DNA of 42,232 nt from Eubacteriales bacterium (GTDB taxonomy: Bacteria > Bacillota > Clostridia > Oscillospirales > JAAYXM01). The position numbers and the translations under genes are program-made. The notes beneath the pieces were generated by a model. The model did no database searches and was not told where the DNA came from. It saw only the letters and a list, made by a program, of their open reading frames with translations. The stretch lies in the NCBI GenBank assembly GCA_045533555.1, contig JAZSHZ010000094.1, positions 1-42,232 of the forward strand, in the 5' to 3' direction. This document shows, piece after piece, positions 1-42,232 of the stretch. Position 1 is the first letter of the stretch. The number at the start of each line of letters is the position of its first letter.

Positions 1-13
1 AAAAACTTAGCCG

Positions 14-42
14 TTGCAATAAAAGTGAACTTATGATAAAAT
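14..42 (+). promoter_or_regulatory. sigma-A promoter for proB
   Basis: TTGCAA(14-19), 17-bp spacer, TAAAAT(37-42), with TG extended -10 at 34-35. Confidence 0.6.
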
Positions 43-75
43 ATATTGAATTAAGAAAAAAGGCAGGATAAAGAA

Positions 76-867
76 ATGCTTAAACCTGAAAACATAAAAA
101 GAATAGTCATCAAAATAGGAACATCGACGCTCACCCACAGAACGGGAAGGCTTGATCTTCGCCATCTGGAGACTCTTGCGCGAGTCCTTTCCGATATAAA
201 GAATATGGGGCTCGATGTCGTGCTTGTCACATCCGGAGCAATCGGTGTCGGTATGTCAAAACTCGGAATGACCGTTCGTCCGAAGGAGCTTCGCTATAAG
301 CAGGCGGCGGCATCCGGAGGTCAGTGCGAGCTTATGCACATATACGGTAAATTCTTTCTCGACTATTCGCAGGTTGTCGGTCAGATTCTTATAACGAAGA
401 GCGATATCGTCGAAGAAAACCGCCGCGAAAAGGTTGAGAATACCTTTGAAGCGCTCTTTGAGCTCGGTGCAATACCTGTTGTAAACGGAAATGATACCAC
501 GGGTGTCGATGAAATTCTCTTTGGCGATAACGACACTCTTTCGGCAGAGGTTGCGGCGCTTGTGGGCGCAGACCTTCTTGTCATATTCTCGGATATAGAC
601 GGACTTTACGATTCCGACCCGCGCGAAAATGAGGATGCAAAGCTCATCAGGCGAGTAACGGAGATAAATGATGAAATTCGCGCGCTTGCGGGCGGAGCGG
701 GAACGAAGCTCGGAACGGGCGGAATGGTGACGAAGATTCACGCCGCAGAGGTGTGCTTTGAAAACGATGTCCCGATGGTAATAACGAACGGAGCGGAGCT
801 TGAGAGCGTCTATGACATTCTTGCAGGAAGCGTTCCCGGAACTCTCTTTATGAAAGAGGAGAAATGA
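76..867 (+). CDS. proB: glutamate 5-kinase (short form, no PUA domain)
   Basis: IVIKIGTSTL, VTSGAI, NGNDT, FGDNDTLSA and GTGGMVTK amino-acid-kinase motifs; 263 aa. Confidence 0.95.
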   Translation: MLKPENIKRIVIKIGTSTLTHRTGRLDLRHLETLARVLSDIKNMGLDVVLVTSGAIGVGMSKLGMTVRPKELRYKQAAASGGQCELMHIYGKFFLDYSQVVGQILITKSDIVEENRREKVENTFEALFELGAIPVVNGNDTTGVDEILFGDNDTLSAEVAALVGADLLVIFSDIDGLYDSDPRENEDAKLIRRVTEINDEIRALAGGAGTKLGTGGMVTKIHAAEVCFENDVPMVITNGAELESVYDILAGSVPGTLFMKEEK

Positions 868-868
868 T

Positions 869-1684
869 ATGTCTTCATTCATATGCCCCGTGTGTCACAC
901 GGGGCTTTTGAAAAACGAAAAAACTTATGTATGTAAAAACGGGCATAGCTTCGATATTGCAAAAAAGGGCTATGTCAATCTCCTTATGTCTCAGGCGGGC
1001 GGTCAACACGGTGACGACAAGACGATGATCGCCGCCCGCGCAGATTTTCTCAATCGCGGCTTTTATGACAAACTTTCCGAAAAAATATCGGAGCTTGTTT
1101 TTGAAAACACAGGTGACGGAGCGAGAGTTCTCGATGCAGGCTGCGGCGAATGCAAATATACCGCAGATATTCTCGAATATCTCGGGAGCAAGGGAAAAAA
1201 CGCCGAGGTCATCGGAATTGATATTTCAAAGGAAGCGCTCGGCTATGCAAAAAGAAGGACGAATAAACTGAGCCTCGCGGTTGCATCATGCGCCGATATG
1301 CCGATTGCGGATGAAAGTGTCGATGTTCTCATAAACATTTTTGCGCCGTTTTCGGCAAAAGAGTTTAGCAGAGTGTTGAAAAAAGATGGAGTTATACTCC
1401 GCGTATACCCTCTTGCGAAGCATCTGTGGGAATTAAAAGAGCTTATCTATGATGTACCGTATGAAAACCCCGAGACGGATATGGAAGAAGAATTCTTCTC
1501 CGTCGAGGAGCGGCGTGAGGTAAGATATGAAATGAATTTTGAGACGAACGAGGATATAATGAGTCTCTTCAAAATGACACCCTATTTCTACCGCACGGGC
1601 GATGAGGACAAGAAAAAGCTTGAGAGCGCACAAAGCCTTCTCTGCCGCGCGGAATTCGGCATAGTTGTTTACAGGAAGAAATAA
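869..1684 (+). CDS. rlmA: RlmA-like 23S rRNA guanine-N1 methyltransferase
   Basis: N-terminal CPVC...CKNGHSFDIAKKGYVNLL zinc finger; LDAGCGE SAM-binding motif; MTPY near the C-terminus. Confidence 0.85.
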   Translation: MSSFICPVCHTGLLKNEKTYVCKNGHSFDIAKKGYVNLLMSQAGGQHGDDKTMIAARADFLNRGFYDKLSEKISELVFENTGDGARVLDAGCGECKYTADILEYLGSKGKNAEVIGIDISKEALGYAKRRTNKLSLAVASCADMPIADESVDVLINIFAPFSAKEFSRVLKKDGVILRVYPLAKHLWELKELIYDVPYENPETDMEEEFFSVEERREVRYEMNFETNEDIMSLFKMTPYFYRTGDEDKKKLESAQSLLCRAEFGIVVYRKK

Positions 1685-1690
1685 TCAACC

Positions 1691-1728
1691 AAGCTCGCGG
1701 AAAGATCCCGCGAGCTTGTTTTTATTTT
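1691..1728 (+). terminator. rho-independent terminator after rlmA
   Basis: AAGCTCGCGG/CCGCGAGCTT stem followed by GTTTTTATTTT. Confidence 0.85.
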
Positions 1729-1731
1729 CCC

Positions 1732-1760
1732 TTGACAAAGCCTATCCCATATACTACAAT
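1732..1760 (+). promoter_or_regulatory. near-consensus sigma-A promoter at the head of the AT-rich cassette array
   Basis: TTGACA(1732-1737), 17 bp, TACAAT(1755-1760). Confidence 0.75.
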
Positions 1761-1836
1761 GAAATTGACAAACAAATAACGAAAAAGAAGAAACGAAGCC
1801 ATAGATGCAATTGATGAAATAAAACAGGGGGTAGTT

Positions 1837-2412
1837 ATGAAGTATTTTAAACGTATAACTTGTGTGGTCAGTGTTTTGGTTTTTGTTGTTCTTTTTGCTT
1901 GTGCGATGAATGATCAATTTGATATAGCACAAAGGATAAAGGTGGCAACATATGATGTTAAAATAGAAAATGATGTCGTGAATCTGAGTAGTGTTTTGGT
2001 AGACAACGGAACTACATATGTTCCGTTGAGGGAGCTTTGTTGGGAACTGGGATATTACGCTAATTGGGAGCAGGAAAATTGGGCGGTAAATATATTTCCG
2101 TATGAATCAAAAAAGATTAATGTTTCTCCGACAACGAAATTAAAAGATGAAGGTGTGATTCCCGATAAAGAAACGGCATTGACGGTTGGTAAGGCAATAT
2201 TGGAGAAATATGCAGAAAAAAATTTGGAATATGAAAATGAAGAGGCTATTTATAAATTGGATGCAACGTATTTGGAGAATGAAGAAGCTTGGTTGGTAAT
2301 TCAAATATTTACTTTTAAAAATCCTTCAAGCGGAGGCGGAGCAGATCCTAACTATTTTCCGCAGATTAAACTTAATAAACACACAGGGGAAGTATTGTAT
2401 ATAAATGTATAA
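1837..2412 (+). CDS. secreted/membrane-anchored protein: copper-amine-oxidase-N-like (stalk) domain + NTF2-fold (YbbC/YhhH-like) immunity domain
   Basis: hydrophobic N-terminus; TTYVPLRELCWELGY stalk-type motif; GVIPDKETALTVGKAIL...W.V...GG..P.IKLNKHTGEVL resembles Rhs-associated YbbC/YhhH immunity proteins; AT-rich. Confidence 0.65.
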   Translation: MKYFKRITCVVSVLVFVVLFACAMNDQFDIAQRIKVATYDVKIENDVVNLSSVLVDNGTTYVPLRELCWELGYYANWEQENWAVNIFPYESKKINVSPTTKLKDEGVIPDKETALTVGKAILEKYAEKNLEYENEEAIYKLDATYLENEEAWLVIQIFTFKNPSSGGGADPNYFPQIKLNKHTGEVLYINV

Positions 2413-2430
2413 TACGGAGCAATTTGCAAT

Positions 2431-2563
2431 GACAGTGGGGGCGTACGTTCTTTGTCAACACTTCAAAGTCGGAAAATATTGCGCGAAACGGGCAGAGCAG
2501 AGCCCTGCCCTTACGGCGTGGCGGAAACCGCACTGTAAACGCAGAACGACATCGCCGAATGTC
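2431..2563. repeat. degenerate inter-cassette element: diverged left arm, REP-like hairpin, diverged right arm
   Basis: GACAGTGGGGGCGTACGTTCTTTGTC (2431-2456); hairpin GGGCAGAGCAGAGCCCTGCCCTTAC (2490-2514); AGAACGACATCGCCGAATGTC (2543-2563). The arms only loosely resemble those at 3352-3440. Confidence 0.45.
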
Positions 2564-2604
2564 GATACATTCAAATATAACGGCTAAGGGAGGGTGAGTT
2601 AAAA

Positions 2605-3315
2605 GTGCACAAGCGAAAAGTATTAGTGTTTGTATTTCTCGGATTGATTGTTATTGGGCTATTTGTTTTTGGTGAACAAGAATTCATCCAACCTTTTCAA
2701 TTGTCGATTTATCCAATGCGAATAGCTGGAGATAATTCATTTTGCTGTATTGATGTGAAAGAAAATGGGGAACTCACTGTAAGTGCCGGCGAACAGTACA
2801 TAAATGATAACTATCAGCTTGTCAACAACATAGACGGTGTTTTTTGGAGGGGGAAATTATCCCAACATAAGATATCAAAAATAAATAAACTTCTTGCAAA
2901 ATTAGAAACATGTGAAGAACACAACGAAATCGATATACTCATTGAGGGGCGCGCTTCGGATTATTTCAAATTGCTCTTTAATGGGAAAGAATACAAAACT
3001 ATTGTTTGGTTTGAAAAAACAGACCCCGGTCAAGAATATAGGACGGATAGCAACTACGTAATACAAATGTTAGGATATGAACTGTGTGAAGACATTCCTT
3101 TCAATGGACGGGACAGTGAATGGTGGAAGTGGTATTCTCAAAATATGATAATGGCACGCGATAAATTTGAACATGTGTATAAGCCGTTGTTGGGTGAATG
3201 GGATGTTTCAGTATGGAAAACCAACATAGGACACGAATTTATTGTGGAGCAATTTTCCGAGAGTGAGCGAGTTGAAAGACCCATTGAGAACATTTGCGTC
3301 AAAGATGCGATTTGA
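2605..3315 (+). CDS. hypothetical protein with N-terminal membrane anchor (cassette gene)
   Basis: GTG start with GGAGGG RBS; 236-aa ORF; one N-terminal hydrophobic helix; AT-rich; no recognisable family. Confidence 0.7.
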   Translation: MHKRKVLVFVFLGLIVIGLFVFGEQEFIQPFQLSIYPMRIAGDNSFCCIDVKENGELTVSAGEQYINDNYQLVNNIDGVFWRGKLSQHKISKINKLLAKLETCEEHNEIDILIEGRASDYFKLLFNGKEYKTIVWFEKTDPGQEYRTDSNYVIQMLGYELCEDIPFNGRDSEWWKWYSQNMIMARDKFEHVYKPLLGEWDVSVWKTNIGHEFIVEQFSESERVERPIENICVKDAI

Positions 3316-3351
3316 AGAAAAGGATGGTTGATTTGAGAATAAGGCAAGAAA

Positions 3352-3440
3352 GACAAGAGGACGGTTCTGCTGTCTTGACAAACGAATAACCTAAATCAAG
3401 CAGTAGGGCGGCAAACACAATAGAACCGTCCCTTTGTGTC
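3352..3440. repeat. ~89-bp MITE/REPIN-like element with imperfect terminal inverted repeats
   Basis: GGACGGTTCT (3359-3368) and AGAACCGTCC (3422-3431) are exact inverted copies inside GAC...GTC ends; each half recurs separately at 4140-4176 and 4908-4968. Confidence 0.85.
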
Positions 3441-3524
3441 AGAGAGGAGTTTCGGCAGAAGATAGTTGGGAAAATCCATCTGAATATGTTCTACGGTGAC
3501 ACGATTAGAATGAGGTGCTTTTTG

Positions 3525-4058
3525 ATGAAAACTAAAATTTTGCTGTTGATATCAAGTGTTTTTTATGGTGCAATTTGGTGTGTGTTCTTTACTGTATTGA
3601 CTGTCGCCTATAACGAAGGGGTTCTGTCTGTGTTTCAGGATTCATTTGGAAAAGGATTTTCTGTTCTCGCGGTAATTGTACTTATTCTGTCATTGACTTC
3701 GATTATATATTTGCGCTTTTTCATAAAGAGTGTAAAGAAGGTTCATATCATTTCGTATGTGCTAACAGTGACAGTTATGATGGCGGGATTTGTATTGGTT
3801 ATTGTGGGTGATAAGAAATTCGAAGAGTTTTCAACCGAAAAGTGGATTAAATATCCAGAGAGACGTATGACTATGTACTTCGATCTGATTGAAAAAAATG
3901 ATATTGTAGGATACACATACAGTCAAGTTGAATCTTTATTAGGACAACCAGATTACATTACAAAAGAGGAAATGTATGTTTACGATGATAAACATGGAAA
4001 TGAGGTGTATTTGAAGTTTGACAATGGAAAAGTAGAATTTGTTAATTATGCGGAATAA
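3525..4058 (+). CDS. three-TM membrane protein with C-terminal SmpA/BamE-like domain (cassette gene)
   Basis: ATG at 3525 with GAGGTG RBS, preferred over 3486; three hydrophobic segments, then FSTEKW...R...VGYTYSQVESLLGQPD...Y.Y....LKFDNGKV. Confidence 0.7.
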   Translation: MKTKILLLISSVFYGAIWCVFFTVLTVAYNEGVLSVFQDSFGKGFSVLAVIVLILSLTSIIYLRFFIKSVKKVHIISYVLTVTVMMAGFVLVIVGDKKFEEFSTEKWIKYPERRMTMYFDLIEKNDIVGYTYSQVESLLGQPDYITKEEMYVYDDKHGNEVYLKFDNGKVEFVNYAE

Positions 4059-4104
4059 GACAAGTGTGAGCCGTTTGGGGATGGACATTTTTGACACTAT
4101 TTTG

Positions 4105-4176
4105 AGGGCGGTGGCGAAACCGCCGCCCTTTACCCTCCGAGGGCGGCAAACACAATAGAACCGTCCCTTTGTGTCA
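4105..4176. repeat. REP-like hairpin plus right arm of the inter-cassette element
   Basis: AGGGCGGTGG/CCGCCGCCCT hairpin ending in TTAC (4105-4133); 4140-4176 is identical over 37 bp to 3405-3441. Confidence 0.85.
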
Positions 4177-4402
4177 AACGGACAGCATTAAAGAATTAAA
4201 AAATGCAACATCAGTATCTATTGGTGGAGGATTTGGAACAATTGGAGCAAGCATGGAATCTTCGGGAAACTATGTAACAGTTGCAGGTTCAGTAACCGAG
4301 GGCTTAAAGGGAATATTGCCTCCGGAAGTAAACTATGGATACTATGCCACTCTGAATGGTTCAATAACGATTTTCGAATTCTTGAATGAAAAGGAGAAAT
4401 AA
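4177..4402 (+). pseudogene. 5'-truncated gene fragment, possibly a polymorphic-toxin C-terminal tail
   Basis: the only start (TTG 4169) lies inside the repeat arm; Gly/Ser-rich beta-type sequence (SVSIGGGFGTIGASMESSG); its 3' end carries the AAGGAG RBS of the next gene, which starts 2 bp after the stop. Confidence 0.5.
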
Positions 4403-4404
4403 AT

Positions 4405-4908
4405 ATGAAAATGTATACCTGCAATTCGACGAAAGCAGCTTTTCTCAAAAGATTGAATGCGAATACAGGAGAATATAAAAAGGATAAGATTTATATAAAT
4501 ATGAATTTCAATGATAAAGAAGAAATTCTGTCTCACATCAGCGAAAACTCATTTCTGTTATATCCTTATTTCAGGAAGTTTTTGTTTTTTCTGCCTCCGA
4601 AAGCTTTTTGCTGTAAAATCGAAGAATCAGAAAGTGGCATCAATATAAGCGGAATGCTCAAGTTCACACGGGAAGTTGTTTCACAAATCATTACTAGTAT
4701 GTTAGTAATTATAATCGCCTTAATTAGCGCATATGTTAAAAGTTGGCACAATTTTGAAATTGAAGAAACCGCATTCATGTGTTTGGGTATTTGTTTGTTC
4801 TTCTTTTCTGTTATGGTTGTAGCATTTAACATATATTCTTGTTTATTCAAAAAGGAATATGAAAAGATATATGTTTTTTTATTAAAGTTGGCTGAGTCTT
4901 TTGAATAA
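4405..4908 (+). CDS. two-TM membrane protein, possible immunity protein (cassette gene)
   Basis: AAGGAG RBS; soluble N-terminal domain, then two TM helices; very AT-rich; stop codon abuts the next repeat arm. Confidence 0.7.
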   Translation: MKMYTCNSTKAAFLKRLNANTGEYKKDKIYINMNFNDKEEILSHISENSFLLYPYFRKFLFFLPPKAFCCKIEESESGINISGMLKFTREVVSQIITSMLVIIIALISAYVKSWHNFEIEETAFMCLGICLFFFSVMVVAFNIYSCLFKKEYEKIYVFLLKLAESFE

Positions 4909-4988
4909 CACAAAAGGACGGTTCTGTTGTGTTGACAAACGAATAACCTAAATCAAGAAAAAGGGCGGTAGCAAGCCTGCCGCCCTAC
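4908..4988. repeat. left arm of the inter-cassette element plus REP-like hairpin
   Basis: AGGACGGTTCTG and TTGACAAACGAATAACCTAAATCAAG (4932-4957, identical to 3375-3400); hairpin AGGGCGGTAG/CTGCCGCCCT ending in AC (4962-4988). Confidence 0.85.
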
Positions 4989-4992
4989 GTTC

Positions 4993-5418
4993 GTCATTCC
5001 GAGCAAGGCGCGCAATCTCTGCCTCGTTTTGTCATCTCGAGCGGAACGAAGTGTAGTCGAGGGATCTCTCCACTACGTCAAAGCTCTCCTTATGGCTCGT
5101 TTTTGACTGATCGCAAAAAGCTTCGCCTTATCGGAGGCTTCTCCTCTTTCCCATAAAGCAGGCTTTATGGGAGCCCTTATTTTCGCTTCAGTCGAGATGA
5201 CAAGGTGGAGAGTCTGCACCATACCTTGTAGGGGACGGCGTCCCCGACGTCCCGCGTTAACCAACCGACCTGCGGGCAAGGTGAAACCCATCGTAGGGGC
5301 GATTCACGAATCGCCCGCAGGTAGCAATATTCTTCCCCTACGACCGATGACGGAATTTGCGCGGAGGCGGCGGAACGGAGAGACCTCTTTGAGATTTCTT
5401 GACTACGCTCGAAATGAC
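4993..5418. repeat. nested cluster of palindromic REP/MITE-like elements
   Basis: outer IR GTCATTCCGAGC(4993-5004)/GCTCGAAATGAC(5407-5418); inner perfect IR TTGTCATCTCGA(5029-5040)/TCGAGATGACAA(5192-5203); GTAG-headed hairpins at 5228-5253 and 5293-5316. Confidence 0.75.
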
Positions 5419-5471
5419 AAAAAGGTGCTGGAAATAACTCGGGAGAGATTGTTTTTTTCGATACACCCCCG

Positions 5472-5511
5472 AAAAAAATGAGCGCGGAATTTTTCCGCGC
5501 TCATTGCTTTT
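5472..5511. terminator. bidirectional rho-independent terminator
   Basis: AATGAGCGCGGAA/TTCCGCGCTCATT stem, A-run on the left and T-rich on the right, between convergent units. Confidence 0.8.
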
Positions 5512-5515
5512 ATAT

Positions 5516-5680
5516 TTATTTCTTCTTAAAAATGCCGAGAAGCTTTGCGAGGCCTTTCGGTTCATCCTTTTTCGGATAGAACGTCACTTTATCCTCTTTC
5601 GGAAGCTTTTCTCCGCATTTCGGGCAGAAATTCATAAAGTTTTCGTTGAATTCAGTTTTGCACTTTTTGCAGTTTACCAT
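5516..5680 (-). CDS. 54-aa zinc-ribbon protein (not in the ORF track)
   Basis: manual translation MVNCKKCKTEFNENFMNFCPKCGEKLPKEDKVTFYPKKDEPKGLAKLLGIFKKK*; CxxC...FCPKCG; GAGGT RBS at 5688-5692; own promoter and terminator. Confidence 0.8.
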   Translation of the reverse strand: MVNCKKCKTEFNENFMNFCPKCGEKLPKEDKVTFYPKKDEPKGLAKLLGIFKKK

Positions 5681-5713
5681 TAAGATGACCTCGTTTCGGA
5701 ATAATCTAATTTA

Positions 5714-5742
5714 AAAATATCACAAAATCCGCCGTTTGTCAA
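5714..5742 (-). promoter_or_regulatory. sigma-A promoter for the small zinc-ribbon gene
   Basis: minus strand TTGACA (5742-5737), 17 bp, TATTTT (5719-5714), with TG extension. Confidence 0.55.
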
Positions 5743-5745
5743 CAA

Positions 5746-7059
5746 TTATCCCATAGGAGGAACGGGAATGGGACGGGTTTTATCGAAAACTGTGTTGACG
5801 TCAAATAGATCCGAAAGCCAATCGCGGTTGTCGTTTATCATATCGTAGTACATTCGGTAGCCATCAAGGTTTCGTCTGCCCTGACGGACGTAGCCGTTGC
5901 CGATCTGGAGCCATGCGCGGTTTCCGTCAACGTTGCAGAAATAATCAAAGCCGACGCTCTTGAGGAAGACGAAGCGCTCATTTGCACCGGTATATTTTTT
6001 CCAGTTTTCAATGTCCGCACCGAAGGGGTAGATGAGGATGTCCGTGTCGCCGATAATGGTCTCGACTTCGTTTTCCCAGCGCATTGTGTCCGTTTTGAGG
6101 TTTTCCATCGCCATTGTGCCCATATTTCTGTGACCCCAGCTGTGGCTTGCGAATTCCCATCCGTTTTCGCGGAGATTCTTTGCAACGGCTTTTGCCGCTT
6201 CGACATCATCTGCATATGTAGGATTATCGGAATATGAGGGGCAGGTGCGATAGCCGAGAACACCCTCATAGCCTGTCAGCGCAAGGATTCCCTTTGCACC
6301 GTGGTAGCTGAAATCGGGATGCTCCTCAACGAACTTGTCAAGCAGAGGGACAACGTCAAAATCGCCCGTTATGACGCTTCCGTCGTCCTGCTTCATCTCG
6401 CAGGTGGGCTTTCCGTCCTCACCGATGACGATTCTTGATGCAAAGCCGTCGCCATCCATATATTCATAATAGCAGACATCGTCGACCGAGAGGACAAACG
6501 GGCGCTTTCCCTCGGGAAGCATAATCTTTCCGGGTGTGACCGTGCCGTCGTCATTGACCGTCGCAATGTCGTGAAGCGAGACGAGGACATAGCCGCGCTC
6601 GTGCATCTGGCGCATCATCTCGTTGAACTCCGCAACGGTCGTCATAACCTGATTATACCCCGCTTCGGTGTATTCCCCGTCGAATGCCTTTGATGTGTCG
6701 GCAATAAGCGAATGGAAAAAGACGTGGGGAATCTCATAGAGGTCCGCCGCTACAAGGCTTTCCTTTGTTTTGGTTATCTCCTCGCGGATGGTGACCGCCT
6801 CCTCCGAGGTATAATCGGCAATAAGCGAAAGCGCCTCGTCATAGTCATATTTTTCGGAAAGAAGAGAGGCATAGCGAAGATTTATCTTCTCAAGCGCCGC
6901 GGAGACCTCCTCCGATGCCTTTATAAGAGCGGGGTTTACCCCGTCCTTCGGAAGAAGGAGCAGAACCGCGGCGACAGCGACTGCAATAACTGCCGCGATG
7001 CCTGCGATTATCCGGATTTTCGTTTTGCTCCGAAGTGCCGAGCCGCCATATATCTTCAT
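5746..7059 (-). CDS. membrane-anchored polysaccharide deacetylase (CE4/NodB family)
   Basis: N-terminal TM; HVFFHSL, LSVDD, FASHSWGH and IYPFG motifs. Confidence 0.85.
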   Translation of the reverse strand: MKIYGGSALRSKTKIRIIAGIAAVIAVAVAAVLLLLPKDGVNPALIKASEEVSAALEKINLRYASLLSEKYDYDEALSLIADYTSEEAVTIREEITKTKESLVAADLYEIPHVFFHSLIADTSKAFDGEYTEAGYNQVMTTVAEFNEMMRQMHERGYVLVSLHDIATVNDDGTVTPGKIMLPEGKRPFVLSVDDVCYYEYMDGDGFASRIVIGEDGKPTCEMKQDDGSVITGDFDVVPLLDKFVEEHPDFSYHGAKGILALTGYEGVLGYRTCPSYSDNPTYADDVEAAKAVAKNLRENGWEFASHSWGHRNMGTMAMENLKTDTMRWENEVETIIGDTDILIYPFGADIENWKKYTGANERFVFLKSVGFDYFCNVDGNRAWLQIGNGYVRQGRRNLDGYRMYYDMINDNRDWLSDLFDVNTVFDKTRPIPVPPMG

Positions 7060-7101
7060 ATCATTCGATCCCCCATAACGACAAATTTCGACTTTTTCTT
7101 T

Positions 7102-7130
7102 AGTATATCAAGCAAAAATAAATAAGTCAA
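7102..7130 (-). promoter_or_regulatory. sigma-A promoter for the deacetylase gene
   Basis: minus strand TTGACT, 17 bp, TATACT, with TG extension. Confidence 0.65.
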
Positions 7131-7225
7131 ATTACAATCCGTTAACAAAAAATTAAAATGGAAATAATATGAATATATAGAAAAATTTTTTCCGTTGTGC
7201 TACAATGGAAGCGGAGGGGATTTTT

Positions 7226-8353
7226 ATGTCGGATTGTTTTGAATATCTTGACTGGAGAGGGGACCTCAGCTTTGAGGCGGATCCGTTCAACGAGATAGAC
7301 GGAATGCTTCTCTCCCGAATTTCATATATGCCCTTTGAGCTTATCGGCGAGAGCGGTGCAATAACCGTCGGGAGAGCATGCGAGAAATTCATGTCCATCC
7401 CGAATATCGAGGAAAAGCTTCTCGTCAAGGGCGATATGAAGCTTATCGAGCATATGGCAAACAGCCCGAGGTTTGGAAACCTTAAGATAATAGACTATGA
7501 AAACCGCCGCGAGGAAAAGAGTGAGACGCAGTTTTCCGCGGTCACCTTTCCGCTGGGGAATTTCAGATATTATGTCGCCTTCCGAGGCACGGATGAGACG
7601 ATCGTCGGTTGGAAAGAGGATTTCAATATGAGTTTCACGACTCCCGTCCCCGCGCAGGAGATGGCTGTCGAATATTTTGAAAGAGTCGCCTCGCGCCTTC
7701 GCGGAAAGTTCATAGTCGGCGGTCATTCAAAGGGCGGAAATCTCGCGGTCTATGCCGCCGCATTCTGCTCTCCGCGCCTTCGTGCAAAGATTCTCAAGGT
7801 GCAGAATTTCGATGGGCCGGGGTTTGATTCGAAAGTGTTCCTGACTCCGGGCTACCGCGCGATCCTCCCGAGGATCGAGACGTATATCCCCGAATCCTCG
7901 ATCATCGGTATGCTCCTTGACCATAAGGAGGAATATAAAATCGTCAAAAGCCGAAATCTCGGCATCTTCCAGCACGACACATATTCCTGGGAGCTTTCGC
8001 GCAACCGCTTCGTCTATGTCGATACCGTGAGCGATTCGAGCAAATTCATCGATGATGCGCTTAAGGAATGGCTCACCTCCGTCACCCCCGAGACGAGGGA
8101 GCTGCTCGTCGATACGCTTTATGATATCTTCAATGAGATGAATGTCAAAACCGTCAAGGAGCTTGCCGAAAAGCCACTTCTCAATGCGGTATCCGCTCTT
8201 CGCGCGATAAGAAATATCGACCCGGAAACGCGCAAGACGGTCAATGTTGCGCTTCGCGCCCTTGCAAAAAGCGCAAAGACGGTATATGACGAAAACAGAG
8301 CAAATAAGGAGACAGAAAAAGAGGATAAGGATAATGAAAAAATTGGATTTTAA
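7226..8353 (+). CDS. DUF2974 (Mbeg1-like) alpha/beta hydrolase
   Basis: YLDWRGDLSF, AFRGTD..IVGWKEDF, GHSKGGNLA nucleophile elbow, FDGPGF, QH; ATG at 7226 has a GGAGG RBS. Confidence 0.85.
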   Translation: MSDCFEYLDWRGDLSFEADPFNEIDGMLLSRISYMPFELIGESGAITVGRACEKFMSIPNIEEKLLVKGDMKLIEHMANSPRFGNLKIIDYENRREEKSETQFSAVTFPLGNFRYYVAFRGTDETIVGWKEDFNMSFTTPVPAQEMAVEYFERVASRLRGKFIVGGHSKGGNLAVYAAAFCSPRLRAKILKVQNFDGPGFDSKVFLTPGYRAILPRIETYIPESSIIGMLLDHKEEYKIVKSRNLGIFQHDTYSWELSRNRFVYVDTVSDSSKFIDDALKEWLTSVTPETRELLVDTLYDIFNEMNVKTVKELAEKPLLNAVSALRAIRNIDPETRKTVNVALRALAKSAKTVYDENRANKETEKEDKDNEKIGF

Positions 8354-9131
8354 CGAAAAACACGGCTTCATATGTGATATGGACGGCGTTATATACCATG
8401 GCAACAGAATTTTGCCGGGTGTTCCCGAATTTATAGATTGGCTTCACCGAGAGAAAAAGGAGTTCCTTTTTCTGACAAACAACAGCGGCTACACAAGGCG
8501 CGAGCTTCAGTATAAGCTTTCAAGAATGGGGCTTGAGGTCGGCGAGGAGCATTTCTACACAAGCGCCCTTGCGACGGCGGCATTTCTCAAAGAGCAGGCT
8601 CCCGGTTGCTCGGTATATGCAATCGGCGAGGCGGGGCTTCTCAATGCGCTCTATGATGCGGGTATAACGATGAATGACCAAAATCCCGATTACGTCGTCG
8701 TCGGTGAAGGTAAGACCTATTCGCTCGACAGTCTAACAAAGGCGACGAATCTCGTTCTTCGCGGTGCGAAGCTCATCGGCGCGAACTCCGATGTTTCGGG
8801 CCCGATCGAAGATGGAATAGCTCCCGCCTGCGGAGCGCTCGTCGCTCCGGTCGAGATTGCGACGGGGACTCATGCCTACTTCTGCGGAAAGCCGAATCCG
8901 CTTATGATGAGAACGGGTCTCCGCATCCTCGGCTGCCATTCTGCAGATGCCGTCATGATTGGCGACAGAATGGACACCGATGTCATATCGGGTCTTGAGA
9001 GCGGCATGTCGACGGTGCTCGTCCTTTCGGGAGTATCGACGGAGGAAACCCTCAGATCCTATGCTTACAGACCGTCGATAGTCCTCGGCGGAGTCGGTGA
9101 TATCGTCAGAATGGCAGAGGGTAACCGATAA
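8334..9131 (+). CDS. HAD-IIA family phosphatase (NagD-like)
   Basis: DMDGVIY, LTNN, GKPNP and IGDRMDTD motifs; start moved to ATG 8334, overlapping the upstream gene end. Confidence 0.9.
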   Translation: MKKLDFNEKHGFICDMDGVIYHGNRILPGVPEFIDWLHREKKEFLFLTNNSGYTRRELQYKLSRMGLEVGEEHFYTSALATAAFLKEQAPGCSVYAIGEAGLLNALYDAGITMNDQNPDYVVVGEGKTYSLDSLTKATNLVLRGAKLIGANSDVSGPIEDGIAPACGALVAPVEIATGTHAYFCGKPNPLMMRTGLRILGCHSADAVMIGDRMDTDVISGLESGMSTVLVLSGVSTEETLRSYAYRPSIVLGGVGDIVRMAEGNR

Positions 9132-9133
9132 AC

Positions 9134-9173
9134 AAAAACGCCTGTGAAAAAATGTCTTTTCACAGGCGTTTTT
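9134..9173 (+). terminator. rho-independent terminator (potentially bidirectional)
   Basis: AAAAACGCCTGTGAAAA/TTTTCACAGGCGTTTTT perfect stem. Confidence 0.85.
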
Positions 9174-9262
9174 CGCATTAAATAATGCTTGTATCGGGCG
9201 GCTTTTTGTGCTACAATATAATATGTATGAATATATATAAAATCAATGCGGAGATGTGCGCC

Positions 9263-10570
9263 ATGAAAAGGTTATTTGCGATGCTTTCAATATGCCTGTT
9301 TATGCTTTCCGGCTGCGGGGGAGACCTGCCGTCGGATATGTATGCATTGCCCGAAATGCCCGAGACGCACAGTGCTCTTATAGAGACGGTCGAATTCGTC
9401 CGCGGCGGAGGCTATGAGTTTTCCGAGCCGCGATCGGGTCTCAACAGACAGCCGATTCAGCTTATGGACCTCGACGGTGACGGAGAGGAGGAAGGCGTCG
9501 CTTTTCTGCGCGATGTCGCCGATACATATAAGACCTTCATCTATGTCTTTGAAAAAAATCGCTATGGCTTTGAGCTTTTCGATATAATCGAGGGCTCGGA
9601 GAACGAGATATACACGGTCTCCTATTCCGATATTCTCGGTCGTAACGGATATGAGATAATCGTCGAGTGGGGAAAAGCGGCAGATGAAAGCCGCACCGTG
9701 ACGGTTTATAACCGCGCGGCGGAGAATATGGAAAAGCTCTTTTCGATATCCGCGGTGCAATATTCCGTCAGCGATATAGACGGCAACGGTCAGAATGAGT
9801 TTCTTGCCGTTGTGAAAAAAGGGAAAAGAACGAATGCGGAGATATATAGCTTTGGCGGCGGTGAGCCCGAAAAATGCGCGGAGCTTCCGCTACGCAGGGA
9901 TGCGGGAAAGCTCGTCCGCATAAAGGCGGGCAACGTCGGAGCGCAAATGCCCGGCATCTTCATCGAGCGCGAGCTCGATTCGGGAATACTGACGGAGGTT
10001 ATATCGTCCGTCAACGGAAAATTCTGCAGCCTCATCTCCGAGGGAAGCACCTGCCGCGCATATGCGCTCTGCTCGGATATCAATTCCGACGGGGTGACGG
10101 AGCTTCCGCAGACGGCATCGACTGATGCTTCGGGGACCGGGGGAACATATCTCTGGTATCGCGCGGGAGCGGAAGGGAAGCTTTCTCTTTCCGCATTTAC
10201 ATACCATGATTTCAATTCCAACTGGTATGTCATGATGCCTGCATCATGGAGTTCAACCGTTATGGCGGAGCGAAAGGTCATAAGCTCGAATGAAACCTCC
10301 GTAAGCTTCTTCTCGCGCGAGGTGCTCGGGGGAGAGAGTGAGCAATATATCGAGGTTCCGCTTTTCAGGATACTGATACTCAGCGGCTCAAACCGCGAGA
10401 GCACCGCGGTGCGCGAGGGAAGGTTCATCATATCCGAGCGCGATGATATCATCTTCGCGGCTGAGATATCGAGCGGAAGCTATCTTTCGACGGAGATAAA
10501 CGAAGAATTCATCAAGAACATTTTCAAGACGCGCGAAAGCGAATGGGCATCCGATATTCTTTTTGCATAA
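9263..10570 (+). CDS. lipoprotein with FG-GAP/VCBS-like DxDGDG repeats
   Basis: MKRLF...LSGC lipobox; DLDGDG, DIDGNG and DINSDG motifs; TTGTAT-17-TACAAT promoter at 9189-9217. Confidence 0.75.
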   Translation: MKRLFAMLSICLFMLSGCGGDLPSDMYALPEMPETHSALIETVEFVRGGGYEFSEPRSGLNRQPIQLMDLDGDGEEEGVAFLRDVADTYKTFIYVFEKNRYGFELFDIIEGSENEIYTVSYSDILGRNGYEIIVEWGKAADESRTVTVYNRAAENMEKLFSISAVQYSVSDIDGNGQNEFLAVVKKGKRTNAEIYSFGGGEPEKCAELPLRRDAGKLVRIKAGNVGAQMPGIFIERELDSGILTEVISSVNGKFCSLISEGSTCRAYALCSDINSDGVTELPQTASTDASGTGGTYLWYRAGAEGKLSLSAFTYHDFNSNWYVMMPASWSSTVMAERKVISSNETSVSFFSREVLGGESEQYIEVPLFRILILSGSNRESTAVREGRFIISERDDIIFAAEISSGSYLSTEINEEFIKNIFKTRESEWASDILFA

Positions 10571-10582
10571 GGAGATTTTGCC

Positions 10583-11278
10583 GTGAGTGAGAAGAAAAAG
10601 ATTCTCGTCGTTGAGGACGAGGCAAGCATAAGAAGCTTTATAGTAATAAACTTAAGCCGCGCGGGCTATGATGTCTGCGAAGCGGAAAGCGGAGAGGAAG
10701 CTCTCGAAATACTCGACCGCGAGCCGGGAATCGGCGTTGCGCTTCTCGATCTGATGCTTCCCGGGATAGACGGTTTTGAGGTCTGCCGCAGAATCCGCGC
10801 AAAGGGCTCGAAGATCGGCATAATAATGCTGACTGCGAGAACGCAGGAGGTCGACCGGGTAACGGGGCTTATGACGGGTGCGGACGATTATGTCACAAAG
10901 CCGTTTTCGCCGACGGAGCTCATCGCGAGAATAGATGCTCTCTATCGAAGGCTCGGCGGAACGATAGCGGAGGATACCTCCAAAATTGTCAGAGGTCCGT
11001 TTGAACTCAACACGCGCAACAGGACGCTCGATAAAAACGGTGAGCGAATCCGCCTGACGCAGGTTGAATATACGATAATGCACTATTTTATGACGAACAC
11101 GGATAAGGCGATATCGAGAGAGGATATGCTCAAGGCAGTCTGGAAGAGCGATAATATCGGCGAGCTCAAGATCGTCGATGTCAATATCCGCCGCCTCCGC
11201 ATCAAGATCGAGGATAACCCCGCATACCCGACGTATATCCAGACCGTCTGGGGCTACGGGTACAAATGGAATTCATAG
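10583..11278 (+). CDS. OmpR/PhoB-family response regulator
   Basis: VVEDE, LLDLMLP, GADDYVTKPF receiver motifs; winged-helix end IQTVWGYGY. Confidence 0.95.
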   Translation: MSEKKKILVVEDEASIRSFIVINLSRAGYDVCEAESGEEALEILDREPGIGVALLDLMLPGIDGFEVCRRIRAKGSKIGIIMLTARTQEVDRVTGLMTGADDYVTKPFSPTELIARIDALYRRLGGTIAEDTSKIVRGPFELNTRNRTLDKNGERIRLTQVEYTIMHYFMTNTDKAISREDMLKAVWKSDNIGELKIVDVNIRRLRIKIEDNPAYPTYIQTVWGYGYKWNS

Positions 11279-11295
11279 AAAAGGAGCGAAAGCCG

Positions 11296-12723
11296 ATGCG
11301 CCGTCACCCGATGAGCCTGCGCCACCGCTGGATGGCAAACAACTTAATATATCTGTCGCTCATCGTCGGCATATGCATTGTTCTTTTCTCCGTCTCCGCG
11401 ATGAATTATTTCTATATGAATGTCAGAACGGGGCTTACAAACAGCGCAAACATCAGCGCGCGCTATTTCAGCGAGGATCTGACCTCGAGCGTCGATTCCT
11501 TCTATCGCAATGCAAAGCGTCAGCTCGCATCGGGCGGAAGAAACGAGAATGTCGAATGCCAGATACTTTTTGCAAACGGCAGAGTCGTTCTTTCTTCAAT
11601 GGGTCTCCCCGCGGGGATGATGCCCGAAAGCCCGGATATATCCGAGGCGGTGCAGAGCGGGATGACGGCAAACTTCGTCGGTCGCGATGCGCTGACGGGA
11701 GAGAGAATAATGAGCGTTTCAAGTCCGCTCATATCGGGCGAGAGCGAGGTTATCGGAGTCGTCAGATATGTGACGAGCCTCCGGAAGATAGACAGAAGGC
11801 TTTTCATTCAGTTCATCGCATCCCTTGCGATAGGCGCGATACTGATGCTCATCGTCTTCATCTCGAATAAATATTTTCTGCGCTCTGTCATATCTCCGCT
11901 TGCGGAGGTCACAGCCATATCGAAGAAGATATCCGCGGGAAGCTATGGCGTAACGATAGATAAAAAATATGAGGACGAAATCGGCGAGCTCGTCGATTCG
12001 ATAAACGAAATGTCCGCCGAAATCGCAAAAGCGGATAAGATCAAAAACGAGTTCATCTCCTCTGTTTCCCACGAGCTGAGAACGCCGCTCACGGCAATCA
12101 TCGGCTGGGGCGAGACGCTGACGGCGGTCGGCTTTGAAAACAAGGAAGCGGCAAGCCGCGGAATCGAAATCATCTTAAAGGAAACGAGAAGACTTTCAAA
12201 AATGGTCGAGGAGCTTCTCGATTTTGCGAGGATGGAGAGCGGCAGGTTTACGCTCTATGTTGATACGGTCAATCTGAAGGCGGAATTTGAAGAGACGCTT
12301 TTCATGTATGCGGACACGATAAAGAAAGCAAACGTCGCGATGAATTATGAGCAGGATGATGAGGATGAAATCTTCATCAGCGGCGATCGCGAAAGGCTCA
12401 AGCAGGTTTTCTTCAATATTCTCGACAATGCGCTCAAGCACGGCGGCGAGGGTGAGAAGATAGATATCTCCGTAAAGCGCGAGGGAAGGCTTGCGAAAAT
12501 CAGGATAAGAGACTATGGCGCGGGCATTCCGGAGGATGAACTTCCGTATGTCAAGGTCAAGTTCTATAAAGGAAAATCCAAGGCGCAGGGAAGCGGCATC
12601 GGTCTTGCCGTCAGCGATGAGATTGTCAATCTCCACGGCGGAGAGCTCGATATCTCAAGCGAGGTCGGAAAAGGCACGGAGGTAACGATAACCCTGCCGA
12701 TAAAGGAAACAGAGGAAGAATAA
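11296..12723 (+). CDS. HAMP-domain sensor histidine kinase
   Basis: two TMs, HAMP, SHELRTPLT H-box, N/G1/F/G2 boxes; ATG 11296 follows AAGGAG (track start 11266). Confidence 0.93.
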   Translation: MRRHPMSLRHRWMANNLIYLSLIVGICIVLFSVSAMNYFYMNVRTGLTNSANISARYFSEDLTSSVDSFYRNAKRQLASGGRNENVECQILFANGRVVLSSMGLPAGMMPESPDISEAVQSGMTANFVGRDALTGERIMSVSSPLISGESEVIGVVRYVTSLRKIDRRLFIQFIASLAIGAILMLIVFISNKYFLRSVISPLAEVTAISKKISAGSYGVTIDKKYEDEIGELVDSINEMSAEIAKADKIKNEFISSVSHELRTPLTAIIGWGETLTAVGFENKEAASRGIEIILKETRRLSKMVEELLDFARMESGRFTLYVDTVNLKAEFEETLFMYADTIKKANVAMNYEQDDEDEIFISGDRERLKQVFFNILDNALKHGGEGEKIDISVKREGRLAKIRIRDYGAGIPEDELPYVKVKFYKGKSKAQGSGIGLAVSDEIVNLHGGELDISSEVGKGTEVTITLPIKETEEE

Positions 12724-12741
12724 AGAAAGGTGCAGAACAAA

Positions 12742-13677
12742 ATGGGTAATTGCAAGAAAACGTCGATTGGCGGTCAGGCGCTTATCGAGGGAATTATGAT
12801 GCTCGGCCCCGAAAAGAGCGCGATAGCCGTCCGCAAGGAAAACGGCGAAATTGAGCTCAAGGTCGAGAAGATAACGAAGATGACGGATAAATATAAAATT
12901 CTCGGGATTCCGTTCATCCGCGGAATATTCGGGTTGTTTGAATCATTGAAGCGAGGCTTTTCGGCGCTCAGCTATGCATCGTCCATAGCGATAAGCGAGA
13001 TAGACGAAGAGCCGACGAAGTTTGAAAAATGGCTTGAGAAAAAATTCGGAAGCCGCGCGGTCGAAAACATCGTCATGGGAATTGCGACGGTCTTCGGAAT
13101 AGCGATTCCGATTCTTCTGTTCATTCTTTTGCCGACGCTTCTTGCGGGGACGATCGATAAGCTCGGTCTTCCGAATCTTCTCCGCAATCTCATTGAAGGC
13201 GTTCTTCGCGTAATTATCTTTTTGATATTTATGTTCTCCGTTTCGAGAATGAAGGATATGAAGCGCGTGTTCGCGTATCACGGAGCAGAGCATAAATCCA
13301 TCTTCTGCTATGAGGCGGGAGAGGAACTCACGGTTGAAAACGTCAGAAAGTTTTCAAAAGAGCATCCCCGTTGCGGAACGAGCTTTATGTTCTCGGTTAT
13401 GGTCATAAGCGTCCTCGTCTTTTCGGTTGTAAGTTGGTCAAACCCGTTCATCCGAATGGGGCTCAGGCTTGCGCTTCTTCCCGTCGTCGTCGGCATAAGC
13501 TATGAGGTCAACCGCTTCATCGGCCGCCATGACAATTGGTTCACGAGAATAATCCGCGCTCCCGGTCTCTGGTTCCAGACGTTTACGACGTTTGAGCCGG
13601 ATGACGGGATGATCGAAATCGCGATAGCCGCGCTCCGCGAGGTCATTCCCGAAGATAAGGAATCCGATAACTGGTAA
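12742..13677 (+). CDS. DUF1385 (YqhQ-like) membrane protein
   Basis: IGGQALIEGIMM, YHGAEHK and HPRCGTSF motifs; usual neighbour of prmC. Confidence 0.9.
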   Translation: MGNCKKTSIGGQALIEGIMMLGPEKSAIAVRKENGEIELKVEKITKMTDKYKILGIPFIRGIFGLFESLKRGFSALSYASSIAISEIDEEPTKFEKWLEKKFGSRAVENIVMGIATVFGIAIPILLFILLPTLLAGTIDKLGLPNLLRNLIEGVLRVIIFLIFMFSVSRMKDMKRVFAYHGAEHKSIFCYEAGEELTVENVRKFSKEHPRCGTSFMFSVMVISVLVFSVVSWSNPFIRMGLRLALLPVVVGISYEVNRFIGRHDNWFTRIIRAPGLWFQTFTTFEPDDGMIEIAIAALREVIPEDKESDNW

Positions 13678-13699
13678 TCTGTTTGCGAGGTAGTTTGAA

Positions 13700-14548
13700 T
13701 TGTTTACGACATATAACGATGTTTATCTTGATACAAGAAGAAAATTTGTTTCGGGCAAAATCTCAATGCCGGATCTTGAAGCATCGGAGATTCTTCTCCA
13801 TGTGACGGGGAAAAGCCGCGAGGAATTCGTCCGCGATAAATATCTCCATGCGTCGACGAGTGTCGCAATCGGTGCGGCAAAGCTTGCGGAGAGAAGGCTT
13901 GCGGGCGAGCCGCTCGCATATATTCTCGGCGAATGGGATTTCTATGGAGTGAGGCTCAAGGTCACGCCCGATGTCCTCATCCCGCGCTCGGATACGGAGG
14001 CGCTTGTCGATTGTGCGCTCCGGAGAACGAGCGGAGCTTTCCGCTTCCTTGATCTCGGTTGCGGAAGCGGCTGCGTCGGAATCGCGCTCAGCGTTATGCG
14101 AGAGGGCGCACGAGGAGTCCTTTCCGATATTTCGGATGCGGCTCTTGCCGTCGCAAAGGAAAATGTCTATGGTGCGAAGCTCTCCTCACGCATATCCTGC
14201 ATAAAGGCGGATATGACGAAGGAGCCGCCGCAGAATCTCGGAAAATTTGACCTTATCGTTTCCAATCCGCCCTATATAACGAGCGCGGAGATGGAAGCGC
14301 TTGACAAATCCGTCGTGGATTATGAGCCGAAGGGCGCATTGTGGGGCGGTGAAGACGGGCTTGATTTCTATCGCGAGATCTGCAAAAACTGGACCTGCGC
14401 CCTCAATGACGGCGGCGTTCTCGCATTTGAATGCGGAATCGCGCAGTCGGGAGCGCTTGAAGGAATTCTCTATGAATTCGGAATGAAGAGCATACAGACC
14501 TCGCGGGATACATCGGGCGCAAACCGCGTCGTATCCTGCATAAAATAA
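13700..14548 (+). CDS. prmC: release factor glutamine methyltransferase
   Basis: GEPLAYILG, VLIPRSDTE, LDLGCGSG, VSNPPY. Confidence 0.93.
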   Translation: MFTTYNDVYLDTRRKFVSGKISMPDLEASEILLHVTGKSREEFVRDKYLHASTSVAIGAAKLAERRLAGEPLAYILGEWDFYGVRLKVTPDVLIPRSDTEALVDCALRRTSGAFRFLDLGCGSGCVGIALSVMREGARGVLSDISDAALAVAKENVYGAKLSSRISCIKADMTKEPPQNLGKFDLIVSNPPYITSAEMEALDKSVVDYEPKGALWGGEDGLDFYREICKNWTCALNDGGVLAFECGIAQSGALEGILYEFGMKSIQTSRDTSGANRVVSCIK

Positions 14549-14579
14549 AAAAACCAATAAAAAGGAGTGTATATAATCT

Positions 14580-15650
14580 ATGGAAAAAGAAAAAGCATTG
14601 GAAACTGCGATATCGCAGATTGAGAAAAAATTCGGCAAGGGAGCGGTTATGCACCTCGGCGACAATGCCGATATGAGTATCAGCACTATTTCGACAGGCT
14701 CGCTCACGCTTGACATCGCGCTCGGCGTCGGCGGTCTTCCGCGCGGAAGAATCATTGAGATGTATGGCCCCGAATCCTCGGGTAAGACAACAGTTGCCCT
14801 CCACGTCGTCGCAGAGGCGCAGAAGGCGGGCGGCACCGCCGCTTTCATAGACGTTGAGCATGCGCTCGACCCTGTCTATGCAGAGGCGCTCGGCGTCGAT
14901 ATAGACAGTCTCCTCGTTTCCCAGCCCGATTCGGGTGAAGCGGCGCTCGAAATTGCGGAGGCTCTTGCAAGCTCAAATGCAATCGATGTTCTTGTTATCG
15001 ACTCGGTTGCCGCGCTCGTTCCGCGTCAGGAGATCGAGGGCGAGATGGGCGATTCGATGGTCGGCGTTCAGGCGCGCCTTATGTCGCAGGCTATGAGAAA
15101 GCTTGCGGGCGTTATCTCCAAGGCGAACTGCGTCGCAATCTTTATCAACCAGCTTCGTCAGAAGATCGGCGTTATGTACGGTAACCCCGAGGTAACAACG
15201 GGCGGAACGGCGCTCAAGTTCTATTCAAGCGTCCGTATTGATATCCGCCGCGTTGAGACGCTCAAGAACGGGACGGAGCCTTATGGAAGCCGCACCCGCG
15301 CAAAGGTCGTCAAGAATAAGGTTGCTCCCCCGTGGAAGGAAGGCGAGTTTGATATTATCTACGGCCAGGGTATCTCCAAGGTCGGCGAAATTCTTGACCT
15401 CGCTGTAAAATATGATATCATCCAGAAGAGCGGCTCATGGTTCAATATGGGCGAGATGCGTCTCGGTCAGGGCCGCGATAACGCAAAGCAGTTCCTTGTC
15501 GATAACCCCGATATAGCGGAAGCAATCGAGCGCGATATCTATGCAAAGATCGATGCTGAAAAGGAAGAAAAGGCGCAGGCACGCGCCGCAAAGAAGGCAT
15601 CGCCCGCAGGTCGCGGAGTCAAGATCGATGCCGATGATTTTGAAGGTTAA
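14580..15650 (+). CDS. recA: recombinase RecA
   Basis: GPESSGKTT Walker A; [11 protein letters not shown]; ALKFYSSVR. Confidence 0.99.
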
Positions 15651-16273
15651 TGAAAATTGAAAGCATAAAGCCGGGCAAGCGCGACCGCGAAAAGCTCGTC
15701 ATAAAAACGGAATGCGGAAGATATATCTCCGCATATATAGATGATGCATATAAGCTCTCCGCAGGCGATGAGCTCACGGAGCGGGAAGCGGAGGAGCTCG
15801 AGCGGCGCTATGCGGCATATTTTGCCCGCAAAAGCGCGGCAAGAAGCCTCGCAAAGCGCAATATGTCTCATTCCGAGCTTTCAAAAAAGCTCCGCGAGAG
15901 AGGCTTTTCCGAGGATGATTCGGAGAAGACCGCCGCGTGGTTTGAGGAGCGCGGGCTTATAGACGATGAGAACTATGCCGCAATGCTGATGCGCGAATAT
16001 TCAAGGCGCGGCTATGGCATAATGCGAATCCGTGAGGAGCTTCGCCGCCGCGGGATATCAAAGGGGATAAGTGAAAATCTCCTCGAAGAATATGAGGGCG
16101 GAGAGAGCGAAATCATAAAGCTCATCGAAAAGAAGCTTGGCGGAAGAGCGCCCGATGCAGATGAAAAGAGAAAGCTCATCGCTTTCCTTTCGCGCCGCGG
16201 TTTTAAGTTTGATGAAATAAGGTCCGCAATGGCGGAAATGCAGTTTAATACGGAGGATATGTCTGATGGCTAA
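15650..16273 (+). CDS. recX: regulatory protein RecX
   Basis: overlaps recA stop; ELSKKL, GLIDD..YA, IREELRRRG, FLSRRGF helical repeats. Confidence 0.9.
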   Translation: MKIESIKPGKRDREKLVIKTECGRYISAYIDDAYKLSAGDELTEREAEELERRYAAYFARKSAARSLAKRNMSHSELSKKLRERGFSEDDSEKTAAWFEERGLIDDENYAAMLMREYSRRGYGIMRIREELRRRGISKGISENLLEEYEGGESEIIKLIEKKLGGRAPDADEKRKLIAFLSRRGFKFDEIRSAMAEMQFNTEDMSDG

Positions 16274-17591
16274 GATTGGCGTTGTCTCACTCGGTTGCTC
16301 AAAAAATCAGATCGATTGTGAGCATATGCTGTCCGTTCTCGATGAAAACGGATATGAACTGACAGTCGAGCTCAATGATGTCGATGCGGTTATAATAAAC
16401 ACCTGCAGCTTCATCGGCGACGCGAGAGACGAAGCATATGAATATATCAAAGAAGCGGTGACGCTCAAGGAAGAGGGAAGTATCGGAAAAATAATCGTTA
16501 CGGGCTGCCTCTCAGAGCTCTCGCGCGAGAAGCTTTTTGAGGAGTTTGCGCAGATTGATGCGGTCATCGGTTGCGGAAGCTATCTCGATATTGCAGATGT
16601 CGTCGCAAAGGTGCTTGAGGGCGAAGAACGGGTGACTGTTTTCGGAAGACCCGATGAAGCACCGCTCGAATGCGGAAGAGTCCTCACGACTCCGCACTAC
16701 ACGGCGTTCATAAAGATTGCCGAGGGCTGCTCGAATTGCTGCAGCTATTGCGTTATCCCGCGCCTTCGCGGAAGAATGCGAAGCCGCGATATGGAAGAAA
16801 TCGTTCGTGAAGCGGAAGCTCTTGCGGAATCGGGTGTGCGTGAGCTCATCATTGTTGCGCAGGATACGGGAAGCTATGGGCTTGACCTCTATAAGAAAAA
16901 GAGCCTTTCCGAGCTTCTTCGCCGCATCTGCGCGATAGAAAAGCTCGATTGGGTCAGAATCCATTATCTTTATCCCGATAAGATAGACGATGAGCTTATA
17001 GAGACGATTGCAAGCGAAGAGAAGATCGTCAAATATCTCGACATTCCGATTCAGCATATAAACGACAGGATACTCCGCGCGATGAACAGACGCGACACGC
17101 GCGCGGAAATCGAAGCGCTGATGAAGAAGCTTCGCGAGAAGATACCGGGTGTCGTCATAAGAACAAGCCTCATCGTAGGCTTCCCCGGAGAGACGGACGA
17201 GGAGTTCGAGGAGCTTTGCGATTTCATCAAGGAGCATAAGCTTGAGCGCGCAGGCGTGTTTGCATATTCCCGTGAAGCGGGAACCCGCGCGGCGGAGCTT
17301 CCCGACCAGGTCGATGAGGAGACGAAGGAGAGAAGAGCAGAGCTTCTTTCAAATCTCACCTCGCGCATAATTGATGAATATAACGGCAAGATGATGGGAA
17401 AGACGCTCAAGGTTCTCGTCGAAGGGTTCGACAGATACAGCGAATGCTATTTCGGCAGAAGCTTTGCGGATTCACCCGATATAGACGGAAAAGTATTCTT
17501 CAGGGGAAAGACGGGGCTCCGTCCAGGCGTTTTCGTTGATGTTATGATAGATGATGAGCTCGACGGGGATCTCCTCGGCGAAGCAAAGTAA
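16266..17591 (+). CDS. rimO: ribosomal protein S12 methylthiotransferase
   Basis: SLGCSKN, NTCSFI..A..E, CSNCCSYC radical-SAM motif, SPDIDG TRAM end. Confidence 0.93.
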   Translation: MAKIGVVSLGCSKNQIDCEHMLSVLDENGYELTVELNDVDAVIINTCSFIGDARDEAYEYIKEAVTLKEEGSIGKIIVTGCLSELSREKLFEEFAQIDAVIGCGSYLDIADVVAKVLEGEERVTVFGRPDEAPLECGRVLTTPHYTAFIKIAEGCSNCCSYCVIPRLRGRMRSRDMEEIVREAEALAESGVRELIIVAQDTGSYGLDLYKKKSLSELLRRICAIEKLDWVRIHYLYPDKIDDELIETIASEEKIVKYLDIPIQHINDRILRAMNRRDTRAEIEALMKKLREKIPGVVIRTSLIVGFPGETDEEFEELCDFIKEHKLERAGVFAYSREAGTRAAELPDQVDEETKERRAELLSNLTSRIIDEYNGKMMGKTLKVLVEGFDRYSECYFGRSFADSPDIDGKVFFRGKTGLRPGVFVDVMIDDELDGDLLGEAK

Positions 17592-17605
17592 GGAGGCATA
17601 ATGAT

Positions 17606-18172
17606 ATGACAACAGCAAATATAATCTCAATCGCAAGAATATGTCTTATTCCGGTGTTTATGGCATTTGCGCTTATTTCGGGAATCCCGAACAATGATTA
17701 TATCGCAATTGCGATATTCATCATCGCAAGCCTGACCGACTGGGTGGACGGCTATATCGCAAGAAAGTATAATCAGATAACGACCTTCGGAAAATTCCTT
17801 GACCCGCTTGCGGATAAGCTTCTTGTCCTTGCGGCGGTGCTCGTTCTTTGCGAACGCGGCATTATGGGAAGCGTTCCCGCGTTTATCATCATTGCGCGCG
17901 AGCTTATCGTCACATCGCTCCGCATAGTTGCGATGGGTGAGGGCATAGTAATAGCGGCGCAGAAATCGGGCAAGGCAAAGACCTGCATCCAGATGATCGG
18001 AACGGTCGCGCTCTTCATTCCGCCGATTCGCGGAATCGCGCTCGGAGCAATAACGGTCGGAGACATAATCGTCTGGATAATGGCGGCGATAACGCTCATT
18101 TCAGGAATAGAATATTTCAAGAGCTTCGGCGGAGTGCTGAAGTTTAAAAAAGAAGATACCGAGGAGAAATAA
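17606..18172 (+). CDS. pgsA: CDP-diacylglycerol--glycerol-3-phosphate 3-phosphatidyltransferase
   Basis: [31 protein letters not shown]-alcohol phosphotransferase signature. Confidence 0.95.
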
Positions 18173-18174
18173 GT

Positions 18175-19572
18175 ATGAAGCTTTTTAATTCACTGACAAG
18201 AACAAAAGAAGAATTCAAGCCGATGGACCCGAATGACGTCAAGATGTATTCCTGCGGTCCGACGGTATATAACTATTTCCATATCGGAAATGCGCGTCCG
18301 TTCATCGTTTTCGATGTTCTGCGCAGATATATGGAATACCGCGGCTACACCGTAAAATTCGTCCAGAACTTCACGGATATTGATGATAAGGTTATCAATA
18401 AGGCAAACGAAGAAGGAGTAACTTATAAAGATATCGCAGAGAAATATATCGATGAATATTTCGTCGATGCCAAGGGACTCGGAATTCACCCCGCAACTAT
18501 CCACCCCAAGGCAACGGAGAATATCGACGCGATAATTGAAATCGTCTCGACGCTCATCGAAAAGGGCTATGCATATGAATCCGAAGGCGATGTCTATTTC
18601 CGCGCGCTCAAGTTTGAAGGCTATGGAAAGCTCTCAAAGCAGCCGCTTGAAGACCTCGTAGCAGGAGCGAGAATCAGCGTCGGCGAAAAGAAAGAGGATG
18701 CGACGGACTTTGCGCTCTGGAAGGCAGCAAAACCGGGCGAGCCCTCGTGGGATTCGCCGTGGGGCAAGGGAAGACCCGGCTGGCATATCGAATGCTCGGC
18801 GATGGCAAACCGCTATCTCGGAAAGACTATCGATATCCATAGCGGCGGAGTTGACCTCACATTCCCGCATCACGAAAACGAAATTGCTCAGAGCGAGGCG
18901 GCAAACGGATGTCAGTTTGCAAACTACTGGCTCCACAATGCGTTCCTTAATATAGACAACAAGAAGATGTCAAAATCTCTCGGCAACTTCTTCACTGTCC
19001 GCGATGCGGCAGGAGTCTATGGCTATGAGGCGATCCGCTTCTTTATGCTCTCGGCTCACTACCGCAGCCCGATAAACTATTCGCAGGAATCGCTCATGCA
19101 GGCAAAAGCCGCGCTTGAGAGACTTCATAATGCAGAGAACAATATGGACTTCCTTGCGAAAAACGGAAGCGAAGAGCCGCTTTCGGATGCGCAGAAGGAA
19201 ATCCTTTCGGGATTTGATAAATACAGAGAAAAATTCATCACCGCGATGGATGACGATATCAATACGGCGGATGCGATTGCGTCGATATTCGAGCTTGTCC
19301 GCGATGTCAATACCGCGCTTTCGGAAAACGGAAGCCGCGCGTTTGCGGCAGAGTGCCTTGCAAGAGTCCGCGAGCTTTGCGATGTTCTCGGCCTTCTTGA
19401 GAAGAAGGAAGAGGATAACCTTGATGCGGAAATCGAGGATATGATTGCAAAGCGCCAGGCGGCAAGAAAGGAAAAGAACTTTGCCGAGGCAGACAGAATC
19501 CGCGATGAGCTCACCGCGCGCGGAATCATCCTTGAGGACACACCGCAGGGAGTCAAGTGGCACAGAGCATAA
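18175..19572 (+). CDS. cysS: cysteine--tRNA ligase
   Basis: [25 protein letters not shown]. Confidence 0.98.
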
Positions 19573-19588
19573 TAAGACTGTAAGATAA

Positions 19589-19616
19589 GGCGGGGAGAGA
19601 AAAATCTCTCTCCGCC
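19589..19616 (+). terminator. stem-loop after cysS (weak terminator or mRNA stabiliser)
   Basis: GGCGGGGAGAGA/TCTCTCTCCGCC stem; poor U-tract. Confidence 0.45.
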
Positions 19617-19645
19617 AAATTTGGAATTTGAGGCGGAATTTGATT

Positions 19646-22294
19646 ATGAAGATAATGGTTATAGACGGCAACAGCATAGTAAACCGCGCATACTACGGCG
19701 TGCGCCCGCTGACGAATGCGGAAGGGCTCAATACCAATGCCATTTACGGTTTCCTGTCGATATATCTCAAAATACTCGAGGAGATATCACCGGATGGAGT
19801 ATGCGTCGCATTCGACCTCCGCAAGCCGACCTTCCGCCATGAAAAATATGAGGGCTATAAGGCAAACCGAAAGGGAATGCCGGATGAGCTTGCCGAGCAG
19901 ATGCAGCCGCTCAAGGATGTTCTCGATGCGATGAATATCAAAAGGCTTGAATGTGAGGGCTTCGAGGCGGATGACCTTATCGGTACGGTCAGCCGCACCT
20001 GCTCGGAATCGGGAGATGAGTGCGTCATCGTCACAGGTGACCGCGACAGCTTCCAGCTTATAGAAAATGAGGGGACAACCGTCCTTCTCGTCTCATCAAG
20101 AATGGGAAAAACGGAGACGACGCTCTATAACGGAGCGGAGCTGCTCCTCAAATACGGGCTTCCGCCCGAGCTGATGCGGGATCTCAAGGCGCTTCAGGGC
20201 GATTCCTCGGATAATATCCCCGGTGTGCCCGGCGTCGGAGAGAAGACGGCTCTTGAGCTCGTCTCGCGCTTCGGCAACATAGATAACTTATATGAAAATA
20301 TAGATTCCCCCGATATCCGCGAGTCCGTCAGAAAAAAGCTCATTGCAGGCAAGGATTCGGCATATCTTTCCAAATGGCTCGGAACTATCGTGACAGATGC
20401 TCCGATCGATTTTGCACCGCGGGATGCCGCACTTTCGGGATATAACAACGATGAGCTCTATAAGCTCTTCACAAGGCTTGAGTTCAAAAGCTTCATAACG
20501 CGCCTTGCGCTCACCGCGCCCGAATCTGCGGGCGAGACGGCGGCAGTCGTGAAAAAGCTTTCAAGATGCGATTTGAAATCCGAAGCGGATTTCGAGGCGG
20601 CAAAGTCGGTTCTTTCGGGAAAGGAATGCACCGTCATTACCGCGGACGGGCTTATGGGAATCGCCGTTGCGGATGGTGAAAACGTATATGTGGCATCAAG
20701 AGCTGATAACGATGAGGAAAAATATGATGCGTTTTTACGTTTCGTATTCGGAAAAGACATAAAAAAGACTCTCCACAACAAAAAAGAATTGAAGCGCGAG
20801 CTCCGCGCAGAGAAGCTCAGAGTGGAAAATGTCGCGTTCGACACAGCGCTTGCCGCCTATGTCCTTGATGCGACGAGAAAGAGATATGACCTTGTCTCCG
20901 TCTCTCATACCTACGGAGCGGAGCTTGATATCCCCTTTGAAAAGCTTTGCGACCCCGCGAATTTCTCACCGCTTATGGGTAGCGAGGAGGGGCTGTGTGC
21001 TCTCGTCACCGTGGCGGAGACGCTTTGCTTCATCGCGGATGAAATGCGCCGCGAGCTTGCGGAGACGAAGACGGAAGAGCTCTATTTCGATATTGAGCAT
21101 CCCTTCACCGATGTCCTCTGCGATATGGAGGATGAGGGAATAAAAGTGGAAAAAGAGGAGCTTCTTCACTTCGGAGAGCTTCTTTCAGATAAAATAAGCC
21201 TTATGGAAAAGGCGATATACGAGTGCGCCGGCGAGCAGTTCAATATCCTCTCTCCGAAGCAGCTCGGTGAGGTGCTTTTCGAGCATCTCGGAATACCGCC
21301 CGTCAAGAAGACAAAGACGGGATACTCAACGGATGCGGATGTCCTCGCGAAGCTTTCTTCAAAGCATGAGATCATTCCGCTCATCCTTGAATACAGAAAA
21401 TATTCGAAGCTCAAATCCACCTATGCCGACGGGCTTCTGAGATTCATTTCCGATGACGGAAAAATACACACGACCTTTCAGCAGACGGTGACGGCAACTG
21501 GCAGAATAAGCTCGACTGACCCGAACCTGCAGAACATTCCGATCCGCTCGGAGCTCGGTGGCGAGGTAAGGCGTATGTTCGTGCCGACAAGCGGCGAGCG
21601 TGTGTTTATAGATGCCGACTATTCGCAGATCGAGCTTCGCGTGCTCGCGCATATAACGGGCGATGAAGAGATGTGCCGTGCGTTCAGGGATGGCCTTGAC
21701 ATACATTCGCAGACGGCTTCTCAGGTCTTCGGAGTCGCGCCCGATGAGGTAACGGCGGAGATGCGCCGCATATCAAAGGCGGTTAACTTCGGAATAGTCT
21801 ATGGAATATCCGAATTCTCGCTTGCCGAGGATATCGGGGTAACGAGAAGCGAGGCAAAGCGCTATATAGAGGCATATCTCGAGCATTATTCGGGTGTGCG
21901 CGATTATATGAAGAGAATAGTCGAGGAGGCAAAGCGTGACGGCTTCGTGACGACGATGTTCGGCAGGCGCCGCTATATCCCCGAGATATCATCAAAGAAT
22001 TTCAATCTCCGTTCGTTCGGCGAGCGAGTCGCGCTCAATGCGCCGATTCAGGGAACCGCAGCAGATATCATAAAGCTCGCGATGATAAAAACCTCGGAGA
22101 AGCTCAGGGATAGCGGGCTTGATGCGAAGCTGATCCTGCAGGTGCACGACGAGCTTATCGTCGAAGCCTCGCGCGCGGACGCGCCCGAGGCGGCAAGAAT
22201 ACTCAGTGAGGAGATGGAAAACGTCTGCAAACTGAATGTTCCGCTCGAAGCCGAGGCGGCAATGGGAGATACATGGTATGACGCAAAGAAATAG
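19646..22294 (+). CDS. polA: DNA polymerase I
   Basis: 5'-3' exonuclease (IDGNS, EADD, GDSSDNIPGV); DYSQIELR motif A; KAVNFGIVYG motif B; QVHDE motif C. Confidence 0.98.
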   Translation: MKIMVIDGNSIVNRAYYGVRPLTNAEGLNTNAIYGFLSIYLKILEEISPDGVCVAFDLRKPTFRHEKYEGYKANRKGMPDELAEQMQPLKDVLDAMNIKRLECEGFEADDLIGTVSRTCSESGDECVIVTGDRDSFQLIENEGTTVLLVSSRMGKTETTLYNGAELLLKYGLPPELMRDLKALQGDSSDNIPGVPGVGEKTALELVSRFGNIDNLYENIDSPDIRESVRKKLIAGKDSAYLSKWLGTIVTDAPIDFAPRDAALSGYNNDELYKLFTRLEFKSFITRLALTAPESAGETAAVVKKLSRCDLKSEADFEAAKSVLSGKECTVITADGLMGIAVADGENVYVASRADNDEEKYDAFLRFVFGKDIKKTLHNKKELKRELRAEKLRVENVAFDTALAAYVLDATRKRYDLVSVSHTYGAELDIPFEKLCDPANFSPLMGSEEGLCALVTVAETLCFIADEMRRELAETKTEELYFDIEHPFTDVLCDMEDEGIKVEKEELLHFGELLSDKISLMEKAIYECAGEQFNILSPKQLGEVLFEHLGIPPVKKTKTGYSTDADVLAKLSSKHEIIPLILEYRKYSKLKSTYADGLLRFISDDGKIHTTFQQTVTATGRISSTDPNLQNIPIRSELGGEVRRMFVPTSGERVFIDADYSQIELRVLAHITGDEEMCRAFRDGLDIHSQTASQVFGVAPDEVTAEMRRISKAVNFGIVYGISEFSLAEDIGVTRSEAKRYIEAYLEHYSGVRDYMKRIVEEAKRDGFVTTMFGRRRYIPEISSKNFNLRSFGERVALNAPIQGTAADIIKLAMIKTSEKLRDSGLDAKLILQVHDELIVEASRADAPEAARILSEEMENVCKLNVPLEAEAAMGDTWYDAKK

Positions 22295-22730
22295 TGCGGA
22301 GATTTTATCCGCAAAAACCGCGGATATCCCCGCGATTGCAAGGCTTGAGAAGCTCTGCTTCTCCGCTCCGTGGAGCGAAAATGCGCTTTCTGAGACTATG
22401 TCCCGCGAGGAGACAGTGTTCCTCGTCGCAAAATGCGGCGGGAGCATCTGCGGATATGTCGGGTGCTATTATGTGCTCGATGAAGGCTATATAACAAATG
22501 TTGCCGTCGACCCCGAATACAGGAGGCTCGGCATAGGTCGCGCGCTCATAGAAGAGCTTGAGAGGCGCGCGCGCGATAAAAAGCTCGCATTTCTGACTTT
22601 GGAGGTGCGCGCGTCAAACAGCGCGGCGATCGCGCTTTATGAAAAAACAGGCTTTGAAAAAGTCGGCAGGCGTCCGCGCTTCTATTCCGATCCCTGCGAG
22701 GATGCTGAGCTGATGACATTATATATATGA
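22278..22730 (+). CDS. rimI: ribosomal protein S18-alanine N-acetyltransferase
   Basis: PWS, ITNVAV...RRLGIG, TLEVRASN, YEKTGF; adjacent to tsaD; start uncertain. Confidence 0.88.
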   Translation: MTQRNSAEILSAKTADIPAIARLEKLCFSAPWSENALSETMSREETVFLVAKCGGSICGYVGCYYVLDEGYITNVAVDPEYRRLGIGRALIEELERRARDKKLAFLTLEVRASNSAAIALYEKTGFEKVGRRPRFYSDPCEDAELMTLYI

Positions 22731-23752
22731 AAGGAAAGTTTTCCGTGAAGATAATTGCAATAGAAAGCTCTTGCGACGAAACTGCCGTCAGCATAGTCGA
22801 GGACGGAAGAAAAATCCTCTCGAATGCGATTCTTTCGCAGGCGGATATGCATGCGCTTTATGGCGGTGTTGTCCCCGAAATTGCCTCGCGCAAGCATATT
22901 GAATGCATTGCTGCGCTGACGGAGAAGGCATTCGCCGATGCGGGGCTCCAGAAGGAAGATATCGATGCCGTTGCGGTAACGTTTGCACCGGGGCTTATCG
23001 GTGCGCTTCTTGTCGGTGTCGGCTTTGCGAAGTCGCTTGCATTCGCGCTCGGAAAGCCGCTTATCCCCGTCCACCATATAAGGGGGCATATCGCGGCAAA
23101 CTATCTCGCGTTCCCTGAGCTCGAGCCGCCGTTTATGTGCCTCGTCGCGTCGGGCGGACATAGTCTGCTTGTCGATGTCAAGGATTATACGGAGTTTGAG
23201 ATTCTCGGATCAACTCGCGATGATGCGGCGGGAGAGGCATTTGATAAATGCGCCCGCGTCCTGGGCCTCGGCTATCCCGGCGGCGCAAAGATCGATGCGC
23301 TCGCAAGAGAGGCGGGAGAAGAAAGATATAAGCTTCCGCGCGCGCAGATAGAGGGTGCAGAGCTCGATATGTCCTTCTCCGGTCTTAAAACCGCGGTTAT
23401 AAATCTTGCTCACCGCGCGGAGCAGACGGGTCAGGAGCTTGACCGCGCAGCTCTCGCCGCGTCTTTCTGCGATGCGGTCTGCGATACGCTCGTGCCGAGA
23501 ATAATAAAAGCGGCTCGCCTTGCGGGCAGAAATAAAATTGCGATAGCGGGAGGAGTTGCAGCAAATTCTTTCCTGCGTGAGAGACTTCAAAATGAAGCAA
23601 AAAGTTCAAAAATTGAGCTGTTTTTCCCTCCGCTTTCTCTCTGTGGGGATAACGGCGCAATGATCGCCTCGCAAGGCTACTATGAGTTTTTGCGCGGAAA
23701 TACCGCAAAAAGCGACCTGAACGCACGGGCTACTCTTCCAATCGATTTTTAA
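22727..23752 (+). CDS. tsaD: tRNA N6-adenosine threonylcarbamoyltransferase
   Basis: IESSCDET, GGVVPEIASRKH, HHIRGH, SGGH, DDAAGEAFDK, DNGAMIA; real start may be GTG 22745. Confidence 0.97.
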   Translation: MKGKFSVKIIAIESSCDETAVSIVEDGRKILSNAILSQADMHALYGGVVPEIASRKHIECIAALTEKAFADAGLQKEDIDAVAVTFAPGLIGALLVGVGFAKSLAFALGKPLIPVHHIRGHIAANYLAFPELEPPFMCLVASGGHSLLVDVKDYTEFEILGSTRDDAAGEAFDKCARVLGLGYPGGAKIDALAREAGEERYKLPRAQIEGAELDMSFSGLKTAVINLAHRAEQTGQELDRAALAASFCDAVCDTLVPRIIKAARLAGRNKIAIAGGVAANSFLRERLQNEAKSSKIELFFPPLSLCGDNGAMIASQGYYEFLRGNTAKSDLNARATLPIDF

Positions 23753-23898
23753 TTACATAATTTTATGGTGTTATGTAAACCAAATAGCTGATTTTCAAAT
23801 GTCGTAAAATGCGATTGCGACCTTGGGAAAATTTTGGGGAAACTCTCCAAACCCTTGCAGTGACTCAAGTTAAAGGCTGGGGAAAAATCTGTGGAAAG

Positions 23899-23907
23899 TG
23901 TGGATAA
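23899..23907 (-). promoter_or_regulatory. perfect DnaA box with neighbouring degenerate boxes
   Basis: TGTGGATAA = reverse complement of TTATCCACA; near-matches at 23890-23898 and 23878-23886. Confidence 0.5.
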
Positions 23908-23934
23908 CTATTTGTAAAACAAATTATGTAAAGA
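23907..23934 (+). other. dif-like / XerD-binding-like site
   Basis: ACTATTTGTAA-AACAAA-TTATGTAAAGA has the 11-6-11 layout; right arm matches 9/11 of the Firmicute XerD arm TTATGTAAACT. Confidence 0.35.
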
Positions 23935-24062
23935 AATTACGTAAACCAAAATCAATGGTTGCGCGGCTTTGCGGATGTCGTTCAAAATGCGTTTTTTGTG
24001 TTCAAAAAGATGCAAATACCGAGCTTTTGAACAACAAATTGCGACAAATTACCGATGGGATT

Positions 24063-24080
24063 TGGTTAAATGCATAACAA
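24063..24080. promoter_or_regulatory. candidate Rex operator
   Basis: TGGTTAA-ATGC-ATAACAA, two mismatches to clostridial TTGTTAA-N4-TTAACAA; upstream of the operon containing rex. Confidence 0.5.
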
Positions 24081-24201
24081 TGTTTTTGCGGAAAAGGCAT
24101 CCTGCGCAGAGTGAATACTAAATGTAATAATGTTCCGAAAAACGGAAAAAAGGGAAGAAATTGTAAATTTCTTCGGAAAGTGGAAAAATCCCACAGCAAA
24201 G

Positions 24202-24230
24202 TTGACAAAATACGCGAAACATATTAAAAT
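24202..24230 (+). promoter_or_regulatory. sigma-A promoter for icd-rex
   Basis: TTGACA(24202-24207), 17 bp, TAAAAT(24225-24230). Confidence 0.75.
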
Positions 24231-24258
24231 TGATATTAAAAGGAGATGTATATATTTT

Positions 24259-25398
24259 ATGGAAAACACAATGAAACAGTTTGAGAAGATCATCGCGCTT
24301 CAGCTCAAGAGAATCGAGGAGATGAAGAAGCAGAATGATTTCATAGATTATAAGGAGCTTCCGAAGATCATTATCGGTGTTTGCGGCGGCGATGGTATCG
24401 GCCCTGCGATCACGAAGGAGGCGCAGAGAGTCCTTGAATATCTTCTCAAGGATAAGGTCGAGGCGGGAAAAATCGAATTCCGCGTCATCGACGGGCTCAC
24501 GATCGAAAACCGCGTTGCGGCAAATAAGGCTATCCCGGATGATGTCCTCGCAGAGCTCAAGGAATGCCATGTCATCCTCAAGGGCCCGACAACGACTCCG
24601 CGTGCGGGAGATCCGTGGCCGAATATCGAGAGCGCAAACGTTGCTATGAGAAAAGAACTCGATCTCTTTGCGAATATGCGCCCCGTCAAGGTTCCGAGCG
24701 AGGGAATCGACTGGATGTTCTTCCGCGAGAATACAGAGGGCGGCTATGCCGTCGGAAGCATGGGCGTCAATGTTACGGATGACCTTGCGATAGACTTCAC
24801 GATCGCGACAAGCCAGGGCTGCGACAGAATCGCAGAGCTTGCTTTCTCATATGCAAAGAAGATGAACAGAACGCGCGTCACCGCCGTCACGAAGGCAAAC
24901 GTCATCAAGACGACGGACGGAAAATTCCTTGATGCCTGCAAGAAGGTTGCGGCAAAGTATCCCGAGATTTCTTTTGACGACTGGTATATAGACATTATGA
25001 CGGCGAAGCTCGTCGATACAAAGCGCCGCCGCGATTTCCAGGTTATGGTTCTCCCGAATCTCTATGGAGATATCCTCACTGATGAGGCGGCTGAATTCCA
25101 GGGCGGTGTCGGAACGGCGGGAAGCGCAAACGTCGGCAAGCGCTATGCAATGTTTGAAGCTATCCACGGCTCTGCACCGAGAATGGTTGCGGAAGGCCGC
25201 GATATATATGCAGACCCCTGCAGCATGCTCCGTGCATCCGTTATGCTTCTTGAGCATATCGGCGAGGTCGAGCTTTCATTGAAGCTCTCCGCGGCGCTTG
25301 ATGAATGCATGTATAACGAAAAGAAACTCACGATAACGGGTCGCAGCGACGGTGCAACCTGCGCCGAGTATGCGGACTATGTTATGTCAAAGCTTTAA
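24259..25398 (+). CDS. icd: isocitrate/isopropylmalate dehydrogenase family enzyme, probably isocitrate dehydrogenase
   Basis: GDGIGP, KGPTTTP, SANVAMRKELDLFANMRP, RENTEG, PNLYGDILTD, FEAIHGSAP; ATG 24259 after AGGAG; exact substrate not provable. Confidence 0.75.
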   Translation: MENTMKQFEKIIALQLKRIEEMKKQNDFIDYKELPKIIIGVCGGDGIGPAITKEAQRVLEYLLKDKVEAGKIEFRVIDGLTIENRVAANKAIPDDVLAELKECHVILKGPTTTPRAGDPWPNIESANVAMRKELDLFANMRPVKVPSEGIDWMFFRENTEGGYAVGSMGVNVTDDLAIDFTIATSQGCDRIAELAFSYAKKMNRTRVTAVTKANVIKTTDGKFLDACKKVAAKYPEISFDDWYIDIMTAKLVDTKRRRDFQVMVLPNLYGDILTDEAAEFQGGVGTAGSANVGKRYAMFEAIHGSAPRMVAEGRDIYADPCSMLRASVMLLEHIGEVELSLKLSAALDECMYNEKKLTITGRSDGATCAEYADYVMSKL

Positions 25399-25418
25399 TA
25401 AAGAGGGAGTGTCGTAAA

Positions 25419-26051
25419 ATGCGCGAAAGATACGTTTCACCTTCGGTCATACGCAGATTACCAAAATATCACAGATGCTTAAAGGAGCTTGAAAGAAGCG
25501 GCGTTGAGCGCGTTTCTTCGAGTGTGCTTGCGGAAACGCTCGGTTTCACCGCATCGCAGGTAAGGCAGGATTTCAGCTGCTTCGGAGGCTTCGGTCAGCA
25601 GGGATATGGCTATAATGTGGCAAACCTCCGCGCTGAGATCGCTTCCATCATCGGTATCGACAAGAGCCACAGTGCGGCGCTTATCGGAGTCGGAAACCTC
25701 GGCCACGCGCTCGTCAATAATTTTGATTTCAAGAAGAGCGGCTTTGAGCTTGCGGTTGCATTCGATGCAAACCCCGATCTTATCGGAACGAAGATCGGCG
25801 ATGTCGAAATTCTCGATATAAAGGACATGCCCGCATATTTTGCGAAGAATCCCTTTGAAATCGCGGTGCTGACTGTGCCGAGAGAGGTCGGAAGAGAGCT
25901 TGCGCAGACTCTTGCTGAGCTCGGTGTCCGCGGAATATGGAATTTCACGAACATAGATTTCACTCTTGAGGAGCTCGGCGTCAAGGTCGAGAACGTCCAT
26001 TTTGCGGATAGCCTCAAGGTGCTTTGCTATGAGGTTTCGAGAGAAAGCTGA
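25419..26051 (+). CDS. rex: redox-sensing transcriptional repressor Rex
   Basis: IRRLPKY, QVRQDFS.FG.FGQQGYGY, IGVGNLG Rossmann motif, GIWNF. Confidence 0.96.
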   Translation: MRERYVSPSVIRRLPKYHRCLKELERSGVERVSSSVLAETLGFTASQVRQDFSCFGGFGQQGYGYNVANLRAEIASIIGIDKSHSAALIGVGNLGHALVNNFDFKKSGFELAVAFDANPDLIGTKIGDVEILDIKDMPAYFAKNPFEIAVLTVPREVGRELAQTLAELGVRGIWNFTNIDFTLEELGVKVENVHFADSLKVLCYEVSRES

Positions 26052-26092
26052 TTTTTTCTCTCACTGTGTTTGCAACGGAATAAGGCAGAAAC

Positions 26093-26131
26093 AACACCGG
26101 AAAAGAAGAAACAAAACTCTTTTCCGGTGTT
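26093..26131. terminator. 14-bp perfect hairpin after rex
   Basis: AACACCGGAAAAGA/TCTTTTCCGGTGTT; no clear U-tract. Confidence 0.45.
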
Positions 26132-26223
26132 AAATATTTGTAACATCGAATAAAAATCGCTTGAAAGCGAAAAATAATTGTAGTAAAATAAATCCGGATT
26201 ATAAAAAGAGCAGGTATTGTTAT

Positions 26224-26640
26224 ATGCGAGGTTGGCTTTCAAGAATGTCATATAGGCTCCGCTGTTTTATGCAGGGGCGCTACGGTATGGATGAGCTGAG
26301 TGTTTTTCTGACGGTGCTCGGAATGGTGCTCGCGATTCTTTCTATGTTTCCGTTTCTGGAAATACTCGGAATATTTGCCTTCGCAAGTCTTATCTGGGGC
26401 TATGCGAGATGCTTTTCGAAGAAATTTGACCGCCGCCGAAGCGAGCGGGCAAAATATCTCACGTTGAAAAACAAGGTGAGCTCGAAATGGAGCTTTGCAA
26501 AGCGCCGCTTCCGCGAGCGGAAGACACATCGCTATTATAAATGCCCGATGTGCAAAACCGTTCTGCGCGTGCCTCGCGGCAGGGGAAAAATCAGGATAAA
26601 CTGCCCGAAATGCAAGAACAGCATAATCAAAAAAACATAA
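26224..26640 (+). CDS. two-TM membrane protein with C-terminal zinc ribbon
   Basis: FMQGRYGMDEL, two TMs, CPMC..LRVPRGRGKIRINCPKC; ATG 26224 preferred over TTG 26161. Confidence 0.8.
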   Translation: MRGWLSRMSYRLRCFMQGRYGMDELSVFLTVLGMVLAILSMFPFLEILGIFAFASLIWGYARCFSKKFDRRRSERAKYLTLKNKVSSKWSFAKRRFRERKTHRYYKCPMCKTVLRVPRGRGKIRINCPKCKNSIIKKT

Positions 26641-26655
26641 AAAATCATCTGTAAT

Positions 26656-26691
26656 TGCCCAAGTGTCCGTCAGGGATGCTTGGGCAGTTTT
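26656..26691 (+). terminator. rho-independent terminator
   Basis: TGCCCAAGTGTCC/GGATGCTTGGGCA stem, then GTTTT. Confidence 0.7.
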
Positions 26692-26742
26692 GTCTCATAT
26701 TATTGCAGGCGGGCGAATTTTTTGTTTGTGCCGTATTTTGCA

Positions 26743-26830
26743 TTGACATTGTTTTTTTCGTAAAGTATAATTATAGAAAACGAAACAAAATAATAAGAAA
26801 ATCGAAACGAAAAAGAAAACGGAACGCAAA
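26743..26830 (+). promoter_or_regulatory. perfect sigma-A promoter with downstream direct-repeat operator
   Basis: TTGACA(26743-26748), 17 bp, TATAAT(26766-26771); CGAAAC/CGAAAC/CGGAAC cores in A-runs at 26781, 26803 and 26820. Confidence 0.75.
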
Positions 26831-26848
26831 CCGTTTGCGGAGATTTTT

Positions 26849-27607
26849 ATGGATATAGATAGCAGAAAAGATAAGATACTGGAGCTTCTCGCAAGCAAGG
26901 GAAAGGTCAGGGTAACTGAGCTTTCCGAGCTTTTCGGAGTTTCGGAGGTAACAGTCAGGATAGACCTTGCGGATCTTGAAGCGCGGGGGCTTCTGAGCCG
27001 TGTCCACGGCGGTGCGATGAGCTCATATAAGACCTATCATAATATGAGCCTTCAGCAGCGCCTCGGCGCAAACCACGAAAAGAAGGCGGCGATAGCCGCG
27101 CGCGCCGCGGAGATGATTGAGGATCACGACACGGTCATGTTCAATTCGGGGACGACGACGCTCCTGACCTTCAGGATGCTCAACCCGAATCTCAATCTCA
27201 GCATCGTCACGAATTCGATTGCGATCGCGCTTGAGGCGGGGGCGAATCCGAATTTCAACGTTGTCCTTCTCGGCGGCGATGTCAATGCAAAATATCAGTT
27301 CACCTGCGGAAGCGATGCCGAAGAGATGATTTCGCGCTATCACGCGGATAAGCTCGTCCTCTCCGTTGACGGGGTGGACACGGAAAACGGCTTCAGCACA
27401 TATTACGACAAGGAGGTCCCGCTTGACCGCCTTATGCTGGAGAATTCCTCGATGCATATAATTGCCGCGGACTACACGAAGATCGGAAGGACGACATTTG
27501 CGAAAATTTCCGATATTGATGTCGCGGATTATATAATAACGAATAAGAACGTTTCGGAAGAAGATAAGCAGATTCTTCGCGAATTTGCAAAGATAATCGA
27601 AGTTTAG
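26849..27607 (+). CDS. DeoR/GlpR-family transcriptional regulator
   Basis: LSELFGVSEVTVRIDL..L...G...RVHGGA HTH; SGTTT and TNS sensor-domain motifs. Confidence 0.93.
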   Translation: MDIDSRKDKILELLASKGKVRVTELSELFGVSEVTVRIDLADLEARGLLSRVHGGAMSSYKTYHNMSLQQRLGANHEKKAAIAARAAEMIEDHDTVMFNSGTTTLLTFRMLNPNLNLSIVTNSIAIALEAGANPNFNVVLLGGDVNAKYQFTCGSDAEEMISRYHADKLVLSVDGVDTENGFSTYYDKEVPLDRLMLENSSMHIIAADYTKIGRTTFAKISDIDVADYIITNKNVSEEDKQILREFAKIIEV

Positions 27608-27621
27608 GAGGTGTTGCCGAT

Positions 27622-29031
27622 ATGGCATATCTTGTCGGCGCCGATATCGGAACGACGTCGCTGAAAATAGCGGTGTTTGATGATAGCGGAAAGCTTTATA
27701 AATCCGCCTCGCGCGATTATACCCTCATAACGAAGGAAGAGCGCGTCGAATTCCCGGCGGAGGATTATTGGAAAATGTTTGAGAGCGCCTATCGCGAGGT
27801 CACGGAGGGGATAACCCCTGCGGCGATTTCGGTCGATACGCAGTGCGAGACGATCATCCTTGCGGACAAGGCGGGAGCTCCGCTTATGAACGCGATCGTC
27901 TGGCTTGATAACCGCGCGGATAAGGAAGCGGCGGAGATTGAGGAGAAATTCGGCAAAAAGCTTGTCTATGAAGTGACGGGTCAGCCCGAGATTACTGCAA
28001 CCTGGCCTGCGGCAAAGCTTTTATGGGTGAAGAAAAATCTCCCCGATGTATTCAGAAGGACGGAGAAAATCTTCCTTCTTGAGGACTACATACTCTTTAA
28101 ACTTACAGGAAAATTCGTGACGGAAAAGACGCTTCAGTCATCAAGCCTCTATTTCGATATAAGAAGCGGAGAATGGTGGAAGGAGATGCTTGAATATATT
28201 GGCATTTCCGAAAGCGTATTCCCCGAAATACACGGAAGCGGAGAGGTCGTCGGCGAATTCGAGGGCGTCAGGGTCGCAACGGGTGTTATTGACCAGATCG
28301 CGGGAGCGATCGGAGCGGGCGTAACGTCAAAGGATGTCATCTCCGAAATGACGGGAACGACGATGGCGATGTTCGTCCCGTGTGACGAAATCCCTGCATA
28401 CAATCCCGAGAGCATCATTCCGTGCCACGTCAACTATGACGGAAAGTATGCGCTTCTTTCGTGGACACCGGCGGCAGGTCTTGCGCTCAAATGGTTCAAA
28501 AACGGTTTCTGCGAGGATCTTGGTTTCAAAGAAATGGATGAGCTTGCCGAGAAGGCGGGCGTCGGTGCGGAAGGGCTCATATTCCTTCCTTATCTCTGCG
28601 GCTCGACGATGCCGAAGTATTCACCGCGCGCAACGGGGTCATTCCTCGGTCTCACCCTCTCGCACACGCGCGCGCATATGATAAGGGCGATTCTGGAGTC
28701 GGTCTCCTGTATGCTCAAAAGCAATATAGATTATCTCGGAATAGAAGCCGATGAGATCCGCGCGACGGGCGGCGGAGCATCAAGCCCGCTCTGGTGTCAG
28801 ATCAAGGCTGATATGACGGGCAGGAAGATAACGACGCTTGAAAATGCCGAGAGCGCCTGCCTCGGAAGCGCAATCGTCGCGGGGGCGGCTGTCGGAATCT
28901 ATGACAGCGTCAAGAGCGCGGCAGATAAAATAGTAAAGACAAAGAAAACGTATATCCCGAGCGGTGAGGACTACACCGCCGTATATAAAAAATTCTGTGA
29001 ATCGGAGGATAAAATGTTATGGGAAAAATAG
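27622..29031 (+). CDS. FGGY-family carbohydrate kinase
   Basis: ADIGTTSLK, IVWLDNRA, DQ, FLPYL.G, ATGGGA.S.LW.QIKAD. Confidence 0.92.
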   Translation: MAYLVGADIGTTSLKIAVFDDSGKLYKSASRDYTLITKEERVEFPAEDYWKMFESAYREVTEGITPAAISVDTQCETIILADKAGAPLMNAIVWLDNRADKEAAEIEEKFGKKLVYEVTGQPEITATWPAAKLLWVKKNLPDVFRRTEKIFLLEDYILFKLTGKFVTEKTLQSSSLYFDIRSGEWWKEMLEYIGISESVFPEIHGSGEVVGEFEGVRVATGVIDQIAGAIGAGVTSKDVISEMTGTTMAMFVPCDEIPAYNPESIIPCHVNYDGKYALLSWTPAAGLALKWFKNGFCEDLGFKEMDELAEKAGVGAEGLIFLPYLCGSTMPKYSPRATGSFLGLTLSHTRAHMIRAILESVSCMLKSNIDYLGIEADEIRATGGGASSPLWCQIKADMTGRKITTLENAESACLGSAIVAGAAVGIYDSVKSAADKIVKTKKTYIPSGEDYTAVYKKFCESEDKMLWEK

Positions 29032-30365
29032 CTTTTGTTGGTTTCGGTGAGGTCAATACACCGAAGGAAGTAATAATCAAAAAATGTGAAGCGGCAGAGA
29101 AGAGCCTTCTTAAGGAAGGTCTTGATCTTGTCTCCGTCTATCCGGTAACGGATGACTATGAAGAAAAGGATATCGCCGCCGCGCTCGAGAAGCTTTCGGG
29201 CAAGGATTATGATGCTATGATCGTCTGCATCGCGGGTTGGATCCCGACTCACGCGGTCGTCAAGATTACCGAGCAGTATCGCCATCTTCCGATGGTGCTC
29301 TGGGGTCTCTGCGGCTGGATAGAGGGCGACCGCCTTGTAACAACTGCAGACCAGGCAGGAACGAGCGCGATAAGAAAGACATTTGCAGATCTCGGTTATA
29401 AGTTCAAGTATGTCTATGATATAATCGGTCTTCCCTCACGCTCTGCGCGCGTTGCATCCTTTGCAAAGGCTGCAAGTGCCGCAAAGGCTCTCCGTTCGGT
29501 CAAGATCGGCCATGCGGGTTATCGCGATATGAACCTCTATGGAACTCTCTTTGACGGCTCATCGCTCAAGAATGTCGTCGGCGCGGAGATCGAGACATTT
29601 GAAATGCTCGAAATCGTCCAGAGATATGAGAAGATAACGGATGCGGAGAAGCAGGCGGTTATCGATGAGCATATGTCAAAGTGGAAGTTCTTAAAGGAAG
29701 CAAAAAAAGAAGGCATGATGATGGCGGCGGGCTACTTCCTCGCAATCGCATCGCTTATCAAGGAGCGCAAATATCTCGCAATATCCTTAAAGGATGTTGA
29801 CGGTATGAAGAAGCTTCTCGGATTCCCGCCTGCACCGATATTCATGCTCCTTTCCGATGTTCTCGGCGTTTCGACGATTCCGGAAAATGACAGCCTCGGA
29901 AATGTTACACAGACTATGATAAAGCTCCTCACGGGTCAGTGCGGCGCATATCTTGAGTTCTATGAATTCTTCACGGACCGCGTCCTCGCAGGCGTTCCCG
30001 ACTATGTCCCCGCAGAGATCACCGAAGGTGACACAACCGTTATGCCTGCGGCATTCGGAGAACTCAGCGAGGGTATTCTCAATGTCTCGAAGGTAAAGAC
30101 AGGCGCGCTCACAATGTGCCGTCTTGTCTATACAAACGGCAAATACTATATGCATATGGTAACAGGCGAAGGTGTAACTCCGCGCAAGTGGGAGGAATGC
30201 GGCTGGACTCAGCCTGCACCGCAGCTTCCGGGTCTCGAAATCATCCTTCCGGATACAGAGAAGTTCTGCGATAACGTAATGTGCCAGCACTATATTATTT
30301 CATACGGTGACAACACTGAAATAATCCGCGACCTCTGCTCGATTCTCGGCATTGAGGTTATCTGA
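29019..30365 (+). CDS. L-fucose/L-arabinose isomerase-family protein
   Basis: overall layout; PENDSLG (E-x-D metal motif); C-terminal CQHYIISYG histidine; context. Confidence 0.7.
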   Translation: MGKIAFVGFGEVNTPKEVIIKKCEAAEKSLLKEGLDLVSVYPVTDDYEEKDIAAALEKLSGKDYDAMIVCIAGWIPTHAVVKITEQYRHLPMVLWGLCGWIEGDRLVTTADQAGTSAIRKTFADLGYKFKYVYDIIGLPSRSARVASFAKAASAAKALRSVKIGHAGYRDMNLYGTLFDGSSLKNVVGAEIETFEMLEIVQRYEKITDAEKQAVIDEHMSKWKFLKEAKKEGMMMAAGYFLAIASLIKERKYLAISLKDVDGMKKLLGFPPAPIFMLLSDVLGVSTIPENDSLGNVTQTMIKLLTGQCGAYLEFYEFFTDRVLAGVPDYVPAEITEGDTTVMPAAFGELSEGILNVSKVKTGALTMCRLVYTNGKYYMHMVTGEGVTPRKWEECGWTQPAPQLPGLEIILPDTEKFCDNVMCQHYIISYGDNTEIIRDLCSILGIEVI

Positions 30366-30380
30366 TAAGAGGAGAAAATT

Positions 30381-31868
30381 ATGGCAGATAAATATTTGAT
30401 CGGTTGGTCGGAAGTCGATATGACTCCCGAAAAGAAAATCAGCCTTGCAGGTCAGTTCTATGAGCGCATTTCCGAATATGTCGAAACTCCGCTCACGGCG
30501 ACGGCAATGGCAATCGCGTCGGGCGATACCCACGTCATCTTCTGCTCGGCGGACCTTGTTTCGGTAAGCCGCAATCTTCTTGCGAAAGTCCGCGCGCTCG
30601 TTTCGGAGAGAAAGCCCGAAATCAACACGGACGCGCTCATCGTCGCCGCAACGCACACGCACACCTCCTTCACCTATACGGACTACGGCGAGGGCGAATC
30701 GACGGGTGCATCGCTTGATATACTCACGCGCTTCATTCCCGAAGGAACAAACTATATCGGCCTCGTTGAGACAACCGACGGCGTTATGACTCCCGAGGAG
30801 GCCTTTGACTTCATTGCGGATAAGATTGCAAAAGCCTGCATCGAAGCTTACGGAAATCTCGCTCCCGCATCGTTTGCAAACGAATTCGGCCGCGCGGCAG
30901 TCGGAATGTGCCGCCGCGTCTGCTATGACGACGGAACGGCGAAGATGTGGGGCGATGCAAAAACCGTCAACTTCACTCATCTTGAGGGCGGCAACGACAA
31001 CGGCATCGAGCTTATCTACACGTTCGATGAGAATGAAAAGCTCACGGGTGTCGTCGCAAACATTGCCTGCCCGTCTCAGGTCGTCGAGCAGAGAAGCTAT
31101 ATCTCATCCGATTATTGGGGCAAGGTAAAGATCCTTCTCCGCGAGAAATACGGCGAGGATATCAAGGTTCTCGGCCTCGGCGGAGCAGGCGGCGACCAGT
31201 GCCCGCGCGATCTCATCCGTTGGGTGGATCCCGAAACTCCGATTGATGACCCGAACGTCATCAGAACGGACGTAACTCCGCGCCGTGCAGACCCGTCTAT
31301 GTATGACATCAAGGGAACCTGGAAAATAGGCAAGAGAATCGTCAACGAAATTTCCGATGTCTATGAGGAGATAGACAGAAAGATTTCCGAGGGTGAGCTC
31401 GTCCATAAGAAATTCAGCCTTGAGCTTCCGCTCCGCCGCGTAACTCCTGCTGAGAAGGCGAATGCAGAGCGCGCAATCCGCGAATTCTTCAAGGAGAACA
31501 CGGGTGATATAAATTATATGGATACCGCGGCAATGCACGTCCATGCGGGAACGCTCGGCAGATATGAATATCAGCAGACTCATAACGTCTGCACGATTGA
31601 GGTTCAGCTTGTCAAATTCGGCAACATCGTCTTTGCGACGAATCCCTATGAGCTTTTCCTTGATTTCGGAAATCAGATCCGCGCGCTCAGCCTTGCGGAG
31701 CAGACCTTCATCGTTCAGCTTTGCAATGGCTGCGCAGGCTATCTTCCGACGAAGAAGGCGGAAGAGGGCGGCCACTACAGCGCATATGTAACGAGCGGTA
31801 CCGTCGGCCACGCGGGCGGAGAGATGCTCGTCAGAAAGACCGTTGATGAGATAAACAAGCTTTTCTAA
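30381..31868 (+). CDS. neutral/alkaline ceramidase-like amidohydrolase, paralogue 1
   Basis: GWSEVDMTP, ATHTHT, GAGGDQ, NPYE, GYLPT...EGGHYS; no signal peptide. Confidence 0.7.
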   Translation: MADKYLIGWSEVDMTPEKKISLAGQFYERISEYVETPLTATAMAIASGDTHVIFCSADLVSVSRNLLAKVRALVSERKPEINTDALIVAATHTHTSFTYTDYGEGESTGASLDILTRFIPEGTNYIGLVETTDGVMTPEEAFDFIADKIAKACIEAYGNLAPASFANEFGRAAVGMCRRVCYDDGTAKMWGDAKTVNFTHLEGGNDNGIELIYTFDENEKLTGVVANIACPSQVVEQRSYISSDYWGKVKILLREKYGEDIKVLGLGGAGGDQCPRDLIRWVDPETPIDDPNVIRTDVTPRRADPSMYDIKGTWKIGKRIVNEISDVYEEIDRKISEGELVHKKFSLELPLRRVTPAEKANAERAIREFFKENTGDINYMDTAAMHVHAGTLGRYEYQQTHNVCTIEVQLVKFGNIVFATNPYELFLDFGNQIRALSLAEQTFIVQLCNGCAGYLPTKKAEEGGHYSAYVTSGTVGHAGGEMLVRKTVDEINKLF

Positions 31869-31885
31869 GTAAGGAGAGAAACAAA

Positions 31886-33370
31886 ATGGCAAATAAATAT
31901 ATGATCGGCTGGTCGGAGGTCGATATGACTCCCGAAAAAAGAATCCGCCTTGCAGGTCAGTTCTATGAGCGCGTTTCCGAATATGTCGAAACTCCGCTTA
32001 CGGCAACGGCAATGGCAATAGCATCGGGCGATACCCACGTCATCATCGTTTCTGCGGACCTTCCGTCCGTCGGGTCAAAGCTCGTTGAGGATGTCCGCGC
32101 ACGCGTTGCGGAGAAAAATCCCGCAATCAATACGGATGCGATAATCATCGCGGCAACGCATACGCATACATCGTTTGTCTATGCTGACCGCTCGGATTCC
32201 GCATCGGGCTCGTCTCTTGAAATCCTCAAAAGCTATATGCCGGAGAATTGCAGATATATCGACCGCGTCCCGACTCCCGAGGATGTTATGAAGCCCGATG
32301 AAGCATCGGAGCTCATCAAAAAGACGATCACCCAAGCCTGCCTTGAGGCGTGGGAAAATATGAAGCCTGCATCGTTTGCAAACGAATTCGGCCGCGCGGC
32401 TGTCGGAATGAACCGCCGCGTCTGCTATGATGACGGAACGGCGAAGATGTGGGGCGATGCAAAAACCGTCAACTTTACGCATCTTGAGGGCGGCAATGAC
32501 AACGGCATCGAGCTTATCTATACGTTCGATGAGAACGACAAGCTCACGGGCGTCGTCGCAAATATTGCGTGTCCGTCTCAGGTCGTCGAGCAGAGAAGCT
32601 ATATCTCGTCCGACTATTGGGGCAAGGTCAAAATCCTTCTCCGCGAAAAGTACGGCGAGGATATCAAGGTTCTCGGCCTTTGCGGAGCAGGCGGTGACCA
32701 GTGCCCGCGCGATCTTATCCGCTGGGTAGACCCGGAAACACCGATCGATGACCCGAATGTCATCAGAACGAATGTAACTCCGCGCCGTGCGGACCCCTCG
32801 ATGTATGATATCAAGGGAACGTGGAAAATCGGCAAGCGAATCGTAAACGAGATTTCCGATGTCTATGAGGAGATTGACAGAAAGATTTCCGAGGGTGAGC
32901 TCGTCCACAAGAAGTTCAGCCTCGAGCTTCCGCTCCGCCGCGTAACTCCCGCGGAGCGCGATGCCGCGGCAAAGGCGATCCGCGATTTCTTCGAGGAGCA
33001 TCCGGGCGATATCAACTATATCGACACCGCGGCAATGCACGTCAATGCCGGAACTCTCGGAAGATATGAATATCAGCAGACTCATAACGTCAGCACGATT
33101 GAGATCCAGATCATAAAGCTCGGTAACATCGTCTTTGCGACGAACCCCTATGAGCTCTTCCTTGACTATGGAAATCAGATCCGCGCTCTCTCGCTTGCGG
33201 AGCAGACCTTCATCGTTCAGCTCTGCAACGGAAGCTCGGGCTATCTCCCGACAAAGAAGGCAGAAGAGGGCGGCCACTACAGCGCATATATATCAAGCGG
33301 TACGGTAGGCCACGCAGGCGGCGAAATGCTCGTCAGAAAAACTGTTGACGAAATAAATAAATTATTCTGA
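31886..33370 (+). CDS. neutral/alkaline ceramidase-like amidohydrolase, paralogue 2
   Basis: same motifs; tandem duplicate of 30381-31868. Confidence 0.7.
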   Translation: MANKYMIGWSEVDMTPEKRIRLAGQFYERVSEYVETPLTATAMAIASGDTHVIIVSADLPSVGSKLVEDVRARVAEKNPAINTDAIIIAATHTHTSFVYADRSDSASGSSLEILKSYMPENCRYIDRVPTPEDVMKPDEASELIKKTITQACLEAWENMKPASFANEFGRAAVGMNRRVCYDDGTAKMWGDAKTVNFTHLEGGNDNGIELIYTFDENDKLTGVVANIACPSQVVEQRSYISSDYWGKVKILLREKYGEDIKVLGLCGAGGDQCPRDLIRWVDPETPIDDPNVIRTNVTPRRADPSMYDIKGTWKIGKRIVNEISDVYEEIDRKISEGELVHKKFSLELPLRRVTPAERDAAAKAIRDFFEEHPGDINYIDTAAMHVNAGTLGRYEYQQTHNVSTIEIQIIKLGNIVFATNPYELFLDYGNQIRALSLAEQTFIVQLCNGSSGYLPTKKAEEGGHYSAYISSGTVGHAGGEMLVRKTVDEINKLF

Positions 33371-33381
33371 AAAATATAGAT

Positions 33382-33426
33382 ATAATGCCATCACACAATA
33401 TGTTGTGGTGGCATTATTTTCTTTTA
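33382..33426 (+). terminator. rho-independent terminator ending the sugar operon
   Basis: ATAATGCCATCACA/TGTGGTGGCATTAT stem followed by TTTCTTTT. Confidence 0.8.
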
Positions 33427-33474
33427 ATATTTTATTAAAAAATGTAAGATATGACGCCCTGGGTTGTTTTTAAA

Positions 33475-33483
33475 TGTTATAAT
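33475..33483 (+). promoter_or_regulatory. extended -10 promoter for the giant lyase gene
   Basis: TG-T-TATAAT with no recognisable -35. Confidence 0.5.
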
Positions 33484-33549
33484 AGTAAAACAAAAAAATG
33501 TGCGGTAAAATAATCACATTGAAATAAAGAAAAAACGGAGGTAAAAAAC

Positions 33550-36500
33550 ATGAAGAAAATGAGTGTGAAACGGGCGTTTGCATTGATTCTCTCGCTCGCA
33601 ATGATGATATCGCTGCTTCCTGCGGTTGCATTCGGAGCAACCGTTGCGCCGATAGTCATTGACTTTACGAAGGCGACTATTGACGGAGGAGGATCTTCGG
33701 TCGCGACGGTTGTTTCGGCAATAAACAGCCCTGAGTTCACATCTGTTGCAGAAGAGTCCTCGGAATACACAGGAGACAATCAGCGAACACATTACTCCAC
33801 AAAAACAGGCGAAAAGCTTCTTCTTGCAGCAATGTCAAGCGGCGGCTGGACATCCTTGAATTGGACAGATGCAAACGCCAATGCGGCAAAAGCAAGATGG
33901 ACGATTGAGTTTTCTGTTCCGACTGCAGGATGGTATTCTGTTGATTTCATAACTGCTCTTTGGTCGGCAGGTGCTGATTTCTATGTCTATGCAGACGGTC
34001 AGTATGCCGGTGTTCTCGAATGCTATGATAAGGAAAAGAGCGATGGCTTTTACAGAAATGATGACAAGCTTGAGAATACCGTCTATCTCACACCCGATGA
34101 AAACGGCAAGATCAGGATGATGTTTGCCATCAAGCGTGCGCCTTATGGACCGGGAAGACTTCTTCTCCATAAAATGACGCTTACATATGTCGGAGAAAAA
34201 CTTTCGTATTCTGCAGCAAGCACAATTCCGTCACAGATTGAGTTTGGAAGTGAGCTCGATTTTGAAGCATTTGCAAAGCTTTCAGACGGAAGCCGCTATG
34301 TAACAAACGGTTATAATGCTGATAGAACTGCAAACAGTGATAAAACAACCGTTTCTGTAAAAAGCGGAACAAGTATCGGAATTACAGAAACCGCAAATGA
34401 AAACGGAATATATTCGGGAAAAGTCACGGCAAAGGAGCTCGGCAAAACAGTGTTTACCGTCACTTCGGTTGTCGGCGGCACAACATACACAAAAGACATT
34501 ACTGTTGAGGTTGTGAATGCAATCACTCCCAAGAAAATCGAGCTTGAGTTTTCAGAAGACACCGTTAATAACGGAGGAACTGCTTTGCCGCTCAAAGAAT
34601 ATACCACAAAAGATACGGCAAACTTCAGCATAGTTCCGGAACTTACATCAACAAAATCGGGCTCGCGTGTTCAATATAAGGTTGAAGCAATGTCAACGAA
34701 AAAGCTTCTTGACATTGCTCCGCGTGCAAACAGCAACCGTACATGGATAGTTGAAAAGCAGAAAAAAGGCAACTATGTAGATGCTATGTTCACAGTTGAA
34801 ACGGAGCTTCTCGTTCCCGGTTGGTATAATTTGTCTCTCCAAGGCGGACTCAGATCCAGCGGTGCAGAGTTTTATGTTTATGTGAACGGTCAGTATGCAG
34901 GTCTTTATAGCTTCTGCGGAGAAGGTAATCCGTTCGCGGCAGGAGAAGTGAAATCGCTCAACTCGCTCTATCTCACACCGGACAAAAACGGTAAGGCCAG
35001 AATCTCTCTCTGTGTTGCAAAAACCCATTATGATACGCCTTATGCGCTTCTCTATAAAATGTGGCTCACTCCCGTTGAGGCAGAGAAGGTCGAATTCAAG
35101 CAATTCACACACAACATCCCCGAAACAGTTTATGTTGGCGATGTTATCAATGCGGAATTCCGCGCAGAGATGAGCGACGGCTCATACCGTCACCTCAACG
35201 GTTATCTCAGTGATGCAACGGCTGATGCAAAGAACTCGATGTCCGTTGCGGTAAAGTCGGGCACCTCTCTCGGCTTTGCAAGCACCTATGATGCGCTTCT
35301 CTCAGACGGCACATACACTGCAACGCTCACTGCAAATGCAGAGGGTGAAACGGTTATGACCGCAACAATTATGATTGATGGCGAAACCTACACACAGGAT
35401 ATTCCGGTCAACGTAAAGCCCGTTCCGAAGCTTTCGGAGGTCGGTGTCAAAACAAACTATAAGAAGATTCTCATCGGAAAGACCGCAAAGGCAAGCTTTG
35501 CGCTTCTCCGCGATGACGGTAAGCCTTATCCGGAAGACGGCGAAAAGACAGTTACATATGAAAGTCTTACACCCGACATTGCAACGGTTGATGCAAACGG
35601 CGTTGTTACGGGTATCGCAGCAGGAACTGCAAAAATCAAAGTAACCGTCGCAACTCCCGATGCAACAGTTTCGGGTGAAGGCGAGATTACGGTTATTGAT
35701 TCCGTTTCCGAAAAAGAGATGGAATTCTCGATAAACACACTTGAGAACGGCAATGCAACAAATCCGAAGACACCGCTCAAGGATTATATCGTCAAGGATG
35801 CCGCAAATTTTGCAATTGTTCCTGAGCTTACCTCCGGGACGGTTGACGGACGCGTTCAGTATACGGTTCCCGAATTCGGGAAGCTTGCGCTCCTCTGTAT
35901 CGGAACGCGCGGATACAGCAATATGACATGGATTCAGTCGGCCGAAAGCACGAATGCAAATGCAAATCCGGCAAACGCAATGTTTACGATTGAAACAGAT
36001 CTTGATGCTCCGGGCTGGTATAACCTCAGAATCCTCGGCGGTGGCTGGAAATCTGCAAGTGAATATTATGTCTATGCAAACGGAAAATATGCAGGTCTCT
36101 ATAATTTCTGGATAGACGGGGCGGACACCTTCGCTTCAACCGGAGAGAAAAAGCTCAACTCACTCTATCTTGAGCCGGATGAAAACGGCAAGGTAAGAAT
36201 TTCATTCTGCGTTGCAAAGACGCATTACAGCACGCCTTACGGTATCCTTTATAAAATGTGGATAACACCGGTTGATGGCGAAGTCACCTTCAAGGGATTT
36301 AAGCATAATGCACCCGAAAAGATTTATCTCGGCGAGAGCACAGATGTTGAAATCCGTGCGGAGATGAGCGACGGTTCATTCCGCCACGTAAACGGATATG
36401 ACTATGCAGCTAAGGCAGATCCCAATAACTCATTCGGCGTAGCTGTCAAGTCGGGCGATTCGCTCAAGATTGAGAGCACATATGATGCTCTTACCTCCGA

Positions 36501-39500
36501 TGGCGTATATTCGGGCAAGCTCACGGCTGAAAAGCTTGGCGAAACAGTGTTTACCGCAACTGCGGTTATCGACGGTGTGACATATACGGAGGATATAACC
36601 GTAACGGTTGAGAACCCGCCGATGCTTCAGACGGTCGGTGTCACATTCGATAAGGACACGATCCTTGCAACAAGAACTGCAAATGCAAGCCTTACCCTCA
36701 TTCGTGAGGATGGATCGGCATATCCTGAGGATAAACCACAGACAATAATCTATGAAAGCTCGGATGAAGCTGTTGCAACGGTTGATGCAAACGGCGTCAT
36801 AACAGGTGTCGCAAAGGGCGAGGCAACCATCAAGGCAACTGTTATCACACCCGATGCAACCATTTCGGGTGAAAAGACAATAAAGGTTGAAGCGGCGCCG
36901 ATTCTTGCGGAGCTCAAGCTTGAGACAGAAAACAACACGCTCATCATCGGCGGAAGTCGCGAGCTTTCCGCGGTCGCAATAATGAGCGATGAGCTTCCGG
37001 GTGATGCTTCAAAATATACAATTAACTATGAAAGCAACAATGAAGAGGTTGCAACAGTTGATGCAAACGGCGTTGTCACTGCAATTGCGGAAGGAACAGT
37101 CATCATCTCGGCAGTTGCAAAGAACGAGGAAGGCAAGAACCTCAGTGCAGTTATTAAGCTTGAGGTGTTTGACGGAATCCCGCCTGTTGTCATCGACTTC
37201 ACACAGACGGTCTGCGAACGCCACGCCGTTCCGACCGACACTCCGGGATATACTCTTATCTACCCGGGAAGCAGCGATATGTCAAAATACACATATTCAA
37301 ACGGAAGAAGCCTTCTCCATGTCGCAACCCGCGCTCCGAGCAATGCTGTATGGCCGGCATCCAAGGATATGAAGAATGCATTCGGCATCAAGATCAATAT
37401 TCCGTTTGAGAGTGACTACAGTGTAAGTCTTATCGGAGGCTCAAGCTCCGGTGGCGCGATGTATTCAATTTTTGTTGACGGAGTATATGTCGGCGACCAC
37501 AGCTTCTATAATCCGGATTATGATTCATTGCACTATGATAAGCTCAACACGCTCAACACCATTCACCTCGAAGCGGGTGAGCACGAGGTTATCATGCGCG
37601 CAAGAAAGTCGATCTACTCAACAGCATATGCACAGCTCGATTCTCTCAGCTTCACTCCTGTCGAGGGTGAAACAGTGTTTGACAGCATCGTTGCAGACAT
37701 CCCCACAGAGCTTGCAGTAGGCGAGGTTTATACCTGCGAAGCTTATGCAAAAATGACTGACGGCAGTGCATATCACTTCGGTGTGACTGCTGAAGGTGAA
37801 ATTGATAAAGAAAACACATTCGGTGCAGAAAAAACAGGCGATTCTCTCACACTTTCCGATTTTATTTCATATGAGATAGGAAAATCAGGCAAATCGAAGC
37901 TGACTCTCACAGGCGTTTCTGAAGGCAAGACAACAATAAAGCTTTCTGCAACAATCGCAGGAAAGACAGTGACGAAAGAAGTTGTTGTCAATGTCACAAA
38001 CGATCCGATCAAGTCGGTCACGGCTGAGACGGAAGCAGAAGAGCTCTTTGCCGGAGACAGCTCTCTCCTTATCGCAAAGGCACTTCTCACAAGCGGACGC
38101 GAACTTAAGTCCGCTGAGATAAGCTTTGAATCCCTCACACCCGATGTTGTAACGGTTGAAGGCGATATGCTGACGGCAAAGACAGTCGGAACGGCTAAAA
38201 TCAAAGCAACTGCAAGCTTCAACGGAAACACGGTTGAAAATATTTTCGATGTTGAAGTTCTTCCTGAGGGTATGACGGATATTCTCGTAACCGCAGGCGG
38301 AAGTGAGCATATCCGCCGGACGGATATTGCGGATGCAGATGTCAATGATTATCTTGTTCCGCTCTATGTTCAGGCAATTTCGAACCTCGGAAACGAGATT
38401 GATATGACGGGTGCAAAAATAACCGCACGCGCTCTCAACCCGGAAGTTGCAACACTTGATGAGGCGATGAACATCGTCCCCGTATATGCAGACCCCGAAA
38501 ACGGAAGCAAAGCGGGCTTTGAAGTCACCGTCAAGACGGCAGACGGAAGAATCAGAACGGTCACAAAGACATTGACCGTTGCAAACGCAAAGACAAAAGC
38601 AACATATATGACCGCTGAAAAGGCGGCAATTGCGCGAGATAACGTCGCAAGATTTGATTGGGCAAAATCTGCAGCAGAAAGCAACTATATAAAGCTTGCC
38701 GATGTTTTTGTCGATAAGATCGATGTCCTCTATGATATGATAACATCAAATGAGGTTCCGAGATCAACAGGTATCGGCGCAGAAGGCGACCCCGAGATGT
38801 ACCACTGCCGCTACTGTGCAACAGACATACGTCTTGAGCACGGCTCATACTCATGGAAGCACAATCCGTTCAACCGTCCGTGGAAGGTTCAGTGTCCCGA
38901 ATGCCAGAGATATTTCCCGTCAAATGACTTTGGAAGCTTCTATAAGCTTGGTCTTAATGAATACGGCGAATTCTCTCGTCAGCGTGCTCTTGATAAGCAC
39001 GCAGAACTCTTCGGAGATCCGAATGCAGAAAAGGGAAGCGATGCCTACTATGGCTACGGCAAGGGATATCTCAAGAATGAGCTTTATGACAATCTCGCAA
39101 ACGTAAAAACAATCAACGTCAACAAAGGACTCCGTGACGGTGAAACACAGGACACATGGGGCGTAGATGACGGTATGGGTTATGTCCCGAAGAAGCCGGA
39201 CGGAACACCCTATACCTATGACAACGGCGTTGTTGAGCGCCACACATATATCGCAGAATATATGCACAGCGGCATCTGGAGAAAGCAGGTCGCAGGCGGC
39301 GGTGTAGTTATTGAAGCAATAAAACGTTGCTCGAATGCATATTTCTATACGGGCGAAAAGAAATACGGCAGAGTTGCGGCTATCCTTCTTGACCGTGTTG
39401 CAGACTTCTATCCCGGCTACGATATTTCGGTGTTTGGCGATAACGTCTGGAATTCCGACGGTGGCTCAAACCTCGGTAAGACAATCGGACGAATCTGGGA

Positions 39501-42232
39501 GACAGGAACGATCGGAGACTTTATGTCGTCATATGATATGGTATTTGATATGTATGACGATCCGGAGGTATTCAGATACCTCAACGATAAGTCGAAGGTA
39601 TATAAGATGCGCCACGCAAAGGATACACCGAACCAGATAAGAACAAACATCGAGGATGGAATCATCCGCGAGGGCCTTGATTGCCTTGTAACAACGGAGG
39701 TTGCAGGTAACTTCGGCTATCCGCAGGTTCCGAATGCCCGTGGTGCGGTAATCCTCGACTCGATGCCGGAATCCCGCGAATGGCTCGATTTCCTTATGGC
39801 TCCGGGCTGGACAACGGTTGCACCGTGTCTCGGCGGCGGTATTGAAGAGACTCTCATCAATACGATAGATGCAGACGGTCAGGGTAACGAAGCTTCGACA
39901 TATAACGTCGCATGGCATCAGACGCTTATAAGAATCAACGATATTCTCGAAGGATATGACAGATATCCCGCGGCAAACCTCTATAACAATCCGAAGTTTG
40001 TCCAGATGTTCTATTCTAATCTCCCGCTTATCGCATCGAACTACTCGCCGAACATCGGTGACTCGGGCTCGACGGCAAGCAAGACGCATTGGATAGGCAA
40101 CGAGGTTGCCCTCAATGGTTGGAAGCATCTTAAGGATCCTGTTTTCGCTCAGGTTCTTTATATGCTCAACGGCAATAAATCAACGGGTCTCCACTATAAT
40201 GATACGGACTATAATCCCGACAGACTCGCAACAGAGGTTCAGAAGGTCATCGATGAATATGGCGTGCTCAAGCTCGATTCCGAGATGATGACGAACTTTG
40301 GTTTCGCAATGCTCCGCGATGGTGGCGACTACACCAACGTTACCGATGCAACCGCAAAGGAAACGCGCAGAAATGTCTGGATGTATTTCGGCTCTAACAG
40401 CGGCCACGGACATGCAGATACACTCAATCTCGGTATGACGGCATTCGGTCTCAACTATATGCCCGAGCTTGCATATCCGGAAGCAACGGGAACACAGCCG
40501 AACCGTCTCCAGTGGGTACAGACGACTCTCTCCCATAACACGGTTATGGTCGATGAGGTTCAGCAGACGGGCGAAGCGGAAATCCGCGGAAATCAGCTCC
40601 ATTTTGATGATGCGGGCATGATTCAGGTTATGGATGTCGATGCAAGCTATGTTTATAAGGCAGTTGATCAGTATCGCAGAAGCGTTGTCTATGTCAAGAT
40701 AGATGATGAAAACTCCTATGCGGTAGACTTCTTCCGCGTCAATGGCGGTAATGACCATCTCTATTCCTTCCATGCATCATCGAATGAAATTCTCGAAACA
40801 GAAGGTCTCGACCTCGTTCCGCAGGTTGATGAAGAAGGAAACTATAAGGGAAGCTATGCGGGAATTGATGTGCCCTATGGTCCTGACCCGAATTCGCCCG
40901 AAGCATGGAGCTATGTAACGGTTTATCCGAGAGGATACACATGGCTTCGCAATGTTGACCGCGCAAGCAACCCCGAATCAAAGTTCGAGATTGACTTTGC
41001 GATAAAGGACTTCAATAAGGCAATCAAGGATTCGAAGGGCCTTGCGCTTCATATGACGATGCTCAATGACGGAAATATTGCAGACGGCGTAACGCGTTCG
41101 GTATCAATCGCAGACGGTCTCCCGCCGCAGAAGGTTGAAAACAAGAACATCGATAAGTTTAAGTATGTTCTCGTCAAGCACACGGGCGAAAACCTCGACA
41201 CGACCTTCACAACGGTCTTTGAACCCTACAGAACAACAAGGAATCTCACATCAGCAGATGAGCTTGCGGCAGAAATCATCGATGGTCGCGAAAACGAAGG
41301 CGATGCACATCGCGCACTCAAGATAACTCATGCAAGCGGCAGAGTTGATTATATCTTCTGGGCAACGAATAATTCAGTAACCTATAAGGTAACGGATGGC
41401 GAGAAGGAAATTCTCTTCCGCGGATTCGTCGGTATGTATACGCTTCAGAACGGCGAAAACACATATAAGTATGTCCACGATGGCGATATCATCGGCGAAG
41501 AGACAGGCGCTCTCGCATCGCTCAAGGGCGTAATCAAAGGATTTACAAAGACTCACGAATATGAGAACGAAATCGTCATCACACCGCAGGATGCAATCAG
41601 CGATGAAGAGCTTTCAGATCTTGCAAACCGCTATATCTTCGTTGATAATGATCCGAAGATGAGAAGCGGCGCATTCAGAATCTATGGTGCAACGCGCGAT
41701 GGCGAGGATATTGTTCTCGATATCGGCAGAATCACTCCGATTCGTCAGTATGTCAATGTATTTGATGAATCAAAGGGATATATCTACACGATCGAAGAAG
41801 GCCAGAGCGCAGAAATCCCGCTTTCCTTCAGCGAGGATAATGCTCCCGAATTTGCAGAGATAAGCGATAAGCTTTCAACGAGCGCAGGAAGCTCGATCAG
41901 CGTCAAGGTAACGGCAACAAGTCCTCTTGAGCGCGATATCGTCTATAAAGACGGCGGTATGCCGCGCGGCGCAGTGCTTGATGAGACGAGCGGAACGATA
42001 ACCTGGAAGCCGGATAACTCGCAGGTTGGTGCAAACCACTTTGCAATCACTGCAGTGGATTCCGACGGACGCGAATCGACAGTCCACTTCGATATCACGG
42101 TCTATGGTTCGACCACAGGTGGCGGCGCAAGCTCCGGCGCACCGTCCACACCGGGAACAAGCACACCGACCATCCCGCCGACACAATCGGATGAAAAGGA
42201 CAACACTGCGGGCTCAACCGATAATGTAGGGG
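33550..42232 (+). CDS. giant secreted multidomain heparinase II/III-like polysaccharide lyase (at least 2894 aa, 3'-incomplete; not in the ORF track)
   Basis: manual translation found no stop from ATG 33550 (GGAGGT RBS) to the window end. Signal peptide MKKMSVKRAFALILSLAMMISLLPAVAFG; four CBM-like + Ig modules; Big_2 repeats (ATVDANGVVT); CRYC...CPEC; GHGHAD (40402-40419) and SHNTVMVD (40531-40554) Hepar_II_III motifs; putative Ig domain; G/S/T/P linker. Confidence 0.88.
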   Translation, partial: MKKMSVKRAFALILSLAMMISLLPAVAFGATVAPIVIDFTKATIDGGGSSVATVVSAINSPEFTSVAEESSEYTGDNQRTHYSTKTGEKLLLAAMSSGGWTSLNWTDANANAAKARWTIEFSVPTAGWYSVDFITALWSAGADFYVYADGQYAGVLECYDKEKSDGFYRNDDKLENTVYLTPDENGKIRMMFAIKRAPYGPGRLLLHKMTLTYVGEKLSYSAASTIPSQIEFGSELDFEAFAKLSDGSRYVTNGYNADRTANSDKTTVSVKSGTSIGITETANENGIYSGKVTAKELGKTVFTVTSVVGGTTYTKDITVEVVNAITPKKIELEFSEDTVNNGGTALPLKEYTTKDTANFSIVPELTSTKSGSRVQYKVEAMSTKKLLDIAPRANSNRTWIVEKQKKGNYVDAMFTVETELLVPGWYNLSLQGGLRSSGAEFYVYVNGQYAGLYSFCGEGNPFAAGEVKSLNSLYLTPDKNGKARISLCVAKTHYDTPYALLYKMWLTPVEAEKVEFKQFTHNIPETVYVGDVINAEFRAEMSDGSYRHLNGYLSDATADAKNSMSVAVKSGTSLGFASTYDALLSDGTYTATLTANAEGETVMTATIMIDGETYTQDIPVNVKPVPKLSEVGVKTNYKKILIGKTAKASFALLRDDGKPYPEDGEKTVTYESLTPDIATVDANGVVTGIAAGTAKIKVTVATPDATVSGEGEITVIDSVSEKEMEFSINTLENGNATNPKTPLKDYIVKDAANFAIVPELTSGTVDGRVQYTVPEFGKLALLCIGTRGYSNMTWIQSAESTNANANPANAMFTIETDLDAPGWYNLRILGGGWKSASEYYVYANGKYAGLYNFWIDGADTFASTGEKKLNSLYLEPDENGKVRISFCVAKTHYSTPYGILYKMWITPVDGEVTFKGFKHNAPEKIYLGESTDVEIRAEMSDGSFRHVNGYDYAAKADPNNSFGVAVKSGDSLKIESTYDALTSDGVYSGKLTAEKLGETVFTATAVIDGVTYTEDITVTVENPPMLQTVGVTFDKDTILATRTANASLTLIREDGSAYPEDKPQTIIYESSDEAVATVDANGVITGVAKGEATIKATVITPDATISGEKTIKVEAAPILAELKLETENNTLIIGGSRELSAVAIMSDELPGDASKYTINYESNNEEVATVDANGVVTAIAEGTVIISAVAKNEEGKNLSAVIKLEVFDGIPPVVIDFTQTVCERHAVPTDTPGYTLIYPGSSDMSKYTYSNGRSLLHVATRAPSNAVWPASKDMKNAFGIKINIPFESDYSVSLIGGSSSGGAMYSIFVDGVYVGDHSFYNPDYDSLHYDKLNTLNTIHLEAGEHEVIMRARKSIYSTAYAQLDSLSFTPVEGETVFDSIVADIPTELAVGEVYTCEAYAKMTDGSAYHFGVTAEGEIDKENTFGAEKTGDSLTLSDFISYEIGKSGKSKLTLTGVSEGKTTIKLSATIAGKTVTKEVVVNVTNDPIKSVTAETEAEELFAGDSSLLIAKALLTSGRELKSAEISFESLTPDVVTVEGDMLTAKTVGTAKIKATASFNGNTVENIFDVEVLPEGMTDILVTAGGSEHIRRTDIADADVNDYLVPLYVQAISNLGNEIDMTGAKITARALNPEVATLDEAMNIVPVYADPENGSKAGFEVTVKTADGRIRTVTKTLTVANAKTKATYMTAEKAAIARDNVARFDWAKSAAESNYIKLADVFVDKIDVLYDMITSNEVPRSTGIGAEGDPEMYHCRYCATDIRLEHGSYSWKHNPFNRPWKVQCPECQRYFPSNDFGSFYKLGLNEYGEFSRQRALDKHAELFGDPNAEKGSDAYYGYGKGYLKNELYDNLANVKTINVNKGLRDGETQDTWGVDDGMGYVPKKPDGTPYTYDNGVVERHTYIAEYMHSGIWRKQVAGGGVVIEAIKRCSNAYFYTGEKKYGRVAAILLDRVADFYPGYDISVFGDNVWNSDGGSNLGKTIGRIWETGTIGDFMSSYDMVFDMYDDPEVFRYLNDKSKVYKMRHAKDTPNQIRTNIEDGIIREGLDCLVTTEVAGNFGYPQVPNARGAVILDSMPESREWLDFLMAPGWTTVAPCLGGGIEETLINTIDADGQGNEASTYNVAWHQTLIRINDILEGYDRYPAANLYNNPKFVQMFYSNLPLIASNYSPNIGDSGSTASKTHWIGNEVALNGWKHLKDPVFAQVLYMLNGNKSTGLHYNDTDYNPDRLATEVQKVIDEYGVLKLDSEMMTNFGFAMLRDGGDYTNVTDATAKETRRNVWMYFGSNSGHGHADTLNLGMTAFGLNYMPELAYPEATGTQPNRLQWVQTTLSHNTVMVDEVQQTGEAEIRGNQLHFDDAGMIQVMDVDASYVYKAVDQYRRSVVYVKIDDENSYAVDFFRVNGGNDHLYSFHASSNEILETEGLDLVPQVDEEGNYKGSYAGIDVPYGPDPNSPEAWSYVTVYPRGYTWLRNVDRASNPESKFEIDFAIKDFNKAIKDSKGLALHMTMLNDGNIADGVTRSVSIADGLPPQKVENKNIDKFKYVLVKHTGENLDTTFTTVFEPYRTTRNLTSADELAAEIIDGRENEGDAHRALKITHASGRVDYIFWATNNSVTYKVTDGEKEILFRGFVGMYTLQNGENTYKYVHDGDIIGEETGALASLKGVIKGFTKTHEYENEIVITPQDAISDEELSDLANRYIFVDNDPKMRSGAFRIYGATRDGEDIVLDIGRITPIRQYVNVFDESKGYIYTIEEGQSAEIPLSFSEDNAPEFAEISDKLSTSAGSSISVKVTATSPLERDIVYKDGGMPRGAVLDETSGTITWKPDNSQVGANHFAITAVDSDGRESTVHFDITVYGSTTGGGASSGAPSTPGTSTPTIPPTQSDEKDNTAGSTDNVG

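What the first reader, a model, noticed from the sequence alone, without database searches (positions are those of the whole stretch)
1732..4990. Repeat-delimited, integron-like array of immunity-like gene cassettes with no integrase in view
Seen: between a terminator (1691-1728) and a repeat cluster, four unrelated AT-rich co-oriented genes sit behind one TTGACA-17-TACAAT promoter. Every junction carries parts of one element: a left arm (GGACGGTTCT...TTGACAAACGAATAACCTAAATCAAG; 3352-3400, 4908-4957), a GC hairpin ending CC(T)TAC (2490, 4105, 4962), and a right arm (37 bp identical at 3405-3441 and 4140-4176). The left arm at 4908 abuts a stop codon, and GACAAG, the start of the 3352 arm, directly follows the stop at 4058. 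Known: integrons and Bacteroidales recombinase-associated immunity arrays share this logic; GTAG-headed hairpins are substrates of HUH-type RAYT transposases. The arms do not look like attC sites to me. Inference: a gene-capture or shuffling platform for surface immunity genes, serviced in trans.
Basis: partly seen in the sequence, partly recalled or inferred. Interest (0 to 1): 0.85.

Follow-up and report, generated by a model that had tools for sequence, protein, structure and literature searches.

The report
Rhs immunity island with REP hairpins
This is the remains of a bacterial contact-toxin (Rhs) locus that kept its antidote genes and lost its toxins, and the repeats between the genes are small hairpin elements of a known selfish-DNA type (REP/RAYT), not an integron-like gene-capture device.

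Summary

- **The island:** window 1732-4990 is about 35% GC against about 50% in the flanks. It is a decayed Rhs polymorphic-toxin locus.
  - In sister genome G015 the same rlmA-to-Zn-ribbon site holds an RHS-repeat toxin. It is followed by the ortholog of gene 2, then an orphan Rhs fragment with its own immunity gene.
  - Six other genus genomes have rlmA directly next to the neighbouring gene.
  - The window keeps a 40-nt Rhs remnant (2550-2589). ORF 4169-4402 matches the last 75 residues of an Rhs C-terminal toxin at 89% identity.
- **The arms:** they are inverted copies of one hairpin, ACAA-N-AGAACCGTCCCC-TTGT.
  - The outer stem covaries.
  - The hairpin brackets 250-aa RAYT-like Y1 transposase genes, with the left copy abutting their TTGACA box.
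- **This genome:** no such transposase was found, only a 30-aa remnant.
- **Integron test:** no attC core motifs and no nearby integrase.

Verdict: new member of known kinds, moderate interest.

The parts
1690..1728 (+). Intrinsic terminator of the rlmA-like gene (869-1684); left border of the island
   Evidence: 11-13 bp stem at 1690-1718, then TTTTTATTTT.
1732..1793 (+). Island promoter TTGACA-17-TACAAT (1732-1760) plus leader TTGACAAACAAATAAC (1765-1793, a B-like module)
   Evidence: 11 of 12 consensus positions; the same promoter and leader head five other loci of this genome (C63, C281, C303, C57, C169). Three of those run into Rhs or YD-repeat coding sequence.
1837..2412 (+). Gene 1, a 191-aa lipoprotein-like protein with a Cu_amine_oxidN1 stretch; function not established
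   Evidence: PF07833, E 1.3e-5; a 35%-identical paralog closes the C303 Rhs island; only a weak lead (score 0.75) to PepSY/Cu_amine_oxidN1 proteins.
2435..2460 (+). Degenerate C module (GGGGGCGTACGTTCTTTGTCAAC), a second REP type
   Evidence: In L038 the intact C-type repeat flanks a second RAYT-like paralog on both sides.
2490..2535 (+). Two GC hairpins; the first ends CCCTTAC
   Evidence: Read directly from the sequence.
2550..2589 (+). Remnant of Rhs coding sequence (...SPNVDTFKYNG, then a stop). The rest of the toxin gene is deleted up to 21 nt before gene 2.
   Evidence: 85% identity to G015:C34:2269-2308; that stretch lies inside the G015 orphan Rhs frame. ORF 2405-2587 ends in this peptide.
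2605..3315 (+). Gene 2, a 236-aa probable immunity protein for a Peptidase_M91-type Rhs C-terminal toxin
   Evidence: its 85%-identical ortholog in G015 starts 7 nt after the stop of an Rhs reading frame; the last 150 residues of that frame match PF14891 at E 3.3e-13. No Pfam family matches gene 2 itself.
3350..3441 (.). Complete REP doublet (REPIN-like): A arm 3350-3376, B spacer with TTGACA 3375-3400, E arm 3405-3441
   Evidence: D1, D3, I6; as single-stranded DNA it folds at -15.3 kcal/mol, z -3.5, matched by 0 of 200 shuffles; the A arm abutting TTGACA is the layout found at RAYT-like genes.
3486..4058 (+). Gene 3, a 190-aa membrane protein (likelier start at 3525) with a possible BamE-like C-terminal domain; immunity role inferred from position only
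   Evidence: nearest clusters are Bacillota hypothetical proteins (0.94); PF04355 is on 20% of one cluster; distant paralogs on C101.
4059..4176 (.). Junction made of an A-arm stub GACAAG (4059-4064), C module (4070-4097), D hairpin (4105-4139) and E arm (4140-4176)
   Evidence: 4122-4175 is 100% identical over 54 nt to C303:2886-2833.
4169..4402 (+). 3' remnant of an Rhs C-terminal toxin domain, cut off at the outer edge of the E arm; not an intact gene
   Evidence: 89% identity over 97% of its length to the last 75 residues of P0001 (176 aa). P0001 begins with the Rhs core end ...NNPVMYVDSNGEW; the frame runs back through the arm with no plausible start.
4405..4908 (+). Gene 5, a 167-aa membrane protein; probable cognate immunity of the truncated toxin
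   Evidence: It starts 2 nt after the remnant's stop. No family found. The role is inferred from position.
4907..4990 (.). Terminal junction made of A arm (4907-4933), B (4932-4957) and D' hairpin (4961-4990; GTAG-headed when read on the minus strand)
   Evidence: -16 kcal/mol, z -4.3; the same A+B+D' order follows the gene 2 ortholog in G015. D copies occur in the islands of C63, C155, C170, C281 and C303.
4991..5460 (.). Cluster of other, genome-wide REP-like hairpins; right border of the island
   Evidence: 69 of the 113 BLAST rows are copies of the unit at 5217-5261, on many contigs; depth 250-480 in this bin against 0-10 in the other bins.

Best explanation
**What it is.** The interval is a decayed Rhs (YD-repeat) polymorphic-toxin locus inserted between rlmA and a Zn-ribbon gene. 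One strong sigma-70-type promoter heads a run of immunity-type genes. Their toxin genes have been deleted or truncated, so the island now most likely only protects the cell against Rhs toxins of kin and competitors. That protective role is inferred.

**What the arms are.** The repeated arms are not cassette recombination sites. They are REP-type hairpins with a 7-bp covarying stem and a conserved 13-nt loop, AGAACCGTCCCC. They belong to a family that in other Bacillota brackets a 250-aa RAYT-like HUH/Y1 transposase gene.
- The left arm plus TTGACA corresponds to the left REP plus the -35 box of that transposase's promoter.
- The right arm corresponds to the right REP.
- The unit at 3350-3441 is a transposase-less inverted doublet (REPIN-like).
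- The C module is the REP of a second paralog.

**How the present layout probably arose (inferred).** Doublets settled between, and once inside, the toxin/immunity modules. Recombination between repeat copies then removed toxin segments. This left the order immunity gene, doublet, toxin 3' stub, immunity gene.

**Current state.** No cognate transposase was found in this genome. The copies are therefore either relics or depend on an enzyme missing from the assembly.
For: **Rhs context**
- Empty or different sites: in 6 of the 13 fetched genus loci (G002, G004, G005, G006, G014, G016) rlmA is followed directly by the Zn-ribbon or lipase-like gene.
- G015 layout: rlmA, the same leader motif, an ORF of at least 1187 aa with a signal peptide, the gene 2 ortholog, A+B+D', a 386-aa orphan Rhs fragment, a 164-aa ORF, then the Zn-ribbon gene.
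- G015 protein families: RHS_repeat at E 2.1e-19 on the long ORF. A Peptidase_M91 toxin end at E 3.3e-13 on the C-terminal piece, which lies on a second contig. The orphan fragment also matches M91, at E 3.3e-12.
- Window remnants: 2550-2589 and 4169-4402.
- The genome's only two Rhs core domains lie in sister islands on C303 and C281 that carry the same repeats.

**REP/RAYT identity of the arms**
- Stem covariation: the three pairs outside the fixed ACAA/TTGT are Watson-Crick in 125, 115 and 100 of 139 unique copies. The shuffle maxima were 69, 79 and 63. All four pair types occur.
- RAYT-like ORFs lie within 2.5 kb of the motif in 10 of the 120 loci, 11 genes in all.
- Of 10 further RAYT-like genes or fragments found by protein search alone, 7 have a hairpin core within 400 nt.
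- Over all 21 genes, the nearest left core is A-type and the nearest right core is E-type in 10.
- The left hairpin abuts TTGACA at L038, L041 and L050, as in the window.
- The proteins keep an invariant N-H-x-H motif and the Y in YIHQNP.
- Their best NCBIfam match is REP-associated tyrosine transposase, at 78.8 bits against a cut-off of 80.
- Their only solved-structure match is 4ER8, TnpA-REP, at E 7e-7.
- Genome-level link in 151 genomes of the order: hairpin in 10, RAYT-like gene in 7, both in 4. The odds ratio is 31 and Fisher p is 3e-4; kin are not independent. The two genomes with many copies (G111 with 40, G115 with 10) both have the gene.
Against: **Against a purely relic or passive reading**
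- No RAYT-like gene was found in this genome or in G015.
- Even so, the four E-arm copies are 100% identical over 36-54 nt across three islands. That suggests recent spread or gene conversion rather than old relics.
- The assembly is a 317-contig MAG estimated 95% complete, so a transposase could simply be unassembled.

**Possible real link between hairpins and toxin islands**
- All 7 copies of this hairpin in the genome lie in toxin/immunity-type islands.
- An arm edge coincides with a toxin truncation point.
- In G115 two RAYT units sit in similar islands.
- A real link is therefore not excluded.

**Weaker points in the RAYT evidence**
- The bracketing is not uniform. Of the 21 genes, 1 is bracketed E...A (L148) and 3 have no core nearby.
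- The NCBIfam score is just under the cut-off.
- The single hairpins are thermodynamically weak (z -0.8 to -2.0). Their reality rests on covariation.

**Untested**
- Immunity function was not tested for any of the genes.
- Genes 1, 3 and 5 have no family support.
Confidence: 0.72

Rival explanations
1. HUH-serviced cassette platform. The hairpins would be the working boundaries of gene cassettes. A RAYT-like enzyme acting in trans would excise, insert or delete E...gene...A segments through single-stranded DNA. The array would then capture and shuffle immunity genes much as an integron does.
For: - A arms abut or closely follow stop codons (window 4908; C303 and G015 junctions).
- The outer edge of an E arm is exactly where a toxin frame is cut.
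- All 7 copies in this genome lie in such islands.
- E arms are identical across three islands.
- Two RAYT units in G115 lie in like islands, one of them also downstream of rlmA.
- RHS-type neighbours occur in 5 of the 120 motif loci (only one representative was checked with Pfam).
- One data set has contigs that join 2460 to 5031 and 4139 to 3405, at repeat modules.
Against: - No RAYT-like gene was found in this genome or in G015.
- The genes lie outside the A...E doublets that bracket the transposase.
- The left border of the gene 2 module is not at an arm.
- None of 7 further RAYT loci of the order had an Rhs-like neighbour.
- In G111 the hairpin is dispersed, with 40 copies.
- Most neighbours across the public loci are housekeeping genes.
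- The contig joints are single contigs at depth 2-3, from one data set filed twice.
Confidence: 0.12
2. Operon-internal RNA or DNA control elements. The hairpins would be kept because, in the polycistronic transcript, they act as intercistronic stabilisers or partial terminators that set the relative expression of the immunity genes. REP elements do this in enterobacterial operons (recalled).
For: - All genes are co-oriented behind one promoter, with hairpins at every junction.
- The D hairpins are GC-rich and followed by T residues.
- The doublet folds strongly (z -3.5).
Against: - The loop sequence is conserved across many Bacillota lineages next to unrelated genes, and around a transposase gene. 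That points to protein recognition of DNA rather than a local RNA role.
- No Rfam family matched any junction.
- No transcript data could be laid on the island. The only lay call went to DNA contigs.
Confidence: 0.08
3. Invertible segment. The inverted arms at 4149-4174 and 4908-4933, with 733 nt between them, would be sites of a DNA invertase that flips the gene 5 module for phase variation.
For: The arms are 92% complementary 26-nt inverted repeats flanking a gene-sized segment (I2).
Against: - No recombinase gene lies in or beside the island.
- All modules in all four islands are co-oriented.
- No opposite-strand joint was seen inside 1732-4990 in four runs. The only one was at 5322-5419, in the other repeat cluster.
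- The same hairpin is a dispersed repeat elsewhere.
Confidence: 0.02

Closest known systems
Rhs / YD-repeat polymorphic-toxin loci with orphan toxin-immunity modules (Poole et al. 2011, PMC3150448; Koskiniemi et al. 2014, PMC3967940; I saw only the search listing and the start of each abstract)
   Same: - In the sister genome, a main toxin gene with a variable C-terminal domain is followed by its immunity gene.
- Downstream orphan core fragments each have their own C-terminal domain and immunity gene.
- The locus has low GC and its content turns over quickly between relatives.
   Different: - Here the toxins are gone or truncated, and only immunity-type genes and stubs remain.
- The module junctions carry REP-type hairpin doublets instead of only core-homology segments.
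- The host is a gut member of the Bacillota, and no secretion-system gene was identified in the part of the window I examined (1-8400).
REP / REPIN-RAYT systems (Bertels and Rainey 2011, PMC3116915, listing and abstract start; Bertels et al. 2017, doi 10.1101/119735, passages read; E. coli TnpA-REP, PDB 4ER8)
   Same: - Short palindromic hairpins with covarying stems.
- Inverted doublets.
- Hairpin copies bracket a HUH/Y1 transposase gene.
- There are many extragenic copies in genomes that carry the gene.
- The 2017 paper says Group 1 RAYTs also occur in Clostridia and look more IS-like.
   Different: - The loop is long (13 nt) and is the conserved part. There is no GTAG head.
- The transposase is about 250 aa, with a C-terminal helix-turn-helix-like tail (SIRQISRLTG), and scores just under the NCBIfam cut-off.
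- In this genome the copies are few (7), confined to toxin/immunity islands, and without a transposase.
Integrons (IntI, attI, attC cassette arrays); features recalled from general knowledge
   Same: Promoterless, co-oriented, unrelated small genes sit behind one promoter, with an imperfect inverted repeat at each junction.
   Different: - There is no integrase nearby.
- No RYYYAAC or GTTRRRY core motif occurs in any of the 5 junctions.
- The junction repeat is a sequence-conserved hairpin family tied to a Y1 transposase.
Acquired interbacterial defence islands of Bacteroidales: orphan immunity arrays, some beside a recombinase (recalled; related listings 10.1101/2025.05.03.651265 and PMC10470768, abstract starts only)
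   Same: A run of immunity genes without cognate toxins, which would protect against other bacteria's toxins.
   Different: - The phylum and the toxin system differ.
- There is no adjacent recombinase.
- This array is visibly derived from a resident Rhs locus by loss of the toxins.
H-rpt (ISAs1-type) insertion sequences inside E. coli Rhs elements
   Same: Transposable-element DNA lodged at the downstream end of Rhs loci.
   Different: The transposase family differs. Here only non-autonomous hairpin repeats are present.

Membership tests
Integron | A tyrosine recombinase (IntI) gene next to the array | tested here: not met
   The PF00589 search of the whole genome found 2 genes, both on contig C2. 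No recombinase ORF lies in window 1-8400.
Integron | attC sites with RYYYAAC ... GTTRRRY core sites at cassette ends | tested here: not met
   0 matches to either motif in the 5 junction intervals. IntegronFinder itself could not be run.
Integron | Cassettes that excise as circles | not testable with these tools
   Only low-depth contigs of public runs could be laid, and no circle-type joint of an E...A unit was seen. Absence from contigs proves nothing.
REP/REPIN-RAYT system | Short palindromic repeat whose stem is kept by compensatory change | tested here: met
   Outer pairs 1-3 are Watson-Crick in 125, 115 and 100 of 139 unique copies, with four pair types, against shuffle maxima of 69, 79 and 63.
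REP/REPIN-RAYT system | Repeat copies in inverted orientation bracket a Y1/HUH transposase gene | tested here: met
   In other genomes, 10 of 21 RAYT-like genes have an A-type core as the nearest on the left and an E-type core as the nearest on the right. 18 of 21 have a core within 400 nt. Of the 10 genes found by protein search alone, 7 have one.
REP/REPIN-RAYT system | Transposase with a HUH motif and a catalytic tyrosine, related to TnpA-REP | tested here: met
   H60, H62 and Y119 are invariant in 14 sequences. PF01797 matches at E 2.5e-17. NF047646 scores 78.8 bits against a cut-off of 80, just under it. The only PDB match is 4ER8, at E 7e-7.
REP/REPIN-RAYT system | Cognate transposase present in the same genome as the repeats | tested here: not met
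   - tblastn with 8 RAYT-like proteins found only 24-30-aa C-terminal remnants, at C63:19037-19126 and C155:12610-12681.
- There were 0 matches.
- The genome's two Y1_Tnp genes are 150-aa IS200-type.
- The MAG is estimated 95% complete.
REP/REPIN-RAYT system | Many dispersed extragenic copies | tested here: inconclusive
   Met in G111 (40 copies) and G115 (10 copies). This genome has 7 copies, all in 4 islands.
Rhs polymorphic-toxin locus | RHS/YD repeats and an Rhs-associated core domain | tested here: inconclusive
   - The window itself keeps only a 40-nt remnant.
- The feature is met at the same site in G015, where RHS_repeat matches at E 2.1e-19.
- It is also met in the sister islands C303 and C281, where TIGR03696 scores 95 and 92 bits.
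Rhs polymorphic-toxin locus | A variable C-terminal toxin domain followed directly by a small immunity gene | tested here: met
   In G015 a Peptidase_M91 toxin end is followed after 7 nt by the gene 2 ortholog. In the window, the toxin stub 4169-4402 is followed after 2 nt by gene 5. Function was not assayed.
Recombinase-associated immunity arrays of Bacteroidales | An adjacent tyrosine recombinase and repeats specific to the array | tested here: not met
   There is no adjacent recombinase. The repeats are not array-specific across genomes.

The most novel reading that the evidence does not exclude
In some gut Clostridia a RAYT-like Y1 transposase and its hairpin doublets have become the working machinery of Rhs toxin/immunity loci. 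By cutting at hairpin feet on single-stranded DNA they would delete toxin segments, keep the immunity genes and move modules between islands. That would be an integron-like cassette system built on a HUH enzyme instead of a tyrosine recombinase. The identical E arms in three islands, the toxin frame cut exactly at an arm edge, and the RAYT units inside similar islands of G115 would be its traces.
Probability: 0.1. Interest if true: 0.75.

Novelty: new member of a known kind. Interest (0 to 1): 0.35.

Why it matters
**Annotation of gut Clostridia.** The finding gives a concrete reading of a type of low-GC islet that is common in MAGs of gut Clostridia. These are immunity-only remains of Rhs loci, which would shape who can kill whom in the gut community.

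**An apparently undescribed repeat family.** The work also turns up a widespread, sequence-conserved REP-type hairpin family in Bacillota, with its RAYT-like transposase.
- My searches of the held library found no description of it.
- The sequence-word search listed 20 of its 64 hits, and none of those was relevant.
- The RAYT/REPIN search led to two papers. One REP survey does not mention Firmicutes. One paper only notes that Group 1 RAYTs occur in Clostridia.

**Practical use.** Knowing this motif helps to avoid mistaking such repeats for att sites or integron-like structures.

Tried and rejected
- **Rfam.** A scan of 1-8000 at E up to 1 gave three weak hits (STnc40, Trp_leader, psRNA2). All are below their gathering scores and none lies at a junction.
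- **Metagenome scan.** The 22-nt B module gave 0 hits, so no wider set of near-identical junctions was obtained.
- **Public runs.**
  - No run holds more than 34% of the island's sampled words.
  - The contigs are short and at depth 2-6.
  - X4 and X5 gave identical figures, so they are probably one data set filed twice.
  - The variant joints (1684 to 4307, 2460 to 5031, 2518 to 5285, 4139 to 3405) are single contigs. I treat them only as a hint that island content differs between strains.
  - Parts without cover are not evidence of anything.
- **Protein Atlas.** It gave only leads for gene 1 (score 0.75) and gene 3 (Bacillota hypothetical proteins; BamE on 20% of one cluster).
- **Pfam on genes 2 and 5 and on the stub.** Nothing matched.
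- **IS21 hypothesis.** I first suspected that the 250-aa neighbour of the motif was an IS21 helper ATPase. Pfam showed it is Y1_Tnp.
- **Bacteriocin hypothesis.** I considered a double-glycine bacteriocin leader in 4169-4402. I dropped it once the frame matched the end of an Rhs toxin.
- **B module as a promoter.** B has TTGACA but no acceptable -10 box, and the scan does not list it.
- **Earlier notes of this scan.** None bore on this locus.
- **Failed script step.** The last scan in the script failed on a regular-expression slip and I did not repeat it. One search already gave that count.

Full report
**1.

- Terminator and promoter: the rlmA-like gene (869-1684; Zn_ribbon_RlmA at E 4e-16) ends in a terminator at 1690-1718. 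A TTGACA-17-TACAAT promoter follows at 1732-1760.
- ORFs: four complete co-oriented ORFs follow, at 1837-2412, 2605-3315, 3486-4058 and 4405-4908. There is also a fifth frame at 4169-4402.
- Base composition: GC is 0.31-0.40 inside the island and 0.45-0.53 outside.
- Repeats: they lie at the stated coordinates. Left arm 3350-3411 against 4907-4968 is 89% identical. Right arm 3405-3441 against 4140-4176 is 100% identical.
- Arm relationship: the two arm types are inverted copies of one 25-nt sequence (I1 and I2, 92% complementary).
- Rarity: the right arm has 4 copies in the 2.95-Mb, 317-contig genome and the left arm has 2.
- Junction modules: each junction is built from a small set of modules.
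  - A is the left arm.
  - B is TTGACAAACGAATAACC...
  - C is GCCrTTTGGGGAyGkACATTTTT...
  - D is a GC hairpin.
  - E is the right arm.
  - Different junctions carry different subsets.

**2. The genes are what is left of an Rhs toxin locus**

- Sister islands:
  - The same repeats occur in three further low-GC islets, on C63, C303 and C281. The same promoter and leader also occur there, and on C57 and C169.
  - The genome's only two Rhs-associated core domains lie in the C303 and C281 islets.
  - Behind the C57 promoter runs a YD-repeat frame.
- Relatives without the island: I fetched 13 stretches from 11 genomes of the genus.
  - In 5 genomes (G004, G005, G006, G014, G016) the order is proB, rlmA, lipase-like gene, with nothing between.
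  - In G002 the order is proB, rlmA, 68 nt, Zn-ribbon gene.
  - In G007, G008, G010 and G017 other genes follow rlmA.
- G015, whose flanks are 81% identical in DNA, has this order at the same site:
  - rlmA and the leader motif;
  - an ORF of at least 1187 aa with a signal peptide and RHS repeats (E 2.1e-19), running off its contig;
  - on a second contig, an open 429-aa C-terminal piece ending in a Peptidase_M91 effector domain (E 3.3e-13);
  - 7 nt later, the ortholog of gene 2 (85% aa identity; 92% DNA identity, including the A+B arm);
  - A+B+D';
  - a 386-aa orphan Rhs fragment, also M91 (E 3.3e-12), and a 164-aa ORF;
  - more C and D modules, and a 1079-aa RCC1-repeat protein;
  - the Zn-ribbon gene.
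  - That the two G015 contigs join into one gene is my inference.
- Gene 2 is therefore an immunity gene by position.
- First toxin remnant: upstream of gene 2, window 2550-2589 still reads ...SPNVDTFKYNG. It is 85% identical to the orphan Rhs frame of G015, and about 1.1 kb of toxin has been deleted.
- Second toxin remnant: the frame 4169-4402 matches the last 75 residues of P0001 at 89% identity. P0001 is a 176-aa metagenomic protein that starts with the Rhs core end ...NNPVMYVDSNGEW. The homology begins exactly where the E arm ends.
- Gene 5 starts 2 nt after that stub and is therefore its probable immunity gene.
- Genes 1 and 3 have only positional support.

**3. The arms are REP-type hairpins of a RAYT-like transposase family**

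- Genus level: a search of 41 relatives found variants in 3 genus genomes, one with a compensated stem change (AGACAA...TTGTCT).
- Public scan: a scan of one genome per species with ACAANAGAACCGYCCCYTTGT stopped at its 120-stretch limit. The hits include Clostridia, Syntrophomonadaceae, Desulfotomaculum, Thermoanaerobacter, Acetobacterium and a Shimazuella. There are also a few Bacteroidota and PVC records.
- Conservation pattern: the loop is constant and the stem outside ACAA/TTGT varies but stays paired. The three outer pairs are Watson-Crick in 125, 115 and 100 of 139 unique copies, against shuffle maxima of 69, 79 and 63.
- Layout of copies: many form inverted doublets 20-45 nt apart, and many sit near contig ends.
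- Neighbouring genes: I clustered 518 ORFs lying within 2.5 kb of the motif.
  - Apart from generic ABC ATPases, the most recurrent family was a 250-aa Y1_Tnp protein, with 11 genes in 10 of the 120 loci.
  - The other neighbours I checked are housekeeping genes: EF-G, IleRS, an aminotransferase and a LysR regulator.
- Bracketing by hairpins:
  - Those genes are bracketed by an A-type core on the left and an E-type core on the right.
  - Ten more RAYT-like genes or fragments were found by protein search alone. Seven of them have a core within 400 nt.
  - Over all 21, the A...E order holds in 10, the reverse order in 1, and no core is nearby in 3.
- Promoter overlap: at L038, L041 and L050 the left hairpin runs straight into the TTGACA of the transposase promoter. 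That is the A+B layout of the window.
- Second REP type: the C module flanks a second paralog in L038 on both sides.
- The proteins:
  - They keep the HUH histidines and the tyrosine of YIHQNP.
  - Their best NCBIfam match is REP-associated tyrosine transposase, at 78.8 bits against a cut-off of 80.
  - Their only PDB match is 4ER8.
- Genome-level link in 151 genomes of the order: 10 have the hairpin, 7 have the gene and 4 have both. The two genomes rich in copies (G111 with 40, G115 with 10) both have the gene. Because kin are not independent, the Fisher p of 3e-4 overstates the link.

**4. State of the system in this genome**

- No RAYT-like gene was found. Only C-terminal remnants remain, one of 30 aa at C63:19037-19126, directly behind that island's promoter, and one of 24 aa at C155:12610-12681.
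- The genome's two Y1_Tnp genes are ordinary 150-aa IS200 transposases.
- In the genus, 1 of 19 genomes (G008) has a RAYT-like gene.
- All 7 hairpin copies lie in four islands.
- The E arms are identical over 36-54 nt. This speaks for recent copying or gene conversion.
- The genes lie between doublets (E...gene...A). The transposase lies inside its pair (A...gene...E).

**5. Most likely mechanism**

- Shown: the Rhs ancestry of the site, the toxin loss, the REP/RAYT identity of the arms, and the absence of integron features.
- Inferred: how the present layout arose.
  - The ancestral layout was as in G015: immunity gene, A+B+D', Rhs fragment with toxin, immunity gene.
  - A doublet then landed inside a toxin's C-terminal coding part.
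  - Recombination between the two doublets removed the Rhs fragment and the 5' part of the toxin.
  - The result is the order seen in the window: immunity gene, A-B-(C-D)-E, toxin stub, immunity gene.
- Also inferred: the island now works as an immunity-only operon.
- Strain variation: single low-depth contigs from one public data set join 2460 to 5031, 2518 to 5285, 1684 to 4307 and 4139 to 3405. These are weak hints that strains differ in island content.

**6. Comparison with known systems**

- It works like, and descends from, an Rhs orphan-module array.
- Its repeats work like, and pass most tests for, REP/REPIN-RAYT elements.
- It fails the integron tests. There is no nearby integrase and no attC core motif in any of the 5 junctions.
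- On RAYTs in Clostridia I found only one remark, that Group 1 RAYTs occur there.
- A survey of GTAG and CGTC REP elements does not mention Firmicutes.
- Searching the hairpin letters in the paper library returned 64 papers. The 20 listed were all unrelated primer or eukaryotic hits.

**7. Verdict**

- The integron-like reading is not supported.
- The immunity-array reading and the link to HUH transposases are supported in modified form.
- It is a new member of known kinds. The possibility that these hairpins actively remodel Rhs loci remains open, and I put it at about 0.1.

Noticed in passing
window 4991-5460, especially 5217-5261: This is a different, GTAG-headed GC hairpin family. 69 of the 113 BLAST rows are copies of this unit on many contigs. 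No RAYT of any kind was found in the assembly, only two IS200-type Y1 genes (C138:5937-6293, and C205:7677-8042, which has an in-frame TGA). What spreads this family is open.
   Followed up: partly
L143 (G115:C67) 12666-16400: In a genome of another family of the same order, the rlmA ortholog (46% identity) is also followed by a low-GC islet. That islet holds a RAYT-like gene, several A- and E-type hairpins and small membrane ORFs. A second RAYT unit on the same contig follows a YD-repeat ORF and a 281-aa membrane ORF. The region downstream of rlmA may be a recurrent landing site.
   Followed up: partly
G000 contigs C263:1729-1793, C63:18970-19025, C281:32022-32079, C303:about 4340-4400 (minus), C57:about 240-300 (minus), C169:about 5730-5790 (minus): One promoter-plus-leader module (TTGACA-17-TACAAT, then AAATTGACAAAyAAATAAC) heads six loci. 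At least three of them lead into Rhs or YD coding sequence; the one on C169 leads into an unrelated gene.
   Followed up: partly
G000 C63:19037-19126 and C155:12610-12681: These are 24-30-aa remnants of the C-terminal helix-turn-helix tail of a RAYT-like protein (70% identity to L038:533-1270). Each is followed by an inverted C-type repeat. They are traces of a transposase that was once present.
   Followed up: partly
L010, L023, L030, L038, L052, L072 and others: Next to many hairpins lie tandem partial copies of the 3' half only (CCC plus the 3' stem strand, for example CCCTTGTCTTG repeated). L072 has five full hairpins in a row. I have no explanation for these half-repeats.
   Followed up: no
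window 2584-3411 against G015:C34:1278-2105: Gene 2 with its arm is 92% identical in DNA but only 85% in protein. The flanking proB-rlmA stretch is 81% identical in DNA, with proB at 95% in protein. This could mean recent transfer of the module, diversifying selection on the immunity gene, or both.
   Followed up: no
G000:C122:1-728: A second contig of the same MAG is 93% identical to window 1-728. This suggests a second strain or a duplicated piece in the bin.
   Followed up: no
runs X4 and X5: The two runs are labelled with different hosts and studies, yet they gave identical numbers in every table. They are probably one data set filed twice.
   Followed up: no
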